Shown here: positions 1-64,000 of the stretch, piece by piece
How the letters are laid out: every line of letters starts with the position of its first letter
Position numbering within the stretch: position 1 is the stretch's first letter
Assembly: GCA_035362935.1 (NCBI GenBank)
Contig: DAOSEC010000001.1
Location: 71,665-135,664, forward strand
Length of the DNA stretch: 64,000 nt
Source of the DNA: Bacilli bacterium
Lineage (GTDB): Bacteria > Bacillota_I > Bacilli_A > ML615J-28 > CAG-313
Reading direction: 5' to 3'
Notes under the pieces: generated by a model
What the model was told of the DNA's origin: nothing
What the model saw: the letters and a program-made list of their open reading frames with translations, nothing else
The model's database searches: none
Translations under genes and position numbers: made by a program

Positions 1-15
1 CACAAACATGTACAA

Positions 16-696
16 ATGATTGCACACCGAGGTTTATCTGGTCTTGAAGTGGAAAACACGTATCCTGCATTTCTTGCAGCAGCAAATCGTAGTTTTTATG
101 GAATTGAGTGCGATGTTCGAAAAACAAAGGACAAGAAATTTGTTACCTTTCATGATGCTGATCTAAAAAGATTAGGTGGGATTGAAAAGAAGGTAAGGGA
201 AATGACGTTTGCTGAATTATTGAACGTACCACTAAAATCTCGATTTTCATCAGGAGATTCCTATAGCCGTATCTGTTTGTTTGAAGATTATTTAGATATA
301 TGCAAAAGATATCATAAGGTAGCAATCATCGAACTCAAGGACCGATTTTTGATTCGAGATATAACAAAAATACTTAAATTGATTGAAAAAAAAGAAATGA
401 TGCATATGGTGAAACTAATTACATTTCATCCGATTCATTTAAAACTGATCCGAGATCTCAATTTACACATTGAAGTTCAGTATTTAGTGGAAAAATATCA
501 AGACAGTGTGTTGTTTCACTGTCAAAAGTTTCACACCGATGTTAGCATGTATTATCGCAACGTTTCAAAAGATATGATAGATTTATTTCACAGTCTAAAC
601 ATAAAGGTCGCTACTTGGACCATTGACAATCCTGTAGATGCTCTAATGATGATGGATTGGGGAGTCGATTATATCACCTCGAATATATTGGAGTAA
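16..696 (+). CDS. glycerophosphodiester phosphodiesterase (GDPD family). The start may lie upstream of the window edge.
   Basis: N-terminal HRG motif (MIAHRGLSG...E.D...TKD) is typical of GlpQ/UgpQ-type GDPD. The frame is open back to nt 1 and no SD precedes the ATG at 16. Confidence 0.75.
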   Translation: MIAHRGLSGLEVENTYPAFLAAANRSFYGIECDVRKTKDKKFVTFHDADLKRLGGIEKKVREMTFAELLNVPLKSRFSSGDSYSRICLFEDYLDICKRYHKVAIIELKDRFLIRDITKILKLIEKKEMMHMVKLITFHPIHLKLIRDLNLHIEVQYLVEKYQDSVLFHCQKFHTDVSMYYRNVSKDMIDLFHSLNIKVATWTIDNPVDALMMMDWGVDYITSNILE

Positions 697-698
697 AT

Positions 699-983
699 AT
701 GGAAGACATTCGACGAATCATTCAAGAATTTAGAACAAAACGGAAATGGGATCTATATGATCGTCCCGCAAATATGGCAAAATCCATTATCATAGAAGCA
801 AGTGAACTACTGGAAAATTATCAATGGAGTGATGAGGCAAAAGATTTAACAAACGTAAAGGAAGAGTTAGCTGACATTTTAATCTATACCATCACATTAT
901 GTGATATCTATGGATTTGATATCAAAGAGATTATTAAAGAAAAACTAAAAAAAAACGCAATCAAATACCCAGAAATAAAGTAA
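699..983 (+). CDS. MazG-like nucleotide pyrophosphohydrolase domain protein
   Basis: Small helical protein with an EExxE-like acidic motif (EELADIL), as in the MazG/YpjD family. ATG at 699 directly follows the GDPD stop. The track ORF start at 657 was rejected because it overlaps the upstream gene. Confidence 0.6.
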
Positions 984-1002
984 AGGAAATAGGAGATTAT
1001 TT

Positions 1003-2238
1003 ATGTTACGTGGTATCACAGATCATGCAATTTTTGACATTATTGAGAAAGAAAAAAAGAGACAAACTCACAACATCGAGTTAATCGCAAGTGAAAATTT
1101 TGTTAGCCTCGAAGTTTTGAAGGCACAAGGATCGATTCTTACCAACAAGTATGCAGAGGGTTATCCAGCAAAACGCTATTATGGTGGGTGCGAGTATGTA
1201 GATGAAATTGAATCTTTGGCAATTGAAAGAGCAAAAAAATTATTCAATGCAAAGTTTGCGAATGTTCAACCTCATTCGGGTTCCCAAGCAAACATGGGGG
1301 CATATCGAACACTACTGAACCATAAAGACGTTGTATTAGGTTTGGCACTTGATCATGGTGGGCACTTAACACACGGGCATCCTTTAAGTTTCTCTGGTGT
1401 AGATTACGAGTTTCATCCATATTATGTATCCAAAGATACAGAAGCAATTGATTATGATGCACTAGAACAAGTTGCATTAAACATAAAACCAAAGTTAATC
1501 GTCGGTGGAGCATCAGCTTACCCAAGAGCGATTGATTTCAAACGAATGAGAGAGATAGCGGATAAGGTTGGGGCATACTTAATGATAGATATGGCTCATA
1601 TCGCTGGAATTGTAGCAGCGAAGTTGCACCAAAATCCGGTTGATTATGCTGATATTGTAACATCCACAACGCACAAAACACTTCGTGGTCCACGTGGTGG
1701 ATTAATCTTAACAAACAATGAAGAGATTGCAAAAAAACTAGACCGTATTGTGTTTCCTGGGATTCAAGGAGGACCACTCATGCATATCATTGCTGCAAAA
1801 GCAGTTGCATTCCTAGAAGCGGATAGTGAAGAGTTTGTCCATTACCAAGAACAAGTGTTGAAAAACGCAAAAGCTTTAGCAAACCGATTGATGGAACTAG
1901 GATATCATGTTGTATCAAATGGTACAGATAATCACCTCATGTTAGTAGATGTCAAATCTAAACTAGGAATAACAGGTAAAAAAGCAGAAAACATATTAGA
2001 TAGCGTACACATTACATGCAACAAAAATACAATTCCGTTTGATACTGAAAAACCAATGTTAGCAAGCGGAATTCGACTAGGTACTCCTGCAGTTACAACA
2101 AGAGGATTTAAAGAACAAGATTTGATTGTAGTAGCAAATCTAATTGATAAAGCGTTGACCAATGCGAAAAATGTAGAAGTATTAGATGAAGTCAGAAAAG
2201 AAGTTATGGAATTAACATCAAAGTTCCAATTATATTAA
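1003..2238 (+). CDS. glyA: serine hydroxymethyltransferase
   Basis: Full-length SHMT signature ([11 protein letters not shown]-Lys region [13 protein letters not shown]). RBS GGAGA lies upstream. Confidence 0.95.
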
Positions 2239-2243
2239 TCAAT

Positions 2244-2280
2244 GAAAAAAGGATGATGTCAACCATCATCCTTTTGATTT
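2244..2280. terminator. bidirectional rho-independent terminator between glyA (+) and the dppA-like gene (-)
   Basis: Perfect 10-bp stem AAGGATGATG/CATCATCCTT with loop TCAAC. It is flanked by T-runs on both strands. Confidence 0.6.
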
Positions 2281-2292
2281 ATATATATGTTT

Positions 2293-3099
2293 TTAAATCG
2301 CGAAATGTAAAAAGCGTGCAACCTCATAGAATTTATCTGTCTTAAATAAGACTTTATCAAAAGAGAATAAGGATGCATTTGGATAAAACGAGCTTGAATA
2401 TGCCTTCTTATGATTGCGGTAACAAACCTCAACTTCAAAATATCTTGGCATATTGATAAAAAATTGGTGTTTATCTTTTTTTAGTTTTTGAATAGCTAAT
2501 GTCACTTGTCTGTTAATTTCGGTTAATGATTTATCTGGATGGTTCGATACGACTGCTCCACCTAATCCAGAAAAAGAGGCATACGTTTCGATTTCGGCAT
2601 TTTCTTCTTCGATTGATTTGGTTAATAACTCATCGCCACTAACAAAAATCACAGGCACCTTATGAATTTGAGCATAATAAGCATTTAACAAAAACTCACT
2701 TGCAATTTTACCATTGATACGAATGTGGTGCAAATCGGTTGATAGGGTGTGCGACAATGGGTTTCCACCCGATCTTGATGGACTATGGTATCCAATGAAC
2801 ATACATGCATCAAAAGATTCATCAAGCAAAGCCATCATATCATTTGGCGCACCCGACCAACCTTTAATGATTTTCACATAATTTGGTAGTTCCGATAAGG
2901 TTAAGTTTCGTGCTGAATCATGGGCATCTCTTACGTAAATTTCATCAACCCCAGCATTGTGTAACGCTTCAACTGCAGCTTTCACTTCCTTCGTCATTTG
3001 ATCTTTATATGCTCTATATTCTGAATTGTTCAATGTTGTTTCATTCCAGTGACTTATTCCAGTAATTCCTTCGATATCTGCACTAATGTATACTTTCAT
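2293..3099 (-). CDS. dppA: D-aminopeptidase DppA-like (peptidase M55 family)
   Basis: N-terminus MKVYISADIEGITG is characteristic of DppA/M55 D-aminopeptidases. Confidence 0.75.
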   Translation of the reverse strand: MKVYISADIEGITGISHWNETTLNNSEYRAYKDQMTKEVKAAVEALHNAGVDEIYVRDAHDSARNLTLSELPNYVKIIKGWSGAPNDMMALLDESFDACMFIGYHSPSRSGGNPLSHTLSTDLHHIRINGKIASEFLLNAYYAQIHKVPVIFVSGDELLTKSIEEENAEIETYASFSGLGGAVVSNHPDKSLTEINRQVTLAIQKLKKDKHQFFINMPRYFEVEVCYRNHKKAYSSSFYPNASLFSFDKVLFKTDKFYEVARFLHFAI

Positions 3100-3108
3100 A
3101 CAAACCTC

Positions 3109-4536
3109 CTATTTTTTTCCCTTTTTTGTTTTTGATGTTTCAACGATTTTCGCTTGAATATTTGTCATTGATTCCAAACTCAATATGGAATCTAAGTCTT
3201 TATCTGGTAATAAATTCTTTTCTTTTACCAATTCTTTTACCGATCTTTTGGATTGTAGTGACTCTTGAATGAGCTGAGCCACGGATGCTTGACCAAGGTA
3301 TGGTACCAACGCAACCGCAAGAATACTACTATTTGCAACTGATTGGTAACAATAATCTAAATTTACTGTTAAACCTTCCAGACTTTTTTCTCTTAAGGTG
3401 CGTGCTGATCGTCTAAGATAATCAATTGCCTCAAACATACTAGCTAATATAATCGGAATCGAAGAGTTTAACTCTAAGGTTCCTGATTCTAGTGCCATTG
3501 ATATGGTTACATCTAATCCAATTACATAATACGAAATTTGGTTGACAAGTTCAGGGATAACTGGCGTTACCTTTCCTGGGTGGAAGGAAGAACCCGGTTG
3601 AACAGCAGGAAGATTAATCTCCTTTAATCCAGTTTCTGGACCACTTGCCATCAAACGAATGTCATGAGCTATTTTGGATAAATCAATTGCTAATGTTTTT
3701 AAAGCAGAGCTTAAGAACGAAAAACAATCCAAATGTCGTGAATTATCAATCAAATTTTTCGATTGATAGACGTCTTCTCCACTATACTTAGCCAAGTGGC
3801 TTACCACCTTTTTAAAGTATATAGGGTGGGCATTCAAACTTGTACCAACAACTGTACCACCAAGGTTAACTTCATACAACCCATCCATTGCTTGTTCAAT
3901 TCGCTTAATGTCACGTTTGATGACATCTTCGTAAGAAGAAAAGATAGATCCAAATTTAATTGGTGCAGTATCTTGAAGATGGGTTCTTGCCATTTTATAG
4001 ACATCTTCAAACAAGACGGCTTTATCATAGAAAGCATTTTGTAATTTTTTTAACTCCACTAGTAATTTTTTTGTCAATCGAATTGTAGCTAGTTTTCCTG
4101 CGGTTGGGACGACATCGTTTGTGGATTGACACAAATTAACGTGATGTAGTGGGTGGACAAAGTTATAAACACCGCGTTCACCGCCAAACATTTCGTTTGC
4201 TCGATTTGCAATCACCTCATTGGCATTCATGTTCATACTTGTTCCTGCTCCACCTTGAATTAGGTCAGTAATAAACTGCCCATGTAGTCTACCATTTAAT
4301 ATTTCATCACAAGCTAGCATGATTTTTTTTGCTAGTTCAGGACTAAGTAAATCTGCATCTGCATTGGCCTTCGCAGCAGCTTTTTTTACAACAGCTAGTG
4401 CCTTTATCATTTGTCGATTTAATCCTCTTTTTGTGATGGAAAAATTTTCTTTCGCTCTTAAGGTTTGAATACCATAATACGCTTCTGCGGGGACTTGTCT
4501 TTCCCCTAAATCGTCTTTTTCAATCCGATATCTCAC
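3109..4536 (-). CDS. aspA: aspartate ammonia-lyase (aspartase/fumarase class II family)
   Basis: QGGAGTS(M)NMN motif and the GS.MP.K.N region. The QGGAGTS variant favours AspA over FumC, which has QTGSGT. Confidence 0.8.
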   Translation of the reverse strand: MRYRIEKDDLGERQVPAEAYYGIQTLRAKENFSITKRGLNRQMIKALAVVKKAAAKANADADLLSPELAKKIMLACDEILNGRLHGQFITDLIQGGAGTSMNMNANEVIANRANEMFGGERGVYNFVHPLHHVNLCQSTNDVVPTAGKLATIRLTKKLLVELKKLQNAFYDKAVLFEDVYKMARTHLQDTAPIKFGSIFSSYEDVIKRDIKRIEQAMDGLYEVNLGGTVVGTSLNAHPIYFKKVVSHLAKYSGEDVYQSKNLIDNSRHLDCFSFLSSALKTLAIDLSKIAHDIRLMASGPETGLKEINLPAVQPGSSFHPGKVTPVIPELVNQISYYVIGLDVTISMALESGTLELNSSIPIILASMFEAIDYLRRSARTLREKSLEGLTVNLDYCYQSVANSSILAVALVPYLGQASVAQLIQESLQSKRSVKELVKEKNLLPDKDLDSILSLESMTNIQAKIVETSKTKKGKK

Positions 4537-4545
4537 GTAAATCTC

Positions 4546-5733
4546 CTACTTTCTAATAACACCTTGTTTAATAGCAGTCTGTTTTACTGCTTTACTTACA
4601 GCCTTAACAACTCGTTTGTCAAATGGCGATGGAATAATATAATCTGTTGATAACTCTAAATCTGTTACAAGGGATGCGATGGCATAGCTTGCTGCTAGCT
4701 TCATTTCTGGAGTTATCTTTGTTGCTTTTGCATCGAGAGCACCTCTAAAAATACCTGGGAATGCAAGCAGATTATTAATCTGGTTTGGATAATCACTTCT
4801 ACCAGTTCCTACAATAAAGGCTCCAGCATCCTTGGCAAGTTCTGGCATTATCTCTGGGGTTGGATTTGCTAGCGCAAAAACAATTGGGTTTGCATTCATT
4901 TTTTGAATCATGGTCGATGTGACAATATTAGCTACACTTACACCTATAAAAACATCAGCGTTCGTCATTACTCCTTCTAATGAATCTTGATCGATAGATT
5001 CATAGGATGATATAATCCCTTTATCTAATAATTCTTTTTCTAATGAGTCATAGTTATCGTATTTCTGATAACTTAAAGCACCTTTAATGTTAAATGCATA
5101 TATATGTTTTACACCAAGCTTTTTTAACGATGTGGCAATTGCACTACCGGCAGCACCAGTTCCACTCATCGCAATGTTTAAATCTATGATATTTTTGTTT
5201 GCTAATTTACATGCATTGATCAAAGCTGCAGTTACTACGATTGCTGTTCCGTGTTGATCATCATGCATAACCGGAATATCAAGTTCTTCAATCAATCTTC
5301 GTTCAATCTCAATGCATCTTGGTGCACTAATGTCTTCTAAATTGATACCGCCAAGAGTTGGAGAAATTAATTTACAAGTACGAATGATTTCTTCAGTATC
5401 TTGAGTATCTAGACAGATTGGAATGGAATCAATATTAGCGAAATTCTTAAATAGTATGGATTTTCCTTCCATTACTGGAATTGCTGCTAGTGGTCCGATA
5501 TTTCCTAAACCTAGAACAGCGCTTCCATCACTAATAACTGCTATTGTATTTTGTTTTGAGGTATACTTATAAACGTTTCTATTATCTTTTGCAATTTCTT
5601 TACAAGGTTCTGCAACCCCAGGAGAATAATAAATCGATAATTCTTCTTTATTACGCACAGAAACCTTGCTTTTTACAGCAAGTTTTCCCTTGTGTTTTTC
5701 GTGAGCTTCCAGTGATTTTTGATATAAATTCAT
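4546..5733 (-). CDS. NAD(P)-dependent malic enzyme (short YtsJ/MaeA-like form)
   Basis: Motifs [24 protein letters not shown] and the [10 protein letters not shown] Rossmann loop. I place the start at the second Met (MNLYQ...), which has an AGGAG SD 10 nt upstream. The track ORF begins 27 nt earlier. Confidence 0.8.
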
Positions 5734-5885
5734 TTGACAATTTTCTCCTATAACGATCATTATCTATAATATATCATATCACAAATGGAACAAAAACAAA
5801 AGTTAAAATGAAAAGGAAACGGATGAAATAAAAGAACAGACGGGGTATAATGCATAAATATAACCAATTATATTGATATTGTTTC

Positions 5886-5913
5886 TTGACTTTGATAGAA
5901 TTAATGTATAAAT
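5886..5913 (+). promoter_or_regulatory. candidate sigma-A promoter for the giant gene (TTGACT ... TGTATAAAT)
   Basis: The -35 TTGACT and an extended -10 lie about 12 nt upstream of the SD GAGGTGA and the ATG at 5925. Confidence 0.4.
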
Positions 5914-5924
5914 GAGGTGATTAT

Positions 5925-8900
5925 ATGCCAATTCCTGGAATCAACTTAGGCAATATAGATTTAAGTAATTTGATGACATACTTATATGTCTTAATTGGAA
6001 TTGCCATTTTAGCAGGTGTGTTAGGTGGTTTTATGAAGGGTTTGAAGAAAACCATCTACACAACGGTGATTTACATAGGGGTTTATGTAGCAGCGTGGGT
6101 TGCATTACCATATGTAGTAAACGCAGTATATGAATTAAATATCGGGGATTTAGTGAGACCTTATGTGGCCCAATACTTTAACATGGAGTTGTTTGGGCAA
6201 CCAATTACATCGATTAAAAACCTAGTAATGTCAGCGCTTGAAAATTTTGTACCAGGCGCTAATGTCATATTAACACCAGGATCGGATGCACTTGCATTCA
6301 TTGAAGGAACTGCAATCATGGTGGTTCGAATCATTGTGTTTTTTGTGTTATTATTTGTTGGTGGTATCGTTATTAATTTACTTGGACGTATTTTATGGAC
6401 GTTATTCTTTAAGAAATTAGTAGGAGATACAAAATATAAAGATAGAGATAAGACAAGAAAAACAAATCGTTTCCGTTTGTTAGGAGCCGCTGTTGGTGCA
6501 GTCAAAGGGTTATTTGAGGCGTTAATTATCATCGTTCCTATTGGTGGTTTAATGAGTGTGATGTCAACTCTCGATTCGAATACACTCAGAACGCTTTTAG
6601 GAGCAAACCCAGGAGAACAAACCTCATTATCGGAACAGGAACCAGAAAACATTGGAGGGATTGATGCTGAGGCTATTGTTACCTTTATAGAAGAATACAA
6701 AGCATCCACACTCGCTCAAATTGTTAGCCAAATTAAAGTAGGGGCAGAACAAAAACAAATCGATTATTACATCATTGATGAGTTGGGTAAAATTGAAACA
6801 AAAGGCAACCGCAAAATTTACTTAAGAGAAGAATTAGTGGTTGTATTAGAAGTGGTATCCGAGTTTCCAGGTGTATTCACCGGCGAACCAATTGATCCAT
6901 TTAATCTAACCGAAGAACAAATCAATAATGTTGTTACGAAGTTGAAGCAATCAAGATTAATTCCTGAGTTAATTATTATTGGTGTTGATTATGCATTAAC
7001 AATGGAAGAAGTACAAACAATTGTTGATGAGTATGACATTGATACTTCAGATTTAGCAGAAATCGATTGGTATCAAGAGTTTGAAAATGTACTAGATATT
7101 GGTGGTAATGTTCTTAAATTAGGTAATCCACAAGAACTAGACTACTTAAACATAGAAGCAGCTAAAATTCGTGGAATAACAGGAAGTATAGCAGAATCAC
7201 AAATTATTAACATCGTGTTACCAATCGCAATTAATTATGCATTATCCTTACCAGAAGTCGAAGAGATGCTTGGTGAAATTGAATATGATTTTTCAGAAAT
7301 CGTTTGGGGTAATGAAATTATCGCAATTGGTGAAATATATATATCTGTTACAGATTTGGAATTAAATCCAGATGAACTTGGAATTGAATTACTTGATCGT
7401 TTATCAGATGAAGATTTCTTTGAAGGTGTCCTTGATGTCATAGGAGCAATCTCAACGTCACAAGTAATCACACAGCTAGCACCTGCTTTAGCAGATGCTG
7501 CATACAACAGTTTTGCACCAGAAGATTTTCAAGGGTTGTTATCTTTCAGTAACTTACAACCAGATGAATGGCAAGATGAGTTTAGACGACTCCTTAATAT
7601 TGTTGTGTCCATCTCAGAACTAGGTATACTTAGTGGAGAACCTATCAATCCAATGACACTCGATATGGATGCAGTAAGATCCATTATTGAAAATCTATTT
7701 GATTTGGTTGTGATTCAAGGAAATGAAGGAGCAATCGTTGCTAGATTAACCAATATGATACCTCCAATTGTTGAAGGATTTGAGCCGAATTTAGACCCAT
7801 CTCTTAATTGGAAAGAACAAGCATTGCAAATCGTGAACATTCTTGAAGCAGTTCAGCAATTTGGTGATATTAGCTTTGACGAAGAGTTTGATATATTAAG
7901 TTTATTATCGGCAGAAAATGCAGATGCTCTTGCGAATATTTTAACTGAATTAAATCACTCCCTCATTCTAAGAGAAATTATTCCAGCCCTAATCAATAAC
8001 TTTTTAGGTGGTGGAGAATCAAGTCCGATTGAAATGGGAATTAGCTTAGAAGACTTTTTAAGCGAATGGTTAACAAGACAAACTACAATTGATCCAATCA
8101 CTCAAGAAAAAATTCCAATGGAGTCGATTGCCGAATGGGATAGTGAAATCATATATATAGCACGTATGTTAATCATAGCAATGGACATTATGACGGTGGA
8201 TATAAGTGATTTATCCAATTTACCAATCGGGGATAAAAACTATAACGCAGCAACCGCAGAAACCTTTACAACCGAGAATGCAGGATTTGCACAGTTACTC
8301 TATTTAATGAACTATGCACAATCATTTAAGATTGAAGGAATTCGCACATTATTATCTACTTTCTTATTAGGTGAAGGAAGTTTAATTTCAACCGAAAAAG
8401 AATTAGGAACCGTAGTTGCATTAGAAGATCAAACCATTATCGAAGCTTGGAACATTGAAATTGTTGCGATGATGACAGTAATCGAAGAAGCACAAGACGT
8501 GATTGCAGCTTTAAGTGATGAAAATGCAGATATTATGGATCAGTTAGCAGATCCTTCTAAAGTTGAAACCATCTTATTGGCATTTAACGATTCACAAGTA
8601 TTAAGAGTTGTGTTACCAGACTTTATTCATACACTTTTATCAACAACTGGAATGGAAGAATGGTCAACCGACTGGTTAGCCGACCAAGTAGGTGTGGATG
8701 AATTTGGAGAAAACAATCCAACCGAAAGCATTGAAGTATGGGAAATTGAAATTTCACTTCTTGCCAAAGCAATTTCAGGTATCAATTCTGTACTCGGCGG
8801 TGGATTTGGTGAGGGGTTTGATTTCAATAACATAAACTTAGGTGATATCGATAATCATCCTATGTTACCAGATTATACCGGACTCAACCCAGATTTTGAC

Positions 8901-11900
8901 ACAACCGATATGGGATTAGCAGAAATATTATTCTTAGTAAATCACGTAAAAAGTTTAAACATTGATGCTTTACGTGATATATTAGGGGACTTCTTAATTG
9001 GAGAAGGAAGCTTAGTTTCTACCGAAAAAGAATTAGGTGTTGTACCTGGTGCCACATTACAAGCAAAAACACAAAACTGGGATTTAGAAATCATAACAAT
9101 CATTGATTTATTGTCTCAATATACTGAGTTATTTGGAGGAGAAGAAACACCAGACTTCTTAGCACTTCTTGATGACTCATCTAAAATTAAAAACTTACTT
9201 ACCCCATTAAATCATTCATTCATCTTAAGAGAGATTCTTCCAGATATGATTGACACGTTACTTGCAGGAGCAGGAACTGGAGAACTTGATGGATGGTTTA
9301 CTGATTGGTTAGATGACCAAGTTGGTGTGGACGGATTAGGAAATAATAACCCAGTTGCAAGCGTCGCAATATGGGATGATGAAATTGAAGTATTGGCTAT
9401 GCTCATTTCAGTGTTTAACAATGCATTTGGTGGGGCGTTACCAAGCGACATTAGTAATCTTAATGTAGGTGATGTGGATAACCACCCAGTACTTTTGGGA
9501 AATGCATATGATGATGCAAATCCTGGCTTGGCTGAACTATTGTATTTAATGAATTATTCTAAGATTTTTGATGTGTCTAACATAAGAGGCCTCATAGGAG
9601 ACTTTATCGTTGGACCTGATAAATTAATCAACTCCTCAAAAGAATTAGGGGTTGTAACAGGAGCAGATGATGAGGCTTTGTTGCTTGCTTGGGATGATGA
9701 AATTAAAGCACTAATCGCCGTGATAGACCAATACAATACTGTATTTGCGGATATGGATCAAGGAGATTACTTAGATCAATTAACGGATAAAAACACAATT
9801 CAAAACTTATTAGGAAACTTTAATCACTCTATTTTATTACGAGAAGTGTTACCAGACTTGTTATATTCTGTAATGCCTGCCGAAATCGTGACTGATTGGG
9901 TTGATACATGGTTAGTAAACCAAGTTGGCGTTGACGGATTAGGAAATAACAATCCAGTCGCAAGCATTGCTTTGTGGGATGAAGAGATTGAAAACATAGC
10001 TGGAATGATCGAGGCATACAACATATCATTCTCTGGTGGATTTAGCATCGATCTAGAAACCATGAATTTAGGTGATGTGGACAACAATCCTCGTATCTTA
10101 GGGGAAGATTATGACAACACAGCTCCAGGACTAGCAGAAATCTTATACTTTATGAATCAATCAAAATCCTTTAAGGTAGATGAGATTCGAAACATCATTG
10201 GCGACTTCTTAGTTGGCCCAGGAAACATAATTGAAACAGATAAAGAATTAGGTACCATCTCAGCAGCAACTCCAGAAGACTTGATTATTGCTTGGGATGA
10301 TGAAATCAAAGCGTTAATCAACGTAATGGATCAATATAATACATTATTTGCTGGATCAAGTGATTTCTTACAAGACCTAAACGACCGGTCTGAAATTGAG
10401 TCATTGTTAGGCGGATTTAATCACTCGATTATATTAAGAGAAGTATTACCAGACTTATTATATTCAGTCATGCCATCTGAAATTGTAACCGATTGGGTAG
10501 ATGCTTGGCTCATTGATCAAGTAGGAGTAGATGGTTTAGGAAACAACAAACCAGTTGCAAGTATCCTTGATTGGGATATAGAAATATCTAAGATCGCTGG
10601 AATGATTGAAGCATATAACATTTCTTTCTCAAGCGGATTTAGCATTGACTTAGAAACCATGAACTTAGGTGATGTAGATAATAATCCTCGTATTTTAGGG
10701 GAAGATTATGATAATACATCTCCAGGACTAGCAGAAATCTTATATTTTATGAATCAATCAAAATCATTTAAGGTTGATGAAATCAGAAATATTATCGGAG
10801 ACTTCTTAATCGGGCCAGGAAACATCATTGAAACAGACAAAGAATTAGGAACCATCACAGCAGGAGATTCAAATGCATTGATGCTTGCTTGGGATGAAGA
10901 AATCAAAGCCCTTATTAATGTAATGAACCAATACAATACATTGTTTGCTGGATCAAGTAATTTCTTACAAGAGTTGACGAACCGATCTGACATTGAAGCA
11001 TTGCTTGGTGGATTCAATCATTCGATTATATTAAGAGAAGTATTGCCAGACTTGTTATATTCTGTAATGCCTTCTGAAATTGTAACTGATTGGGTAGACA
11101 CTTGGTTGGTAAATCAAGTAGGTGAAGATGCCTTTGGAAATAACAATCTAGTAGAAAGCATTGCTATATGGGATGAAGAGATTTCAAATATTGCTGGAAT
11201 GATTGAAGCATACAACAAATCATTCTCAAGCGGATTTAGCATCGATTTAGAAACCATGAACTTAGGTGATGTAGACAATAATCCTCGTATTTTAGGTGAA
11301 GATTATGATAATACAACTCCAGGACTCGCAGAAATTTTATACTTCATGAATCAATCAAAATCATTTAAGGTTGATGAAATTCGCAACATATTAAGTGAAT
11401 TCTTAATTGGACCTGGTAACCTGATCTCAACAGCCAAAGAACTTGGAACTGTGACAGCAGGCACTCCAGAGGATCTCGTTATCGCTTGGGATGATGAAAT
11501 ATATGCACTTATCTCTGTGATGGAAAGCTATAACTCAACCTTTGCAGGTTCAAGTGACTTCTTAGGGGAATTAACTGATCGAAGCGTAATTGAAACACTT
11601 CTTGGAAGATTCAATGAATCAATCATGTTACGTGAAGTGTTACCAGACTTAATCTACTCTGTATTACCAGCAGAAATTATATCTGATTGGGTTGATACAT
11701 GGTTGGTAAATCAAGTTGGTGTAGACGGACTTGGTGATAACAATCCAGTTGAAAACTATGCATCATGGCAAACTGAAATTTCAAATATTGCTGGTATGAT
11801 TGAAACATACAACAAAGCATTTGCGTTAGGATTTAATGTTGACTTAGCTACTATGCCTCTTGGAGATGTAGATAACAATCCAAGATTACTAGGAAATGCG

Positions 11901-14165
11901 TATGACAACACATCACCTGGACTTGCTGAAATGTTATACTTTATGAATCAATCAAAATCATTCAAGGTTGATGAAATTCGCAACATATTAAGCGAATTCT
12001 TAATTGGACCGGGTAACCTAATCTCAACAGCCAAAGAACTTGGAACTGTGACAGCAGGAACCCCAGAAGATCTCGTTATCGCTTGGGATGATGAAATATA
12101 TGCACTAATCTCCGTAATGGAAAGTTATAATTCAACCTTTACTGGTGGAGACTTCTTGGATAATTTAACCGATCGTTCAGAAATTGAAACCTTATTAGGA
12201 AGATTTAATGAGTCTGTTATGTTAAGAGAAGTATTGCCAGATATGGTTTATTCCGTATTGCCTGCTGAAATCATCTCTGATTGGGTAGATGCTTGGTTAA
12301 TCAATCAAGTAGGAGTAGATGGATTTGGTGATAACTTACCAGTTGAAAATTATGCATCATGGCAATCTGAAATTTCTAATATCGCAGGTATGATTGAAAC
12401 ATACAACAAAGCATTTGCTTCAGGATTTAATGTTGATTTAGCGACAATGCCTCTTGGTAACGTTGATAACAACCCAAGAATCTTAGGAAATGCATATGAC
12501 AACACATCACCTGGACTTGCTGAAATGTTGTACTTTATGAATCAATCAAAATCATTCAAGGTTGATGAAATTCGAAACATTTTAGATGAATTCTTAGTTG
12601 GACCTGGTAAATTAATCAACACAGCAAAAGAACTAGGAACTGTTACAGCAGGAACTCCAGAAGACTTAATTATTGCTTGGGATGAAGAAATCAAAGACTT
12701 AATCACAGCAATCGAAAAATACAATGATATTACAACAGGCGGTATGGGAGTGCCACTCGATTTATTCAGCGCACTCGATGATGAATCAACAATCAGTGAT
12801 GTGTTAGGAGCATTCAATGCATCTATCATGTTACGTGAAGTATTGCCAGATTTAATCAACGACATTGCAACTAGCGTGGGAATGACAAATTGGATTTCTA
12901 CATGGTTGACAGACCAAGTAGGTGTTGACCTATCAAGCAATAACAAACCAGTTCAATCAGAAGCTGTTTGGGCAGTCGAAGTTGTTAAAATTGCAACTGT
13001 TATCGCAGAAGCTAACAATGCATTTGGTGGAGATATGAGTTCACTTGATATCAGTGATTCAGGACTAGACGCAGATGCATTAGGAAATGTGTTACATGCG
13101 ATGAATGATACAGATAGTTTCGTTCTCGACGAACTCAACAACATTATGAAAGACGGATTGAATAACTTAGGATATAATGTAACGAACCTTAACGACAAAC
13201 CATCCACAAAAGCAGAATGGACTACCGAAATCGACATTATCGTAAGCATCATTAAAGATATGCAAATTATTGGTGATGTGGCTGTATTGGATTGGAACGA
13301 TATGGATAGTTTAATGGTAGATGGAAATCTAGATCCAGTTATTCGAGATATTGACAATACAACAAGACAAGTTACTCGTGGTGAATTGTTAGGAATTATG
13401 CTTAACTCAATGGGTGATTCCATTATTCTAAGCCCGGCTATGGATCAAATTATTGGTTCTGTATTTACAAGCGGTGGATTCGATGGATACTTTGACTTAA
13501 CAAGCGTAGACTTAGCAGAACTTGATTGGGTAGATGAAATTAGAGCAATCACAAGCATTAAAGATGATTTCGATAACTTTGATGGTGGTGGTGATTTAAG
13601 AACATTAAATGCAACATACATTGAAAATATGATACTTAATGCAAGTGAAGGTGTTATCGCATCTCAAATCATGGGAACAATTTTAATGGATCAATTCGCA
13701 TTCATCTTAGGAGCTAAAAACCCTATAGACCCACTTACATTAGAACCATATGATTGGAGAGATCAACAGTTACTAGAAGACAACGCTCACGCAATTGCTA
13801 ATATGATTACATTAGGGGAAGCATTGGGTAACATGTTTGGTGGTAACTTAGACAACTATGAAGATGTTGGAAATGCAATGAAAGAATTACAACCAGGTAT
13901 TGGCGTAGATCGACCTGCATTTGCTGATATTTACTTACCTGCATTCGTAGATTATGCATCAGGTGACGATGGAATGTTAGACAGCGTTGATATGACTACA
14001 GTTGATTACGTACTTGAAGGAAATGCATTTAACCAATTCTTTGAAGATTGGGATAGAACAGATATGTTTACAAGTGCAGCAACTCTTCCAGGAGCGTATG
14101 CAACATTACAAGGATCAGGAGCTCAAGTTTCATTGGTCATCGTAGATAGCATACTTGGATACTAA
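5925..14165 (+). CDS. giant (2746 aa) acidic repeat protein with a CvpA-like N-terminal multi-pass membrane domain
   Basis: It is a single uninterrupted 8.2-kb ORF with a good SD. The first ~210 aa carry 4 hydrophobic helices and a G..KG(L/F) motif resembling CvpA (colicin V production protein family). The remainder is D/E-rich and K/R-poor with about 8 tandem ~200-aa units. Confidence 0.75.
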   Translation: MPIPGINLGNIDLSNLMTYLYVLIGIAILAGVLGGFMKGLKKTIYTTVIYIGVYVAAWVALPYVVNAVYELNIGDLVRPYVAQYFNMELFGQPITSIKNLVMSALENFVPGANVILTPGSDALAFIEGTAIMVVRIIVFFVLLFVGGIVINLLGRILWTLFFKKLVGDTKYKDRDKTRKTNRFRLLGAAVGAVKGLFEALIIIVPIGGLMSVMSTLDSNTLRTLLGANPGEQTSLSEQEPENIGGIDAEAIVTFIEEYKASTLAQIVSQIKVGAEQKQIDYYIIDELGKIETKGNRKIYLREELVVVLEVVSEFPGVFTGEPIDPFNLTEEQINNVVTKLKQSRLIPELIIIGVDYALTMEEVQTIVDEYDIDTSDLAEIDWYQEFENVLDIGGNVLKLGNPQELDYLNIEAAKIRGITGSIAESQIINIVLPIAINYALSLPEVEEMLGEIEYDFSEIVWGNEIIAIGEIYISVTDLELNPDELGIELLDRLSDEDFFEGVLDVIGAISTSQVITQLAPALADAAYNSFAPEDFQGLLSFSNLQPDEWQDEFRRLLNIVVSISELGILSGEPINPMTLDMDAVRSIIENLFDLVVIQGNEGAIVARLTNMIPPIVEGFEPNLDPSLNWKEQALQIVNILEAVQQFGDISFDEEFDILSLLSAENADALANILTELNHSLILREIIPALINNFLGGGESSPIEMGISLEDFLSEWLTRQTTIDPITQEKIPMESIAEWDSEIIYIARMLIIAMDIMTVDISDLSNLPIGDKNYNAATAETFTTENAGFAQLLYLMNYAQSFKIEGIRTLLSTFLLGEGSLISTEKELGTVVALEDQTIIEAWNIEIVAMMTVIEEAQDVIAALSDENADIMDQLADPSKVETILLAFNDSQVLRVVLPDFIHTLLSTTGMEEWSTDWLADQVGVDEFGENNPTESIEVWEIEISLLAKAISGINSVLGGGFGEGFDFNNINLGDIDNHPMLPDYTGLNPDFDTTDMGLAEILFLVNHVKSLNIDALRDILGDFLIGEGSLVSTEKELGVVPGATLQAKTQNWDLEIITIIDLLSQYTELFGGEETPDFLALLDDSSKIKNLLTPLNHSFILREILPDMIDTLLAGAGTGELDGWFTDWLDDQVGVDGLGNNNPVASVAIWDDEIEVLAMLISVFNNAFGGALPSDISNLNVGDVDNHPVLLGNAYDDANPGLAELLYLMNYSKIFDVSNIRGLIGDFIVGPDKLINSSKELGVVTGADDEALLLAWDDEIKALIAVIDQYNTVFADMDQGDYLDQLTDKNTIQNLLGNFNHSILLREVLPDLLYSVMPAEIVTDWVDTWLVNQVGVDGLGNNNPVASIALWDEEIENIAGMIEAYNISFSGGFSIDLETMNLGDVDNNPRILGEDYDNTAPGLAEILYFMNQSKSFKVDEIRNIIGDFLVGPGNIIETDKELGTISAATPEDLIIAWDDEIKALINVMDQYNTLFAGSSDFLQDLNDRSEIESLLGGFNHSIILREVLPDLLYSVMPSEIVTDWVDAWLIDQVGVDGLGNNKPVASILDWDIEISKIAGMIEAYNISFSSGFSIDLETMNLGDVDNNPRILGEDYDNTSPGLAEILYFMNQSKSFKVDEIRNIIGDFLIGPGNIIETDKELGTITAGDSNALMLAWDEEIKALINVMNQYNTLFAGSSNFLQELTNRSDIEALLGGFNHSIILREVLPDLLYSVMPSEIVTDWVDTWLVNQVGEDAFGNNNLVESIAIWDEEISNIAGMIEAYNKSFSSGFSIDLETMNLGDVDNNPRILGEDYDNTTPGLAEILYFMNQSKSFKVDEIRNILSEFLIGPGNLISTAKELGTVTAGTPEDLVIAWDDEIYALISVMESYNSTFAGSSDFLGELTDRSVIETLLGRFNESIMLREVLPDLIYSVLPAEIISDWVDTWLVNQVGVDGLGDNNPVENYASWQTEISNIAGMIETYNKAFALGFNVDLATMPLGDVDNNPRLLGNAYDNTSPGLAEMLYFMNQSKSFKVDEIRNILSEFLIGPGNLISTAKELGTVTAGTPEDLVIAWDDEIYALISVMESYNSTFTGGDFLDNLTDRSEIETLLGRFNESVMLREVLPDMVYSVLPAEIISDWVDAWLINQVGVDGFGDNLPVENYASWQSEISNIAGMIETYNKAFASGFNVDLATMPLGNVDNNPRILGNAYDNTSPGLAEMLYFMNQSKSFKVDEIRNILDEFLVGPGKLINTAKELGTVTAGTPEDLIIAWDEEIKDLITAIEKYNDITTGGMGVPLDLFSALDDESTISDVLGAFNASIMLREVLPDLINDIATSVGMTNWISTWLTDQVGVDLSSNNKPVQSEAVWAVEVVKIATVIAEANNAFGGDMSSLDISDSGLDADALGNVLHAMNDTDSFVLDELNNIMKDGLNNLGYNVTNLNDKPSTKAEWTTEIDIIVSIIKDMQIIGDVAVLDWNDMDSLMVDGNLDPVIRDIDNTTRQVTRGELLGIMLNSMGDSIILSPAMDQIIGSVFTSGGFDGYFDLTSVDLAELDWVDEIRAITSIKDDFDNFDGGGDLRTLNATYIENMILNASEGVIASQIMGTILMDQFAFILGAKNPIDPLTLEPYDWRDQQLLEDNAHAIANMITLGEALGNMFGGNLDNYEDVGNAMKELQPGIGVDRPAFADIYLPAFVDYASGDDGMLDSVDMTTVDYVLEGNAFNQFFEDWDRTDMFTSAATLPGAYATLQGSGAQVSLVIVDSILGY
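7900..13080 (+). repeat. intragenic tandem repeats, about 8.5 units of ~597-600 bp (~199 aa)
   Basis: The unit signature NNPRILGEDYDNTxPGLAEILYFMNQSKSFKVDEIRNI...FNHSIILREVLPDLLYSV...DWVD.WL.NQVGVDGLGNN recurs at nt ~8215, 8850, 9480, 10083, 10680, 11280, 11880 and 12480. Units 4-7 are about 85-92% identical at nt level, and their differences are largely synonymous. Confidence 0.85.
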
Positions 14166-14194
14166 TTCTAGAGTTAATTACATAACAAAACAAA

Positions 14195-14230
14195 AAGGGG
14201 AAGTGTTTCAAACACCTCCTCTTTTCTTAT
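14195..14230 (+). terminator. rho-independent terminator after the giant gene
   Basis: Hairpin GGAAGTGTTT/AAACACCTCC followed by TCTTTTCTT. Confidence 0.5.
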
Positions 14231-14239
14231 ATGATTTAA

Positions 14240-14267
14240 TTGACTATTCAATGGAAAAAGGTATAAT
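14240..14267 (+). promoter_or_regulatory. candidate promoter (TTGACT, 16-nt spacer, TATAAT) for the permease gene
   Basis: Consensus hexamers upstream of the SD GAGGTG and the ATG at 14304. Confidence 0.45.
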
Positions 14268-14303
14268 ATAATATGGATTTGATTCGAGGTGTAATGAGTA
14301 GTT

Positions 14304-15422
14304 ATGAATAAATTACTTACTTATTTTTGGAAAGATAAAGTTATGATTATCGCGGCAATAGCTGCGATTTTTACGATGTTTTTAATTCCACCTAGCATAG
14401 CATACCTCGGTTACTTTAAAGTGAAAGTATTAATCTGTATGTTTGGGTTAATGCTAGCGGTAGGCGGAATGTATGAAGAAAACTTCTTTACCGTAGTAGC
14501 TATTAAACTAGTTAAACATTTCAAGTCGGTTCGAAATATTTCTCTCATTATTGTGTTAACTACATTTACACTAGGTATGCTTATTACAAACGATGCTGTT
14601 TTATTAACACTAATTCCTTTTTCTATATTTGTAATGAAGGAAATCAAACAAGAAAAACAGATCATTACGCTTGTCATTCTACAAACCTTGGCGGCAAACC
14701 TTGGTTCGGCACTAACTCCGATGGGAGATCCACAAAACATTTATCTATACACTAAATTTAACATTCCATTTCTAGAATTTATGCAAGCGATGTTGCCAAT
14801 TACACTAAGTGGACTAATTCTTATTGTGGTTACAACGTTAATCGTATTTCCAAAGATTGAAGTAGAACCGGTAAAACATGTAGCTTACATCAATGACCGA
14901 AAAATATATATATACTTTATTATGTTTGGAATAACAATCCTCGCAATCTTAGGGTATCTAAACGATTTTATCGTATTAGGTGCTGTAACAATCATCACCC
15001 TATTTACTAATAAAAAGTTGTTTGTAAGGGTGGACTACAACTTGCTTCTCACCTTTTCGATGTTTTTTATTTTCACTGGAAATATTTCACAGATTGATGC
15101 TATTAAACAAGTTTTTGAACGGGTACTTCATTCGGGAACGTCAGTCTATTTTATTGGTCTAGCAACAAGTCAAGTAATCTCAAACGTGCCGGCTGCTGTA
15201 TTGCTTTCAACATTCACTCCAGTAATACACATCAAAGATTTGTTACAAGGTGTTAATGTTGGTGCGATGGGAACCATTATTGCGTCATTAGCCAGCTTAA
15301 TTTCCTATAAGTTTGTGTTAAAAGATTATCCAAACATGTATGGGAAATACTTACTAAAGTATACTATAATTTGTATCATCTATATCACAATCATTACCGG
15401 AGTCGTTTTCATATTGAAATAA
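14304..15422 (+). CDS. ArsB/NhaD (CitMHS) superfamily anion permease-like membrane protein
   Basis: About 10 TM helices. The motif GSALTPMGDPQNIYLY resembles the G..T.iGnP.N motif conserved in ArsB/CitMHS permeases. Confidence 0.5.
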   Translation: MNKLLTYFWKDKVMIIAAIAAIFTMFLIPPSIAYLGYFKVKVLICMFGLMLAVGGMYEENFFTVVAIKLVKHFKSVRNISLIIVLTTFTLGMLITNDAVLLTLIPFSIFVMKEIKQEKQIITLVILQTLAANLGSALTPMGDPQNIYLYTKFNIPFLEFMQAMLPITLSGLILIVVTTLIVFPKIEVEPVKHVAYINDRKIYIYFIMFGITILAILGYLNDFIVLGAVTIITLFTNKKLFVRVDYNLLLTFSMFFIFTGNISQIDAIKQVFERVLHSGTSVYFIGLATSQVISNVPAAVLLSTFTPVIHIKDLLQGVNVGAMGTIIASLASLISYKFVLKDYPNMYGKYLLKYTIICIIYITIITGVVFILK

Positions 15423-15473
15423 TTGTTCAATAATAGCTGAAAAATAGATTTTAAAATATTTTGAAAAAACCAC

Positions 15474-15502
15474 TTGATTTTTATATTTTTATATGGTATA
15501 AT
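15474..15502 (+). promoter_or_regulatory. candidate promoter with extended -10 (TTGATT, 17-nt spacer, TGgTATAAT)
   Basis: The hexamers and spacing are seen directly. It would drive a ~65-nt transcript ending at the 15552-15575 terminator. Confidence 0.4.
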
Positions 15503-15508
15503 ACCCAA

Positions 15509-15575
15509 GGTTTTTAAATCTCCTTATTATAAAAAACCAAACACACCACAAACCCCTCATTTGAGGGGTTTTTTC
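15509..15575 (+). ncRNA. candidate small RNA or terminated leader (promoter to terminator, ~65 nt)
   Basis: It is bounded by the promoter above and an intrinsic terminator (CCCCTCA tt TGAGGGG + TTTTTT). It contains an anti-SD-like CUCCUU. No ORF is present. Confidence 0.3.
15552..15575 (+). terminator. rho-independent terminator
   Basis: 7-bp GC-rich stem CCCCTCA/TGAGGGG followed by six T. Confidence 0.6.
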
Positions 15576-15598
15576 AAAACATAGGGAGTAAATATTGT

Positions 15599-15627
15599 TT
15601 GACTATTTATAATTTTTTTGATATAAT
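15599..15627 (+). promoter_or_regulatory. candidate promoter for rpmE (TTGACT, 17-nt spacer, TATAAT)
   Basis: Perfect -10 and a near-perfect -35 about 55 nt upstream of the rpmE ATG. Confidence 0.5.
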
Positions 15628-15681
15628 ACCTTAGTAAACTTACTATGGTTAAGGTTAACTATGGCGGAAGGAGAGTTAAGT

Positions 15682-15894
15682 ATGAAAAAAGGAATTCACC
15701 CAGCATATAACAAGGTAAAAGTTATTTGTGTTTCTTGTGGAAATGAATTTGAAAGTGGATCCGTTTTGAAAGAGGTGCGTGTTGATACATGTTCAAACTG
15801 CCACCCATTCTATACCGGGCAACAAAAATTCGTACAAGCTGCAGGGCGTATTGATAAGTTCAATAAACGTGCAGAAAAAGCAACAAAGAAATAA
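15682..15894 (+). CDS. rpmE: 50S ribosomal protein L31 (Zn-ribbon type A)
   Basis: MKKGIHP..., with CxxC...CxxC present. SD AGGAGAG lies 6 nt upstream of the ATG at 15682. The track start at 15661 sits inside the SD. Confidence 0.9.
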
Positions 15895-15904
15895 AACAAA
15901 AAAT

Positions 15905-15930
15905 AGGCCACACGGCCTTTTTTTATTTTA
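15905..15930 (+). terminator. rho-independent terminator after rpmE
   Basis: AGGCC acac GGCCT followed by TTTTTTT. Confidence 0.6.
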
Positions 15931-15999
15931 TCCTTGCTAAAAACTCATTGAAATAAAGATTCCTTTCATATATAATATGACTATGCTAGGAGGGGAATT

Positions 16000-16605
16000 A
16001 TGGAGATTAGATTAAAAGATGGTTGGATAGAGGTTATTTGTGGCAGTATGTTTGCGGGTAAGACAGAAGAACTAATTCGCAGAATCAAGCGAATTGAGTA
16101 TGCAAGAAAAGAAGTTGTAGTGTTCAAACCACAAATTGACACACGCTATAGCAATGAAGAAGTGGTAAGTCACTCAAATTTGCGTAAACCTTCCATACCA
16201 ATATCAAGTTCAAAAGAAATATTTCACCACTTGGATATTCAAAAGTTACCGTATGCGGTGGCAATTGATGAGATACAATTTTTTGATGATAACATCATAA
16301 GCATTTGTGAATTTTTAGCCGATCATGGTGTAAGAGTGATTGTTGCTGGTCTTGATATGAATTTTAGAGGTGAACCATTTGGACCGATGCCTCTGGTACT
16401 ATCACGAGCAGAATATGTCACAAAGTTACAAGCAATTTGTCAAGTGTGTGGTGATCCAGCAACAAGAACACAACGAATCATCAATGGAAAGCCAGCAAAC
16501 TACGACGATCCAATCATTTTAGTAAGTGCCAAAGAATCCTATGAAGCACGTTGTAGACATTGTCACCAGATTCCAAACAAACCTAAGGAAAAAATCCATG
16601 GATAA
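16000..16605 (+). CDS. tdk: thymidine kinase
   Basis: P-loop [11 protein letters not shown] and the C-terminal Zn-binding Cys pairs (CQVCG...CRHC). A TTGAAA-17-TATAAT promoter lies at about 15948-15976. Confidence 0.9.
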
Positions 16606-17089
16606 CGATCAACTCTTTATGAAGCAAGCCTTAAAACTTGCTAAAAAGGCATATGATCAACTCGAAGTTCCAGTCGGCTGTGTGATTGTTCAAAACGGCA
16701 AGATTATCGCTAGAAGCTATAATCAACGACACACAACAAAAAACAGTCTTGATCATGCCGAGTTAATTGCGATAAAAAAAGCATGTAAAAAACTAAATCA
16801 GTGGATATTAGATGATTGTGAAATGTATGTAACACTAGAACCATGTTTGATGTGTGCTGGTGCTATCTTGCAATCAAGAATCAAACGTCTCATATACGCA
16901 ACTAATGAACCAAAGTTTGGCAGTTGTGGTAGTATAATTGATGTGATTGAAAATAAAACATTCAATCATCAGGTATTACTAACACGATATGTCTTAGAAG
17001 AAGAATCAAAAACGTTATTAAAAACTTTTTTTAAGGAGATTAGAGCCTCAAAACAAAAAGTAGGTGAGAACAATGAGGGTAACAGTTAA
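16598..17089 (+). CDS. tadA: tRNA-specific adenosine deaminase
   Basis: CDA fold motifs HAE...PCLMCAGA. The ATG at 16598 has an AAGGAA SD and overlaps the tdk stop by 8 nt. Confidence 0.85.
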
Positions 17090-17531
17090 AAAAGTAAATG
17101 AGAAAAACATCAATGATTGGACAACACTAAGGACACAATATGTGAATGAGCCAAAGTTTGATGAAAAGTTAAAAACATATTTTCAAGAAACAAGTAAATA
17201 TAATATTAATAGTGATCCTGTTTGGGTAGCATATGTTGGGAAAAAAGCAGTTGCTTTTTTAGAACTCACGATTTCAAACGGAGAATCATGGCACAAATCA
17301 AAAATGTCTTATTTAAAAACCATATATGTTATCCCAGAACTTCATAAAAAAGGGATTGCAACAAGACTGGTCTATATAGCAAGCAAATGGACAAAAAAAC
17401 GTAAACTATCATTTATGGGATCTCATTCAAAAATTGACAATGATCCAGTAATTAAAATGCATTTAGCATTAGGATTTCAATTTGTAGTAAATCTTGATGG
17501 AGAAGCTAAATTTCTAAAAGGCATCGAATAA
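17073..17531 (+). CDS. GNAT family N-acetyltransferase (putative)
   Basis: Motif A-like segment VIPELHKKGIATRLV. SD AGGTGA precedes the ATG at 17073. It overlaps the tadA end. Confidence 0.55.
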   Translation: MRVTVKKVNEKNINDWTTLRTQYVNEPKFDEKLKTYFQETSKYNINSDPVWVAYVGKKAVAFLELTISNGESWHKSKMSYLKTIYVIPELHKKGIATRLVYIASKWTKKRKLSFMGSHSKIDNDPVIKMHLALGFQFVVNLDGEAKFLKGIE

Positions 17532-17572
17532 CTTGCAAAAAGTGCAATTTATGATATAATATATATGAAGTA

Positions 17573-17690
17573 GGATCTCATTTTAGATACCTTCATCCAA
17601 GGTTAGGGTGTGAACCAGGTCAGGTCTTGACGGAAGCAGCCTTAAGCAATTCTTAACTTGTGGGTGAGGGTACTTAAAATGAGATCTTTT
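17573..17690 (+). ncRNA. ffs: signal recognition particle RNA (small 4.5S/scRNA-type)
   Basis: It contains the conserved domain IV sequence CCAGGUCAGGUC...GGAAGCAGCC. The 5' GGAUCUCAUUUUAG pairs with the 3' CUUAAAAUGAGAUC to close a long helix, which is followed by UUUUCUU. A TTGCAA-16-TATAAT promoter lies at 17533-17560. Confidence 0.75.
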
Positions 17691-17707
17691 CTTAAAGAGG
17701 AAAGCAA

Positions 17708-18679
17708 ATGAAGTTAAAAATAAGAGATATTGAATTAGATAATAACGTTATACTTGCTCCGATGGCTGGAGTTACGAACGAAGCATTCCGGATCATTGTA
17801 AAAGAGTTTAAAGCGGGACTTGTTTGTGCTGAAATGGTTAGTGATAAGGGTTTGATCCACAATAATGATAGAACAGTTAAAATGTTACAGGTGAATCCAA
17901 TTGAAAGACCTTTGTCAATGCAAGTATTTGGAAGCGATTTGGAATCCATAACAAAAGCTGCAGTACTAATTGATCAAAACTGTGAGGCTGATATTATTGA
18001 TATTAATATGGGATGTCCAGTTAATAAAGTAATCAAAAATGGAAGCGGAGCATGTCTATTAAAAACACCAGATTATATATATGATATTGTAAAAAGTGTA
18101 GTGGACCATGTAAAAAAACCAGTGACTGTGAAAATCAGAGCTGGTTGGGATCATAGCAGCATTAATTGTAGCTTGGTTGCCAAAAACATTGAACGCGCAG
18201 GTGCAAGTATGATAACCATTCACGGCCGCACAAGAAGTGATCTATATCGAGGGAAGGCCAACCTAGACTGGATCAAGGAAGTGAAAGAAGCTGTTTCGAT
18301 TCCTGTTATTGGAAATGGTGATATCACAACAATAGAAGATGCCATCCACATGCTAGAGTATACCAAGGTTGACGGAATTATGATAGGAAGAGGTGCCTTG
18401 GGAAACCCATGGCTGATTCGCGACATAGTTGATTACTTAGAGACAGGAGTGCGTCATAATCCACCGACTAAGGATGAAAAATTGGATGTGATGTTGCGTC
18501 ACATGGAACTGCTAATTAAGTTGCGAGGAGAAAAAAATGCAATGCTTGAAATGAGAAGTCATGCAGCATGGTATTTAAAAAACATCCCCAATGCAAAACA
18601 GTTTAAACATCACCTTAATCAATTAAAAACATCACATGATTTAAAGGCTTTGGTAGAAGAGTTTCGTAATCAAGAATAG
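17708..18679 (+). CDS. dusB: tRNA-dihydrouridine synthase
   Basis: Dus signature LAPMAGVT...INMGCP...GRG with an FMN-binding TIM barrel. Confidence 0.85.
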   Translation: MKLKIRDIELDNNVILAPMAGVTNEAFRIIVKEFKAGLVCAEMVSDKGLIHNNDRTVKMLQVNPIERPLSMQVFGSDLESITKAAVLIDQNCEADIIDINMGCPVNKVIKNGSGACLLKTPDYIYDIVKSVVDHVKKPVTVKIRAGWDHSSINCSLVAKNIERAGASMITIHGRTRSDLYRGKANLDWIKEVKEAVSIPVIGNGDITTIEDAIHMLEYTKVDGIMIGRGALGNPWLIRDIVDYLETGVRHNPPTKDEKLDVMLRHMELLIKLRGEKNAMLEMRSHAAWYLKNIPNAKQFKHHLNQLKTSHDLKALVEEFRNQE

Positions 18680-18682
18680 GAA

Positions 18683-18709
18683 AAAGCGGTTCGATGACCG
18701 CTTTTTTTA
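18683..18709. terminator. bidirectional terminator between dusB (+) and hflX (-)
   Basis: AGCGGT tcgatg ACCGCT followed by TTTTTTT. The opposite strand is also T-rich after the hairpin. Confidence 0.6.
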
Positions 18710-19990
18710 CTGGATAATAAATTCTTTGTAAATTGCTTGTAAATGATCGGATAGATTAACTTCGATTAATGTACCATGATCTTGATAGTCAATTGTCAAT
18801 ATGTCTGCATTTTCTTGTAAGTAATGAACCAAATTTCCCTTTGTATATGGGATTAATACCTTCACTTTGCGATACCCAGAAAAAAGGGCTTCATCAATCA
18901 TTTGTAGTAATTCAGAATATCCTTCTTTTGTAACCGACGAAATTCGTATGGCTTTTTCGTATGCACTTGGAATGTAAAAATATTCTTTATGCAAATCAAT
19001 TTTGTTAAATGCATATATTGTAGGGATATCAACAACACCTAACTCGGTTAATACTTGGTTCGTGGTGTTAATTTGCATTTCAAATTTTTCATTGAATGAA
19101 TCCACGATATGTATAATTAAATTGGCATCTTTGATTTCTTCTAATGTTGATTTGAAAGCTTCTACCAAATGATGTGGTAACTTACTTACAAAACCAACCG
19201 TGTCAGTTAACAAAAACTCATGATTGTTTTTGAGTTTAATTTGTCTAGTTGAAGTTTCGAGTGTTGCAAAAAGCATATCTTTGGCCAATACTTTTTTGTC
19301 TTCGCTTCCTTCTGTAAAATCAAGAATCGTGTTCAGAGCTGTTGATTTGCCAGAATTGGTATAACCAACCAAAGCAACAACAGGAATTTCATTTTTAAGG
19401 CGTTTTTCTCGTTGTTTTGCTCTTGTTTCAACAATTTCTTTTAACTCTGCTTTTAATTTTACGATGTCGTCACCCAAACGGCGTCGATCAAGTTCAAGTT
19501 TTGTTTCACCGGCACCTCTACTTCGCAAATCTCCACCACTTGACCCTCCTAAACGAGATAGGTCTCTTCTTGAACCAATTAAGCGGGGTAGCATATATTG
19601 TAGTGTTGCTAACTGAACTTGTAATGTCGCTTCTTTCGTTATAGCACGCCGATCAAATATATCTAAAATGAGCATCGTGCGATCGATAACTTTAATATCA
19701 AGAAATTCCTCAATGTTTTTGATTTGAGAAGGTGTAAGTTCATCATTAAAAATAACTAAATCTGCTTCGTGTGCATCAACAGCTATTTTGATCTCATCTA
19801 ATTTCCCCTTTCCTACATATGTAGCAGGGTGAATGTGACGCAAGTTTTGTGTAAGTGTGTCAACGACATCTAACTCACAGGCAGTACATAAATTGACTAA
19901 TTCTTCAAGTTGGTAATTAAAAAGATAATCATCTCCGAGATTGACAGACACTAAAATGGCTTGTTCTTTTTTTGGTGCTGTTTCAAACAT
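18707..19990 (-). CDS. hflX: GTPase HflX
   Basis: HflX N-domain followed by a GTPase with G1 GYTNSGKST and G3 DTVGF motifs. Confidence 0.85.
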   Translation of the reverse strand: MFETAPKKEQAILVSVNLGDDYLFNYQLEELVNLCTACELDVVDTLTQNLRHIHPATYVGKGKLDEIKIAVDAHEADLVIFNDELTPSQIKNIEEFLDIKVIDRTMLILDIFDRRAITKEATLQVQLATLQYMLPRLIGSRRDLSRLGGSSGGDLRSRGAGETKLELDRRRLGDDIVKLKAELKEIVETRAKQREKRLKNEIPVVALVGYTNSGKSTALNTILDFTEGSEDKKVLAKDMLFATLETSTRQIKLKNNHEFLLTDTVGFVSKLPHHLVEAFKSTLEEIKDANLIIHIVDSFNEKFEMQINTTNQVLTELGVVDIPTIYAFNKIDLHKEYFYIPSAYEKAIRISSVTKEGYSELLQMIDEALFSGYRKVKVLIPYTKGNLVHYLQENADILTIDYQDHGTLIEVNLSDHLQAIYKEFIIQ

Positions 19991-20107
19991 GATATCTCTT
20001 CCTTTCTAAAATAAAATAAAAAAACTAAATATGTAATCCTCTTAGTCGCATGTGTATACCACCTTTCTTATCCATCTTGTATTGTACCATAAACGAGAGT
20101 AAAAAGA

Positions 20108-20144
20108 TAGAAAAAAAACTATCCTGAACAATCAGGATAGTTTT
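20108..20144 (-). terminator. rho-independent terminator of the RNR gene (minus strand)
   Basis: 11-bp stem AACTATCCTGA/TCAGGATAGTT with loop ACAA. On the minus strand it is followed by TTTTTTT. Confidence 0.6.
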
Positions 20145-20150
20145 GTAATG

Positions 20151-22667
20151 TTATAGTCCACATTTTAATTGTGCGTTACAGTTTGTACAAGTATGGCAAC
20201 CACCAATGTCTTCTACCGTACCTTCAAGGCAAATAGGGCAAATGTCACCAATTTCAACACCGATGTTTTTTCCTGCTTTGCTTCGCAAATGGAGCTGACT
20301 TTCAGTTTCCTTTGGAACTTTTACTTCTTCAACTTGAATTCCTAAATCTGTGAACTCAACTTGTTTTGGTAATATTTCTTCGTTCTTAAGAGTGAGAACT
20401 TGAGTATCGCGACTTCCATCAACGTATACAGTACCACCCTTAGCACCATTCTTGTATAAATACATATATAGTTCTTGTACTTGTTCAACACTATATCCTT
20501 TCGGAGCATTGACTGTTTTTGAGATTGAGGAATCGACCCAGCGTTGAATAATGCATTGTACGGCTGCATGTTCATGAGCAGTCAATTCCATCGCCGAAAC
20601 AAACGTATTAGGTAATGTAGCTTCTGTATATTGCGGATATAGTTGTAGGAATCGTTCTACGATAGGAGCATTTACTTCCATAAATTTACCCAATCGACCA
20701 CTGCGGTAATACTTAAATGCAAAGTAAGGCTCTAATCCTGTAGAAACCCCAACCATAGTTCCAGTTGATCCTGTCGGAGCAATCGTCAATAGATGAGAGT
20801 TACGAATTCCATATTTTAATACACCATCGCGTATGTCTTTTGGCATTTTTTTCATAAAACCTGACTCTACAAATTTTTGACGAGACCCATATTGTTCTAA
20901 AAAGGGGAAACTTCCCTTTTCTTTTGCTAAATCAATCGATGTTTTGTAAGCATGATATGCGATAAACTCAAACAATTGATCGACAAACTTGTTTCCTTGT
21001 TTGGATCCATAGCGAATATTACAGTAAATCATCAAATCATGTAGACCCATAATTCCAAGCCCAACACGACGTTCACCGAGTGCTTGTTTTTTATTGGGTT
21101 CTAAGAAGTATGCCGTACGATCAATGACATTATCTTGCATACGCACACTTGCACGAATCGTTTTTTCTAACTTTGTCCAATTTACAGTTTGATGATCGAA
21201 ATCAACCATGTTTGCAAGATTGATTGCCGCTAAGTTACATACAGAGTATGGAGCAAGCGGTTGTTCTCCACATGGGTTCGTACAAACAACTTGTTGGTTG
21301 TATCCAGTGGCATTGGTCATATCGTTTGCATTGTCCATGAAGAAAATGCCCGGTTCAGCCGAATAAGTTGCACAAATGTTGATTAAATTCCATAATTCTT
21401 TGGCTTTAATGGATTTATAGACTCTTACGGAATAACCCATTTCTTGCCAACGTCTTACATCACCAATTTCATGCCATTTTTCATCGTAAGCTGCTTTTTC
21501 TCCGGCAGAGTAATTATCGATATCTGGAAAGCGCAAATCATAATAAGAATCGTTTTCAACTGCTTGCATAAATTCTTTTGTAATCGCAACTGAAATATTA
21601 GACCCACTTAGATATTCTGGATTATTTACCTCATATCTACCCTTGTACTTTAAAAATTCTTTCACCTTGTCATAAACACCACGTTTTAAGGTTCCTGGTT
21701 TTGCGTCCTCAAACTCACTTAAGGTTTCATACATTTCCATCTCTTCTGACTTCAGTGGAATAAATTTTAACTTATTTTTTGCTTCTCTAACTATATCTTC
21801 ATCTTGAATATGATCAATTAAAAATTGTAAAATTTTTGGGTTTTGCATTTTTGAGATAATGAACTCAATAATATCTGGATGCCAATCCGCCATCATAATC
21901 ATTTGTGCACCGCGGCGGGATCCACCCTGCTCAACAAGATGAGTCAGTTGTGATAAGTCATGTAACCAACTAACTGCACCACTTGATTTCCCACTGACTC
22001 CTTTGGCAAGTGAGTTTTTTGGTCTTAGTGTTGATCCGTTCGTACCTACTCCACCACCACGAGACATAATTTCCATAACTTGTTGGCGATGTTGACTGAT
22101 ACCAACACGTGAATCATGTACAAAAGGCATTACAAAACAGTTAAAATATGTCACAGCACTATTGCTTCCTGCACCAAACAATACTCGTCCAGCTGGAACA
22201 AGATTCAGTTCTGAAATCTCGTGATAGAAAGCATTTACCTTATCAAGAGTTTCACCCACTGCCAAATTGTTTGCAACGCGATGTGCAATCTGTTCATAAA
22301 ATATTTCCATAGGCTTATCTACCGCATTCTTCATTCGGCAAATTTCCCCTGTTGGAAGTTTGTCTGTTGCTAACCCATCGTACTCATCTTCTAATAATAT
22401 ATATATTTTTTCATCTACAATTTTTGTGATGTAACCAATCCCTCTTGATGGAAATTTTGGATCATCTTTTACAACACATACCACAAGGTCCCCTATTCCT
22501 AGTGTTAGGTGATTGATGTCTTTTTGGGTGTAACGATCTAACATTACTAAGCGAGAAACCCCATCAAATGTTTTATTCATTTTCTCATCAACTAAAAACA
22601 AATGGGGAAAATGATTTTTGATGTCCTGATTGAGTTTATCAATCAACGTCTTTTTGTAAGTATGCAT
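20151..22667 (-). CDS. nrdJ: ribonucleotide reductase, class II-like monomeric form (adenosylcobalamin-dependent type, NrdJ-like). The class is not certain.
   Basis: Active-site region TNPCGEQPL...CNLAAINL of class I/II RNRs. The length is 838 aa. A C-terminal CxxC...CxxC Zn-ribbon is present, and no nrdB/nrdF or nrdG partner lies nearby. Confidence 0.65.
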   Translation of the reverse strand: MHTYKKTLIDKLNQDIKNHFPHLFLVDEKMNKTFDGVSRLVMLDRYTQKDINHLTLGIGDLVVCVVKDDPKFPSRGIGYITKIVDEKIYILLEDEYDGLATDKLPTGEICRMKNAVDKPMEIFYEQIAHRVANNLAVGETLDKVNAFYHEISELNLVPAGRVLFGAGSNSAVTYFNCFVMPFVHDSRVGISQHRQQVMEIMSRGGGVGTNGSTLRPKNSLAKGVSGKSSGAVSWLHDLSQLTHLVEQGGSRRGAQMIMMADWHPDIIEFIISKMQNPKILQFLIDHIQDEDIVREAKNKLKFIPLKSEEMEMYETLSEFEDAKPGTLKRGVYDKVKEFLKYKGRYEVNNPEYLSGSNISVAITKEFMQAVENDSYYDLRFPDIDNYSAGEKAAYDEKWHEIGDVRRWQEMGYSVRVYKSIKAKELWNLINICATYSAEPGIFFMDNANDMTNATGYNQQVVCTNPCGEQPLAPYSVCNLAAINLANMVDFDHQTVNWTKLEKTIRASVRMQDNVIDRTAYFLEPNKKQALGERRVGLGIMGLHDLMIYCNIRYGSKQGNKFVDQLFEFIAYHAYKTSIDLAKEKGSFPFLEQYGSRQKFVESGFMKKMPKDIRDGVLKYGIRNSHLLTIAPTGSTGTMVGVSTGLEPYFAFKYYRSGRLGKFMEVNAPIVERFLQLYPQYTEATLPNTFVSAMELTAHEHAAVQCIIQRWVDSSISKTVNAPKGYSVEQVQELYMYLYKNGAKGGTVYVDGSRDTQVLTLKNEEILPKQVEFTDLGIQVEEVKVPKETESQLHLRSKAGKNIGVEIGDICPICLEGTVEDIGGCHTCTNCNAQLKCGL

Positions 22668-22926
22668 ATCTACCTACACCCTCTTCCTTCCTATATTCTT
22701 CCAAACCGAAAGTTATACTCATTATACAATACAAATTTTTAAATTTAAAGATGAAAATATTTTCATTTTTTTGTGATTTTTCGAATAGATGAAATTTCTA
22801 AAAAGCAACAAACAATTATAAAAATATTATTTTTTGGAAAAACAACGAAAGGTAGTTGAATAATTTCATTTTATTTTTTTAACTACTTTGTGGTATAATA
22901 CATTGTAAGATGAAACAGGTGATTCT

Positions 22927-25900
22927 ATGGCAAAACGATTAGAACTAGATTATCGTCTTAGACTTTCTAACCATCATTTATCAAATATATATGATTCAGG
23001 ATACTATTTAGAAGTCGGTAATTTAGATGCAAACCTCATTACAAGAATCATAAATGGCGAAGAGCTGTCTTTTTATGATGTAATCAATCCACATATAGCA
23101 CACGACAGTCCAAGCAAGATTGCGAATGTCGAGTACGACGAAGTATTGCAAATGCGATATTTTCTGAACAAAAAAGCGATTGATTCGAGTGAAAAGATTT
23201 TTTTGACATGTGGTATTCTAAAATGGAAATCCTCCAAAGACAGTGAAATATTCGCGCCAATCATATTGATACCAATTCGTGTTGTTGAACGAAAACTTAA
23301 TCAATTTTATCTAAAACGATCTGGAAAAATCATTCACAACAAATATCTAAGTGAAGAAATCAAACGTAGAATGGGAATGGATATTCCTCGATTTGATAAG
23401 CCAGAAACTGTTTTCGACATTGATTATTATGGAGAATTTTTAGCAAAATTAACAAATTCTTCTTTTGAACTTGGCAATTTTATTACCTATGCTAGAGTTG
23501 ATTATATGGACATTGATTTGGACCGAAATAAGTTTAGTCCTCAACGTTCCTTTATGAATTATGATTTAAATGAAATTCATCTTTACCCACTCATTCACTT
23601 AAACATGATTTTACCTGCGAACAAAGAACAAAAAGACGCCCTTATAGTGGCTTCTGAAGGGAAGAGTTTCGCAATTGATGGCAAACTTGGAACAGGAAAA
23701 ACAACAACAGCAATCAATATAATCGCAAACAAAATTCATCAAGAACAAAGCGTTTTATATATATCAAACGATTCTTACCAATTGAAAGCATTTAAACAAA
23801 GAGTGATTGAACTAAAACTTGACAAATATATGTTTGACTTTGATCATCCTTGTGAACAAACAGAATCAGTAGAGGAAGATATTGACATTCGTGTATCAAA
23901 AGAAAGTTATCATAAGCTCTCCGAATTAACGCATAGAATGACCAATATCCAAAAAATACTATTAAGTAAGGTTTGTGGATATCGTTATGGAGAAATTTAT
24001 CATCAAATAGCTTATTTGAGCAGATTAGATAAAGCAAGTTTGAGTTACCCAAAAATCATACACCTACATCGACATGAAATTGAACAAATCATCCCAAGTC
24101 TTAATCAAATCGAAGCTTCATTAATCAAACTAGTTCCTTTTGAAAAAAGCATTTGTCATTCTCTTCACGAAACATTAAAAGCGTCTGATGAAGAAAAGAT
24201 TAAAGAATCCTTAAAGCAATTTAAAATAACCCAATTACAGGGACAAATGATGTCAAAAAAATTGACAGATCTTTATCATATTCAACAAACAAATGATATC
24301 CGCCTTATTCGACGCCTAATTTATAATTTTAACTCATTAAAAAATCATCAACCATCTCAATCGTGGATTGATGAAGATTTGATTGCATATCAAAAAGCGT
24401 TGAAAAAAATTGATGAGTTAGAAACAAAGATTAAGCAGTATTATCTTGTTTCCGAAGAACTATCTGATAAGTTTGATTACCGCATCACCAGTGTAAACAT
24501 GGACGAAGTGATTACTGGTTTATTTGGTGAGTATTTTAAAGAAACCGAAGTTGAAATTGTAAATTTGCTACTTCAATACAAAAAGCAATTACTTCGTATT
24601 GCTTTGGGTGTGGAAAACAACAAAAACAATTTTACAAGATTAAAAGGTCAATTAAACAATCACTTTAGTACACGCAAAGTAGAATTAGGAACATTAGAAG
24701 AACTATCTGAACTTGTCACCTTTTTAGAACGAAATGAATTCAACAATAAATGGATTGGATTTGCGATTAACGAAAAGACACAATTATTGCGAAAAATGAA
24801 GCAATATGAAGATTATTTCCTTTCTTATCAAAGTTCTTATGTATATATTCTTGATTCTTTGGTAAAAAACGATTTAACAGCAATTTCAGAGCTTATAGAG
24901 CCGTTTAATAAGAAAGGCAAAGCAAAAGGAAATCAAACCAAACACGAGATAAAACGAATTAAAAAATACGTCAAACCTCACATTTGGAAAGACCCAACCT
25001 TTAACATGAACAAATTAATCCAAAAACTTAAAAAACATATTGAACTAGACAAGGAATATATTAGACAGAAATCGAGTTATGAAGAATTGTTTGGGGAACT
25101 CCCAGTACGCTTATTAGGACTAACCGATCAACTCTCAAATACCATTAATTTGTTAGAAAAGTATCGATTGAATAAAGCTTTTCCTGTACGAAACTATTTA
25201 AACTATTTTAGCAGTTTAAGTGCACCTGAACAAAAGAATGCTTTAAAAGATCTACAAACCATGATTTTGATTCAAAAAGAAATTGAGAAAAATATCGAAG
25301 AGCTAAAACCATTTGGGTTTAAAGTTCGTAGTTATCATTTTGAGTCTAGATTGCAAGAGATAGCTTCAATCTCGTTATATTTGAAGAAACTATATCGATC
25401 CAATGATTACATAAAGAGTTTAGTGCTCAAACCAAAAAATAATATTATCGTAGATGACTTTATTGCGGTATCCAATGATACAGCTGTGAAGCCAGCAGTA
25501 TTGCAATTATTTGACCCAGTTACCATTGCACAGTCAAATCAAGCACAAGTTGCAAGCATATCCCAAAACACGAAAGACGGTTTACAGGTGAATGATTACT
25601 ACTACATAAAACAACTTCTTGAAGAAAAGCAAAATGTGTTATCGTTTTTAGAAAAGAGCGAGTTTGAATATCGTTATTTGTATGGTTCTTATTACAAAGG
25701 GCTAAATACGGAAGTTTCAGCCATTCGATTGGCACTTGAAAAATTTGGAAAATTTATTAAAATGATTCCAAATCCGGAAGATGTCATAGGATTGTTTCGA
25801 CCAGACCAATATGTACGATTCCAAGCTGATTTTGAACAAGTATCCTATTTTTATGAAAAATGGATGGTTGCCTTCCGAGAATACTCCAAATATTTCAAAG

Positions 25901-27396
25901 AAAACAACATAGCTTATATTGATAATACATTCTTAGACAATGTTAAGCACATCGATGAATTGATGAAACACACAGATTCCTTGAAAGACTATTTAGTTGT
26001 ACTCGAACACTCAAATGTGTTAAAAGATTATAAGCTAGACGATATCGTGAAACGAATCTTTAATGGAGAACTAACAAACAACATTAAGCATGGATTTTTA
26101 TATCAATATTTCGTTTCTTTAAGCAAAGACTTTGTTCAAACATATCCAGAAATCTTAACTCTCCAAACCGTGAATGAAGGATTGATCGAAATCGATAAGC
26201 TAACAACGTTGATTTTAGAAGAGAACAAAGCCTTATTACAATCTGCTCAAGACGCTGATTATGAGAAAATTGCTCATAGAATGAAACGAATCAAACCAAA
26301 TAATTATAACGAAATGGTAAAGATTAGTTTACATAGTAAGTATCTTTATATTGCGGATTCAGATATCTTATTAAGTGGACTTGACATTGGCTTTTTTGAT
26401 TGCGTTATCGTCGATGATGCACATATTGCAAATTCCAATAAATATGTGAAAGTCGCAGAAGCAAAACAACTCATTATCATTGGTGACAAAGATGCCAAAA
26501 GTTCGATTGCAAACAACTTAATATCTAGAATTCGACACGGAAACACAATACCTTTAAAGTTTAACTATCATAGAAACAATAAAATTCTTATGGATTATAA
26601 AAAAGAAAAAGACAACAACAAAGGAATCATTGATGACTTTTTATTAAAAGAAACCGGGTTTTCTTATATTGAACAAGAACAACCATTCGTAGATTACATC
26701 ACGCAACTGCACCACAAAGACCCGAATGCAAAAATCAATATCTATGTTGGTAACGATTTGATGAATTTTACTGTATATAAACAACTCGCAAATTATTTTA
26801 TTGAAACGGGTTTTGAAAAAGACCAAGTGTTAGATATTTTATCAAATCAAATTCGAATTTCTGATGCAAGAATTAATTATTTAAGTTTTGCAGATTACAA
26901 CATATTCTATTACAATGATTATATCGATGTTGAAGAAGTTGTGCTTGAGATTACACTGACATCTTTGATGAGTGTACACAAAGCATTTATTATTTATCAT
27001 CATATTGACCCAGAACAAACACCAATTATCAAAAAACCACTAGAAACTTTGATTAAATATATTTCAAAATATAAGAAATGGAATCTAGTAGAAGACCAAG
27101 AATCTATTAAGTATCCATTATCACAATCTCTTGTCAACAAAGGGTTCAAAGTCTATCAAGGATTTGGTAACATTGATATCATTTTCAAGAAGAAAAATCA
27201 AGTTTATGGTATTATAGTGTATAATGAGCCACAAAAACTCGACTTAGATTTGATTGAAGATTACGAAAACTATGTTAAAACTATGGCAGAACAAGGAATA
27301 AAAATATATATGATTTTTTCTAAAGATGTTTGTGAACGATTTGATCAAGTCATAGAACATATTATTTCCCAATGTGAGGTACAACATGATTCGTAA
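22927..27396 (+). CDS. large DUF4011 / Upf1-like SF1 helicase-family protein with degenerate motor motifs (architecture resembles Hhe-type defence helicases)
   Basis: The N-terminal LTCGILKWK...EIFAPIILIPIRV matches the DUF4011 L.GfL.W / PLlLvPv signature. Walker A GKLGTGKTT is at about aa 255. After a ~900-aa insert comes Walker B VIVDDAH. Motif III reads IIGDKDAKS (no Q) and motif IV reads NYHRN instead of QYRMHP. No TRxK motif VI was seen. Confidence 0.55.
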   Translation: MAKRLELDYRLRLSNHHLSNIYDSGYYLEVGNLDANLITRIINGEELSFYDVINPHIAHDSPSKIANVEYDEVLQMRYFLNKKAIDSSEKIFLTCGILKWKSSKDSEIFAPIILIPIRVVERKLNQFYLKRSGKIIHNKYLSEEIKRRMGMDIPRFDKPETVFDIDYYGEFLAKLTNSSFELGNFITYARVDYMDIDLDRNKFSPQRSFMNYDLNEIHLYPLIHLNMILPANKEQKDALIVASEGKSFAIDGKLGTGKTTTAINIIANKIHQEQSVLYISNDSYQLKAFKQRVIELKLDKYMFDFDHPCEQTESVEEDIDIRVSKESYHKLSELTHRMTNIQKILLSKVCGYRYGEIYHQIAYLSRLDKASLSYPKIIHLHRHEIEQIIPSLNQIEASLIKLVPFEKSICHSLHETLKASDEEKIKESLKQFKITQLQGQMMSKKLTDLYHIQQTNDIRLIRRLIYNFNSLKNHQPSQSWIDEDLIAYQKALKKIDELETKIKQYYLVSEELSDKFDYRITSVNMDEVITGLFGEYFKETEVEIVNLLLQYKKQLLRIALGVENNKNNFTRLKGQLNNHFSTRKVELGTLEELSELVTFLERNEFNNKWIGFAINEKTQLLRKMKQYEDYFLSYQSSYVYILDSLVKNDLTAISELIEPFNKKGKAKGNQTKHEIKRIKKYVKPHIWKDPTFNMNKLIQKLKKHIELDKEYIRQKSSYEELFGELPVRLLGLTDQLSNTINLLEKYRLNKAFPVRNYLNYFSSLSAPEQKNALKDLQTMILIQKEIEKNIEELKPFGFKVRSYHFESRLQEIASISLYLKKLYRSNDYIKSLVLKPKNNIIVDDFIAVSNDTAVKPAVLQLFDPVTIAQSNQAQVASISQNTKDGLQVNDYYYIKQLLEEKQNVLSFLEKSEFEYRYLYGSYYKGLNTEVSAIRLALEKFGKFIKMIPNPEDVIGLFRPDQYVRFQADFEQVSYFYEKWMVAFREYSKYFKENNIAYIDNTFLDNVKHIDELMKHTDSLKDYLVVLEHSNVLKDYKLDDIVKRIFNGELTNNIKHGFLYQYFVSLSKDFVQTYPEILTLQTVNEGLIEIDKLTTLILEENKALLQSAQDADYEKIAHRMKRIKPNNYNEMVKISLHSKYLYIADSDILLSGLDIGFFDCVIVDDAHIANSNKYVKVAEAKQLIIIGDKDAKSSIANNLISRIRHGNTIPLKFNYHRNNKILMDYKKEKDNNKGIIDDFLLKETGFSYIEQEQPFVDYITQLHHKDPNAKINIYVGNDLMNFTVYKQLANYFIETGFEKDQVLDILSNQIRISDARINYLSFADYNIFYYNDYIDVEEVVLEITLTSLMSVHKAFIIYHHIDPEQTPIIKKPLETLIKYISKYKKWNLVEDQESIKYPLSQSLVNKGFKVYQGFGNIDIIFKKKNQVYGIIVYNEPQKLDLDLIEDYENYVKTMAEQGIKIYMIFSKDVCERFDQVIEHIISQCEVQHDS

Positions 27397-27955
27397 AAAA
27401 GGGTCTAAAAAATTACTCTATGAGTTTGTTAGATATTTAAAAGACAATCAAGATTCAACGATTGCGATCAAGCACCGACTACTCAAACTAGATGAAGCGG
27501 ATGTTGACCTAAATGCAAAAATGTATCGCGGAAGAACTCTAATGCATTACGCAGTCATGATGAATAAGAAAAATATGATCAAATTATTTATCAAAAGCGG
27601 TGTTAATCCAAATATCGCAGATGATGACTTTTACACACCACTTCATCTTGCAATTAGTAAAAAATATTACCATGCAGCAAAAGAACTTCTACGACATGAA
27701 GTGGATTTGAACGCTGGAGCAGAATTTGAACAAACACCATTGCACATAGCTGTAATAAGTGGTAATCTAGATTTGGTTAAGTTACTAATAGACCATGGGG
27801 CAGACTATTTGATGATTGATGAAAAAAACAATTATCCGATTGATTATGCAATTGATGAAAAAGATGTTAAAATTATTAATTATCTATTAAGCAAACAATC
27901 CATCGATGATGTAAGACAAAAACAAATTGATAAAATAAATAAAGAAAAAAGGTGA
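27386..27955 (+). CDS. ankyrin-repeat protein (~4 ANK repeats)
   Basis: Repeated TPLH.A...G....V..LL..GAD.N units. A GAGGT SD lies 5 nt before the ATG at 27386. It overlaps the stop of the upstream large gene by 11 nt and ends 5 nt before cdaA. Confidence 0.8.
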   Translation: MIRKKGSKKLLYEFVRYLKDNQDSTIAIKHRLLKLDEADVDLNAKMYRGRTLMHYAVMMNKKNMIKLFIKSGVNPNIADDDFYTPLHLAISKKYYHAAKELLRHEVDLNAGAEFEQTPLHIAVISGNLDLVKLLIDHGADYLMIDEKNNYPIDYAIDEKDVKIINYLLSKQSIDDVRQKQIDKINKEKR

Positions 27956-27960
27956 TTTAG

Positions 27961-28767
27961 ATGGAATTATTTGACAATTTAAGAGACTATTTTTCATCCT
28001 ATACAAACAATTATTCTGTTTTCGGTGTGATTCGTTTGGTCATAGATTTATTGTTTTTAGGAATAATTGTGTTTGTTATATTGAACTTTCTGTTTAAAAA
28101 CGCAAAGATATGGTTAGTCCTTAAAAGCTTCTTCTTTCTATTCATAATTGGGGTGATATCGCTTGCTCTTGATTTATCGATTATGAAAGAAGTAATCAAG
28201 TATGGTATTTTTGTTTTAATTGGTGTTATAGTTATCACTTACTCACCAGAAATCAAACAATTAACCGATGCTCTTGTCCGTACAAAAGGAGTAAAGCATA
28301 AAATCAATACAGAAGAAGAAAAAGAACAATTGATTAACACTTTAATTACTACAGTAGAGTATTTATCAAAAAGACACATTGGGGCCATCATCACAATAGA
28401 GGAAGAAAACTCACTCAATATGTATATTGATAAAGCAATAATAATAGATTCACAAGTAAGTTTTGAGTTATTGACAACTATTTTTACCCCAGGGACCGCA
28501 CTCCACGATGGTGCAGTAATTATTCGTGGAAATCGCATTATGTGTGCTGCGGCATATTTCCCATCTACTGATAAGTTCGATATACCAAAAAATTTAGGTT
28601 CTAGACATCGTGCTGCTATTGGTATTAGTGAGATTTGTGATGCATTTACTATTGTTGTTTCTGAAGAGCGCGGTAAGGTTTCTACCACAATTGATGGAAC
28701 CATCAATATAGGGGTTTCTCTTGATGATTTAAGAGAATCACTTAATAAATATGTATTGACTCAATAA
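27961..28767 (+). CDS. cdaA: diadenylate cyclase (c-di-AMP synthase), membrane-anchored
   Basis: Three N-terminal TM helices followed by a DAC domain with TGTALHDGAVII.GNRI and LGSRHRAAIGISE motifs. Confidence 0.85.
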   Translation: MELFDNLRDYFSSYTNNYSVFGVIRLVIDLLFLGIIVFVILNFLFKNAKIWLVLKSFFFLFIIGVISLALDLSIMKEVIKYGIFVLIGVIVITYSPEIKQLTDALVRTKGVKHKINTEEEKEQLINTLITTVEYLSKRHIGAIITIEEENSLNMYIDKAIIIDSQVSFELLTTIFTPGTALHDGAVIIRGNRIMCAAAYFPSTDKFDIPKNLGSRHRAAIGISEICDAFTIVVSEERGKVSTTIDGTINIGVSLDDLRESLNKYVLTQ

Positions 28768-28795
28768 TAACAAATCGCTCTATCATATTTTGGTC

Positions 28796-28824
28796 TTGTG
28801 AAAGAAATATATATATGATATAAT
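28796..28824 (+). promoter_or_regulatory. candidate promoter for mgsA (TTGTGA, 17-nt spacer, TATAAT)
   Basis: Hexamers and spacing seen about 18 nt upstream of the mgsA ATG (SD AAAGGTGA). Confidence 0.35.
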
Positions 28825-28841
28825 AAATAAAAGGTGATTTT

Positions 28842-29195
28842 ATGAAAATAGCACTAATCGCTCACGACAAGAAAAAAGATGAAATGATTGAGTTTGTGAA
28901 AAAGCATGTTTCTTTTTTTGCACAACATATATTATTTGCTACCGGAACAACAGGAAGCCGCATTATGGGAGCTACCAATCTAAAGATCCACTGTTTTCGA
29001 TCAGGACCTTTAGGTGGAGATCAAGAAGTCGGAGCAAAGATTGCGAATGGCGAACTTGACTTGGTTATCTTTTTTCGGGACCCATTAACTGCACAACCAC
29101 ATGAACCAGACATATCAGCACTGTTGCGATTAGCTGATGTATACAAAATACCTCTTGCTACTAACATATCGACAGCAGAAATGCTAGTCAAATAG
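28842..29195 (+). CDS. mgsA: methylglyoxal synthase
   Basis: [17 protein letters not shown] and GG...D motifs of MgsA. The length is 117 aa. Confidence 0.85.
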
Positions 29196-29219
29196 ATATT
29201 ATTTTAGGAAGGTGAAATA

Positions 29220-30503
29220 ATGCAAACAATTATTGCAATGCTACAAGGGTTGTATCAAACCTTATTCGTACAGTATCCTGCATTTATCGCAATTATTTTA
29301 ACAACTACCATTGTATTAATGGGATTTGTTCGGATGCTAGCGTTTAAAAAAGTACCAGTATTAGAAATTGTGTTAGCAATCTTAATTGCTGGATTTTATT
29401 ATGCTCTTAGAGTTCCAATCGTTGTTCCAGCAGGACTTGTAACAAAAGCACGATATGGTGTATACATTTTTGCTTTTTTGGCAAACGTTGCAACAATCAT
29501 TCATTTTATTATCACAAAAAAAGCAGTAACCGCAACAACTCAAACTTCTGTTGATTACTTAAAAAATGCAAATGTAGATATATATGTTGAAGTTAATCAA
29601 CGCGGTAAAATCAAAGAATGCAACTTGGAGTTTTTGAGTATTGTTAATTTAGAGCGAAAAGATGTTTTAGGAAAAAAATTATTACCGCTCATTATTGATA
29701 AAGTTGACATCGTTACCTTTGATGGAGACCTCTTTAATGAATCTGTCATCAAAGCACTACATGAAAAATCAAAAAATCGTAAGAAAGAAAAAAACAATAT
29801 TCAATTTGAAATTCAGTATCGTAATAACGAAGGAAGTTTATTAACATATCACTTCTTTGAAATTCCAATTTTTGTGGGAAATCGATATGTTGGTAAAGTA
29901 CTGGTTGGTGAAAAAGAAAAGTCAACTCTGCTTGTAAGGGCACAAACAGCTCTAGGACAATTAATGGCAGATGTTAATACCGCTAAACAGCAAACATTTG
30001 CACTATTCACATTACTAAACGAACCTGCGTTCTTATTTGATCACTCAAGTAAAAAGTATTTATTATCTGAAAAGATCAGACGCGTCTTAAACATGAACGA
30101 ATCCGAGATTAATTTTGATCAGTATCTAAAAATGATGCACCCAGATGACATCGAACGATTTGTTGAAAAAAGTGCTGAAGTGAACAGTCGTACCATCACA
30201 AAGTTCACATACCGTATAAAAATTGGCAGTGAATATATGGTGTTTGAAGAAAGTTCAATTTTACTTGATGATGAAAACTCTCAAGTATCACTCATACGTT
30301 TGGTTAAAGTGAGAAAAGAAAAAGCACCAGAACCTGTTGTAGAACAAAAACATGAAGAAGTGGTTGCTCCCGTAGCTGTTGAGACGAAAGATTCCGTTAT
30401 TGTAAAACAAAAAATTGAACCAAAACCTCAGCCAAAACCAACCAATGAAGATTTACTAAAAGAACTAAAAGCACTAGAAGATCGAATTTTTACAAAGAAA
30501 TAA
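29220..30503 (+). CDS. membrane protein with PAS-like cytoplasmic domains and no recognisable output domain
   Basis: Three N-terminal TM helices. A PAS-like core follows (FDQYLKMMHPDDIERF and a preceding similar block). The C-terminus is Pro/Lys-rich. Confidence 0.4.
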   Translation: MQTIIAMLQGLYQTLFVQYPAFIAIILTTTIVLMGFVRMLAFKKVPVLEIVLAILIAGFYYALRVPIVVPAGLVTKARYGVYIFAFLANVATIIHFIITKKAVTATTQTSVDYLKNANVDIYVEVNQRGKIKECNLEFLSIVNLERKDVLGKKLLPLIIDKVDIVTFDGDLFNESVIKALHEKSKNRKKEKNNIQFEIQYRNNEGSLLTYHFFEIPIFVGNRYVGKVLVGEKEKSTLLVRAQTALGQLMADVNTAKQQTFALFTLLNEPAFLFDHSSKKYLLSEKIRRVLNMNESEINFDQYLKMMHPDDIERFVEKSAEVNSRTITKFTYRIKIGSEYMVFEESSILLDDENSQVSLIRLVKVRKEKAPEPVVEQKHEEVVAPVAVETKDSVIVKQKIEPKPQPKPTNEDLLKELKALEDRIFTKK

Positions 30504-30512
30504 GGGGTGACG

Positions 30513-31193
30513 ATGATGTTTGATGCAATAATCGTCATGGCCGGTAAGGGAGAACGTTCTAAAAAACGAGTAAATAAAGTTTTTTATAAGATTCAAAAAA
30601 AGTATATCTTTCTCCACTCGGTCGATACTTTATTGGCAAACAGCATCATTCAAAAAATCATTCTTGTCGTCAATCCAAAAGATGTTACTAAAGTACGTCG
30701 CATCATGAGTAGCTATGACAGTACGAAGTACGAAATCGTATTGGGTGGGGCAACTAGACAGGAAAGTGTATATGAAGGACTACAAAAGGTAACTGCGCAG
30801 TGGGTGTTAATCCATGATGGAGCAAGACCTTTTGTTTCATATGAGGCGATAGAGCGTTTGATTGATGCAATAAAAATCCATACTGTAGCAACACTAGGAA
30901 TAAAAGCGATAGACACTTATAAGATTGTACAGCACAATATGATTGTTGATAGTGTTGATCGAGACAATCTTTATGCGATATACACACCGCAAGGTGGTTT
31001 GACAGAACTATTGTTAGATTGCCATGAAAAAGCAAAGAAAAATTCATTTGTTGCAACGGATGATATTTCGATTGTTCAAAAATACTCAAAACACCACATT
31101 GTTTTGGTTGAAAGCAATCCCGAAAACATTAAAATAACAACGCCACTCGATTTTATTATTGCTAAAAATATGATGAGCAGGAGAAACCAATGA
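30513..31193 (+). CDS. ispD: 2-C-methyl-D-erythritol 4-phosphate cytidylyltransferase
   Basis: FDAIIVMAGKGER and IHDGARPF motifs. The ATG at 30513 follows the SD AAGGGG. Confidence 0.85.
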   Translation: MMFDAIIVMAGKGERSKKRVNKVFYKIQKKYIFLHSVDTLLANSIIQKIILVVNPKDVTKVRRIMSSYDSTKYEIVLGGATRQESVYEGLQKVTAQWVLIHDGARPFVSYEAIERLIDAIKIHTVATLGIKAIDTYKIVQHNMIVDSVDRDNLYAIYTPQGGLTELLLDCHEKAKKNSFVATDDISIVQKYSKHHIVLVESNPENIKITTPLDFIIAKNMMSRRNQ

Positions 31194-31690
31194 AATTAAG
31201 AATAGGTAGTTCACTCGACATACATCGGTTTAAAGAAGGAGACTCAGTAATCTTAGGTGGGGTTAAGATTCCACATAATAAAAGTTTACTAGGGCATAGT
31301 GATGCAGATGTTGTACTTCACGTGGTTGCCGAATCAATACTTGGAGCATTATCCTTAGGTGATCTTGGAAAACACTTTCCAGATACAGATCCATCATACA
31401 AGGGAGTGTCATCATCAACTCTTGTTAAAGAGGTAATGAAATTAGCTAAGAAGCAAAATTACTTTATCAATAACATTGATATATCCATTGTAGCAGAAGC
31501 ACCTATGATGGCACCACACGTCGAATCAATGAGACTCCATATTTCAAAATTACTTGAAACAGAAATTGATAATGTTTCTGTGAAAGCAACAAGGGGAGAA
31601 AAGCTAGGATTCATCGGTCGTGAAGAAGGTATTATGGCTTTTGCGACCGTTTTGATGGTCAATACACAATACGAACTAAAAAAATTATAG
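31190..31690 (+). CDS. ispF: 2-C-methyl-D-erythritol 2,4-cyclodiphosphate synthase
   Basis: IG.G.D.HRF...GHSDADV..H motif. It overlaps ispD by 4 nt. Confidence 0.9.
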   Translation: MKLRIGSSLDIHRFKEGDSVILGGVKIPHNKSLLGHSDADVVLHVVAESILGALSLGDLGKHFPDTDPSYKGVSSSTLVKEVMKLAKKQNYFINNIDISIVAEAPMMAPHVESMRLHISKLLETEIDNVSVKATRGEKLGFIGREEGIMAFATVLMVNTQYELKKL

Positions 31691-31766
31691 TAATATAAAA
31701 ATTAACATTTTATAAGATTTTACAAAAACTTTATAGTATAATCATACTATAAAGGAAGGTATTAGC

Positions 31767-32009
31767 ATGGATGCACTTGAATTAAAACAATTAGAAAAAG
31801 ATATAAAAAATACATTACAAAAAATTAGACCATACATCCAACGAGATGGTGGCGATGTAGAATTCGTAAAATTTGAGGAAGGAATTGTCTATGTCCGATT
31901 GATTGGAGCGTGTGTCGGTTGTGCTGCTGTGGATTTAACATTAGCAGACGGAATCGAAGCACTACTATTAGAAGAAATTCCAGGAGTAATTGGTGTAGAA
32001 CACATCTAA
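31767..32009 (+). CDS. NifU-like Fe-S cluster assembly domain protein (Nfu type)
   Basis: The C-terminal NifU domain has GACVGC and RP.I..DGGD motifs. Confidence 0.75.
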   Translation: MDALELKQLEKDIKNTLQKIRPYIQRDGGDVEFVKFEEGIVYVRLIGACVGCAAVDLTLADGIEALLLEEIPGVIGVEHI

Positions 32010-32012
32010 GTT

Positions 32013-32507
32013 ATGATAAAAATTAAGGGAGACTTAAAAAGACGTACCATTGAGTTATTAAACGAAAGAGGAGTTACGTTAAAAGACATTGCAGAACTAA
32101 CGTTTATGCTACAAGAAAAGTATGTACCGAAGTTAACTATGGCAGAATGTCTAACTAGTGTTGAGGCTGTTGTTGGAAAAAGAGAAGTTCAAACTGCGGT
32201 TATTACAGGGTTAGAGATTGATATTGCTGCTGAAAGGGGTCATTTTGGTCCGGAACTCACAGATATGTTAATGAATGATTACCCTTTATACGGTATTGAT
32301 GAAATTTTGGTATTATCCATTGTCAATGTATATGGATCGATTGGGTTAACAAACTTTGGATATATTGACAAAGTAAAACCCGGTATCATAGGTGAGATTG
32401 ATAAGCTTGGTAAAGATGAACATCGTTGTAATACGTTTTTAGACGATGTAGTAGGAGCGATTGCGGCAGCAGCAGCAAGTAGAATTGCACACGGTCAAGG
32501 AGACTAA
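32013..32507 (+). CDS. pgpA: phosphatidylglycerophosphatase A-like
   Basis: PgpA family features GLTNFGYID and TFLDDVVGAI. Confidence 0.65.
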   Translation: MIKIKGDLKRRTIELLNERGVTLKDIAELTFMLQEKYVPKLTMAECLTSVEAVVGKREVQTAVITGLEIDIAAERGHFGPELTDMLMNDYPLYGIDEILVLSIVNVYGSIGLTNFGYIDKVKPGIIGEIDKLGKDEHRCNTFLDDVVGAIAAAAASRIAHGQGD

Positions 32508-32511
32508 AGTT

Positions 32512-32961
32512 ATGAATTATGCTTTGGTGATTGGACTAATATCTGTTGTAATTGCACAAACAACAAAAATTATTACAGCTGGTATTGCAGAAAAGAAGTT
32601 TTTACCATGGATGATACTTTCTAATGGTGGAATGCCATCATCACATACCGCGTTTGTAATCAGTGTTACGATTTCGATTGCCATAACAGTAGGAATGAGT
32701 TCTCCTGTTTTTGCTGTAGCAGCAATGATGGCACTAATCGTTATTAACGATGCAGTAGGGGTACGATACGAAGCAGGAAAACATGCGTTTGTATTAAACC
32801 AACTCATAGAAGATTTAAAGGCACTAAGCCTAAGTGATATGCCAAATGAAAAGAAATTAAAAGAATTATTAGGGCACAAGCCTATCGAAGTCTTCGGTGG
32901 AATAGTAGCTGGAACTGTAGTAGCAATTGCCGGTTATTTTTTGATATTCCCATATTTTTAA
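32512..32961 (+). CDS. divergent PAP2 family membrane protein (YuiD-like)
   Basis: GGMPSSHTA motif with 3-4 TM helices. The ATG at 32512 has an AGGAGA SD. The track start at 32461 overlaps pgpA. Confidence 0.6.
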   Translation: MNYALVIGLISVVIAQTTKIITAGIAEKKFLPWMILSNGGMPSSHTAFVISVTISIAITVGMSSPVFAVAAMMALIVINDAVGVRYEAGKHAFVLNQLIEDLKALSLSDMPNEKKLKELLGHKPIEVFGGIVAGTVVAIAGYFLIFPYF

Positions 32962-32978
32962 ATAAGTGAGGTGAAATA

Positions 32979-33314
32979 ATGTATAAGGTCGGAGATATTG
33001 TATATGGAAAAATTACCAATATCCAAGGTTATGGTGCATTTGTTTCACTTGAAGGATATGATGGACTAATTCATATATCTGAGTTTTCAGATAGTTTTGT
33101 TAGAAACATTGAGGAATATGTAAAAATAGGTCAAAAAGTCAAACTAAAAATTATCGATGTCGATGAGGAATTAAAGCAAGTCAGACTTAGTTACAAACAA
33201 ATCCATAAAACAAGAGGGATAAAATGGGCTGTACCATCATTTAAAATTGGATTCAAGCCACTATCAATGATGTTGCCAAAATGGATTGTTAAAGCGAAAG
33301 AAAAAAATAAGTAA
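32979..33314 (+). CDS. S1 RNA-binding domain protein
   Basis: S1 fold signature GDIVYGKITNIQGYGAFV...GLIHISE. Confidence 0.7.
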   Translation: MYKVGDIVYGKITNIQGYGAFVSLEGYDGLIHISEFSDSFVRNIEEYVKIGQKVKLKIIDVDEELKQVRLSYKQIHKTRGIKWAVPSFKIGFKPLSMMLPKWIVKAKEKNK

Positions 33315-33420
33315 ATAATTGCTCACCACAAAGCAACAAGCCTATTGAATCAAAATCAGTGCTAATGAAGTTGAAAGTTGTGATAACATATATATGTTTT
33401 TACAAGGTTGAGTCATGTAG

Positions 33421-33446
33421 ATAACCTCAATCGAGGTTATTTTTAT
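33421..33446 (+). terminator. weak rho-independent terminator
   Basis: AACCTC aatc GAGGTT followed by ATTTTTATT. Confidence 0.4.
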
Positions 33447-33464
33447 TAAAGACAGGTGGTTAAC

Positions 33465-33920
33465 ATGAAGAAAGAATTAATAATAACATCATCAGAACAT
33501 ATGATTGAACTAGGATATAAGATCGGAAAAAAATTATTTCCAAACTCAATCATTACACTAACTGGTGATTTGGGTGCAGGAAAAACAACTTTTACAAAGG
33601 GAATTGGAAAAGCACTGAGTGTAACAGACGTCATCAACAGCCCAACTTTTACCATAATGAAAATACACCGAGGTCGTTTTAATCTATACCATATGGATGT
33701 ATATCGGTTAAATGGGGTTGGCAGTGATTTTGATTTAGAAGAGTATTTTGATTATGGTGGTGTTTGTGTCATAGAATGGGCAGAAATCATTCAATCCATC
33801 ATACCCGAAGAACACATTCAAATAACAATTAAAAATATAGATGAATCAAATAGACTGGTTGAACTATTTAGCAATCAACCAATCTATCAAAGAATCATAG
33901 AAGAGGTTATTCATGACTAA
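33465..33920 (+). CDS. tsaE: tRNA threonylcarbamoyladenosine biosynthesis protein TsaE
   Basis: P-loop GDLGAGKTTF. The ATG at 33465 has the SD AGGTGG. Confidence 0.85.
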   Translation: MKKELIITSSEHMIELGYKIGKKLFPNSIITLTGDLGAGKTTFTKGIGKALSVTDVINSPTFTIMKIHRGRFNLYHMDVYRLNGVGSDFDLEEYFDYGGVCVIEWAEIIQSIIPEEHIQITIKNIDESNRLVELFSNQPIYQRIIEEVIHD

Positions 33921-34509
33921 GCTAATAATGGATTCGTCTACATCTTTTTTATACATTTTGCTACTACAAGATGAAACCATTTTGTGGAAGTATTTGGAAG
34001 AAGGAAATAACGATCATTCTGAAAAATTAAATGTATTAATCAAAAAAATGATAGATGATACAAAGATTGAAATTTCCAATATTGATCAAATCATTGTTGG
34101 GAAAGGACCGGGGTCATACACCGGAGTAAGAGTTGGTATGACAGTTGCCAAAACGTTTGCCTGGGCTAAAAATATCCCATTATATACCTTTGGCTCTTTA
34201 GATATGATAGCGGCTTCAAAGATGAATCAAGATGGCATTTATGTAGTCATGTTAGATGCGCGAAGAGGAAACAGTTTTGTAAAAATTATTGAATCTAAGA
34301 ATCGTTTTGTTACTACATTGCTTGAAGATACATTTATGTCAAATCAAGCAATTGAAGAACTAGTTGCTTCAAAATATCCTAATGCGATTATTGTGAATCA
34401 AGTGGAACATAGTAGCTTTGATTATGAAGCTTTGGTATCTTTTCATATGATTCACAAAGTGGAAGACATATATAGTTTTGTGCCTAATTACGTTAGGAGT
34501 GGTGTTTAA
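33913..34509 (+). CDS. tsaB: tRNA threonylcarbamoyladenosine biosynthesis protein TsaB
   Basis: YeaZ-like GPGSYTG(V/L)R.G motif. It overlaps tsaE by 8 nt. Confidence 0.8.
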   Translation: MTKLIMDSSTSFLYILLLQDETILWKYLEEGNNDHSEKLNVLIKKMIDDTKIEISNIDQIIVGKGPGSYTGVRVGMTVAKTFAWAKNIPLYTFGSLDMIAASKMNQDGIYVVMLDARRGNSFVKIIESKNRFVTTLLEDTFMSNQAIEELVASKYPNAIIVNQVEHSSFDYEALVSFHMIHKVEDIYSFVPNYVRSGV

Positions 34510-34511
34510 TT

Positions 34512-34982
34512 ATGGGATTGTTTCAAAAACGATTAAAGTATCAAATTCGAGAAATGAACGAGCAAGACATCCCAACCATTACAAAACAAGAACAACTCGT
34601 TTTTGGCGATACACTAGGAGAAGACTTAATTCTTTCGGATTACAAGTTAAATCCCTATAGTCATTATTTTGTCATAGAAATTGAAAAGCAGGTAAGTGGT
34701 TACATAGGTGTTTGGATTGCACCTGAGAATGCGCAAATTATAAATTTCTACATTATACCTGAATATCAAGGAAAAGGATTTGGGTCTATGTTGTTTGAGT
34801 TTGTACTAGATCTATGTGAGATGTCAAACATCCAACACTTAACACTTGAAGTAAGAGAATCAAACACGAAAGCACAGTCATTTTATGAGCAATATGGATT
34901 TGTGTTCGTAACAAAACGAAAGCAGTATTATAGCAATGGCGAAGATGCACTTGTGCTATTAAAAGAATTCGAGGAAAAGTAA
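34512..34982 (+). CDS. rimI: ribosomal-protein-alanine N-acetyltransferase (GNAT)
   Basis: GNAT motif A YQGKGFGS. Its position between tsaB and tsaD is the usual one for rimI. Confidence 0.7.
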
Positions 34983-34984
34983 GC

Positions 34985-35938
34985 ATGATAATATTAGGAG
35001 TGGAAACTAGTTGCGATGAAACAAGTGTCGCAGTCGTTAAGGATGGAAAAGAAGTATTAAGCAATGTAGTCTTTTCCCAAATCGATATACACAAACAATA
35101 TGGAGGAGTGGTTCCGGAAATCGCCAGCAGGCATCACATTGAAAAAATCCTTTATGTTTTTGAAGAAGCTTTGAAAACATCCAACATTCAAATGGAAGAT
35201 GTTGATGGAATTGCTGTTACAGTCAATCCAGGACTTGTAGGATCTTTACTAGTAGGGTACAATGCTGCTAGTTCGCTTGCAATCGCATATAAAAAAGAAT
35301 TGATTGAGGTAGATCATATTCATGGTCATATATATGCAAACTATCTTGAAAGTGATTTTACATTTCCACTATTAGCATTGGTAGTTTCTGGTGGTCATAC
35401 TCAACTTGTGTTAATGAAAAACCATATGGATTTTGAAATCATTGGAGAAACACTAGATGACGCAGTTGGTGAAGCATATGATAAAGTAGCAAGAGTATTA
35501 GGTATTGGTTATCCAGGAGGTCCAATTATTGATGAATTAGCAAAAAAGGGGAGACCAACATACTCATTACCTATTGCTTGGTTAGATAAAGATAGGTATG
35601 ATTTTAGTTTTTCAGGGTTAAAATCGGCTGTTACCAATCTGGTAAACACATACAAGATGAAGAATATTGAAATCAATCATGAAGATTTAGCTGCAAGTTT
35701 TCAAGAAAGCATCATCACGGTGCTAGTCACAAAAACACTAAATGCAGTCAAAGAGTATAACATCAAACAAGTTGTCATCGCTGGAGGAGTTGCCGCTAAC
35801 AAGGGATTAAGACAACGAATGGAACAAGAGATTGGAAAACTCCATGGTGTTAGATTAACTGTTCCAAGTTTTAAATATTGCACAGACAATGCTGCTATGA
35901 TAGCAGTTGGAGGATATTTCTATAAAATCCATAAGTAA
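34985..35938 (+). CDS. tsaD: tRNA N6-adenosine threonylcarbamoyltransferase
   Basis: Kae1/TsaD signature GVETSCDET...SGG ... CTDNAAMIA. Confidence 0.9.
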
Positions 35939-35953
35939 GAAGGGGTGAACTTT

Positions 35954-37810
35954 ATGGCATTAAGAAAAAGAAGAGGACCATTAGGCTGTTTATTTAAATT
36001 TGTATTTACGATCGTATTTTTTGTTGTAGCAATTGTGGGTGTCATAGCCTTTATGTTTTATGATGGAAAGAACAATACTCCAGTAGAACTCTATGGCGAA
36101 GGCATTAACTTAGAAGAAGAATTAACATTATCTCTTTATGAAGCACTTGACAATCTAGATACACAAAATAAAATTCAGGTTGTGTTGACAGAAGACCAAA
36201 TCAACAAAATCATATATATGATTATCAAAGAAAGCATTAATCCTGCATATGCTCCTGGAGAAAATTGTGCCACGTCTGCGTGTGCAAATGCGATGGTAAT
36301 TGGACCACTAGGTGATGAAATTCCTCAACTAGCAGGACAAGAAGCATACATCAAAGGAATCTATGCTGAAATCATTGATGATAAGATATCAATCAGTATG
36401 CCAGTTGAAGTGATGGGGTTTAAATCCCGTATTTATCTAAGTGTTTCATTAGTGACAGTTGGAACTAATATTGAGTTAAGATTTGATTCTGTAGGAGTCG
36501 CCAAAATTAAATTAACATCAGGTATAGGACAAATGTTATTACAACCAATCATGCAAACATTTAATCTTTCAGCAGATGAAATCAATCAAAATTTTGCTGA
36601 AAAAGGATTGCCAATTGAGTTTGATATGGCAAATCTGAAAATGATATTTAAGCAAGAAGACTTACCTCAAGTTATCAATCAACTACTACCAGATTCTGGA
36701 GAGTCTAACTTGATGAAGGACTTTCTAAAAGTTATGATTGAAAACACAAACGTGGAAATGAGTTTGGTTGGAAGCACAACACCAGGGGCTGGGTCATTAA
36801 ACTTAGGTATTGATCTAGAAAAATTAAGTTTAGAAGAAGGAAACAAACAAATTCCAGCATATCTAGGAACACCATTTAATCAAACAACCTTTGTTACAAA
36901 TCAAACACAAGGATTGTTGTTTTCAACTCTAGTCGGAAACCCAAGATTCATCTTTTTGGAAAGTGATTTTAACAAAATGATCTACTCCTCCACAAGCGGA
37001 TTTGACGGATTTGGACAAACAATAACATTACCCAATAGTACACAAACATTTACTTTTGGCCTTGATGCATTATGGTTTGAAATCACACAAACCAATGTAA
37101 ATATTATCGCTCAAGTTAATATTAATGGATTTATTACAAGATTCCGCATATTAACTACCGTCGAAGATAATGACACAGATTATGTTAAATTAATGATTCA
37201 AGACAACCTTGATATTGGATTTGATTTAGGAGAAGTACTAGGAGAGTATGGAGTAGCTGATAGTCAGTTCTTAATTGATTTGATAGGACCAAGCATTCAA
37301 AGCATGAATGTGATGGGATTTGATAGTACTCTCAATGCATTTATATTAGATGCAGATGCGTTCAATCAAATGTTGAATTTAGGCGGAAGTGGAGGATCAC
37401 CTATTGGTGCTGATTCCATTCATATTCGCAATGGTAGAATTGAAATTGCAATATCAACAACTGATAGTGCATTGTCTGATGCAATCGATAATTTGTCAAA
37501 TATTGTAGGAACAGTATTAACAGGGTTTGATACAACCGTGAATGATAATATCGACTTATTTGACACAACCGGTGACCAAGCAGAGGCCGTTAACAACATA
37601 ATTGAAACACTTGAATCAATCTCGACTGTTCTAAATGATCCAGAAGCTGACTTATCGGAAGATGACATTGTGACATTAATTGAAAACTTTGGATCGTTAA
37701 CTCCTGAAAATCAAGAAGTTCTAGCGGAATTATTACAAAATGAAGCAGACGACATTGAAAGTGGAGAATTAAATGAATTGTATGAGTTGTTATTTGGACA
37801 ACAACCATAA
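35954..37810 (+). CDS. hypothetical membrane-anchored protein with an acidic C-terminal tail
   Basis: The N-terminus is Arg/Lys-rich followed by a single TM helix. The remainder is large, with a very acidic C-terminus (DPEADLSEDD...). The ATG at 35954 has the SD AAGGGGTGA. It lies 15 nt after tsaD. Confidence 0.5.
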   Translation: MALRKRRGPLGCLFKFVFTIVFFVVAIVGVIAFMFYDGKNNTPVELYGEGINLEEELTLSLYEALDNLDTQNKIQVVLTEDQINKIIYMIIKESINPAYAPGENCATSACANAMVIGPLGDEIPQLAGQEAYIKGIYAEIIDDKISISMPVEVMGFKSRIYLSVSLVTVGTNIELRFDSVGVAKIKLTSGIGQMLLQPIMQTFNLSADEINQNFAEKGLPIEFDMANLKMIFKQEDLPQVINQLLPDSGESNLMKDFLKVMIENTNVEMSLVGSTTPGAGSLNLGIDLEKLSLEEGNKQIPAYLGTPFNQTTFVTNQTQGLLFSTLVGNPRFIFLESDFNKMIYSSTSGFDGFGQTITLPNSTQTFTFGLDALWFEITQTNVNIIAQVNINGFITRFRILTTVEDNDTDYVKLMIQDNLDIGFDLGEVLGEYGVADSQFLIDLIGPSIQSMNVMGFDSTLNAFILDADAFNQMLNLGGSGGSPIGADSIHIRNGRIEIAISTTDSALSDAIDNLSNIVGTVLTGFDTTVNDNIDLFDTTGDQAEAVNNIIETLESISTVLNDPEADLSEDDIVTLIENFGSLTPENQEVLAELLQNEADDIESGELNELYELLFGQQP

Positions 37811-37817
37811 ATAGTTT

Positions 37818-37847
37818 AACAGGTGGAGAAATCCGCCTGTTTTTTTA
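37818..37847 (+). terminator. rho-independent terminator
   Basis: CAGGTGGA gaaa TCCGCCTG followed by TTTTTTT. Confidence 0.6.
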
Positions 37848-37985
37848 TGGAATCACAAAAGATATATAATAAGCATTGAAAAAGCATATTCACAATGATA
37901 TAATTAAAATATATATATTGTTGACAATCGTTATAAAAGACTGCATTAATCAACAAAAAAGCAACAATCATAGAGGGGAAAACAT

Positions 37986-39836
37986 ATGGAATTACCAGGT
38001 ATATTCAATTATGATATTATATTTGCCCTATTTTTAGGCTTTTTTGTATTGCTTGGAGCACATAAAGGTTTCGAGAAAATGTTGAAGTTAGTGTTAATAT
38101 TTATTATTCCAATTGTTGTACTTTATTACTTTGGAACAACCATTCATAAGTACATCCCGTCTTTGGAAATTTTTAATCAAGTTGTGGTATCAATTGGAAA
38201 CATCATTCCTGCTCTTTTGCCACACACCGAAGTAGTGAAATATTTGTTTATAGAAACGATTCTTTACTTAGTGATGACTCTCATATTAGCAGCTATCGCC
38301 AGCATGATAAAAATCAAGGCAAAAAAATCACTCTTAGAAATAAAAATGGTGTTATGGAAAAAAGTGGTAGGTGCGGTATTATCTGTAGTTTTATTTTATG
38401 TTTTTAGTTTTTATATGATATATCCATTACAACTTATCGGAATTAACTATCACAACAGCTATGTTGTTGAACCAATGGTTCAAAATGGTTTAGATGTCAT
38501 AAATGTTGCGCCTCTATTGAAGCATAAAGACAAAGTAATTCATGATTATGTAAGTTTTACTGAAGTAGAATCCAGTTTGCTTGGTAATGAAGCAAAACAT
38601 GCCTATCAAGAAATTGTTAAAATCCAAAATGACATATTCACATTTGAAATGAGATTTATGGATATCGTTTATCCAGCATTAAGAACCAATGCAAGAGATG
38701 CATTGCTTGCAAATAAAACCTTCGTTGATCCACTCAATCCACATAGAGGATTCGCAAGTGCTCTCATAGTAGAACAAGGTACGTTACTATACTATGATAT
38801 TTTAATCGCATTAGAACAAGAAAGCACCAGCATTGCGATCGTAAGAAGCGAATATGATACCGTGTTAAAGTATAGAAGTATGATATCCTTTTTCTATGAC
38901 ATTCTAAATGGCGAGATACTTCTTGATTATGAAGATATGACAGATGCATCCATCAAAAACGTGCTTGATTCTTATGTCACCTATTTTGAAGATAATATGA
39001 CAAATAATGTAGCATTTCAGTTAATATTAATACAAATATACGATCGTATCACAGCTTATTATCTATATGGCAACTTGATGGGATGTGCTGTAAATGAACT
39101 TACCAGTTGTGCCTTATCGATTACTCCAATTGTAGATACTCCAAAAGTGTATCAAACACAAATGAGACAAGATATTACAAATCATATCAATATTGATCGT
39201 ATTATTGCGTATGCTGTTGATGGATTCCAACCGGATGCCTTAACCACATTAGGGTTAAGCAATCAACACATTTCTAAATTGTTAAAACAAAAAGAAAGTT
39301 TTGTGCGTTATACAACTTTTTATAAAGAATCTGTAGATGGCAACGAATATAACATTAGTTTTGCTAATAAGGTAATGATGGCTATGATGAATAACATCAA
39401 ATACAAAGAATTGCTCCTACGATCAAATTTACTACGAGCTTACATGAATGATTTAGGAAGCAACTATCAAAACAAACTACAAATCACAGATAACATATAT
39501 ATATCAAGTGAAACGTTTAATATGAATATGGCACTAATTGACATCATATTTCACACTGAAATTTGGGATGGAACACAACAATTAAATGTCGGAGATATGG
39601 AACGCTTGATAGACAAAGTTCAATACTATGTTAACAATAAAATAATAACACAATCATATGCGCAAGAACTAATGAACCATTTGGTCTTTGGACAAGACAA
39701 TTATCATCAAAGTTATCTTATTGATATCATTGAAGCCAATCAAGTATCGAATGCTGCACTGAACTATTTTATCAACTCCAGTGCTACATTTATTTCACAA
39801 GAACTGAAAGATCAAATTGCTAGTTATTTACCATAG
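37986..39836 (+). CDS. CvpA-like N-terminal membrane domain protein with a ~450-aa extension
   Basis: The N-terminal DIIFALFLGFFVLLGAHKGFEKML parallels the CvpA D(I/L)I...G..KGF motif. It has 4-5 TM helices and then a long soluble domain. Confidence 0.5.
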   Translation: MELPGIFNYDIIFALFLGFFVLLGAHKGFEKMLKLVLIFIIPIVVLYYFGTTIHKYIPSLEIFNQVVVSIGNIIPALLPHTEVVKYLFIETILYLVMTLILAAIASMIKIKAKKSLLEIKMVLWKKVVGAVLSVVLFYVFSFYMIYPLQLIGINYHNSYVVEPMVQNGLDVINVAPLLKHKDKVIHDYVSFTEVESSLLGNEAKHAYQEIVKIQNDIFTFEMRFMDIVYPALRTNARDALLANKTFVDPLNPHRGFASALIVEQGTLLYYDILIALEQESTSIAIVRSEYDTVLKYRSMISFFYDILNGEILLDYEDMTDASIKNVLDSYVTYFEDNMTNNVAFQLILIQIYDRITAYYLYGNLMGCAVNELTSCALSITPIVDTPKVYQTQMRQDITNHINIDRIIAYAVDGFQPDALTTLGLSNQHISKLLKQKESFVRYTTFYKESVDGNEYNISFANKVMMAMMNNIKYKELLLRSNLLRAYMNDLGSNYQNKLQITDNIYISSETFNMNMALIDIIFHTEIWDGTQQLNVGDMERLIDKVQYYVNNKIITQSYAQELMNHLVFGQDNYHQSYLIDIIEANQVSNAALNYFINSSATFISQELKDQIASYLP

Positions 39837-39863
39837 ACACTTTTTGTAAGGAGGTGAAGAAAA

Positions 39864-40891
39864 TGGAATTTCAAGATGGTTTAGACCTATCCGAAATCGT
39901 TAGAAGACAGGAACTTCAGGCTAAGATTAGAAAGAACCGTAAAGTGGATTTAAAAACGTTCAAAGATCGTATTGTTAGCGATCCAATGATGATTAAAAAT
40001 GTTGCAGGTCAAAATGAAACGACGTATGAAGAAAAAACGTTGTTCTTGAGAACCAATCCATTTTCTTATGATCCAAGCAAATCGAAGTTTGTTGTTGACT
40101 CCATTGAGGAATATATGATAACAGTTAAAGGAAAACATATGACATTTGGGAATCTAGTAAGAACCAAAGAGTTACCAACAAACATAAAAAAGAAAAATAT
40201 AAAAAAACACTTAAAAAACTGGATAGGTGAGTACGAAAAAACGAAGGATGAAATGTTAGACCTGATTGGAGCGAAAGTCGATGTGATTGGTGATATCGAG
40301 ATAAGCAAATTTTCGGTTGGAAAAGTAATATTCTATATTATTATGTTTATACTCAGTGCTATCATAATGTTCCGACACGATCTTGTTGTTAACTTATTAG
40401 GAAGATTAGCATTTATGAGAAATCCTATCCAAATGTTTTATCAAATCTATGCATCAAGCAGTTTCATTCCAATCATTGGTAGTGCAATGATATATGTGTT
40501 AATTGCATCGCTCTTATACTCCATCTATCACAACACTGTGTTAACCGATTTTAGAAATGACTATCGCCAGTCAAAGATTACACTTAATCGTTCGAAATCT
40601 ACCGTGACAAGAGATTTCTTATCAAGAGCGAACCGAGTATACAACTACTATATGAAAAATTATAAAAGTAGAAAGCTGAAACCTTATCCGATGGAACAAG
40701 TCATTTCGAAAGAAAAAGGGCTTGAATACATGAATCAGTTATCAGACTCGACGATTAAAAAAGCATCTCACTTTAAAAATCAAAAAAAGAAGTATCGATT
40801 CTACTCGTGGGTATTTTCCATATTACCTATTATTGCGGTAGCAGGATTTTATGGATATCTCATTTATGAAATAGCGAAGACTATATTTTAG
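39864..40891 (+). CDS. hypothetical membrane protein
   Basis: A ~150-aa N-terminal soluble part followed by 3-4 TM helices. SD AAGGAGG precedes the ATG at 39864. Confidence 0.45.
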
Positions 40892-40903
40892 GAGGACAGC
40901 TAT

Positions 40904-43123
40904 ATGAGTAAAGATAAAGAGAAAAAAGATATCATAGAGGCCATAGTAACTGCCAAAAAAACGAAAAGTGAAGCAGATCGTAAACAAGATTTAGAAGACA
41001 TCAAGAAAATTCTAGAACAAAAGGGAAAGAAGCAATCAACAGCCCATCATGAGAATGCCAAAGAAATTGAGCAACTGCGTACAAAAGTAGAAGACATTAC
41101 AGTGAAAGCAAGAAGCGAACTAAGTAGCAAAGATGCTATGCTAGAAAATGCTAGACTAGCAAATGAACAATTATCTAAGAAAATTGATGCATTAAATGAA
41201 AAACTACAGCTTGTACAACAAGAACAAATAGCACGAGAACAAAAGATATTAGAAGAAGCGAAAAAAGTTGAAGTTGAAAAAAAAGAGTATGTAGAAAAAT
41301 CACAATATGAACAGTTAGCAAAACACATTGAACAAAAATACAAGGAAGAAATGGCAGAATTAGAGAAAGTCTTACAACAAAAAATTAAAGAAGTAGAAGA
41401 CTTAAAGGTAAGTTTAGTAAAAGAAAAATCATCTACAATACCTGTTATTAACTCTGACCATCAAACCATTTCAGAGATCAAGCAAGATTTACAGTCAAAA
41501 AACATGTTAATTAGCAACCAAATGAATATGATAATTGGATTACAAAACCAAATTTTATCTAACTCTAAAGAAATGAGAGATTTTCAGTCTCGATATGATG
41601 CATTATCTAAAGCAGAAGCTAGTTTTCACCATAACCCACAAGACATAACAAACCAACAACAATATGTTCAGGCGGTAGAAAAGTTTAGTGAAAAGGCTGT
41701 GATCAAAGACACCCCAGTTAAAATTGATTATACAAAATCATTTAAAGAACGACTTGATAACATTTATCAAACGATACTTACGGAAGTAGTATCAGTCAAA
41801 GAAAACGAAATTCGCATGATTGAGAAACAGCTTAGCAGTTTTAAATCGAAATCTGATGATTTAACACTTAGACTAAAGCAAGAAAAATCAACCATTGAGC
41901 GTCATAATACAATTGATCAAGAGATTAAAAGTGTGAAACAACAATACGAGCAAGAAAAAGATGAAATGATTCGCCTAGAATCACGCCGTGAGGAGTTTCA
42001 AACGTATATTCAAAGTATTAAATCACAACTTCATATGAATATGGGAGAGTCTGGCAAACAAGCTGCGATCGCTAGATTAAAAGAAGCAAGAGATGGCTTA
42101 AGCCGGTTAGAGTATTTGACAAATACTCTACCAGGATTATTAACTAAAATTGAGCAATTAACGAAAACCAAAGAAAATATTCATGATCTATTTGTACGCA
42201 TTCGCTATCATGAAGACGGGTTGCTTGAATCTGAATATGAGTTAGAACAAATCAGTGAAGAAGTTGTAGAAATTCGACTTGACTTAAAAGAAAAACAAAA
42301 ACGAATCACGTCATTAAAAGCAAAATTACTAGAAGTACACAAAAAATACATTGTTAAGATAAAAGAGAAACAAGATGAGTGTGCTGGAAGAGATGCAAAT
42401 TGTGTTGATATTGAAGTAGAACAAGAACTTCTTATATTAATCAATCAAGCAAAAGCTGAACTAGAAAATATCGTTACTAGTTTTATAACAAAAGAAAATC
42501 GCAGAGTTGACTTAATGAACCGAATATCAAACCTAAAGAGTCAACGCGAAAAGCTCGATGAGTTATCAGAACTACTTGCAACTTTGGTAAAAGAACGAAG
42601 CGATTTAGAAACTGAAATTCAAGCGATGACAAATTATTTAGATAAAAGTGATGATTTGATCGCAAGCAATGAAGAATACCAGGCAATCATTTCGAAACGT
42701 CAAGAAATAGTGCAAGCGATTGAACAAACAGCCAAGGAGTTAGAATTATCTGTTGTTTCACTCAAGACATTGATACGAACTCGTAAAGATTATCAATATG
42801 ATCCATATGGAGCAAAGAAACTCGCTGAAATTGATCGAAACATCGAACTCACAAAGAACAAAGTTGAAGATGCGAAACTACGTTTACAAGAACTAGAATA
42901 TGAGAAGTCGAATATGATTCAAGATGATAGTTTAAAGGAATACGCAGCGATTGTTGAAAATCGAAAACGAATCAATGAACTGATTGATTTTAAGCAAACA
43001 AGATTAGATGAAGTAAATTTAAAAATTGAAGAAACGGATTTAGTCGTCAACGAAATTAATGATAATTTCCAAGAAATTGAACGACTAGAACAATTATTAG
43101 CAGAAGATGAAAATAGTTATTAA
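40904..43123 (+). CDS. 739-aa K/E-rich coiled-coil protein
   Basis: Heptad-rich, E/K/Q-dominated sequence throughout with no TM segment. AGGAGG SD present. Confidence 0.55.
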   Translation: MSKDKEKKDIIEAIVTAKKTKSEADRKQDLEDIKKILEQKGKKQSTAHHENAKEIEQLRTKVEDITVKARSELSSKDAMLENARLANEQLSKKIDALNEKLQLVQQEQIAREQKILEEAKKVEVEKKEYVEKSQYEQLAKHIEQKYKEEMAELEKVLQQKIKEVEDLKVSLVKEKSSTIPVINSDHQTISEIKQDLQSKNMLISNQMNMIIGLQNQILSNSKEMRDFQSRYDALSKAEASFHHNPQDITNQQQYVQAVEKFSEKAVIKDTPVKIDYTKSFKERLDNIYQTILTEVVSVKENEIRMIEKQLSSFKSKSDDLTLRLKQEKSTIERHNTIDQEIKSVKQQYEQEKDEMIRLESRREEFQTYIQSIKSQLHMNMGESGKQAAIARLKEARDGLSRLEYLTNTLPGLLTKIEQLTKTKENIHDLFVRIRYHEDGLLESEYELEQISEEVVEIRLDLKEKQKRITSLKAKLLEVHKKYIVKIKEKQDECAGRDANCVDIEVEQELLILINQAKAELENIVTSFITKENRRVDLMNRISNLKSQREKLDELSELLATLVKERSDLETEIQAMTNYLDKSDDLIASNEEYQAIISKRQEIVQAIEQTAKELELSVVSLKTLIRTRKDYQYDPYGAKKLAEIDRNIELTKNKVEDAKLRLQELEYEKSNMIQDDSLKEYAAIVENRKRINELIDFKQTRLDEVNLKIEETDLVVNEINDNFQEIERLEQLLAEDENSY

Positions 43124-43766
43124 AGAGGAATTAACCAGAATATTACCCAAATTTAATGTCATTGCTTACACACTCGATGTACAAGTTACATCGAGTGATG
43201 TTATTGAACCATACTTGTTGGAACTAGAGGCACAAATTAAAAATCATTATACTTTAGAAGAGGTACTTACAATACCTCTGATTAAGGAAGCAAGAGATGG
43301 ATACAAACGATTAGGAAAAGATCCAAGTAGGTACCGACTAGCGGTAGAGTCACTATATCGAAGATTGGTCAAAGGAAATGATCTTTATCGTATTAACAAT
43401 GTCGTTGATGTTGGGAATGCATTATCAATTATAACAAAACGAAGCGTATGTGTAGCAGATGCTGAAAAAATTGATGGAGACATCATCATTCGAATTGGTC
43501 AAGAAAGCGATATATACGAAGGAATTAATCGAGGAGTACTAAATGTCACAAACATACCGATTTATGAAGATAAGATTGGCCCTTTTGGGTCAACTACATC
43601 TGATACTCATCGTACTGCAATTACACAAGAAACAAAACAAGCACTCGTTATGATTATTTGTTTTAGCGATACAGAGCTAGAAGAGCATGCTTCACAATTA
43701 CAAAAATTATTTCAAATATATGCTTATTCCAAAAATATAAAACAAATTCCAGTGTTTAGAAAGTGA
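43107..43766 (+). CDS. B3/4 domain protein (PheT editing-domain-like, stand-alone)
   Basis: The [12 protein letters not shown]...[12 protein letters not shown]...E segment matches the B3/4 domain motif n.vVD.tNy......p.hafD..ki.g.i.vr. It overlaps the upstream ORF end by 17 nt. Confidence 0.55.
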
Positions 43767-43773
43767 GGACATT

Positions 43774-45405
43774 ATGGATCAAACATCCAATTTTATCAAA
43801 ACCATTATGGCTGAAGATTTAGCTAGCAAAAAACATACAGAAATTATTACAAGGTTTCCTCCTGAACCGAATGCTTATTTGCATATAGGTCATGCTCGAG
43901 CAATCATTACGAATTTTGAACTTGCAAGAGTATTTGGAGGGAAAACAAATCTAAGATTTGATGATACAAATCCAGCAAAAGAAGATGTTGAGTTTGTTGA
44001 GGCAATCAAAGAAGATATAAAATGGTTAGGATATACTCCACACAAAGTGTTGTATGGGTCCGACTATTTTGAGGAAACTTATCAAAGAGCAGTTCGCCTT
44101 ATCAAAAAGGGACTTGCCTTTGTTTGTGATTTGTCACAAGATGATATGACAAAATATCGTGGTACACTTACCGAACCCGGAACGAACTCTCCTTATAGAA
44201 ACCGTAGCGTTGAGGAAAACCTAACCCTTTTTCAAGCAATGAGAGAAGGAAAATTCAAAGATGGAGAAAAAGTCCTAAGAGCAAAAATTGACATGAGTAG
44301 CCCGAACATGAATATGCGTGACCCGGTTATCTATCGGATTTTACATATTCACCACCACAACACCAAGGATGCTTGGTGTATCTATCCAATGTATGATTTA
44401 GCTCATCCAATCCAAGATGCGATTGAAGGCATCACACACAGTTTGTGTAGTCTTGAATATGCGGATCATAGACCGCTTTATGATTGGGTGGTAGAACATT
44501 GTGAAATGGAACTAGTTCCTCATCAATACGAATTTGGACGTTTAAACATTACAAATACCATAATGTCAAAACGCTATTTAAAGCAACTTGTGGATTTAAA
44601 GAAGGTGAAATGGTATGATGACCCGAGAATGCCTACGTTAGTTGGATTGCGCAGAAGAGGGTTTACTCCAGATGCAATTCGTAACTTTATTTTAGATACA
44701 GGGCTTTCGAGAACCAATTCGACAACTAGCTATGAAATGTTAGAACACTTTTTGCGGGAAGATTTAAAATTAAAAGCCAAACGTGTGATGGCAGTAATTG
44801 ATCCATTAAAAGTTGTAATTACCAATTATGAGCATGGCATTGAGTATTTAGATGCACATAATAATTCAGAAAATGAAGAATTAGGAACAAGAAAAATTGC
44901 ATTTTCAAAAAATCTATACATTGAGCGAGAAGACTTTATTGAAGAAAAACCAAATAAGCATTGGAAGCGTTTGGCCAAAGGTGTTGAGGTTCGTCTAATG
45001 AATGCATATTTTATTACCTGCAATGACGTTATTTATGATAGTGATGGATCAATTAAAGAGATTCATTGTACCTACGACCCACTAACAAAAAGTGGATCAG
45101 GATTTAATGAACGAAAACCAAATGGAACGATACATTATGTAGAAGCATCAACGGCAATCGAAGCAACATTTAATTTATTTGACTCACTGCTGATTGATGA
45201 CGAAAGCAAAGAATCTTTCTTAGATCGAATCAACCCTAATTCATGGACAGTTCAAAAAGGATATGTAGAAACATCTTGTTACAATACACTACCAGAAGAT
45301 AAGTTTCAATTTGTTCGAAATGGATATTTTAGTACCGATTATGATTCGAAGGAAAACGCCTTGATATTTAACCGTACCGTTAGTCTCAAGTCTTCGTTTA
45401 AATAA
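43774..45405 (+). CDS. glnS: glutamine--tRNA ligase
   Basis: RFPPEPN.YLHIGHA HIGH region and LRFDDTNP. A 543-aa length fits GlnRS rather than the shorter non-discriminating GluRS. Confidence 0.8.
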
Positions 45406-45411
45406 TGAATC

Positions 45412-47514
45412 ATGACTGTTGATTATCGTTTATTAAACAAACCACAATTGCAAGCGGTACAAGATACAGAAGGACCAGTCATGGTATTTGCCGGGGCAGG
45501 AAGCGGAAAAACAAGAACACTCACTTACCGTGTTGCTTATATGATTGGCGAAAAAAACATTCCACCACACAAAATATTAGCAATAACTTTCACCAACAAA
45601 GCGACCAAAGAAATGAAAGACCGGTTATATCGGTTACTTGGACCGGTTGCTTCCTCAACAAATATTTCGACATTCCATAGTTTGTGTGCTCGAATATTGC
45701 GTTCGGAAATTACCCACTTAGGATATTCAAAACATTTTGAAATCATTGATGAGGATGATCAACTAAAGGCACTAAAAGAAGCAATGAAACAAGCCAATCT
45801 AGACATCAAAAGGTTCTCAGCAAAGGGACTTCTCGCAAAAATCAGCAACTTTAAAAATGGAGTAGATGATCTCATTGAACTATTTCAAAAACCATATCAT
45901 GCTTATCAAGCGTATTTAAAGCAACACAGCTTGGTTGATTTTGATGATTTGCTTGTACTAGTTCATGAACTATTCTCCACCCATCCTGAGATCTTAGAAA
46001 AATATCAAGCCTATTTCCATTATGTGTTAGTAGATGAGTTTCAAGACACCAATGACATTCAATATGAAATCGCTAAAATGATTGCCGGTAAACGGTCTAA
46101 TTTGTTTGTTGTTGGTGATGACGATCAAAGCATTTATAGTTTTCGCGGTGCTAATGTTGCAAACATTAAGCTTTTTCAACGTCATTATCCACAAGCGAGA
46201 ATGTACATCCTTGATCAAAACTATCGTTCGACTCAAACTATTCTCGATGGAGCGAACCGACTCATATCAAACAACCAAAACAGACAAAAGAAGTCGTTAT
46301 GGAGTGATAAAAAAGGGATGGTAAACGATGTTGCTTTTTTTCAAGGGTATGATCACATTGAAGAAGTAAACTATGTTGTAAGTAAGATTCGAGAATATTA
46401 CCGTGAAGGATATAACTATGATGAGATTGCGGTACTGTATCGATCGAATGTGATCTCTCGAAACTTTGAACTTGCTTTAATTCAAGCAAGAATTCCCTAT
46501 AAGATTTATGGTGGGTATTCGTACTTAAAACGCAAAGAAGTAAAAGATGCTTTGGCATATTTGCGTTTGATTATCGATCACTCTAACATCGTAAATTTTG
46601 AACGTATTATTAACGAACCATCAAGAGGTATTGGAGACAAGACAGTAGCTAAAATTATTGATAATGTAAACATAAATGATATTGGCTTGTTTGATGCGAT
46701 TCGTTCGATGAAGGATGAAGTGCCAAAAAGCAAATATCAAGCATTAAATGATTTCATATATATGATTGAAGAATTGTCACTAAAAATCAACCATGTAAAA
46801 CTAGATGAGTTTTTTGATGAAATGATTGATAAAACAGGATATTTAGATGCGATAGAACAAGACGAGAATAAAGATGATCGCATTCAAAACTTAAGCGAGC
46901 TAAAAAGTGTGTTGGTTGAAATTGATAAAATGAGCGATGAGACACTCACGAATGTTGAAAAGTTACAAATTGCATTCGATGAGATTCTACTCAGTGAATC
47001 AGTTCAAGAAGAGCGTAACAAACCAAACGAAAAATCAATAACATTATCAACAATTCATTCTGCGAAAGGATTGGAATTTCATGTCGTGTTTGTTGTTGCG
47101 TTAGAAGATGAGATTTTTCCAAATCGTTACCGCGTGAACGAAGGAGAAGCAGACATCGAAGAAGAACGTCGTATCGCGTATGTTGCTGTTACAAGAGCAA
47201 AAGAAAAACTAATTCTAACCAATGCGAAAAACCGACTACTGTATGGTAGAACGATGCGACACCGTCCATCTTCATTTTTAACAGAATACGCAACAACCAC
47301 GAATGTTCAAACCGAGTATAAAAAAGAAGTTAAAGAAACAACTTCTAATGACAAAAACGACTATGTTTTAAGAGCGGGAGACCGAATTATTCATAAAGAT
47401 TTTGGCGAAGGAATTGTGGTTTCATGTGATGGGACAATCGTTCAAATCTTATTCCATCGTGACTCTAGCTTAAGAAAATTTATGGCTAATCATACGTCAA
47501 TTACAAAAATATAG
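45412..47514 (+). CDS. pcrA: ATP-dependent DNA helicase PcrA/UvrD
   Basis: The full SF1A motif set is present: AGAGSGKT, VDEFQDTN, GDDDQSIYSFRGA, QNYRS, and VTRAKE near the C-terminus. Confidence 0.9.
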   Translation: MTVDYRLLNKPQLQAVQDTEGPVMVFAGAGSGKTRTLTYRVAYMIGEKNIPPHKILAITFTNKATKEMKDRLYRLLGPVASSTNISTFHSLCARILRSEITHLGYSKHFEIIDEDDQLKALKEAMKQANLDIKRFSAKGLLAKISNFKNGVDDLIELFQKPYHAYQAYLKQHSLVDFDDLLVLVHELFSTHPEILEKYQAYFHYVLVDEFQDTNDIQYEIAKMIAGKRSNLFVVGDDDQSIYSFRGANVANIKLFQRHYPQARMYILDQNYRSTQTILDGANRLISNNQNRQKKSLWSDKKGMVNDVAFFQGYDHIEEVNYVVSKIREYYREGYNYDEIAVLYRSNVISRNFELALIQARIPYKIYGGYSYLKRKEVKDALAYLRLIIDHSNIVNFERIINEPSRGIGDKTVAKIIDNVNINDIGLFDAIRSMKDEVPKSKYQALNDFIYMIEELSLKINHVKLDEFFDEMIDKTGYLDAIEQDENKDDRIQNLSELKSVLVEIDKMSDETLTNVEKLQIAFDEILLSESVQEERNKPNEKSITLSTIHSAKGLEFHVVFVVALEDEIFPNRYRVNEGEADIEEERRIAYVAVTRAKEKLILTNAKNRLLYGRTMRHRPSSFLTEYATTTNVQTEYKKEVKETTSNDKNDYVLRAGDRIIHKDFGEGIVVSCDGTIVQILFHRDSSLRKFMANHTSITKI

Positions 47515-47607
47515 TGAGGTTTTCTCGCTATATTTTTTGTATTTGGAAGTCGATTTCAATTGTTCAACAACAAACAAAATGGTATAATAAGTAATAGAGG
47601 GATTACT

Positions 47608-50375
<2,768 letters not shown>

Positions 50376-50386
50376 AATATATAATG

Positions 50387-50412
50387 AAATGGTGGGGTTC
50401 CCACCATTTTTT
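50387..50412 (+). terminator. rho-independent terminator after ligA
   Basis: GGTGGG gtt CCCACC followed by ATTTTTTG. Confidence 0.7.
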
Positions 50413-50486
50413 GTTATGTAAAATTCTTGCAAATTTTTGTAAAATCTTTCTTTTCTGTGGTATAATAATAAGATAGAGGTGTTCAT

Positions 50487-53306
50487 ATGGGACTAGAATA
50501 TATTGTTGTTAAAGGTGCACGAGAAAACAATTTAAAAAATATTAGTATCAAAATTCCAAGGGATAAATTTGTTGTTATGACTGGACTTTCCGGATCCGGG
50601 AAGAGTTCTCTTGCATTTGATACCATTTATGCAGAAGGTCAACGAAGATATGTTGAAAGCTTATCGGCATACGCAAGACAGTTTTTGGGAAACGTCGATA
50701 AACCAGAGGTAGACTCCATTGAAGGGTTATCTCCAGCAATTTCAATTGATCAAAAAACAACATCTAAAAATCCAAGATCAACCGTAGGTACTGTTACAGA
50801 AATCTACGATTATTTGCGTTTATTGTATGCTAGAATAGGAAAACCTGTTTGTCCAACTCACGGAATTGAAATCAGTAGTCAAACCATTGAACAGATGGTT
50901 GATCGTGTATTTCAGTATCCAGAAGGAACTAAGTTAGAGATATTAGCACCGATTGCCGAAAACAGAAAAGGTACATATGAAAAAACTTTTGAAGCTCTTC
51001 GAAAAGAAGGATATACAAAAGTGAAAGTAGATGGTGAAATGTATGACTTAAGTGATACAATCACTTTAGAAAAAAACAAGAAACACGATATTGTTGTTGT
51101 GATTGATCGAGTAAAAGTTCGTGAAGATGTGAAGTCTCGTATCTATGATTCTTTTGAAGTTGCTTTGAAATTAACTGAAGGAAAAGTTGTCATAGATGCC
51201 GATGGAGAAACACAAATATTTAGTGAACGATATAGTTGTCCACTTTGTGATTTTACGGTTGGAAATCTAGAACCAAGTTTATTCTCATTCAATGCTCCTT
51301 CTGGAGCTTGTCCAACCTGTAAGGGTTTAGGTTATCTTACTGCAGTAGACGAACGTTTGTTAGTACCCAATGAAGACATATCAATTGCTGAAGGAGCAAT
51401 CCGATATTTGAAAAACATTGTCTTTACTGAAAACATTGAATGGCAACTATTTAAAAAGTTATTTGATTTTTATAACATAGACATATTTAAACCATATAAA
51501 TATTTATCATCAGAAGAAAAAGAAATTATAATGTTTGGTTCTAAAACTCCTATAAAATATCAAATTGAATCTTCTGGAGGAATCGTGATTCGAAAGAACA
51601 AGGAAATAGAAGGAGTCGCGACGTTAATTGAACGAAGATATCGTGAAACAACATCAAATGCCGCTAGAGATTATTATAGTTCCTATTTGGGAGAGCTTCC
51701 TTGTCCGGAATGCCAGGGTGAACGTTTGTCGAAAGAAGTGTTAAGTGTTAAAGTTGGTGGCATCCATATTATGGAGTTTACAAAAATGTCGATTGATAAT
51801 TCGTTTTCATTTGTTCAACAGTTAAAATTATCAGATCGAGATCAAAAAATTGGATTTTTAGTGTTAAAAGAGATTAAAGAACGACTTCAGTTTTTACTAA
51901 ATGTTGGATTAGAGTATCTTACTCTTGCCAGACAAGCAGGAACGTTATCTGGTGGAGAATCACAACGAATTCGATTAGCTACACAAATTGGATCTCGTTT
52001 AAGTGGTGTTCTTTATGTACTAGATGAACCTTCAATCGGATTACATCAACGAGACAATCAAAAATTGATTCACGCCTTGAAGGAAATGAGAGACTTAGGA
52101 AATACCTTGATAGTCGTTGAACATGATGAAGAAACCATGTTAGAGAGTGATTATTTAATCGACATCGGTCCTGGGGCTGGATCTCATGGTGGAGAAGTCG
52201 TAGCGATTGGTACACCGCAAGAAGTAATGGAGAATCAAAACTCAATAACCGGACAATATTTAAAAGGGATACAAAAAATTGAAGTTCCAAAACATCGAAG
52301 AGATGGGAATGGAAAGTTTATTACGATTCGTGGAGCAAGAGCAAACAATCTCAAAAACTTGAATATATCAATCCCACTTGGAAAAATTACAGCGATAACT
52401 GGAGTCAGTGGAAGTGGGAAATCAACCCTAGTGAATGAAATTTTATACAAAGGTCTTGCTAGAAAGTTGTATCGTTCCAAAGATATTCCAGGAGAACATG
52501 ATGGAATTGATGGTATAGAATACATTGATAAAGTAATTGACATTGATCAATCTCCAATAGGAAGAACACCTAGAAGTAACCCTGCCACCTATACTGGAGC
52601 ATTTGATGGTATTAGGGACTTGTTTACAGAAACGATTGAAGCCAAAAAGCGGGGATACCAAAAAGGAAGATTCTCATTTAATGTCAAAGGTGGTCGTTGT
52701 GAAACCTGTGGTGGGGATGGTGTGATTCGCATTGAAATGCATTTCTTACCTGATGTATATGTACCATGTGATGCCTGTCATGGTAAACGTTACAATCGAG
52801 AAACATTGGAAGTTAAGTATAAGGGTAAAAACATAGCAGATGTATTAGAAATGACAGTAGAAGAGGCTTGTGTGTTTTTTGAAAACATTCCAACGATATC
52901 GAATAAACTAAATACTATCAATGATGTTGGACTCGGCTATATTCGACTCGGTCAAAGTGCAACAACACTTTCCGGTGGAGAAGCACAACGTGTTAAACTG
53001 GCAAGCGAACTTCATAAAAAGATAACAGATGGAACCATCTTTATCCTTGATGAACCTACAACAGGACTGCATACGCACGATGTGAAGCGTTTGATTGAGG
53101 TGCTGAATAAAATGGCAGATAACAACGCAACCATTGTAGTGATTGAACATAATCTAGATATTATTAAGGTCGCAGATCATGTTATAGACTTAGGACCATT
53201 TGGTGGTGACAAAGGTGGTATGGTTGTAGGACTAGGAACACCAGAACAAATCGCTCAAATAGAAGAATCATTTACTGGACATTTCTTGCAACGAGTTTTA
53301 AAATAG
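50487..53306 (+). CDS. uvrA: excinuclease ABC subunit A
   Basis: Two ABC modules (GLSGSGKSS / GVSGSGKST) and Zn-finger cysteine clusters. Confidence 0.95.
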
Positions 53307-53389
53307 AGAATATTGTTAGTGAGTATTTTACATTTTTCATATATATGTTATAATATACAAACAAGAATGTATAGAAAGGAGTGAGTGTT

Positions 53390-53866
53390 ATGCAAGATGA
53401 TAACCAAAATAAGCCAAACAAACCAAAACGTAAAGCAATCATACTGAACTTTGGAAATCAAGTGTTTCAAAACTTCTTTGCGAATGCTTTGTTGTATTTT
53501 GTTTTAAACTCGGCGTTGGTCTTTGCTTTAATCGGATACACAAAAACATGGATTATAGTCGATTCACCACTCACCACACTATACTTCATTTTAATTTTTA
53601 CGCTACTCGAAATAGTAATTCGTCATTTCGTTCACAAATGGATTCCAAACATTATGTTATATAGCTTTGGATCAGTCGGAATGTTTATCACTGTGTTTTC
53701 TATGTTTGTTGCTGATCAGATTCTTACTGGTTTGGCATTTAGAAGTGCTGCAACATTAACTTTCTTTATATTAATTTTGATTGTGACAAGATTTATATTT
53801 TATACCATTTTACTGAGAAAAAAGATTTCAAAAATATTAGACCAACAGTCTAACAAAAAAGAATAA
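53390..53866 (+). CDS. hypothetical small membrane protein (4 TM)
   Basis: Hydrophobic helices. SD AAAGGAGTGA precedes the ATG at 53390. A TTTACA-16-TATAAT promoter lies at 53327-53354. Confidence 0.4.
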   Translation: MQDDNQNKPNKPKRKAIILNFGNQVFQNFFANALLYFVLNSALVFALIGYTKTWIIVDSPLTTLYFILIFTLLEIVIRHFVHKWIPNIMLYSFGSVGMFITVFSMFVADQILTGLAFRSAATLTFFILILIVTRFIFYTILLRKKISKILDQQSNKKE

Positions 53867-53881
53867 CAGGAGGAAAATCTT

Positions 53882-54754
53882 ATGTATTTTTTAATTGCTG
53901 ATCCAATTGAACGTGTAGCGTTTACCATTTTTGGTCAAGATGTATACTGGTATGCAATCTTTATTTTGTTTGCAGCATTATCTGCTTTGGGAACAGGTAT
54001 TTATTTTGGTAAAAAAATGGGAGTCAACATTGATCATTTGATCGATGGGTTCACAATCGGTCTAATTGTTGGAGTTGTTTTTGCACGGCTCTATTATGTT
54101 TTATTTGAGCTAGATCGTTTTCCAACGTTTGCGGATGTATTTGATTTAAGAAATGGATTGGCAGGACTAGCAATACACGGAGTAATCATCTCAATGGTAA
54201 TATATATTCCACTTTATTGTAAATGGAGAAAAATCGACATCTTAAAAATGTTAGAATTAGCCGCACCTGGATTTCTACTTGCACAAGCATTAGGTAGATG
54301 GGGTAATTTTATCAATCAAGAAGCACATGGTCCACTTGTGCCAGGCGCTACAATCATTGAACAACGACAATTCTTAAAAAATTTATTGTTACCTGATTTT
54401 ATAGTCGACCAAATGTATATGGAAAAATATATTAATAATGTTTGGTACCAAGGATACTTTCATCCAACGTTCTTATATGAGATGGTGTGGAATTTAATAG
54501 GATTTGCGTTAATCTTGATCTTGAGAAAAAAACTTAAAAATTATTACATGGGCGACTCTTTAGCGATTTACTTAATTTGGTACGGAGTGGGACGATTCTT
54601 TATCGAAATCTTAAGAACAGATGCCTTGCTTGCTGGAAGTTTAAAAATTGCTCAACTGGTATCAATTTTGATGGTTTTAGCTGGAGCTACACTTCTTGTA
54701 TTACGCCGCGTTTACAAATTCCGTCTAGAACGCACGATGGATGTTATTAAATAG
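53882..54754 (+). CDS. lgt: prolipoprotein diacylglyceryl transferase
   Basis: Lgt signature GRWGNFINQEAHG and the membrane topology. Confidence 0.9.
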   Translation: MYFLIADPIERVAFTIFGQDVYWYAIFILFAALSALGTGIYFGKKMGVNIDHLIDGFTIGLIVGVVFARLYYVLFELDRFPTFADVFDLRNGLAGLAIHGVIISMVIYIPLYCKWRKIDILKMLELAAPGFLLAQALGRWGNFINQEAHGPLVPGATIIEQRQFLKNLLLPDFIVDQMYMEKYINNVWYQGYFHPTFLYEMVWNLIGFALILILRKKLKNYYMGDSLAIYLIWYGVGRFFIEILRTDALLAGSLKIAQLVSILMVLAGATLLVLRRVYKFRLERTMDVIK

Positions 54755-54755
54755 T

Positions 54756-55397
54756 ATGAAGCCAATTGTTTTATTTGATTGTGACGGAACGCTTATTCAC
54801 ACATATGATTTGATCAAAGCAACCTTTATCGAAACATTCAAACAATGTTTACCTGATTTTGATGCTACAGAGGACCATATTAAGTCTTATTTTGGTCCGA
54901 CAATAGACGATACATTTTGGACATTAACGAGCAATCCCATCAAACACAAAGAGTTGATGGATACTTACCGGAAAATAAATTTAGAACTTCATCCAAAGTT
55001 TGTTTATGCATATCCAAATGTCAACAAGACACTTTCTATTTTGAAAGAATCAGGATACAAAATAGGGATTGTATCAAACAAAATGAAACATGTAATCGAG
55101 TATGGTTTAACGCTAACCAACACACTATCATATATCGATTATATAGTTGGATCTGACTGTGTAGAAATTCCAAAACCAAATCCAATGGGAGTAAAGCTTG
55201 CATTAGCACAATTTCATCAAAATGAAGCCATTTTTATTGGGGATTCATTGATTGATATTGATACTGCAATAGCAGCAAACATTCCTTCGGTTGGTGTGAC
55301 TTGGGCACACGTCACGAAGGAGGAATTTATAAAAAGAAACGCAACATATGTCGTTGATGATATGTTGGAATTATTAACCATTTTAGGGGAGATGTAG
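54756..55397 (+). CDS. HAD-family hydrolase (PpaX/phosphoglycolate phosphatase-like)
   Basis: HAD motif I FDCDGTL and motif IV GDS..D. The position after lgt mirrors Bacillus ppaX. Confidence 0.65.
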   Translation: MKPIVLFDCDGTLIHTYDLIKATFIETFKQCLPDFDATEDHIKSYFGPTIDDTFWTLTSNPIKHKELMDTYRKINLELHPKFVYAYPNVNKTLSILKESGYKIGIVSNKMKHVIEYGLTLTNTLSYIDYIVGSDCVEIPKPNPMGVKLALAQFHQNEAIFIGDSLIDIDTAIAANIPSVGVTWAHVTKEEFIKRNATYVVDDMLELLTILGEM

Positions 55398-55399
55398 AA

Positions 55400-56329
55400 A
55401 TGAACACAAATAAAAATATATATGATATTCTTACCATAGGTGCAGGGCCAGCAGGACTCACCGCTGGTATTTATGGTGTAAGGGCAAATTTAAAAGTAGG
55501 TATGTTAGAACGAAGCGCTCCAGGAGGGCAAATTGTATGGACATACGAAATTGAAAACTACCCAGGATATGAAAAATTACCAGGTCCAGACCTAGCAATG
55601 AAGATGTATGAACATGCGACCAACATGGGAGCAGAATATATCTATGGAGATGTTACTTGTATAAAAAAAGAAAATGATTTGTTTACAGTAAAAACAGAGG
55701 ACAATGAATTTAAAGCAAAAACCATTATTATTGCAACCGGTACCGTAAACCGTAGATTAAATGTGACAGGTGAAGATCGTTTAGCAGGATATGGAATATC
55801 TTGGTGTGCGATATGTGATGGCGCATTTTACAAAGGCAAAGAGGTCGCTGTTGTTGGTGGTGGAAACTCCGCACTAGAAGAAGCATTGTATTTAGCTAGC
55901 ATTGTTGATAAGGTATACATTATTCATAGACGTGATGCCTTTAGAGCAGATAAACTAGCACAAGAACGAGTATTCAATAACAAGAAGATTGAAGTTATTT
56001 GGGACTCTGTCATTGAATCGTTTAATGGTGAAAAAAACGTTGAGAGCGTAACAATCAAAAATGTTGTAACGAATGCATCCAAAGATTTAAAAGTAAGTGG
56101 TGTATTCTTATATATCGGTCAAGATCCAGCTACAGGATTTGTCAAAGATTTTGGTATACTTGATGAATCAAATTATGTCATAGCTAACCAAAAGATGGAA
56201 ACAGCTATACCAGGACTATTCGCGGCTGGTGATTGCATTGTGAAAGATTTAAGACAAGTTGCAACAGCAGTATCAGATGGTGCTGTTGCTGCAATCGAAG
56301 CAATTAAATACATTGAACGACTAAAGTAA
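55400..56329 (+). CDS. trxB: thioredoxin reductase
   Basis: GAGPAG FAD motif, redox CAICDG, and the second GGGNSA NADPH motif. Confidence 0.9.
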   Translation: MNTNKNIYDILTIGAGPAGLTAGIYGVRANLKVGMLERSAPGGQIVWTYEIENYPGYEKLPGPDLAMKMYEHATNMGAEYIYGDVTCIKKENDLFTVKTEDNEFKAKTIIIATGTVNRRLNVTGEDRLAGYGISWCAICDGAFYKGKEVAVVGGGNSALEEALYLASIVDKVYIIHRRDAFRADKLAQERVFNNKKIEVIWDSVIESFNGEKNVESVTIKNVVTNASKDLKVSGVFLYIGQDPATGFVKDFGILDESNYVIANQKMETAIPGLFAAGDCIVKDLRQVATAVSDGAVAAIEAIKYIERLK

Positions 56330-56338
56330 GGTGGAATT

Positions 56339-57277
56339 ATGTCATTTGCTAGTGAAGTGAAAAAAGAAATAACAGCAATTGAAACGGATTTACCGATGAT
56401 GAAATTTGAATTAGCAGGGATATTACGAACTTCTTCTGAAATCATCATCTCTAAAAACACGTTTAAGATTCGCTTTTCAACCAAGAATCCTTCCACAGCA
56501 AGAAGACTAATTCAACTATTGAAAAAAGTGTACTCGGTTGAAACAGAACTTGAAATTATCAACAGCAAAGGATTTGATCATAAGAAAACATATCATATAA
56601 TGGTAGATAAGTTTGCCTCCATGATCATAGAGGATTATAAGCTTTTACCAACAGATGATCCACATTTGATAGAACAAGAATCAGCCGAAGCCAAACAAGC
56701 ATTCATACGAGGGGCATTTTTAGCAAAAGGATCGATTAACGATCCTAAAAAAACGAGTTATCATTTGGAAATCCTGACTAGAAATGAACTAGATGCAAAT
56801 ATAATTCAAGAAATTTTGGAAGAATCAGACATTGTTTCAAAAGTGATGAGTAAGCGAAATGGTTATTTGGTATATATTAAAGAAGCAGAAATGATTCGAG
56901 ATTTTTTAGCACTGATTGGTGCAAATAGTGGTGTTTTCTATTTTGAGGATTCTAGAATTCGGCGCGACTTAAATAATTCAATCAATCGTGTAATGAACTG
57001 TGATATTGCTAATACGAATAAATCAATGCAAGCATGTGATGAGCAGTTAAGGAATATCGCAATTATTGAGGAAAACAAACAATTAGATACACTAACTCCT
57101 CGCATAAGAGATGTCATCTATTTAAGAAAAAATTATCCTGAATCTTCACTAGCTGAATTAAGTGAATTATCAATTGAGTATTTAGGAAGAGAAATCTCGA
57201 AATCGGGGCTCAACCACATATTCAAAGAAATAGCTAATATAGCGCTATCGATTGAGAAAGGATCTAAAAACATATGA
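56339..57277 (+). CDS. whiA: DNA-binding protein WhiA
   Basis: WhiA family N-terminus (MSFASEVK.EI) with a LAGLIDADG-like fold and a C-terminal HTH. Confidence 0.8.
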   Translation: MSFASEVKKEITAIETDLPMMKFELAGILRTSSEIIISKNTFKIRFSTKNPSTARRLIQLLKKVYSVETELEIINSKGFDHKKTYHIMVDKFASMIIEDYKLLPTDDPHLIEQESAEAKQAFIRGAFLAKGSINDPKKTSYHLEILTRNELDANIIQEILEESDIVSKVMSKRNGYLVYIKEAEMIRDFLALIGANSGVFYFEDSRIRRDLNNSINRVMNCDIANTNKSMQACDEQLRNIAIIEENKQLDTLTPRIRDVIYLRKNYPESSLAELSELSIEYLGREISKSGLNHIFKEIANIALSIEKGSKNI

Positions 57278-57624
57278 TTCAAAGCATTGGAGTAGACATT
57301 GTTGATAACAATAGGATCAAAGAACAAATAAATAATAATGCATTTATCAAACGAATATTATCAGCTAAAGAGTACGAAGTGTTTGAATCCTTCTCATTGG
57401 AAAAACGTAAAATCGAATATTTAGCCGGAAGATTTGCTTCAAAAGAGGCGATATTTAAAGCAATTAAGGTTGCAGAAAAAACAATTAATTATAAGGATAT
57501 CTCAATACTGAACGATGAGAATCAAGCCCCTTATGTTGAATTTGATTATTTAAAAGATAAAAAAATTCACATATCGATTTCACATGAAACGAATATGACA
57601 ATCGCATTTGTCATCATAGAATAA
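57274..57624 (+). CDS. acpS: holo-[acyl-carrier-protein] synthase
   Basis: M.IGVDIV...R motif. It overlaps whiA by 4 nt. Confidence 0.85.
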   Translation: MIQSIGVDIVDNNRIKEQINNNAFIKRILSAKEYEVFESFSLEKRKIEYLAGRFASKEAIFKAIKVAEKTINYKDISILNDENQAPYVEFDYLKDKKIHISISHETNMTIAFVIIE

Positions 57625-57642
57625 ACTTTTTTGGAGGGACCT

Positions 57643-58242
57643 ATGTCAAAACAATATAAATCTAAGTATGCAAAATCTCAATCCAACACTAAGATTTTTT
57701 TTATTGGTGTTGGGGCGGTTACAATATTTTTTACCATTTTAATTTTACTAGCTGTATTTCAGCCATTTAAAATTAGAGACTATTCTGCTATGAACCGTAT
57801 TACGGCACTTGAAATATTTTCACAAGAAGAAACGGAATATTATGTCTATTTTTATCAATCTACTTGCCAAGGCTGCATAGAGGTAAAACCGACCGTTTTA
57901 GATTATGCAAACTTTTCACGCAACGGTAAAAATGGAAGAACACAATTGTATATAGTAAACATGCAAAGTTTAGTGAACCAACAAATCATAAAAGACTGTA
58001 GTACTTCATCCGATCCAAACTGCCAATCTACCAATATTTTTACAGCAAATAGCCAAGACTTGAGTGGAATTCAAGTTGCAACAACTCCATCTATGATAAA
58101 AATTGTAAATGGACGAGTTGCGGCAGCTTCTTGGACTACTGTTTCTGGAATAAGAACAGAACTTACCAACTTAATGGAAGCAGCAGGACAAACGCAAGAA
58201 GCATTGCCTTACTTAGATAAGAAATCGTATGCTTTATATTAA
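57643..58242 (+). CDS. membrane-anchored thioredoxin-fold-like protein (CQGC motif), putative
   Basis: One N-terminal TM helix. YVYFYQSTCQGCIEVKP resembles the thioredoxin family [YF]..WC..C..P. Confidence 0.4.
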   Translation: MSKQYKSKYAKSQSNTKIFFIGVGAVTIFFTILILLAVFQPFKIRDYSAMNRITALEIFSQEETEYYVYFYQSTCQGCIEVKPTVLDYANFSRNGKNGRTQLYIVNMQSLVNQQIIKDCSTSSDPNCQSTNIFTANSQDLSGIQVATTPSMIKIVNGRVAAASWTTVSGIRTELTNLMEAAGQTQEALPYLDKKSYALY

Positions 58243-59131
58243 TGAAGTCTATAAGTCGTTTGGTGAAGTAAAGGCAGTCAACGGCGTTTCATTAGAAATC
58301 AATCCTGGTGAGATATATGGATTGCTTGGTGCAAATGGTGCTGGAAAGACTACGATGTTTCGTATGATACTAAATATTATTAAACCAGATTCTGGTGTCA
58401 TTCAATATAATAATCAAACGATGAGCATTGAAAACTCTTATTTGTTTGGGTATTTACCAGAGGAAAGAAGTTTATATCAAAGAGAAAAAGTAGCAGACCA
58501 ACTAGTCTATTTTGCAAAATTAAAAGGGTTAACTTCAAAAGAGGCAAATCTAAAATTAGACTATTGGTTGGAAAAATTTGAAGTAACAGAATACAAACAC
58601 CGTAAAGTCAAAGAATTATCCAAAGGAAATCAACAAAAAATTGCATTTATTGCGGCTTTGATTCATGACCCTGAAATCATTATCCTAGACGAACCATTTA
58701 CGGGGTTAGACCCCATGAATACAAAAATATTTAAAACCTTGATTCAAGAGATTGCGTCAAATGGGAAGACCATTATATTTTCTTCTCACCAAATGGATGT
58801 GATTGAAGAACTTTGTGATCGCTTAGCCATCATGAAAAAAGGGAAAATAATCTTAGAGGGTAAGTTACACGACATCAAAGAGAAATATAAAAAGAAGAAC
58901 GTATTTATCCAAGGGGAAGACATCAATCACGATGATTTTGCTCATATCAAAGGAGTAGTAAACATTACAAACCAAAGAAATGATTTGGTTGTTTCCATTG
59001 AGGATAAAAGCGTCATTGAGTCACTATTACAGGTCATTAAAAACAAAAAAGTCATTACAAAGTTTGTACAAGAGGAACCTTCTCTAGATGAAATCTTTAT
59101 TAGTAAGATGGGTGAAAAATATGAAGGTTAA
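58229..59131 (+). CDS. ABC transporter ATP-binding protein (ABC-2 type)
   Basis: Walker A GANGAGKTT, signature LSKGNQQK, and Walker B ILDEP. Confidence 0.85.
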   Translation: MLYINEVYKSFGEVKAVNGVSLEINPGEIYGLLGANGAGKTTMFRMILNIIKPDSGVIQYNNQTMSIENSYLFGYLPEERSLYQREKVADQLVYFAKLKGLTSKEANLKLDYWLEKFEVTEYKHRKVKELSKGNQQKIAFIAALIHDPEIIILDEPFTGLDPMNTKIFKTLIQEIASNGKTIIFSSHQMDVIEELCDRLAIMKKGKIILEGKLHDIKEKYKKKNVFIQGEDINHDDFAHIKGVVNITNQRNDLVVSIEDKSVIESLLQVIKNKKVITKFVQEEPSLDEIFISKMGEKYEG

Positions 59132-60359
59132 AAAACTACTATCGGTTGTATTTTATAGTTACAAGAAAAAGGTATTAAGCAAAACTTTTATCTTTATGCA
59201 TTTAATGTATTTCGTAATTTTTGCAATCTCGATAGGAGCAAGCGTAATAGGATCTATTTCTAATACAAATACTCCACCAACACCGTACATTATAGTAATT
59301 GACGAAACAGGGCTTGATTATAAAAGTTTATACAATTCAGATCGATATATTTTAGATTTTGATGGAACACTTGATGATGCGAAAGATCTAGTGTTAAATC
59401 GATCAGTTCAAGCAGTTGTTGTACTAAATGCGGATGAAAACCTGATGCCAGTATTTCAGTTTATTACGTATGATAACTCAAATACATTTTTAACAAGTAC
59501 CTTAAGAACCGATGCTAGCGGCTTGCATTCATTTGTATATATGCAAATTCATAGTATACCGATGAATGCGTTTGTTCCAAATACTACATCAGAAGCGCTA
59601 AAAGAAAATGCGGATTCGATAGAAAAAGTAGAAATGATTACATTTCTATCCATGGCGATCATTATAGTGTTAATGATTGTAGCATTCCCGGCATTAAGCA
59701 TTATCTCGAATGATATTATCTATGAGAAATCCGATCGAACAATGGAACTAATTGTTTCAAGCGTATCAAGCAAAAATTTATATTATTCGAAAATTATGGT
59801 TGGGTTTTTACTTACACTTACTGAACTACTAGGTGTTGCATTAATGGCAGTAATCGGAATCTCAGTCTTAATTCATTTTGGTTCAGCGGGTTCAAGTGGA
59901 ACGTTATATGTGATCAGTCAGGCACTTTCATACATGACATCTGAAATCAATGTTGGATTAACCATTTTCACAGTCATTACATATGCAACTCTTATGCTTT
60001 TATTATACTTAGTATTAACTGTTATATTCGTTTCATTCGCAACCGATATAGAAACAGGTGGATACTGGATGTTAATCCCTTTAATGGGGATGATAGTATT
60101 TTCTCAAATGTCAATTGCCGTTCCAACAAACCCAAACAGTATCTTAAGTTCTATTTTAGCATATTTACCTCTAGCTAGTGGATATGCGCTACCAATAAAA
60201 ATACTGTTTGATACAGCATCAATTTGGGAAGTGATAATAAGTACAATTTTATTGCTTGGAACAATTGGCGTGATTACCTATTATGGACAATTTATATTTG
60301 CTAAAAACGTCATAAAGTACTCAAGCAAAAGAAAGAACAAAAAACTAGTAAAAGCATAA
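59121..60359 (+). CDS. ABC-2 family transporter permease
   Basis: One N-terminal TM helix, a large loop, then 5 TM helices, the typical ABC-2 permease layout. It overlaps the ATPase gene by 11 nt. Confidence 0.6.
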   Translation: MKVKKLLSVVFYSYKKKVLSKTFIFMHLMYFVIFAISIGASVIGSISNTNTPPTPYIIVIDETGLDYKSLYNSDRYILDFDGTLDDAKDLVLNRSVQAVVVLNADENLMPVFQFITYDNSNTFLTSTLRTDASGLHSFVYMQIHSIPMNAFVPNTTSEALKENADSIEKVEMITFLSMAIIIVLMIVAFPALSIISNDIIYEKSDRTMELIVSSVSSKNLYYSKIMVGFLLTLTELLGVALMAVIGISVLIHFGSAGSSGTLYVISQALSYMTSEINVGLTIFTVITYATLMLLLYLVLTVIFVSFATDIETGGYWMLIPLMGMIVFSQMSIAVPTNPNSILSSILAYLPLASGYALPIKILFDTASIWEVIISTILLLGTIGVITYYGQFIFAKNVIKYSSKRKNKKLVKA

Positions 60360-60410
60360 AAATATATATAAAAAAGCATCTATTTACCGGCTACAAAGGA
60401 TATTTTTTCG

Positions 60411-60439
60411 TTGACAATTCATATGAAATAAGGTATCAT
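60411..60439 (+). promoter_or_regulatory. promoter for the tRNA pair (TTGACA, 17-nt spacer, TATCAT)
   Basis: Near-consensus hexamers about 18 nt upstream of tRNA-Ser. Confidence 0.5.
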
Positions 60440-60456
60440 AGTGTAGCCGATTATTT

Positions 60457-60547
60457 GGAGTAGTACTCAAGTGGCTGAAGAGGCGCCCCTGCTAAGGGTG
60501 TAGATCGGGAAACCGGTGCGAGGGTTCAAATCCCTCCTGCTCCGCCA
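60457..60547 (+). tRNA. tRNA-Ser (anticodon GCU), type II with long variable arm, CCA encoded
   Basis: Acceptor stem GGAGTAG/CTGCTCC, anticodon loop cuGCUaa, a long extra arm and the T-arm GGTTCAAATCC. Confidence 0.85.
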
Positions 60548-60549
60548 TT

Positions 60550-60625
60550 GGCCCGTTGGAGAAACGGTTAACTCACTTGCCTTTCACGCAAGCATTCACG
60601 GGTTCGAATCCCGTACGGGTCACCA
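60550..60625 (+). tRNA. tRNA-Glu (anticodon UUC), CCA encoded
   Basis: Acceptor stem GGCCCGT/ACGGGTC, anticodon stem CTTGC/GCAAG with loop CTTTCAC, and T-arm GGTTCGAATCC. Confidence 0.8.
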
Positions 60626-60638
60626 TAAATTGGCACCA

Positions 60639-60670
60639 AAGACTTATCTCATCGAGATGGGTCTTTTTTT
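60639..60670 (+). terminator. rho-independent terminator after the tRNAs
   Basis: AGACTTATCTC atc GAGATGGGTCT followed by TTTTTTT. Confidence 0.55.
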
Positions 60671-60928
60671 ATATTAATCAAATGAAAGCAATTATAGATA
60701 ATTTTCTTATGGAATAATGTATAATAATATCATTGATAAATGGTTGTTTATCATTGCACTAATGAGTATCGCATAAAAGTTTTTGTATGAAATAGAGTAA
60801 ACTTTAGATGAAATAGTAAATCTCAATGCTGTTGCTAAACGAAATCAAAGTATCAAGCAGATTTTTATGCGTAACGTTTTGGTTATTGAGTACTTATAAA
60901 TGTGAAATTTAAAAAGGATGTGTAAAAC

Positions 60929-63232
60929 ATGTTAAAATTAATAGAAATCAAAAAAGATTATATGCTTGCTGGAAAGCCATTTCCTGCGTTAAAAGGCGTA
61001 AATCTCGAATTTAAAGAAAATGAGTTTGTCTCAATCTTGGGACCATCAGGATGTGGCAAAACTACATTATTAAATATTATTGGCGGACTCGATAGATATA
61101 CAAGTGGAGATTTACTTATTGAAGGGAAAACTACAAAAAACTTTAAAGATCAAGATTGGGATGCTTATCGCAACGCAACTATAGGATTTGTGTTTCAAAC
61201 ATATAATCTCATCTCTCACTTATCTGTGTTAGATAATGTTGAAATGTCACTTAGACTAGCAGGTGTATCCTCGAAAGAACGAAAAGAGAGATCGAAAAAG
61301 GTTTTAATTGAAGTTGGTTTAGAAGACCACCTATACAAACGACCCAATCAGTTATCTGGTGGTCAAATGCAACGAGTTGCTATTGCTAGAGCACTGGTTA
61401 ATAATCCAAAAATATTACTAGCAGATGAACCCACAGGTGCATTAGATAGTGAAACAAGCAAACAAATCATGAAACTTATTCAAAAAATATCCAAAAACCG
61501 ATTGGTAATAATGGTTACTCACAACGCAGAGATAGCAAATTTATATACTGATCGCACCATACATCTATTAGATGGTTTGGTTACTGATGATTCACGACCA
61601 ACTGATTTAGAAAAAGAAGTGAAAGCAGAAAAACTAATTAATCAAAGAACTTCAATGTCATATGGTACGGCTATTAAAACAAGTTTTAAGAATCTACTGA
61701 CAAAAAAAGGTAGAACAATTATTACAGCAATTGCTGGAAGTATTGGCATCATTGGAATTGCTTTGGTACTTGCGATATCGAATGGAATGACACAATATAC
61801 AAGCAGATTACAATCAGACACCCTAGCTGGATTTCCGATTACCATAGATCAAACAGTCGTTCGGTTTGGACCACCAGAAGAAGTTACTAACCCAAGACCG
61901 GATTTAGAGTTTATTGACGAAGATGTGTTTTACTCTTATAATAGGGAATCGAGTTTGACGCAACATAAAAACATAATAACTTCTGAATTTATGGAATATC
62001 TTGGAGGAATGGATGTGAGTCTTTATAACTCAATTTCGTATGCAAGGGGAATCAATCTAAACTTGGTTAACCAATCAGATAATGGTGCGTATATACGAGT
62101 ACAAACATCGAGTTCAGGTAATCCATTCTTTGGGGGAAGTTCCTATTTTAATGAGTTACCTAATAATCAAGTGTTTATCAAATCACAATACGATGTTATA
62201 TTTGGTGAATTCGCATCCACTTATGATGAGGTAGTGTTGATTGTTGATGAAAGAAACCGTATTAATGTATCCTTACTTGAAAATTTAGGGATATCGATAG
62301 AGGATGAATATACCTCCTCAAGCTTAATCGGTAGAACATTTAAAGTCGTTTTAAATAACACATATTATCAAGAAGTGTCGGGAGTGTTTATTCCAACTGC
62401 TGATTATGAAACGATGTATAACGACTCTGCATCAATTACATTAACAATATCAGGGATATTACGCGTAAAAGAAGATGCTTCTACAGAAATACTTAGCACA
62501 GGCATTGGATATACAACATTTTTAACAGATTATCTATTAGAGGTAGAAAAAAATTCACTTGTTGTTGTTGCACAAAAAGCTAACCCAAATCTGAATGTTC
62601 TTACTGGACTACCCTTTAATCAAATTATTACTTACGAACAAGTTATGAGATCAATTGGTGGTGATGATACACCTGTTGGCATTCAAATCTATCCGGTTTC
62701 TTTTGATTATAAAGACGAAATCAAAAAGTACATTGATGCATACAATGTTGGTAAAGCAGAGGTTGATCAAATTATTTATACAGACCTAGCCGAATCGATC
62801 TCTTCTACCATCCAAGGATTGATTAATACCATAACCATTATACTGTCAGCGTTTGCCTCCATTTCTTTGGTGGTATCTTCTGTGATGATTGGTATTATTA
62901 CTTATGTATCTGTGGTAGAAAGAACGAAAGAAATCGGTATTATGAGAAGTTTAGGAGCACGTAAAAAGGACATATCTAGAATATTTAACGCAGAAACATT
63001 ACTCATCGGATTTACTGCAGGGCTTATTGGTATTTTTATTGCGTACATACTAATAATTCCCATTAATGTCATTGTAGAACGATTTATCGATGAAACTGGA
63101 TTTGCATCGCTTCTTGTCATCCACGCACTCCTACTGGTAGTTTTATCTACAGGATTAACATTGATCGCAGGGTTATTCCCTAGTCGCATTGCTTCAAATA
63201 AAGATCCTGTTGTTGCACTAAGAACGGAATAA
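60929..63232 (+). CDS. fused ABC transporter ATP-binding / FtsX-type permease protein (MacB-like)
   Basis: N-terminal ABC motifs (GPSGCGKTT, LSGGQMQR, LLADEPTG). The C-terminal FtsX permease has 4 TM helices and a large extracytoplasmic loop. Confidence 0.8.
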   Translation: MLKLIEIKKDYMLAGKPFPALKGVNLEFKENEFVSILGPSGCGKTTLLNIIGGLDRYTSGDLLIEGKTTKNFKDQDWDAYRNATIGFVFQTYNLISHLSVLDNVEMSLRLAGVSSKERKERSKKVLIEVGLEDHLYKRPNQLSGGQMQRVAIARALVNNPKILLADEPTGALDSETSKQIMKLIQKISKNRLVIMVTHNAEIANLYTDRTIHLLDGLVTDDSRPTDLEKEVKAEKLINQRTSMSYGTAIKTSFKNLLTKKGRTIITAIAGSIGIIGIALVLAISNGMTQYTSRLQSDTLAGFPITIDQTVVRFGPPEEVTNPRPDLEFIDEDVFYSYNRESSLTQHKNIITSEFMEYLGGMDVSLYNSISYARGINLNLVNQSDNGAYIRVQTSSSGNPFFGGSSYFNELPNNQVFIKSQYDVIFGEFASTYDEVVLIVDERNRINVSLLENLGISIEDEYTSSSLIGRTFKVVLNNTYYQEVSGVFIPTADYETMYNDSASITLTISGILRVKEDASTEILSTGIGYTTFLTDYLLEVEKNSLVVVAQKANPNLNVLTGLPFNQIITYEQVMRSIGGDDTPVGIQIYPVSFDYKDEIKKYIDAYNVGKAEVDQIIYTDLAESISSTIQGLINTITIILSAFASISLVVSSVMIGIITYVSVVERTKEIGIMRSLGARKKDISRIFNAETLLIGFTAGLIGIFIAYILIIPINVIVERFIDETGFASLLVIHALLLVVLSTGLTLIAGLFPSRIASNKDPVVALRTE

Positions 63233-63270
63233 TTGAACTTGATTCACACACATTACAAAACGAGACTGTA

Positions 63271-63303
63271 AAGACTCATCTATTAATGATGGGTCTTTTT
63301 TCA
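63271..63303 (+). terminator. rho-independent terminator
   Basis: 10-bp stem AAGACTCATC/GATGGGTCTT with one G-U pair, followed by TTTTTTT. Confidence 0.65.
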
Positions 63304-63331
63304 TAGTTGAATGATAAAAACTGAACTAGAC

Positions 63332-63361
63332 TTGACTTTTTACGCATATACGAACTATAAT
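63332..63361 (+). promoter_or_regulatory. candidate promoter (TTGACT, 18-nt spacer, TATAAT) for the alpha-galactosidase gene
   Basis: Hexamers seen. It leaves a ~125-nt leader before the SD AAGGAGGA. Confidence 0.35.
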
Positions 63362-63487
63362 TCTACTATAAGCAAATTAGTAATAAACATAAGACCAATG
63401 CAATAAGAAATCTGTCTTCAAAATCAACCTAGTTACACTACCTAAAAGACTGATTCCTTTTTATTATAGTATCAAGGAGGATACCTA

Positions 63488-64000
63488 ATGATTAAGGTGA
63501 AAGATAATTACTTTTCTCTAGAAACCAAGGATTTGAGTTATATCTTTCGAGTGATGGAAACAGGGCAACTCGAACAACTTTACTTTGGATCAAAGTTGGT
63601 TGATGAGAATTATTTACCACTACACACAAAAATAACTACAGGTGTAGGATCTTCTATCGTATATGAACGAAATGGAAGTAAAACTTGTCTGGATTTAATT
63701 CCACTGGAATATTCAGGCATAGGGAAAGGAGACTTTCGGTTATCTCCGCTAGAGGTAAAAATGCCAAATCAATCATATGTTACTGATTTTATATATGATA
63801 GTTATGAAATAGTATCTGGTGTTGTGGAAAGTAAAGAATTACCCAATCCGAGGGGGGAAGCAAAAAGTTTAATTGTATATATGAAAGACGATTCTCAACA
63901 CGTGTCACTAAAACTAATATATACTGTTTTTTATGAATCGAATATGATTGCTAGAAAAGTAATCATAACCAACCACAATCAAGAGAACATAACAATTAGA
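63488..64000 (+). CDS. alpha-galactosidase (GH36), N-terminal part. It continues beyond the window.
   Basis: The N-terminal ...LETKDLSYIFRVMETGQLEQLYFG... resembles the GH36 AgaA/MelA start (TSY..RV.E.GHLEHLY.G). A strong SD precedes the ATG at 63488. The ORF is still open at nt 64000. Confidence 0.65.
   Translation, partial: MIKVKDNYFSLETKDLSYIFRVMETGQLEQLYFGSKLVDENYLPLHTKITTGVGSSIVYERNGSKTCLDLIPLEYSGIGKGDFRLSPLEVKMPNQSYVTDFIYDSYEIVSGVVESKELPNPRGEAKSLIVYMKDDSQHVSLKLIYTVFYESNMIARKVIITNHNQENITIR

What the first reader, a model, noticed from the sequence alone, without database searches (positions are those of the whole stretch)
22927..28767. Operon: a degenerate DUF4011/Upf1-like SF1 'helicase' (1489 aa), an overlapping ankyrin-repeat gene, and cdaA (c-di-AMP synthase)
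The three genes are tightly packed. The ankyrin ATG overlaps the stop of the large gene by 11 nt, and cdaA starts 5 nt after the ankyrin stop. No terminator was found inside the block. In most Firmicutes cdaA is followed by cdaR and glmM. Here it is instead preceded by a huge ATPase-like protein and an ankyrin protein, and no cdaR is visible in the window. Proteins with the DUF4011 + AAA_11/AAA_12 layout are, as far as I recall, the Hhe-type anti-phage helicases. Finding such a protein housekeeping-embedded and co-transcribed with the essential second-messenger cyclase suggests two readings. It may be a lineage-specific regulator or partner of CdaA. Or it may be a defence-derived module whose output is wired into c-di-AMP signalling. 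I do not know either arrangement to be described.
Basis: partly seen in the sequence, partly recalled or inferred. Interest (0 to 1): 0.75.

Follow-up and report, generated by a model that had tools for sequence, protein, structure and literature searches.

The report
Dead helicase and ankyrin joined to CdaA
In one uncultured clade of Acholeplasma-like Bacilli, the c-di-AMP synthase gene cdaA is always preceded, with overlapping or nearly touching reading frames, by a catalytically decayed relative of DUF4011 anti-phage helicase-nucleases and usually a small ankyrin protein, which makes these two the likely clade-specific partners of CdaA in place of the usual CdaR and GlmM.

Summary
Three packed + strand genes sit in a housekeeping region: a 1489-aa gene (22927-27396), an ankyrin gene (27386-27955, 11-nt overlap) and cdaA (27961-28767, 5-nt gap).

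The large protein is a full-length but very divergent homologue of DUF4011 / SF1 helicase / Vsr-like nuclease proteins of the Hhe and ProA type (hhalign probability 99.7%). It keeps the Q-motif, Walker A and a DD Walker B. It has lost helicase motifs V and VI, the nuclease active site and DUF3320.

The linkage to cdaA is not chance:
- In all 48 GTDB loci found through the large gene whose contig reaches far enough, and in all 7 in-clade loci found through CdaA, cdaA follows the large gene.
- The ankyrin gene lies between them in about 93% of loci.
- The junctions are tight everywhere.
- The 57 such CdaAs form one clade in a neighbour-joining tree.
- 0 of 77 other CdaA loci carry the pair. Those mostly carry cdaR and glmM, which are absent at the in-clade loci.

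Best reading: a defence-type helicase-nuclease, domesticated and vertically inherited, now acts with the ankyrin protein as a CdaA partner or regulator. This rests on comparative genomics only. I found no description of it in the literature searched.

The parts
22891..22899 (+). Candidate extended -10 promoter (TGgTATAAT) about 28 nt upstream of the start of the large gene. It lies in the 259-nt divergent intergenic region shared with the ribonucleotide reductase gene.
   Evidence: Read directly from the sequence. The consensus scan did not list it because the -35 hexamer is weak. Inferred, not shown.
22927..27396 (+). Large gene, 1489 aa. A divergent, catalytically decayed member of the DUF4011 / SF1 (Upf1-like) helicase / Vsr-like nuclease superfamily. 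AGGTGA ribosome-binding site at 22917-22922.
   Evidence: ORF. Full-length homology to canonical DUF4011-AAA_11-AAA_12-MTES proteins: hhalign probability 99.7, E = 8e-27, 1133 columns. Sharply delimited family: members score above 1000 bits and the next best hit 134 bits. Roughly 80 clusters among 1.84 billion representative proteins.
23188..23325 (+). DUF4011 core (aa 88-133, motif 'KE.F.PIILIPV'). It lies inside a conserved N-terminal domain (aa 1-230) that holds many near-invariant residues: L18, E29, G31, G96, E107, P111, L114, P116, N138, D166.
   Evidence: Pfam PF13195, 33.1 bits against a cut-off of 22.2. Conservation across 51 sequences.
23680..23703 (+). Walker A / P-loop G252-KLG-T-G-K258-T259, preceded by the near-invariant Q235 (Q-motif position).
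23899..26331 (+). All-alpha insertion of about 810 residues (aa ~325-1135) splitting the RecA-like 1A domain between Walker A and Walker B. It is the fastest-evolving part. It includes a disordered insert specific to the window's lineage at aa 844-888 (25456-25590).
   Evidence: AlphaFold2 model, pLDDT 78.5. Per-window conservation. Canonical DUF4011 proteins carry an equivalent insertion. It matches the NCBIfam ProA profile over aa 224-758 and the PADLOC PDC-S37 profile over aa 221-532.
26395..26421 (+). Walker B / motif II, 'FDCVIVDDA(H)'. D1163-D1164 are near-invariant and replace the canonical DEASQ.
26539..27081 (+). Second RecA-like (2A) domain. The fold is retained, but helicase motifs V (QGDERD) and VI (GGERRLNVAxTRA, the arginine finger) are lost.
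27109..27387 (+). C-terminal Vsr / PD-(D/E)xK-like domain (aa ~1395-1487) without a conserved catalytic site.
27386..27955 (+). Ankyrin-repeat protein, 189 aa, about 4 repeats, with no signal peptide or transmembrane segment. Its start overlaps the stop of the large gene by 11 nt.
   Evidence: Pfam Ank_2 at 3e-26. Orthologues are present in 55 of 59 complete related loci, at a median 45% identity to the window protein. It is lost in two lineages: L042/L046/L063 and L045.
27961..28767 (+). cdaA: a membrane-anchored diadenylate cyclase (three N-terminal hydrophobic helices plus a DAC domain) with the DGA and RHR motifs intact.
   Evidence: TIGR00159, 206.2 bits against a cut-off of 188.8; Pfam DAC at 5e-37. 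Motifs read in the translation.
28842..29195 (+). mgsA (methylglyoxal synthase). It may be co-transcribed, but a promoter-like site (TTGTGA-17-TATAAT with an upstream TG) lies at 28796-28824.
   Evidence: Pfam MGS. Promoter scan. An MGS gene is among the two genes downstream of cdaA in 21 of 47 in-clade loci.
29220..30503 (+). Membrane protein with two weak PAS domains. Its orthologues follow cdaA (or cdaA-mgsA) across the clade and in sister lineages, often with a GGDEF domain. It may be a further member of the c-di-AMP module.

Best explanation
The three genes form an ancestral, vertically inherited core operon of one clade of uncultured Acholeplasmatales-like Bacilli.

The large protein descends from a DUF4011 / SF1 helicase / Vsr-nuclease protein of the Hhe/ProA kind, and has been domesticated. 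It still has what is needed to bind an adenine nucleotide: the Q-motif, Walker A and a DD Walker B. It has lost the arginine finger and motor motifs of a translocating helicase, and it has lost the nuclease active site. It therefore most likely acts as a nucleotide-dependent switch or scaffold rather than as an enzyme on DNA.

I propose that it forms a complex with the membrane-anchored cyclase CdaA, together with the cytosolic four-repeat ankyrin protein acting as an adaptor. I propose that this complex controls c-di-AMP synthesis by promoting or blocking the DAC-domain oligomerisation that CdaA needs for activity. In that role it would stand where the operon-encoded partners CdaR and GlmM stand in other Firmicutes, and where RadA stands for DisA.

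Shown here: the homology, the fate of each motif, the predicted folds, the strict and reciprocal gene linkage, the overlapping junctions, the monophyly, and the absence of cdaR and glmM at the locus.

Inferred: physical interaction, nucleotide binding, and the direction of regulation (activation or inhibition).
For: 1. Linkage.
- cdaA follows the large gene in all 48 GTDB loci whose contig reaches far enough.
- In the CdaA-anchored metagenome scan, the 3 in-clade loci have the pair and 0 of 77 others do.

2. The pair survives rearrangement. In L063 both flanks are entirely different and the ankyrin gene is gone, yet the large gene and cdaA are still 60 nt apart.

3. Junctions suggest translational coupling across 55 loci. 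Large to ankyrin: median -8 nt (range -23 to +6). Ankyrin to cdaA: median +1 nt (range -20 to +21).

4. Single origin and vertical descent.
- The 57 CdaAs with the large gene upstream are monophyletic, with no non-member inside.
- Pairwise distances of the large protein correlate with those of CdaA (r = 0.92), the ankyrin protein (0.91), HflX (0.94) and IspD (0.91).

5. Partner swap. YbbR and PGM_PMM do not appear among the families listed for the 90 ORFs downstream of cdaA in the clade. Among 103 ORFs downstream of cdaA outside it, 50 have YbbR and 22 have PGM_PMM.

6. Motif pattern. Walker A, the DD Walker B and the Q-motif are at least 95% conserved. Motifs V and VI and the nuclease site are lost. 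The folds are retained.

7. Precedent. Operon-encoded CdaR and GlmM bind and regulate CdaA. The helicase gene radA lies immediately upstream of disA, and RadA inhibits DisA (PMC8573169).
Against: - There is no experimental, expression or interaction evidence of any kind.
- The whole region (hflX, the reductase gene, ..., ispD/F) is fairly syntenic in this group, so part of the linkage could be inherited gene order.
- The large protein evolves fast (median 25% identity, against 48% for CdaA). That is unusual for a tightly fitted subunit, although most of the divergence lies in the helical insertion.
- Sister lineages manage with neither the pair nor cdaR at the locus, so the pair is not simply required to replace CdaR.
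- The ankyrin gene was lost twice.
- DD in place of DE may mean poor or no hydrolysis, and nucleotide binding itself is untested.
- Whether cdaR or glmM exist elsewhere in these genomes was not tested.
Confidence: 0.6

Rival explanations
1. Inherited synteny without functional coupling. The large protein and the ankyrin protein have some unrelated cytosolic role, and merely sit in a stable housekeeping super-operon that happens to contain cdaA.
For: - Flanking genes (hflX, the reductase gene, mgsA, the PAS gene, ispD/F, tsaE/B/D) are also widely conserved around the locus.
- Distance matrices of all these genes correlate with one another.
- The large protein diverges much faster than CdaA.
Against: - Flanks do vary (ClpB-like, MatE and LemA genes upstream; DcuC, ackA and others downstream), yet the large gene and cdaA are never separated in more than 55 loci.
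- The junctions overlap throughout.
- mgsA and the PAS gene come and go, but the pair does not.
Confidence: 0.2
2. A nucleic-acid checkpoint built on CdaA, analogous to DisA. The large protein still binds DNA or RNA through its DUF4011 and helicase-like cleft and its Vsr-like domain, and reports nucleic-acid status to CdaA through the ankyrin adaptor. This is a more specific version of the best explanation.
For: - The helicase and Vsr-like folds are retained.
- The N-terminal DUF4011 domain is among the best conserved parts.
- The radA-disA pair gives a precedent for a helicase coupled to a DAC cyclase.
- Inactive helicase-like subunits such as AddB and RecC, which are among the fold matches, act as DNA-recognition scaffolds (my own knowledge, not tested here).
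Against: - No nucleic-acid-binding residues could be identified or tested.
- Motifs that contact nucleic acid in SF1 helicases (III, IV, V) are altered or lost.
- No DNA-repair genes are linked to the operon.
Confidence: 0.12
3. An active Hhe/ProA-like anti-phage system whose output is, or which is controlled by, c-di-AMP.
For: - The PADLOC PDC-S37 profile hits at 4e-28 and the Hhe profile at 1e-11.
- NCBIfam ProA scores 91.7 bits and Hhe 40.6 bits.
- Full-length homology to the DUF4011 helicase-nucleases.
Against: - The scores are far below the family cut-offs of 1500 and 2000 bits.
- The nuclease catalytic site is not conserved, whereas Hhe defence is abolished by a single nuclease-site mutation.
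- Helicase motifs V and VI are lost.
- The gene is core, single-copy at a fixed locus, vertically inherited and monophyletic.
- The one canonical relative examined sits on a conjugative element next to an AbiEii gene. That is a single example.
Confidence: 0.04

Closest known systems
cdaA-cdaR-glmM operon of Firmicutes (the CdaA / CdaR(YbbR) / GlmM complex)
   Same: A membrane-anchored CdaA is encoded in a tight operon with two proteins that are not cyclases. In the known case those proteins bind CdaA and tune its activity (PMC8573169). The CdaA here is a bona fide TIGR00159 member.
   Different: - The partners are unrelated proteins.
- They lie upstream of cdaA, not downstream.
- Neither is membrane-anchored or extracytoplasmic, as CdaR is.
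- Neither is a metabolic enzyme, as GlmM is.
- YbbR and PGM_PMM domains do not appear among the families listed downstream of cdaA in the clade, but are the rule outside it.
radA(sms)-disA pair
   Same: A helicase-type P-loop ATPase gene lies immediately upstream of a DAC-domain cyclase gene. RadA binds and inhibits DisA (PMC8573169).
   Different: - RadA is a RecA/Lon-type hexameric helicase, not an SF1 protein, and it is catalytically active.
- DisA is a soluble DNA-scanning cyclase, not CdaA.
- No ankyrin adaptor is involved.
Hhe (NCBIfam NF042953) and ProA / PDC-S37 (NF058533) single-gene anti-phage DUF4011 helicase-nucleases
   Same: - The same domain order: DUF4011, then Walker A, then a long helical insertion, then Walker B, then a 2A domain, then a Vsr-like domain.
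- Homologous over about 1130 columns.
- The best library hits.
   Different: - Scores of 40.6 against a cut-off of 2000 bits, and 91.7 against 1500 bits.
- Motif II is DD, not DE.
- Motifs V and VI and the nuclease site are lost, and there is no DUF3320.
- About 300-500 aa shorter.
- A core, vertically inherited locus rather than mobile or defence islands.
Inactivated helicase-like scaffolds (AddB, RecC)
   Different: - There is no evidence here of a partner motor or of DNA-end processing.
- The functional comparison rests on my own knowledge of AddAB and RecBCD, and was not tested.

Membership tests
DUF4011 (Pfam PF13195) | Score at or above the Pfam gathering threshold | tested here: met
   33.1 bits against 22.2. 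The match is partial (profile positions 97-145 of 158, residues 88-133). The profile-profile alignment extends it.
Hhe anti-phage protein (NCBIfam NF042953, PADLOC Hhe) | Equivalog score at or above the cut-off of 2000 bits | tested here: not met
   40.6 bits, over residues 224-334 only. PADLOC Hhe at 1e-11.
Hhe anti-phage protein (NCBIfam NF042953, PADLOC Hhe) | Intact Vsr-type nuclease active site, which is needed for defence | tested here: not met
Hhe anti-phage protein (NCBIfam NF042953, PADLOC Hhe) | Anti-phage activity, and a location in variable or defence regions | tested here: not met
   The location is core, at a fixed locus, and vertically inherited. Anti-phage activity itself cannot be tested with these tools.
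ProA / PDC-S37 anti-phage protein (NCBIfam NF058533) | Equivalog score at or above the cut-off of 1500 bits | tested here: not met
   91.7 bits over residues 224-758. PADLOC PDC-S37 at 4e-28.
SF1 Upf1-like helicase | Two RecA-like domains with the SF1 fold | tested here: met
SF1 Upf1-like helicase | A complete set of motor motifs: I, II (DExx), III, V, and VI with the arginine finger | tested here: not met
   Motif I is kept. Motif II is DD. Motif III is reduced to 'IIxG'. Motifs V and VI are absent.
CdaA (NCBIfam TIGR00159) | Equivalog score at or above the cut-off; DAC domain with DGA and RHR motifs; N-terminal membrane anchor | tested here: met
   206.2 bits against 188.8. Pfam DAC at 5e-37. 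'HDGAVII' and 'GSRHRAA' are present. Three hydrophobic N-terminal helices were read by eye.
Canonical cdaA-cdaR-glmM operon | A YbbR-domain gene and a GlmM (PGM_PMM) gene downstream of cdaA | tested here: not met
   Neither family appears among the 25 of 26 families listed for the 90 downstream ORFs of 47 in-clade loci. There is none in the window. Positive control: 50 YbbR and 22 PGM_PMM among 103 ORFs at out-of-clade loci. Presence elsewhere in the genomes was not tested.
Ankyrin-repeat protein | Ank repeat profiles above threshold | tested here: met
   Ank_2 92.1 bits, Ank 89.4 bits, 3-4 repeats.

The most novel reading that the evidence does not exclude
A phage-defence-type DUF4011 helicase-nuclease was captured once, stripped of its motor and nuclease chemistry, and turned into a nucleotide-gated input module. 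Through an ankyrin adaptor it sets the activity of the essential cyclase CdaA. That would be a previously unknown way of regulating c-di-AMP synthesis, possibly coupling it to nucleic-acid or ATP status as DisA does. It would also be a clear case of a defence protein exapted into core second-messenger signalling.
Probability: 0.3. Interest if true: 0.8.

Novelty: new variant of a known kind. Interest (0 to 1): 0.62.

Why it matters
How CdaA activity is set is still an open question. The only known protein regulators are CdaR and GlmM, and how CdaR works is unclear (PMC8573169).

This finding offers a natural experiment. It is a monophyletic clade in which two unrelated proteins sit in the operon position, with overlapping reading frames, while cdaR and glmM are missing from the locus. 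If the proteins interact, three things follow:
- a new regulatory logic for an essential second messenger;
- a concrete example of a defence-type helicase-nuclease being domesticated as a catalytically dead switch or scaffold;
- a rare housekeeping role for a bacterial ankyrin protein.

The idea is directly testable by heterologous expression, although the organisms themselves are uncultured.

Tried and rejected
- **Riboswitch or leader RNA.** Nothing in Rfam over 22500-29300 at E up to 1. Only SRP RNA and two tRNAs are found in the whole window.
- **Literature.** No paper links diadenylate cyclase with ankyrin, or c-di-AMP with Acholeplasma, in a relevant way. Nothing was found on PDC-S37 or on an anti-phage ProA, so the primary description of ProA was not located.
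- **Closest canonical relative.** P0155 (Niallia) is not on record for a context look-up.
- **Ankyrin fused to the large protein in loci that lack the ankyrin gene.** No such domain is present.
- **The ~780-aa protein that follows cdaA in sister lineages as a cryptic relative of the large protein.** It is not (large-family HMM E of 0.04 or worse); its N-terminus carries a GxGxxG motif (GGGLGS) typical of dinucleotide-binding proteins.
- **'The pair simply replaces cdaR-glmM'.** Weakened, because sister lineages with the same flanks have neither.
- **Multimer prediction.** Not possible with the tools available.
Full report
**1. The observation**

- The ankyrin ATG overlaps the TAA stop of the large gene by 11 nt, with a GAGG ribosome-binding site 6 nt upstream.
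- The cdaA ATG follows the ankyrin TGA after 5 nt.
- No terminator-like site lies between the start of the large gene and cdaA. The one + strand match sits inside the cdaA coding sequence, has a 5-bp stem, and the total count is below the shuffled expectation.
- A TGgTATAAT extended -10 element lies at 22891-22899.
- The surroundings are core chromosome: SHMT, hflX, a ribonucleotide reductase, mgsA, ispD/F, tsaEBD, glnS, pcrA, ligA, uvrA, lgt, whiA, SRP RNA and tRNAs.
- None of the window ORFs I scanned, nor those with precomputed Pfam hits for their L001 orthologues, has a YbbR (CdaR) or PGM_PMM (GlmM) domain.
- There is no riboswitch or other Rfam element in 22500-29300.

**2. What the large protein is**

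Library searches detect the following.
- Pfam finds DUF4011 above threshold (33.1 against 22.2 bits, residues 88-133), and only weak generic P-loop and helicase hits around residues 233-323. It does not find AAA_11 or AAA_12.
- The best PADLOC hits are PDC-S37 (4e-28) and Hhe (1e-11).
- The best NCBIfam hits are the anti-phage proteins ProA (91.7 bits) and Hhe (40.6 bits). Both lie far below their cut-offs of 1500 and 2000 bits.

A profile of 27 family members aligns with a profile of seven canonical DUF4011 + AAA_11 + AAA_12 + MTES(Vsr-like) + DUF3320 proteins. The probability is 99.7%, E = 8e-27, over 1133 columns. The alignment covers DUF4011, Walker A, the long insertion, Walker B, the second RecA-like domain and the C-terminal nuclease-like domain. 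The protein is therefore a full-length but very remote homologue of these helicase-nucleases.

The fate of each motif can be read from that alignment and from a 51-sequence alignment.

| Feature | Canonical proteins | This family |
|---|---|---|
| Q-motif | Q | Q235, near-invariant |
| Walker A | GPPGTGKS | G252-x-x-G255-x-G257-K258-T, near-invariant |
| Motif II | DEASQ | DDAH, with D1163 and D1164 near-invariant |
| Motif III | GDxKQLPP | reduced to 'IIxG' |
| Motif V | QGDERD | lost |
| Motif VI | GGERRLNVAxTRA | lost |
| Nuclease motif | 'vDia...GIxCDG' | not kept; no residue of the domain is at least 95% conserved |
| DUF3320 | present | absent |

The AlphaFold2 models agree with this.
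- The last ~90 residues of that model match small PD-(D/E)xK and Vsr-like nucleases: I-Bth0305I 10.6, NGO0050 10.0, Hjc 9.2, Vsr 9.1.

'Degenerate DUF4011/Upf1-like SF1 helicase with a Vsr-like C-terminus' is therefore right. 'DUF3320' is not.

The pattern is an adenine-nucleotide-binding site kept while the motor and nuclease chemistry are gone. That is what one expects of a switch or scaffold, and is reminiscent of AddB and RecC. That last comparison rests on my own knowledge.

**3. The family and where it occurs**

The family is small and sharply bounded.
- In 5.8 billion proteins, members score above 1000 bits against the family profile, and the next protein scores 134 bits.
- In an exhaustive HMMER pass over 1.84 billion representatives, there are roughly 80 clusters of 1330-1510 aa that match from about residue 8 onward.
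- Canonical DUF4011 helicases match only residues ~90-340.

All carriers are uncultured MAGs from digesters and animal guts. They are labelled Bacilli, Acholeplasmataceae, Acholeplasmatales, Anaeroplasma, Tenericutes, Mollicutes or Erysipelotrichaceae. A few are obviously mislabelled.

**4. Linkage to cdaA**

- *Loci found through the large gene.* Of 50 GTDB species loci, every one whose contig extends far enough has cdaA next on the same strand (48 of 48). The ankyrin gene lies between them in 45.
- *Look-ups starting from CdaA.* Four look-ups, chosen only for long contigs, all have the large gene upstream.
- *After rearrangement.* In L063 both flanks are completely different and the ankyrin gene is missing, yet the large gene and cdaA remain 60 nt apart.
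- *Junctions across 55 loci.* Large to ankyrin: median -8 nt (range -23 to +6). Ankyrin to cdaA: median +1 nt (range -20 to +21).
- *Unbiased CdaA-anchored metagenome scan.* It returned 80 loci with CdaA at 30-48% identity. The three closest (43-48%) have the pair, and none of the other 77 does.
- *Phylogeny.* In a neighbour-joining tree of 129 CdaA sequences, the 57 with the large gene upstream form one clade with no outsider inside.
- *Vertical descent.* Pairwise distances of the large protein correlate with those of CdaA (r = 0.92), ankyrin (0.91), HflX (0.94) and IspD (0.91). This indicates vertical co-inheritance, not mobility.
- *Contrast with a canonical relative.* The one canonical DUF4011 helicase whose context I could read sits in a conjugative element beside an AbiEii gene. 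That is a single example.

**5. What happened to cdaR and glmM**

- *Outside the clade.* Among 103 ORFs taken from the two positions downstream of cdaA in 55 loci, 50 carry YbbR and 22 carry PGM_PMM domains. This is the textbook cdaA-cdaR-glmM operon (PMC8573169).
- *Inside the clade.* Among 90 such ORFs from 47 loci, neither family appears. The listed families are MGS (21), IspD (15), YgbB (12), GGDEF (9) and PAS.
- *The caveat.* The sister lineages in the CdaA tree (L080, L086, L094, L096) and two similar loci (L072, L076) mostly share the same frame: hflX and the reductase gene divergent from cdaA where the contig shows them, and a PAS-GGDEF gene and ispD/F downstream. They have neither the large-ankyrin pair nor cdaR.

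The loss of cdaR and glmM from the locus is therefore older than, or independent of, the gain of the pair. The pair is an addition to a cdaA + membrane-PAS(-GGDEF) core, and not a one-for-one replacement. I could not test whether cdaR exists elsewhere in these genomes.

**6. Mechanism**

The most economical reading is that the three proteins work together.
- CdaA needs higher-order association of its DAC domains for activity.
- GlmM inhibits CdaA by blocking that association.
- RadA, encoded immediately upstream of disA, inhibits DisA.

By analogy, I propose that the ankyrin protein is the adaptor. It is four repeats long, cytosolic, and as conserved as CdaA (45% against 48% median identity to the window protein). 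It would contact the DAC domain or the juxtamembrane region. The large protein would be a nucleotide-dependent switch or scaffold whose state promotes or prevents productive CdaA oligomers.

The conserved DUF4011 domain and the helicase-like cleft could still bind nucleic acid. That would give a DisA-like checkpoint. This is a narrower and less likely version of the same idea.

Three steps are inferred and not shown: interaction, nucleotide binding, and the sign of the regulation.

The main rival is inherited gene order without functional coupling. It is disfavoured by the invariance of the pair while the flanks change, and by the overlapping junctions.

An active defence role is unlikely, for three reasons:
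- the locus is core and vertically inherited;
- the scores are far below the family cut-offs;
- the nuclease site is lost, and Hhe needs that site for defence.

**7. Comparison and novelty**

- *What it works like.* It probably works like CdaR/GlmM with CdaA, or RadA with DisA.
- *What it is related to.* By descent it is a relative of Hhe/ProA-type DUF4011 helicase-nucleases. It fails their membership tests on score, motor motifs, nuclease site and genomic setting.
- *Literature.* I found no paper linking diadenylate cyclases with ankyrin proteins or with DUF4011 proteins.
- *Classification.* I rate it a new variant of a known kind: a new, clade-specific set of operon partners for CdaA, built from a domesticated defence-type protein.

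The organisms are uncultured and there is no functional evidence. The comparative signal is unusually clean, however, and the hypothesis can be tested by heterologous expression.

Noticed in passing
window 29220-30503 (+); also L007 9819-11432, L061 10230-11762, L072 2608-4194, L094 10727-11881: A membrane protein with PAS domains follows cdaA (or cdaA-mgsA) throughout the clade and also in the sister lineages that lack the large-ankyrin pair. In many relatives it also carries a GGDEF domain. The TM-PAS-GGDEF layout resembles the N-terminal half of the c-di-AMP phosphodiesterase GdpP, but there is no DHH/DHHA1 domain. It may be the older conserved partner of this CdaA.
   Followed up: partly
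L042, L046, L063 (one lineage) and L045: The ankyrin gene is absent in two lineages. There the large gene is followed directly by cdaA, with gaps of 57-60 nt or 2 nt, and no ankyrin domain is fused to the large protein.
   Followed up: yes
L080 3456-5795, L094 8366-10711, L096 825-3209: In the sister lineage, a conserved ~780-aa protein with an N-terminal GxGxxG motif (GGGLGS) follows cdaA. It has almost no Pfam match and is unrelated to the large protein. It may be another lineage-specific neighbour of cdaA.
   Followed up: partly
window 25456-25590 (aa 844-888 of the large protein): A ~45-residue insertion specific to the window's lineage. The model is low-confidence (pLDDT below 50) here, and alignment conservation is about 0.09. 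It explains why this protein is 1489 aa rather than ~1430 aa.
   Followed up: partly
L053 5995-8319 and 8294-10207: In Acholeplasmatales bacterium DTU056 the large gene is split into two overlapping ORFs. This is either a frameshift (pseudogene) or an assembly error.
   Followed up: no
window 5925-14165 (+): A 2746-aa ORF whose only Pfam signal is a short DUF3502 match. Its function is unknown.
   Followed up: no
window 35945-43123 (+): Four consecutive ORFs (621, 616, 345 and 739 aa) have no Pfam match at the thresholds used.
   Followed up: no
window 28842-29195 (+): Methylglyoxal synthase (mgsA) sits directly after cdaA here, and an MGS gene is among the two downstream genes in 21 of 47 related loci. 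A promoter-like TTGTGA-17-TATAAT with an upstream TG lies in the 74-nt gap at 28796-28824.
   Followed up: partly
L009, L023, L027, L030, L032, L037, L045: The record titles of several MAGs (Prevotella sp., Bacteroidales, Staphylococcaceae) disagree with their gene content and with similar loci labelled Bacilli, Anaeroplasma or Acholeplasmataceae. L009, for example, has the same gene layout and coordinates as L010 and L011. These are probably taxonomic mislabels.
   Followed up: no
window 17584-17679 (+): Bacterial small SRP RNA (Rfam RF00169, 56.7 bits).
   Followed up: no
literature, PMC10250203: In Pseudomonas aeruginosa a large DUF4011 gene is itself a conserved core gene that flanks defence hotspot cDHS1. 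DUF4011 proteins are therefore not always cargo of mobile islands.
   Followed up: no

What the first reader, a model, noticed from the sequence alone, without database searches (positions are those of the whole stretch)
26300..27396. The helicase motor motifs look inactivated, suggesting a pseudo-helicase
Walker A (GKLGTGKTT) and Walker B (VIVDDAH) are recognisable. Motif III, where GDxxQLPP is expected, reads IIGDKDAKSS with no Q. Motif IV reads LKFNYHRNNK where QYRMHP is expected. I found no motif VI (TRA[KR]) arginine finger. The region after motif IV is too short to hold a complete RecA2 domain before a C-terminal ~150-aa region that looks like an endonuclease-fold remnant. The protein could therefore bind nucleotide without translocating, which would suit a sensor or scaffold role more than a helicase role.
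Basis: inference. Interest (0 to 1): 0.55.

Follow-up and report, generated by a model that had tools for sequence, protein, structure and literature searches.

The report
Degenerate helicase-nuclease relative beside cdaA
This 1489-residue protein is a conserved, selected relative of the ProA/Hhe anti-phage helicase-nucleases that keeps its ATP-binding pocket and overall fold but has lost the motor and nuclease motifs, and its gene always sits directly upstream of the c-di-AMP synthase gene cdaA.

Summary
The four motif strings exist where stated, except Walker A, which lies about 900 residues upstream (window 23680-23706). All belong to one ORF, 22927..27396 (+), 1489 aa.

Profile comparison shows the protein is collinear with ProA/Hhe-type DUF4011 SF1B helicase-nucleases (hhalign probability 99.9%). 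It lacks only the DUF3320 tail.

In 68 family members the Q motif, Walker A, the DD of Walker B and the motif III glycine are invariant. The gamma-phosphate and motor residues of motifs III-VI are not conserved. The query keeps 3 of 28 canonical-invariant RecA2 positions.

The claim that RecA2 is too short fails. AlphaFold2 predicts a complete RecA-like domain (pLDDT about 90), and Foldseek matches it to Upf1 and IGHMBP2.

The last ~100 aa have a Vsr/PD-(D/E)xK-like secondary-structure order but lack the invariant catalytic Asp.

The gene is not decaying (dN/dS 0.06). It forms a closed family of about 90 clusters in Acholeplasmatales-like Bacilli. In 50 of 50 loci it lies immediately upstream of cdaA, usually with an ankyrin-repeat gene between them.

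Verdict: a probable pseudo-helicase/pseudo-nuclease ATP switch. It is a new variant of a known kind. Loss of activity is inferred, not shown.

The parts
22927..27396 (+). Whole gene ('BIG'), 1489 aa. Degenerate DUF4011-type SF1B helicase-nuclease homologue.
   Evidence: ORF. hhalign against ProA/Hhe-type proteins gives probability 99.8-99.9%, collinear over aa 6-1489. dN/dS is 0.056 against a 94%-identical orthologue.
22927..23586 (+). N-terminal DUF4011-like domain (aa 1-220). This is the best-conserved part; L18, E29, G31, P111, I112, L114, P116 and N138 are invariant.
   Evidence: Pfam DUF4011 E 6.5e-8. Invariant columns. 10 of 14 canonical-invariant positions are kept. The AF2 model shows a beta-rich fold.
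23587..23916 (+). RecA1 N-half (aa 221-330): Q motif (Q235), Walker A GKLGTGKTT (aa 252-260, window 23680-23706) and motif Ia (VLYIS).
   Evidence: Coordinates. Q235, G252, G257 and K258 are 68/68; L016 and P0124 also have GxxxxGK[ST]. Aligns to IGHMBP2 motifs Q/I/Ia.
23917..26298 (+). All-helical insertion of about 795 aa within RecA1 (aa 331-1124). It is also present in canonical ProA/Hhe-type relatives. aa 844-888 (25456-25590) is a disordered insert found only in the query and P0001.
   Evidence: AF2 secondary structure and pLDDT. Collinear hhalign. Alignment.
26299..26541 (+). RecA1 C-half (aa 1125-1205): Walker B VIVDDAH (26404-26424), with DD in place of DE. Motif III remnant QLIIIGDKDAKSS (G1186 invariant, no Gln at G+4; 26476-26505).
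   Evidence: IGHMBP2 alignment of motifs II/III.
26542..27021 (+). RecA2-like domain (aa 1206-1365). The fold is complete but the motifs are degenerate. Motif IV remnant LKFNYHR (26554-26583). Motif V equivalent IRISDARINYLSFADYNIFY (26851-26910). Motif VI equivalent ITLTSLMSVHKAFIIYH (26950-27000).
   Evidence: AF2 pLDDT about 90, with 7 strands and 5 helices. Foldseek hits Upf1 2gk6 at E 6e-5 and IGHMBP2 4b3g. 3 of 28 canonical-invariant positions are kept. No Pfam AAA_12 hit in the query, and AAA_12 is not among the 25 families that most of the 27 scanned members match. dN/dS is 0.056.
27103..27393 (+). C-terminal nuclease-like domain (aa 1393-1489). It is homologous to PF18741 (MTES_1575)/Vsr-like domains and its catalytic residues are lost.
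   Evidence: hhalign aligns it to the MTES_1575 domain of P0029. AF2 gives the order helix, three strands, helix, strand, helix. The canonical invariant Asp of xDG becomes Y1432 (0% retained in the family). The invariant Arg of YRIW becomes M1462 (0%). dN/dS is 0.085.
27386..27955 (+). Ankyrin-repeat protein gene (189 aa). Its start overlaps the BIG stop by 11 nt. It is probably co-expressed and is a candidate partner.
   Evidence: Pfam Ank_2, Ank and Ank_4 at E 1e-25 to 1e-26. A homologue lies between BIG and cdaA in 45 of 50 loci.
27961..28767 (+). cdaA-type diadenylate cyclase (268 aa), with hydrophobic N-terminal stretches, a DAC domain, and the DGA and RHR motifs.
   Evidence: Pfam DAC E 5e-37. 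Motifs read from the translation. A CdaA homologue starts within 1 kb of the BIG stop in 50 of 50 loci.

Best explanation
BIG is a vertically inherited, full-length but catalytically degenerate member of the DUF4011 SF1B helicase-nuclease superfamily, whose characterised members are the anti-phage proteins Hhe and ProA.

Shown:
- It keeps the whole domain order: DUF4011, split RecA1, helical insertion, RecA2, Vsr-like domain.
- Its adenine/ATP-binding half-site in RecA1 is invariant (Q motif, P-loop, acidic pair, motif Ia).
- RecA2 is folded but has lost the motif III Gln, motif V and the motif VI Arg finger. In this clade it has also lost the motif IV Arg.
- The nuclease-like domain lacks its invariant Asp.
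- The gene is under purifying selection.
- It is always the gene directly upstream of cdaA, usually with an overlapping ankyrin-repeat gene in between.

Inferred:
- ATP binding, with at most slow hydrolysis, toggles the RecA1-RecA2 cleft and the long helical arm.
- This would make the protein a nucleotide-gated clamp or scaffold on nucleic acid and/or on partner proteins, not a translocating motor or a nuclease.
- That would be comparable to the inactivated helicase/nuclease folds of RecC and AddB.
- The ankyrin protein is the most likely direct partner.
For: - Homology and collinearity: hhalign probability 99.8-99.9%, E 8e-30 to 2e-33.
- Weak ProA, PDC-S37 and Hhe profile hits, far below the family cut-offs.
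- P-loop, Q motif and DD are invariant, while motifs III-VI are not conserved.
- Retention of canonical-invariant positions by domain is 10/14, 12/27, 7/15, 3/28 and 6/12 for DUF4011, RecA1-N, RecA1-C, RecA2 and nuclease.
- The family profile matches solved helicases only through RecA1.
- A C-terminal profile finds no canonical AAA_12 helicase through its RecA2 segment among 1.84 billion representatives.
- RecA2 fold is complete.
- dN/dS is 0.056 overall, 0.056 in RecA2 and 0.085 in the nuclease-like part.
- The query clade lost the residual motif IV Arg (N1213) and the motif VI basic residue (H1351) yet stays under selection.
- Intact ORFs of 1385-1505 aa occur in 44 of 50 GTDB species loci; the others are cut by contig ends or contain Ns.
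- Gene neighbourhood.
Against: - No biochemistry exists. The conclusion rests on which residues are conserved.
- Strict conservation of Walker A, Walker B and the Q motif would also fit a protein that still hydrolyses ATP.
- 57 of 68 members keep an Arg one residue before the motif IV Tyr, and 43 of 68 have Lys/Arg at the position that may equal the motif VI finger. The query has R1216 and K1352 nearby.
- The RecA2 residue mapping is uncertain by about 2 positions between MAFFT and hhalign.
- A complete RecA2 fold means cleft closure is still physically possible.
- I could not inspect model coordinates to list residues around the gamma-phosphate.
Confidence: 0.6

Rival explanations
1. BIG is still an active ATPase/translocase whose motor motifs have been replaced by lineage-specific equivalents. 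Candidates are DD for DE, the Arg before the motif IV Tyr, a Lys/Arg cluster at motif VI, and 'ADYN' for motif V.
For: - Q motif, Walker A, the DD pair and motif Ia are invariant.
- R1213 is present in 57 of 68 members and K/R at 1351 in 43 of 68. K1352 is common.
- RecA2 fold is complete at high confidence.
- Selection on RecA2 is strong.
Against: - None of the candidate substitute residues is invariant.
- The query clade lacks both (N1213, H1351) with no relaxation of selection.
- The motif III Gln is not at the canonical spacing in any member.
- Only 16% mean retention of canonical-invariant RecA2 positions across the family.
- The shortened loop before motif VI removes the GGxRRLN segment.
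Confidence: 0.22
2. BIG remains an anti-phage protein. It would act as a sensor that has lost its own nuclease and works through another effector, rather than as a housekeeping factor.
For: - Its nearest characterised relatives are the anti-phage proteins ProA and Hhe.
- It evolves faster than its neighbours: 22-27% identity, against 41-56% for CdaA and 72-76% for RNR.
Against: - No mobile-element or defence-island context. It occupies a fixed position inside a block of housekeeping genes in 50 of 50 loci with downstream sequence, including a 62% G+C member.
- Intact ORFs are found in the species sampled.
- In E. coli Hhe, defence was abolished by the E1731A nuclease mutation (bioRxiv 10.1101/2022.06.16.496414). 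The nuclease site is lost here.
Confidence: 0.1
3. BIG is a decaying relic (pseudogene in progress) of a once active helicase-nuclease.
For: Loss of catalytic motifs in two domains.
Against: - dN/dS is 0.04-0.15 in every region.
- Long intact ORFs are kept at 22-27% identity across dozens of species.
- The predicted fold is confident.
Confidence: 0.02

Closest known systems
ProA (NCBIfam NF058533) and Hhe (NF042953): DUF4011 anti-phage SF1B helicase-nucleases
   Same: Domain order and collinear alignment: DUF4011, RecA1 split by a helical insertion of about 700-800 aa, RecA2, then a Vsr-like MTES_1575 domain.
   Different: - Scores are 92 and 41 bits against cut-offs of 1500 and 2000.
- No DUF3320 tail.
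- Motifs III-VI and the nuclease Asp are lost.
- It is a fixed chromosomal gene next to cdaA rather than a stand-alone defence gene.
Upf1-like SF1B helicases (Upf1, IGHMBP2, Aquarius, nsp13)
   Same: They are the best structural matches for the RecA1-C plus RecA2 model. Motifs Q, I, Ia and II align by sequence.
   Different: The textbook contacts are absent: GDxxQ (III), QYR (IV), TxxxQGxE (V) and TRA[KR] (VI). The assignment of Gln III, Arg IV and Arg VI as gamma-phosphate contacts comes from my knowledge of Upf1 and PcrA structures. I did not test it here.
RecC of RecBCD and AddB of AddAB (inactivated helicase folds used as scaffolds or readers)
   Same: A helicase fold is retained and selected although the motor motifs are dead. 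AddB 'carries an inactive helicase domain' (PMC5443536).
   Different: - Different SF1 branch.
- RecC and AddB work inside a complex with an active motor subunit. No such partner is seen here.
- AddB keeps an active nuclease; BIG does not appear to.
- That RecC has a dead nuclease-like domain is from my own knowledge.
Deinococcus radiodurans PriA, an experimentally shown pseudohelicase (PMC4504706)
   Same: Lineage-wide loss of helicase motifs in an otherwise conserved protein that keeps binding functions.
   Different: PriA is an SF2 helicase with a known role in replication restart. Its lack of ATPase was measured; here it is only inferred.
DisA, and the CdaA-CdaR-GlmM module of c-di-AMP control
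   Same: A DAC-domain cyclase is genetically coupled to a large accessory protein. DisA links DNA scanning to c-di-AMP synthesis (my own knowledge).
   Different: No sequence relation exists. The coupling of BIG to CdaA is only a conserved gene adjacency. No cdaR or glmM lies beside cdaA in this window.

Membership tests
SF1B Upf1-like helicase (Pfam AAA_11 + AAA_12) | Walker A GxxxxGK[ST] preceded by a Q motif | tested here: met
   GKLGTGKTT is aa 252-260 and Q235 precedes it. Both are invariant in the family and align to IGHMBP2.
SF1B Upf1-like helicase (Pfam AAA_11 + AAA_12) | Motif II DExx with the catalytic Glu | tested here: not met
   The motif is DDAH. The second acidic residue is Asp in 68 of 68 members. 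The canonical invariant Glu is retained in 0%.
SF1B Upf1-like helicase (Pfam AAA_11 + AAA_12) | Motif III GDxxQ(L)PP | tested here: not met
   Only G1186 is invariant. Asp or Glu at G+1 occurs in 52 of 68. No member has Gln among the six commonest residues at G+4, and there is no PP.
SF1B Upf1-like helicase (Pfam AAA_11 + AAA_12) | Motifs IV (YR), V (QGxE) and VI (TRA[KR] Arg finger) in RecA2 | tested here: not met
   3 of 28 canonical-invariant RecA2 positions are kept. There is no invariant Arg. No AAA_12 hit in the query. AAA_12 is not among the 25 families that most of the 27 scanned members match.
SF1B Upf1-like helicase (Pfam AAA_11 + AAA_12) | Two RecA-like domains forming the helicase core | tested here: met
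   AF2 model with pLDDT 83.6 overall and about 90 in RecA2. Foldseek hits Upf1 and IGHMBP2 at E 6e-5 over 272-285 columns.
SF1B Upf1-like helicase (Pfam AAA_11 + AAA_12) | Nucleic-acid-stimulated ATPase and 5'-3' translocation | not testable with these tools
   This needs purified protein.
Hhe / ProA anti-phage proteins (NCBIfam equivalogs) | Score above the curated equivalog cut-off | tested here: not met
   ProA scores 91.7 bits against a cut-off of 1500. Hhe scores 40.6 against 2000. Controls: P0031 scores 2279 as ProA and P0034 scores 2426 as Hhe.
Hhe / ProA anti-phage proteins (NCBIfam equivalogs) | Architecture DUF4011 - AAA_11 - AAA_12 - MTES_1575 - DUF3320 | tested here: inconclusive
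   The protein is collinear through the MTES_1575-like domain by profile-profile alignment. The DUF3320 tail is absent, and AAA_12 and MTES_1575 are not detectable by Pfam. The downstream ankyrin protein is not a split-off DUF3320.
Hhe / ProA anti-phage proteins (NCBIfam equivalogs) | Functional nuclease active site (E1731A abolishes Hhe defence) | tested here: not met
   The invariant Asp of xDG becomes Y1432. The Glu position of Hhe-type ECDG becomes I1430. The invariant Arg becomes M1462. Mapping E1731 to the ECDG motif is my inference.
Pseudohelicase (helicase fold without motor activity) | Helicase fold retained, catalytic motifs lost, gene under purifying selection | tested here: met
Pseudohelicase (helicase fold without motor activity) | Demonstrated absence of ATPase or unwinding activity | not testable with these tools
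   This needs biochemical assays.
PD-(D/E)xK / Vsr-like nuclease (Pfam MTES_1575, DUF559) | Core fold: helix, three strands, helix, strand | tested here: met
   AF2 secondary structure of aa 1393-1489, and profile alignment to the MTES_1575 domain of P0029. No separate fold search of this domain was possible.
PD-(D/E)xK / Vsr-like nuclease (Pfam MTES_1575, DUF559) | Conserved catalytic acidic residues | tested here: not met
   D1417 is kept in only 29 of 68 members. The xDG Asp is retained in 0%.

The most novel reading that the evidence does not exclude
BIG would be an exapted defence-type helicase-nuclease that has become a catalytically dead, ATP-gated sensor controlling c-di-AMP synthesis. 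Together with the ankyrin-repeat protein, it would couple the state of nucleic acid (or another ligand read by the DUF4011/RecA1 module) to the membrane cyclase CdaA. It would thereby play the role that the DNA-scanning module plays in DisA, or that CdaR/GlmM play in other Firmicutes. The evidence does not exclude this. In 50 of 50 loci BIG is the gene directly upstream of cdaA, often with overlapping stop and start codons. This holds even in a 62% G+C member that lacks the ankyrin gene, and no cdaR or glmM flanks cdaA here.
Probability: 0.15. Interest if true: 0.75.

Novelty: new variant of a known kind. Interest (0 to 1): 0.52.

Why it matters
- It would add a clear bacterial example of a combined pseudo-helicase and pseudo-nuclease: a whole 1400-aa helicase-nuclease architecture kept under selection after losing both catalytic centres.
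- Members of the ProA/Hhe superfamily are usually read as mobile defence genes. This one is a fixed, lineage-wide chromosomal gene.
- The organisms are Acholeplasmatales-like Bacilli, a group I know to have small genomes (not measured here). A conserved 4.5-kb gene of unknown function in such genomes is notable.
- Its invariable position in front of cdaA gives a concrete, testable lead on how c-di-AMP synthesis might be controlled where cdaR and glmM are not adjacent.
- For annotation, 'DEAD/DEAH box helicase' (the NCBI name of P0007) is probably misleading for this family.

Tried and rejected
- Foldseek of the aa 1-1200 model gave only nonspecific SMC/coiled-coil matches (TM about 0.05) and weak Upf1 RecA1 hits. 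No solved Hhe/ProA-like structure surfaced.
- The promoter/terminator scan gave no more sites than shuffled sequence.
- Ankyrin protein as a split-off DUF3320 tail: rejected (hhalign probability 0.1%).
- A conserved partner gene next to bona fide ProA: none seen.
- Literature on ProA: nothing found. Literature linking Acholeplasma, cdaA and ankyrin: nothing relevant.
- Pseudogene or decay: rejected by dN/dS and intact ORFs.
- Unrelated P-loop protein (the STAND, KaiC and ABC Pfam hits): rejected. Those hits cover only the Walker A region, whereas the whole protein aligns to DUF4011 helicases.
- Caveat on my own sampling: locus-derived sequences were filtered with the pattern G.GK[TS]. The 68/68 count for G255 is therefore partly by construction. 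L016 (GRLNSGKT) and P0124 (GYAQTGKS) lack G255 but still fit GxxxxGK[ST].
Full report
**1. What is at the coordinates**

The finding lies in the C-terminal quarter of a single ORF, 22927..27396 on the + strand, 1489 aa. The quoted strings are real:

- VIVDDAH is aa 1160-1166 (window 26404-26424).
- IIGDKDAKSS is aa 1184-1193 (26476-26505).
- LKFNYHRNNK is aa 1210-1219 (26554-26583).
- GKLGTGKTT (Walker A) is aa 252-260 (23680-23706). This is 2.6 kb upstream of the stated interval.

RecA1 is therefore split by an insertion of about 795 aa. Pfam detects only a DUF4011 fragment and generic P-loop/helicase N-terminal hits. It finds no AAA_12 domain and no nuclease domain. NCBIfam and PADLOC give weak hits to the anti-phage proteins ProA (92 bits, cut-off 1500), PDC-S37 (96 bits) and Hhe (41 bits, cut-off 2000).

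**2. Homology and architecture**

A database search found 27 clusters of 1380-1490 aa proteins from Bacilli MAGs. It also found distant canonical proteins with the architecture DUF4011 - AAA_11 - AAA_12 - MTES_1575 - DUF3320. Among those, P0031 is a bona fide ProA and P0034 a bona fide Hhe.

Profile-profile alignment of the family against these canonical proteins is collinear from aa 6-9 to aa 1488-1489. Probability is 99.8-99.9% and E is 8e-30 to 2e-33. The protein is therefore a full-length homologue: DUF4011 domain, RecA1 N-half, long helical insertion, RecA1 C-half, RecA2, Vsr-like nuclease domain. Only the DUF3320 tail is missing. The downstream ankyrin gene is not a split-off version of that tail.

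**3. State of the motifs**

I aligned 68 non-redundant family members: 27 database proteins plus ORFs from GTDB loci.

Invariant positions:
- Q235 (Q motif).
- G252, G257 and K258, with T/S at 259 (Walker A).
- D1163 and D1164 (Walker B).
- G1186.
- Motif Ia residues L277 and Y278 are invariant in the 27-member set.

Walker B reads DD rather than DE in every member.

Degenerate positions:
- Motif III keeps only the Gly. A Gln occurs at G+3 or G+5 in fewer than half of the members. It is not among the six commonest residues at the canonical G+4.
- Motif IV: 57 of 68 members have Arg one residue before the conserved Tyr ('RY'), whereas canonical proteins have 'YR'. The query clade has N-Y-H.
- The motif V equivalent reads 'NIxDLxxxYLxxADYNI', with no QG or ExD.
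- The motif VI equivalent reads 'NxIxxLLxCxKxLIIxD'. The position that may correspond to the Arg finger is K in 27, R in 16 and other residues in 25 (H in the query).

I then took the 117 positions that are invariant in seven canonical ProA/Hhe-type proteins.

| Domain | Positions kept in the query | Mean retention in the family |
|---|---|---|
| DUF4011 | 10 of 14 | 0.61 |
| RecA1-N | 12 of 27 | 0.43 |
| RecA1-C | 7 of 15 | 0.42 |
| RecA2 | 3 of 28 | 0.16 |
| Nuclease-like | 6 of 12 | 0.29 |

Two independent searches agree. The family profile hits solved helicases (IGHMBP2, UvrB, Dna2, Aquarius) only through RecA1. A profile of the C-terminal 365 aa, searched against 1.84 billion representative proteins, found 129 proteins. 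Nearly all are 1330-1510 aa family members or fragments of them. No ordinary AAA_12 helicase matched through its RecA2 segment.

**4. Is RecA2 truncated?**

No. AlphaFold2 on aa 1125-1489, using the family alignment, gave mean pLDDT 83.6 and pTM 0.75. The segment aa ~1245-1375 has pLDDT of about 90-96. From the motif IV strand to the strand after motif VI the model has seven strands and five helices, which is the order expected for an SF1B RecA2 domain.

Foldseek against the PDB returned Upf1 (2gk6, E 6e-5, 272 columns) and IGHMBP2 (4b3g, 285 columns), followed by UvrB, Aquarius and nsp13.

By my count, the query domain is about 30 residues shorter than in P0029 (aa 1210-1358 against 1131-1312). 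The main reason is that the loop carrying GGxRRLN before motif VI is shortened. The loss of the motifs stands.

**5. The nuclease-like end**

aa 1393-1489 are modelled as helix, three strands, helix, strand, helix. They align to the MTES_1575 domain of P0029.

- The canonical invariant Asp of the xDG motif corresponds to Y1432 and is retained in 0% of the family.
- The invariant Arg of 'YRIW' corresponds to M1462 (0% retained).
- The first Asp (D1417) is kept in 29 of 68 members.

In E. coli Hhe, the E1731A mutation in the nuclease domain abolished defence (bioRxiv 10.1101/2022.06.16.496414). That this Glu lies in the ECDG motif is my inference. ProA-type proteins themselves have Leu at that Glu position, so the Asp is the more reliable marker. 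'Endonuclease-fold remnant' is a fair description, but the domain is about 100 aa, not 150.

**6. Not a pseudogene**

I compared the gene with a 94%-identical orthologue (L057).

| Region | dN/dS |
|---|---|
| Whole gene | 0.056 |
| RecA1-C | 0.020 |
| RecA2-like | 0.056 |
| Nuclease-like | 0.085 |
| Neighbouring genes | 0.012-0.067 |

Of 50 GTDB species loci, 44 carry an intact ORF of 1385-1505 aa. The others are cut by contig ends or contain Ns.

**7. Where the gene lives**

The family occurs in records named Anaeroplasma bactoclasticum, Acholeplasmataceae, Acholeplasmatales, Tenericutes, Mollicutes, Erysipelotrichaceae and unclassified Bacilli.

The neighbourhood is a block of housekeeping genes: hflX and a class II RNR upstream on the other strand, then BIG, an ankyrin-repeat gene, cdaA, mgsA, a membrane PAS protein, ispD, ispF, nifU, and later the tsaEBD genes.

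Upstream, RNR is present in only 17 of 41 informative loci. Downstream, a CdaA homologue starts within 1 kb of the BIG stop in 50 of 50 loci. In 45 of them the ankyrin gene lies in between. In the other five, cdaA follows at -1 to +61 nt.

This holds even for the most divergent member: P0124, 1684 aa, on a 62% G+C contig. There the cdaA start overlaps the BIG stop. In the window the ankyrin start (27386) overlaps the BIG stop by 11 nt. CdaA here has the DAC domain with the DGA and RHR motifs. No cdaR or glmM is adjacent.

BIG diverges faster than its neighbours: 22-27% identity, against 33-55% for ANK, 41-56% for CdaA and 72-76% for RNR.

**8. Interpretation**

Shown:
- A complete DUF4011 helicase-nuclease architecture.
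- An invariant nucleotide-binding half-site.
- Degenerate RecA2 and nuclease catalytic residues.
- Purifying selection.
- A fixed position in front of cdaA.

Inferred: the protein binds ATP but does not work as a processive motor or a nuclease, and instead acts as a nucleotide-gated scaffold or sensor. The ankyrin protein is the likely direct partner.

The best internal argument concerns the residual basic residues at motifs IV and VI, which most members keep. They are dispensable, because the query clade lacks both yet shows no relaxation of selection.

The main rival is a still-active but divergent helicase. It cannot be excluded without enzymology, because Walker A/B conservation and a closable two-RecA core also fit hydrolysis.

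Known precedents for retained but dead helicase folds include AddB (PMC5443536), D. radiodurans PriA (PMC4504706) and RecC (my own knowledge). The concept is therefore not new. Its occurrence in the ProA/Hhe superfamily, as a lineage-wide chromosomal gene tied to cdaA, is new as far as the searched literature shows.

Chromosomal DUF4011 genes are also noted as core in P. aeruginosa (PMC10250203) and occur in mycoplasmas. A non-defence role for some superfamily members is therefore not unprecedented.

**9. Verdict**

I rate it a new variant of a known kind, of moderate interest. The most novel reading still open is that BIG, with the ankyrin protein, regulates CdaA. I put that at about 15%.

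Noticed in passing
window 27386-28767; loci L004-L055, L062, L063: BIG is followed by cdaA in 50 of 50 loci, with an ankyrin-repeat gene in between in 45. Stop and start codons often overlap. No cdaR or glmM lies next to cdaA. This suggests a lineage-specific cdaA operon structure.
   Followed up: partly
window 25456-25590 (aa 844-888): An insert of about 45 aa rich in Q, A, S, T and V (AVSNDTAVKPAVLQLFDPVTIAQSNQAQVASISQNTKDG...) is present only in the query and the 94%-identical P0001. AlphaFold2 predicts it to be disordered (pLDDT 27-44).
   Followed up: no
L062:8001-13860 (protein P0124): A 1684-aa family member sits on a 61.7% G+C contig, in contrast to the ~34% G+C window. It has the same degenerate motifs, extra insertions in RecA2, no ankyrin gene, and a cdaA start that overlaps its stop. 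Its source organism is unknown.
   Followed up: partly
protein P0156: A 1595-aa protein has fully canonical helicase motifs (DEASQ, GDSKQLPPS, WHYRS, QGDERD, TRAR). Its nuclease motif GIIVDN resembles this family's GIIVYN rather than ECDG. It may be an intermediate form.
   Followed up: no
proteins P0028, P0031, P0032 (ProA-type): ProA-type proteins have Leu (GILCDG, GVLLDG) where Hhe-type proteins have the Glu of ECDG. The Glu is therefore not universal in the superfamily. Only the following Asp is invariant.
   Followed up: partly
window 5925-14165 (+): A 2746-aa ORF has no Pfam match except a faint DUF3502 hit. Large ORFs (2746 and 2344 aa products) occupy the same upstream position in L001 and L004.
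   Followed up: partly
window 29220-30503 (+): A 427-aa protein has a hydrophobic N-terminus and weak PAS-domain hits. Detectable homologues lie downstream of cdaA/mgsA in about half of the loci (20-30% identity).
   Followed up: no
loci L006, L020, L024, L027, L029, L034, L042: GTDB records carrying this Bacilli-type gene block are titled Prevotella, Bacteroidales or Staphylococcaceae MAGs. These labels are probably errors in the source records.
   Followed up: no
window 20151-22667 (-): The class II-type ribonucleotide reductase ends in a Cys-rich tail (CPICLEGTVEDIGGCHTCTNCNAQLKCGL). It is divergently oriented from BIG across a 259-nt spacer.
   Followed up: no

Follow-up and report, generated by a model that had tools for sequence, protein, structure and literature searches.

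The window analysed here is a stretch of 64,000 nucleotides in which five open reading frames separate the housekeeping genes tsaD and glnS, and these five raise the question of whether they are a single inserted block or genes with different histories. All lie on the + strand, both among the open reading frames of the window and in independent gene calls on public contigs (Table 1), in agreement with a first-pass annotation that had recognised four same-strand genes after tsaD (here P1 to P4) and a B3/4-domain gene before glnS. The annotation had also held that the proteins fit no known family. They are indeed uncharacterised: only the N terminus of P2 (a weak match to CvpA/Colicin_V) and the B3/4 gene (B3_4) gave family matches, and no further matches were found for the five proteins in Pfam, NCBIfam, PADLOC, PHROGs or PDB sequences. 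The GC content of the block, 0.32-0.34, is inside the window's range. Cargo of a phage or defence island was considered and rejected, with just two trivial coiled-coil matches from PHROGs and PADLOC and synteny kept in relatives.

Table 1 Features between and around tsaD and glnS, in positions of the window
Feature	Position	Strand	Description
tsaE, tsaB, rimI, tsaD	33456-35938	+	Upstream operon; Pfam labels TsaE, TsaD and Acetyltransf on the identical public contig
tsaD	34985-35938	+	Directly before P1
P1	35954-37810	+	618 aa, bitopic, lineage-specific
Intrinsic terminator after P1	37818-37848	+	10-bp stem, then T-run
P2-operon promoter	37876-37904	+	TTGAAA, 17 nt, TG-n-TATAAT (extended -10)
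P2	37986-39836	+	616 aa, CvpA-family four-TM domain (~1-150) and C-domain of ~460 aa
P3	39863-40891	+	342 aa, undescribed membrane protein family
P4	40904-43123	+	739 aa, K/E-rich coiled coil without TM helix
B3/4-domain protein, stand-alone	43107-43766	+	219 aa, Pfam B3_4
glnS	43774-45405	+	Followed by pcrA and ligA
glnS and pcrA, then terminator (47505-47537)	43774-47537	+	Remainder of inferred transcription unit

P1 has one transmembrane (TM) segment (residues 16-34) and a net charge of -57, of which approximately -28 falls within residues 501-618, as expected from its earlier description as a single-TM protein with an acidic tail. Its N terminus is predicted to be inside, followed by a large acidic ectodomain with a helical acidic tail from residue ~505 to 618. 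Cys105 and Cys110 in the ectodomain are conserved (alignment A1, 59-96% identity); the AF2 model was unusable (pLDDT 38.5). The family comprises only four clusters among 5.8 billion proteins, from about four related metagenomic species, with no relatives found in 185,579 species genomes and only two metagenome loci, both from the same lineage. In four species the terminator hairpin downstream of P1 is kept by compensatory changes and its T-run is kept too, while both hexamers of the P2 promoter (11/12 matches, with the TG present) are near-invariant. We infer that P1 closes the tsaEBD operon and that P2-P3-P4-B3/4-glnS-pcrA is a second, co-transcribed unit. Within this unit the gaps in the window are 26 nt (P2-P3), 12 nt (P3-P4) and -17 nt (P4-B3/4, where the B3/4 start overlaps the P4 stop region), and then 7 and 6 nt in the B3/4-glnS-pcrA stretch. 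The reading of one inserted four-gene block therefore does not hold, because P1 is narrowly distributed and cut off by a conserved terminator and promoter, and P2-P3 is an old pair. Instead, the locus is a lineage-specific surface protein, P1, beside an old, vertically inherited module, P2-P3-P4, and the carriers of the module are an uncultured Mollicutes-related clade.

P1 occupies a variable slot after tsaD, outside the module core, and has no homology to the proteins found in the tsaD-P2 slot of other lineages. When filled, the slot usually encodes an exported protein (P1 with its signal-anchor here, LRR_5/Big_2 lipoproteins elsewhere), and CvpA, originally tied to colicin V production, was later connected with the extracytoplasmic stress response. 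P2-P3 could on these grounds act, in the 'colicin V production' sense, as a device for export or envelope stress that serves the secreted or surface protein encoded upstream. We consider this very unlikely, because the slot is empty in many P2-P3 lineages and in three loci holds a Cpn60_TCP1-like protein that lacks any TM segment, because P1 and P2 have a conserved terminator between them, and because such a device offers no role for P4.

The history of the remaining genes was followed in 79 loci from GTDB-species reference genomes, retrieved via the B3/4 gene. P3 is upstream of B3/4-glnS in 40 of the 79, either adjacent to it or with one coiled-coil gene between. The usual neighbours of P3 in these conserved loci are a CvpA-like gene before it and a gene for a TM-free coiled coil after it, and independent metagenome loci have the same gene order. 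The Mollicutes-related Bacilli here comprise Haloplasmatales and an uncultured clade labelled RFN20/'Acholeplasmatales'. Haloplasmatales lack the coiled-coil gene, their row being P2-P3-B3/4-glnS, and there tsaD is not adjacent and the pcrA neighbour differs as well; in a few lineages P3 and the coiled-coil gene are kept but no CvpA-like gene lies next to them. Across loci, P2 and P3 are -38 to +37 nt apart and the gap from P3 to the next gene is mostly 2-24 nt; in the list, which pools gaps over loci, P3 and B3/4 are 68-114 nt apart in seven cases, which probably belong to Haloplasmatales. Since P1 is separate and P2-P3 accompanies B3/4-glnS across lineages, the arrangement is ancient vertical synteny and no recent insertion. 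The first-pass annotation would have taken absence from close relatives as a sign of horizontal acquisition; relatives do carry the block, and no such sign was found. The P2-P3 pair also occurs in Haloplasma contractile (locus L069, a MAG) and Inordinaticella fortuita strain 4B (a record without MAG label), both of which we take from their names and titles to be cultured. Haloplasma contractile has been described as wall-less, and the presence of P2-P3 there therefore argues against a role in peptidoglycan synthesis.

Does this conserved order reflect a common function? The entire row in relatives, tsaEBD through B3/4-glnS-pcrA-ligA-uvrA, is conserved although its genes have no common function, and with pcrA and ligA included adjacency is weak evidence of common function. 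The three parts are also separable, given that Haloplasmatales do without the coiled-coil gene and some lineages without the CvpA-like gene. P2, P3 and P4 might then be functionally unrelated and kept together only by synteny inherited in a housekeeping row that rearranges slowly, with P2 a lone CvpA-type protein of envelope homeostasis or transport, P3 an unrelated membrane protein, P4 a generic coiled coil, and B3/4 and glnS belonging to translation. We judge this explanation somewhat unlikely. It sits poorly with P2-P3-B3/4-glnS remaining intact in Haloplasmatales despite the different tsaD and pcrA neighbours, with gaps that are very short or overlapping, and with P2 and P3 holding their position at a between-clade identity of 19-30%, compared with 53-72% for TsaD, GlnS and B3/4.

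P2 has four hydrophobic segments (residues 5-23, 35-53, 87-105 and 127-145). The suggestion that its N terminus is CvpA-like agrees with these four predicted TM helices and with a weak match of residues 10-157 to positions 2-127 of the 144 in Pfam Colicin_V (PF02674; E 8e-5), which at 23 bits is below the gathering cut-off of 29.3. Positional orthologs in loci L015, L016 and L097 carry Colicin_V matches, and a jackhmmer profile seeded with P2 reaches them at 1e-37 to 1e-41. The P2 N-domain is linked in this way, at about 1e-40, to slot-2 orthologs of 167-199 aa that are plain CvpA proteins (Pfam Colicin_V). Jackhmmer also links full-length P2 to the slot-2 proteins of the wider clade and Haloplasmatales. 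The loops at residues 24-34 and 106-126 are basic, and the C-domain is acidic with invariant Cys367 and Cys375; the predicted topology is that of CvpA, four-pass with the C terminus on the outer face. P2 had further been called a second paralogue of the anchor of a giant 2746-aa protein. This relationship was not recovered: BLASTP against the giant protein gave only E 0.12-0.34, a profile of 41 P2-family N termini did not match it at E<=10, and it has no Pfam Colicin_V match at E<=1e-3.

P3 founds a new, undescribed protein family. As anticipated, a soluble N-terminal part precedes TM helices, of which three are predicted (~152-170, 200-218 and 316-338). In the predicted layout a cytoplasmic N-terminal part leads into the first two TM helices, and a long, basic, helical stretch in the cytoplasm separates these from the last TM helix at the C terminus; the net charge of +23 is mostly in cytoplasmic stretches. 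In the AF2 model (pLDDT 82.7) long cytoplasmic helices run on from the TM helices, and the model matched no PDB fold at E<=1e-3. Family members (~270-350 aa) share an N-P-[FY] motif and an invariant Trp120 in the N-terminal part (alignment A4). There are 67 representatives among 1.84 billion proteins, 35 of them at E<=1e-10, and no Pfam or NCBIfam model matches the family. Inside the window's lineage P3 is 70-83% identical, near the conservation of TsaD. DUF2207_C (PF20990), the membrane domain at the C terminus of predicted membrane proteins of DUF2207, for which we know of no function, was considered as a home for P3 and rejected: weak matches over TM1-TM2 occur in six of 38 members of the P3 family and in some longer variants, but the best family members, at 27-28 bits (27.9 at most), are under the gathering cut-off of 33, and the P3 of the window has no match.

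The description of P4 as a K/E-rich coiled coil is supported by its composition (17% K+R, 20% D+E, no TM segment) and by strict heptad-like 28-mers that cover 21% of residues versus 1% in shuffles. Its net charge is -21 and its C-terminal end is acidic. The ortholog in locus L003 is 60% identical. Elsewhere the protein in the P4 slot is always a TM-free K/E-rich coiled coil, of 330-1680 aa, and the P4 of the window has no detectable homology to these slot-4 proteins of other lineages (hhalign probability 1.2%). That these proteins have a common slot and composition may be accidental, or a different gene may have taken over the slot.

The B3/4 gene, in contrast to P4, belongs to a recognised family, matching positions 3-139 of the 174 in Pfam B3_4 (PF03483) at 52.5 bits (E 6e-14, cut-off 29.3), as the annotation had proposed, and its protein is 53-62% identical across the clade. 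Its start lies -17 to +5 nt from the upstream gene in 25 of 40 loci, and it is adjacent to glnS in 57 of 79. A partnership of P4, and perhaps P3, with GlnRS and the B3/4 protein, such as one that tethers part of the translation or tRNA machinery to the membrane, would account for the translational coupling between P4 and B3/4. This seems highly improbable, however: Haloplasmatales have no coiled-coil gene before B3/4 and yet keep B3/4 beside glnS, short overlaps are common in compact operons, and the sequences of P3 and P4 have no RNA- or tRNA-binding feature.

With low confidence, we propose that P2, P3 and P4 belong to a single membrane-associated assembly that is constitutively expressed together with housekeeping genes. 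In its favour are the conserved order, the tight spacing, the position kept despite fast divergence, the topology, the P3 model, and the conserved P2 promoter and P1 terminator. P3 would be the constant core, a three-TM protein with a strongly basic cytoplasmic helical region beneath the membrane. P2 would partner P3 in the membrane and display a large domain, probably with a disulfide bond, on the outer face, and P4 would be a long, fast-evolving coiled coil that docks on the cytoplasmic part of P3 to form a membrane-tethered scaffold or spacer, that is, a membrane skeleton. The predicted topology places P1 and the P2 C-domain outside and the basic P3 domains and all of P4 in the cytoplasm, and therefore fits an envelope-associated assembly. 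To this extent the annotation's envelope-associated structural apparatus is supported in part, but its EzrA/DivIVA-like character is not, as none of the proteins could be assigned to EzrA, DivIVA or SMC. The analysis shows gene anatomy, predicted topology, conserved order with tight spacing, operon signals and family distribution, whereas physical contact among the proteins, a role as scaffold and any connection with division, cell shape or envelope homeostasis are inferred.

A broader version of the proposal, which we regard as unlikely, is that P2-P3, with the P4-type protein where present, is an unrecognised membrane-skeleton system of Mollicutes-related Bacilli, in which the outer face would be linked, through a CvpA-family protein and a new three-TM adaptor, to a long cytoplasmic coiled-coil lattice that sets shape, rigidity or division site. 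To our knowledge the mechanism of the CvpA family is still unexplained. Here the genomic partner of the CvpA-type protein is fixed: it is the P3 family, for which databases have no model. In most lineages the CvpA-type protein also neighbours a long coiled-coil gene; these neighbours suggest concrete candidate interaction partners. If correct, the membrane-skeleton system would be a first mechanistic handle on the CvpA family, and a membrane scaffold would add to the few cytoskeleton-like systems known from wall-less and reduced Firmicutes. If the scaffold is false, a new conserved protein family is still defined and the 'inserted block' reading corrected.

The proposed assembly can be compared with several known systems. 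P4 has weak matches to the arms of SMC and an archaea-specific SMC-related protein (NCBIfam NF045487, TIGR02168; E 2e-6, 26.7 bits), but it lacks a Walker A motif (no G-x4-GK[ST]) and head domains. SMC-like ATPases (SMC, ASRP, RecN, SbcC) were rejected because NCBIfam scores P4 at 10-27 bits, where the cut-offs are 300-730. The Firmicutes division proteins EzrA, DivIVA and GpsB similarly combine a long cytoplasmic coiled coil with a membrane anchor. EzrA has a TM helix at its N terminus and then ~500 aa of coiled-coil repeats, all within one polypeptide, and the DivIVA domain is a short N-terminal lipid-binding domain plus a coiled coil. In contrast, P1-P4 have no Pfam or NCBIfam match to these proteins (for EzrA, none at E<=1), P4 has no TM segment and no Pfam family of any kind at E<=1, and anchor and coiled coil are separate polypeptides here, with P2-P3 also occurring without a coiled-coil gene. 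MarP (Rv3671c) of Mycobacterium tuberculosis, a CvpA-like four-TM anchor fused to an extracytoplasmic serine protease, resembles P2 in displaying a large outer-face domain on a CvpA-type membrane domain, but the P2 C-domain has no protease, Pfam or PDB sequence match. CvpA-family proteins are present in most bacterial phyla. For E. coli CvpA the prediction is a four-pass protein whose C terminus, variable in length, is periplasmic (bioRxiv 10.1101/2020.09.25.314492). P2 shares with CvpA an N terminus with four TM helices, a conserved Asp in TM1 and then a Gly-x-x-K/R-G motif, and differs in adding the C-domain of ~460 aa, which has no family match and whose conservation extends from this clade to Haloplasmatales.

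Between tsaD and glnS, ORF calling in the window identified five tightly packed ORFs on the + strand, encoding a bitopic acidic protein (P1), a CvpA-like protein (P2), a three-helix membrane protein (P3), a K/E-rich coiled-coil protein (P4), and a B3/4-domain protein. The same genes were called independently on identical public metagenome contigs, confirming the same-strand arrangement reported in a first-pass annotation of this DNA, with its stand-alone B3/4-domain gene before glnS. The GC content of the P1-B3/4 region (0.32-0.34) is inside the range of the window. Pfam gave only two matches for the five ORFs, with P2 matching Colicin_V below threshold and the last gene clearly matching B3_4, and PADLOC, PHROGs, and PDB sequence searches of the P1-P4 region returned nothing useful. 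A phage or defence origin of the block was rejected, as PHROGs and PADLOC gave no signal.

The four genes P1-P4 had initially been described as one inserted block, a description that does not hold. A stem-loop with a T-run, forming an intrinsic terminator, follows P1, and an extended -10 promoter (TTGAAA-17 nt-TG-n-TATAAT) precedes P2. When the P1-P2 intergenic region was aligned across four related species, compensatory changes were found to preserve the hairpin, and the -35 and -10 hexamers of the promoter are both nearly invariant. From P2 on through pcrA, which a terminator follows, successive genes are separated by 26, 12, -17, 7, and 6 nt. From these signals and short gaps we infer two putative transcription units, tsaE-tsaB-rimI-tsaD-P1 and P2-P3-P4-B3/4-glnS-pcrA. 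Rfam gave no match (E ≤ 1) to a T-box or other leader RNA upstream of P2 or glnS. An inverted repeat at 43171-43197 (perfect 11-bp arms, 5-nt loop), within codons 22-31 of the B3/4 gene, was flagged as terminator-like; it lacks a T-run and is not conserved in three compared loci (L003, L011, and L014), and is therefore probably fortuitous.

Genes and signals between tsaD and pcrA (window positions) and predicted elements of P3 (residues)
Feature	Position	Strand	Basis
tsaD	34985-35938	+	ORF
P1, 618 aa	35954-37810	+	ORF
Terminator after P1	37818-37848	+	window sequence, 4-species alignment
Promoter before P2	37876-37904	+	window sequence, 4-species alignment
P2, 616 aa	37986-39836	+	ORF
P3, 342 aa	39863-40891	+	ORF
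P4, 739 aa	40904-43123	+	ORF
B3/4-domain gene, 219 aa	43107-43766	+	ORF, Pfam B3_4
glnS	43774-45405	+	ORF
Terminator after pcrA	47505-47537	+	window sequence
P3, disordered N-terminus	1-51		AlphaFold2
P3, small alpha/beta unit with NPF motif	52-100		AlphaFold2
P3, long basic helix	106-141		AlphaFold2
P3, first TM helix	152-170		AlphaFold2
P3, two short helices	between first and second TM helices		AlphaFold2
P3, second TM helix running on as long cytoplasmic helix	201-266		AlphaFold2
P3, further helix	285-306		AlphaFold2
P3, C-terminal TM helix	308-341		AlphaFold2

Word-indexed searches of 5.8 billion proteins found no more than four clusters for each of P1, P2, and P3, from 'Bacilli bacterium' MAGs, and in the species of those clusters the order tsaD-P1-P2-P3-P4-B3/4-glnS is identical. 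Identities between window proteins and two of these species are 80 and 73% for TsaD, 72 and 70% for P3, 67 and 62% for P1, and 49 and 41% for P2, with a single value of 60% for P4, levels that indicate that all four are real genes under constraint. The block is thus present in relatives in the same order, and a recent insertion or horizontally acquired block is refuted. At all seven loci with distant P3 homologs, tsaEB-rimI-tsaD is followed by an optional exported protein, a CvpA-like protein, P3, a long ORF without a Pfam match, B3/4, glnS, and pcrA, with ligA next in six (the exception is L013). Scanning one genome per GTDB species for the well-conserved B3/4 protein yielded 80 loci, which were annotated with profiles of the window proteins; P3 was found in 40/79, and in 34 of the 58 in which the sequence extends 7 kb or more upstream.

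These loci split into three groups. Group 1, a large uncultured clade with labels including Bacilli, Acholeplasmatales, Mollicutes, Tenericutes BinA124, and 'Coprobacillus sp. CAG:698', has the order tsaD, optional surface protein, CvpA-like protein, P3, coiled-coil protein, B3/4, glnS, pcrA, ligA; a few of its loci keep P3 and the coiled-coil gene and lack the CvpA-like gene. Group 2, the Haloplasmatales (Haloplasma contractile, several Haloplasmataceae MAGs, and Inordinaticella fortuita), has P2-P3-B3/4-glnS without the coiled-coil gene. Group 3 (Turicibacter, Clostridium, Romboutsia, and others) has B3/4 without P2 or P3. Placement between tsaD and glnS holds in group 1 and the distant loci but not in Haloplasmatales, which have no adjacent tsaD. 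Across the scan, P2-P3 gaps range from -38 to +37 nt, and the start of B3/4 is usually overlapped or abutted by the preceding gene. Identity between clades is only 19-30% for P2 and P3, compared with 53-72% for TsaD, B3/4, and GlnS, so that P2 and P3 are fast-evolving yet retained in place.

P3 has the soluble N-terminal part followed by TM helices that had been noted previously, the helices numbering three. A P3 profile run with full HMMER against 1.84 billion representatives matched 67 proteins, 35 of them at E ≤ 1e-10. Almost all of the 67 have lengths of 300-350 aa and align over their whole length, and their source MAGs carry the labels Bacilli or Acholeplasmataceae. Pro66, Phe67, and Trp120 are invariant in the family alignment, and Asn65 and Tyr262-Tyr263 nearly so. 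No model in Pfam or NCBIfam covers the family, some members showing only weak DUF2207_C similarity, and P3 defines a new conserved protein family. AlphaFold2 with a 38-sequence alignment gave a confident model (pLDDT 82.7, pTM 0.65). The NPF motif is not restricted to loci bearing P4, as Haloplasmatales P3 proteins carry NPY or NPF at the same site. One P3 homolog, P0049 (L097, 10001-11773), has a 270-aa K/E/R-rich N-terminal extension, and further members have low-complexity, Q/N/Y-rich ones, so that the cytoplasmic N-terminus of the family tolerates long disordered or coiled additions. P0049 is not a clean Rosetta-stone fusion, because L097 still has a coiled-coil gene, which an assembly gap interrupts.

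The proposed CvpA-like N-terminus of P2 is supported by four N-terminal TM helices and a jackhmmer link to Colicin_V proteins, although its own Colicin_V score (residues 10-157) is 23 bits, below the cut-off of 29.3. P2-seeded jackhmmer found the full architecture, in which a C-domain of some 400 aa follows the CvpA-like domain, to be homologous across group 1 and Haloplasmatales (H. contractile C-domain, 1.5e-66 in the last round). Other sublineages have in this position a plain 167-199-aa CvpA carrying Pfam Colicin_V. Because loops 24-34 and 106-126 are basic, the C-domain is acidic, and Cys367 and Cys375 are invariant, the C-domain is predicted to be extracytoplasmic. The suggestion that P2 is a second paralogue of the membrane anchor of a 2746-aa protein encoded at 5925-14165 found no support in sequence comparisons; although hydrophobic, the N-terminus of that protein is not picked up as CvpA-like by the P2-family profile, and Pfam matches the protein only over a short stretch of DUF3502. 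Elsewhere in the window, 22927-27955 encodes two proteins in overlapping genes: one of 1489 aa, matching DUF4011 and helicase-like (ResIII/DEAD) families, and downstream of it one of 193 aa with ankyrin repeats, an unusual find in bacteria. Upstream of ispD/ispF, 29220-30503 encodes a protein of 427 aa that combines N-terminal TM helices with a tail rich in proline and lysine; its two PAS-domain matches are sub-threshold.

P4 is, as described, a K/E-rich coiled-coil protein without a TM segment: 37% of residues are charged, and in a strict test 21% lie in heptad-like windows compared with 1% in shuffles. A Walker A motif was searched for and is absent, and NCBIfam gave only SMC-arm matches far below threshold. 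Every protein encoded between P3 and B3/4 is TM-free, K/E-rich, and poor in Pro and Gly, with a length of 330-1680 aa. Phmmer interlinks 49 of these proteins, with window P4 and its L003 ortholog outside the set. Neither phmmer, jackhmmer, nor hhalign detected homology of window P4 to the others (hhalign probability against their conserved C-terminal half 1.2%, reversed-sequence control 0.3%); they share position and composition only. The B3/4 gene is followed directly by glnS in 57/79 reference-genome loci (window 43107-45405; L017-L075), among them loci of the uncultured clade and Haloplasmatales and one from Turicibacter, whereas Clostridium and Romboutsia are not represented. This adjacency points to a role of this B3/4 paralogue that is linked to GlnRS and might be tRNA binding or trans-editing. 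That P4 itself is linked to B3/4 or GlnRS would fit its place before B3/4, while Haloplasmatales keep B3/4-glnS with no coiled-coil gene; we regard such a link as very improbable.

P1 conforms to its description as a single-TM protein with an extremely acidic tail (net charge -57, final 120 residues very acidic), and its lineage conserves both this helical acidic tail and the C-terminal end G-E-L-x-x-L-Y-x-L-L-F-G-x-x-P. No relatives beyond that narrow lineage were found among 5.8 billion proteins or in the GTDB species genomes, and its two JGI metagenome loci belong to the same lineage. An AlphaFold2 model from five sequences was unusable (pLDDT 38.5). The secondary-structure pattern and a colinear but non-significant hhalign self-alignment (E 0.08, probability 0.7%) hint that the ectodomain may consist of two tandem alpha+beta modules; internal duplication was rejected on the same values. 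The tsaD-to-CvpA-like position is variable (L011-L063), with P1 in the window's lineage, other proteins elsewhere, and nothing in some loci. Many lineages have LRR_5/Big_2 lipoproteins there (338-632 aa), and L015, L032, and L033 a Cpn60_TCP1-like protein (403-432 aa), all unrelated to P1 (best E 0.8 for same-slot proteins). P1 would be a lineage-specific surface protein unrelated to the P2-P3-P4 module. P2-P3 might alternatively be an export or stress device serving the upstream surface protein; that protein is optional in group 1, and we consider this reading improbable.

Membership of P1-P4 in EzrA, DivIVA, SMC, or any characterised family is refuted; the original interpretation is partly supported, in that the uncharacterised status of the genes stands, while the single block, in which lineage-restricted P1 was joined to the old P2-P3 pair, does not. 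The data support an old P2-P3 module, accompanied in most lineages by a P4-type gene, that would be co-transcribed with B3/4-glnS. The conserved adjacency, tight spacing, complementary topology and charge, and retention despite fast divergence of these genes lead us to prefer, at low confidence, a model in which P2 and P3 form a complex in the membrane that might tether a cytoplasmic coiled-coil scaffold, with P1 separate. The main rival, only slightly less probable, is that the genes are no more than adjacent members of a highly stable housekeeping row. Haloplasma contractile, which has the pair, is described as wall-less, and some group 1 loci have Amidase_3 and Spore_YunB genes nearby; taken together, these observations speak against a dependence of the pair on peptidoglycan. 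What emerges is P3 as a new conserved protein family, together with a CvpA-linked module that is conserved in an uncultured clade related to Mollicutes. [quoted passage not shown]
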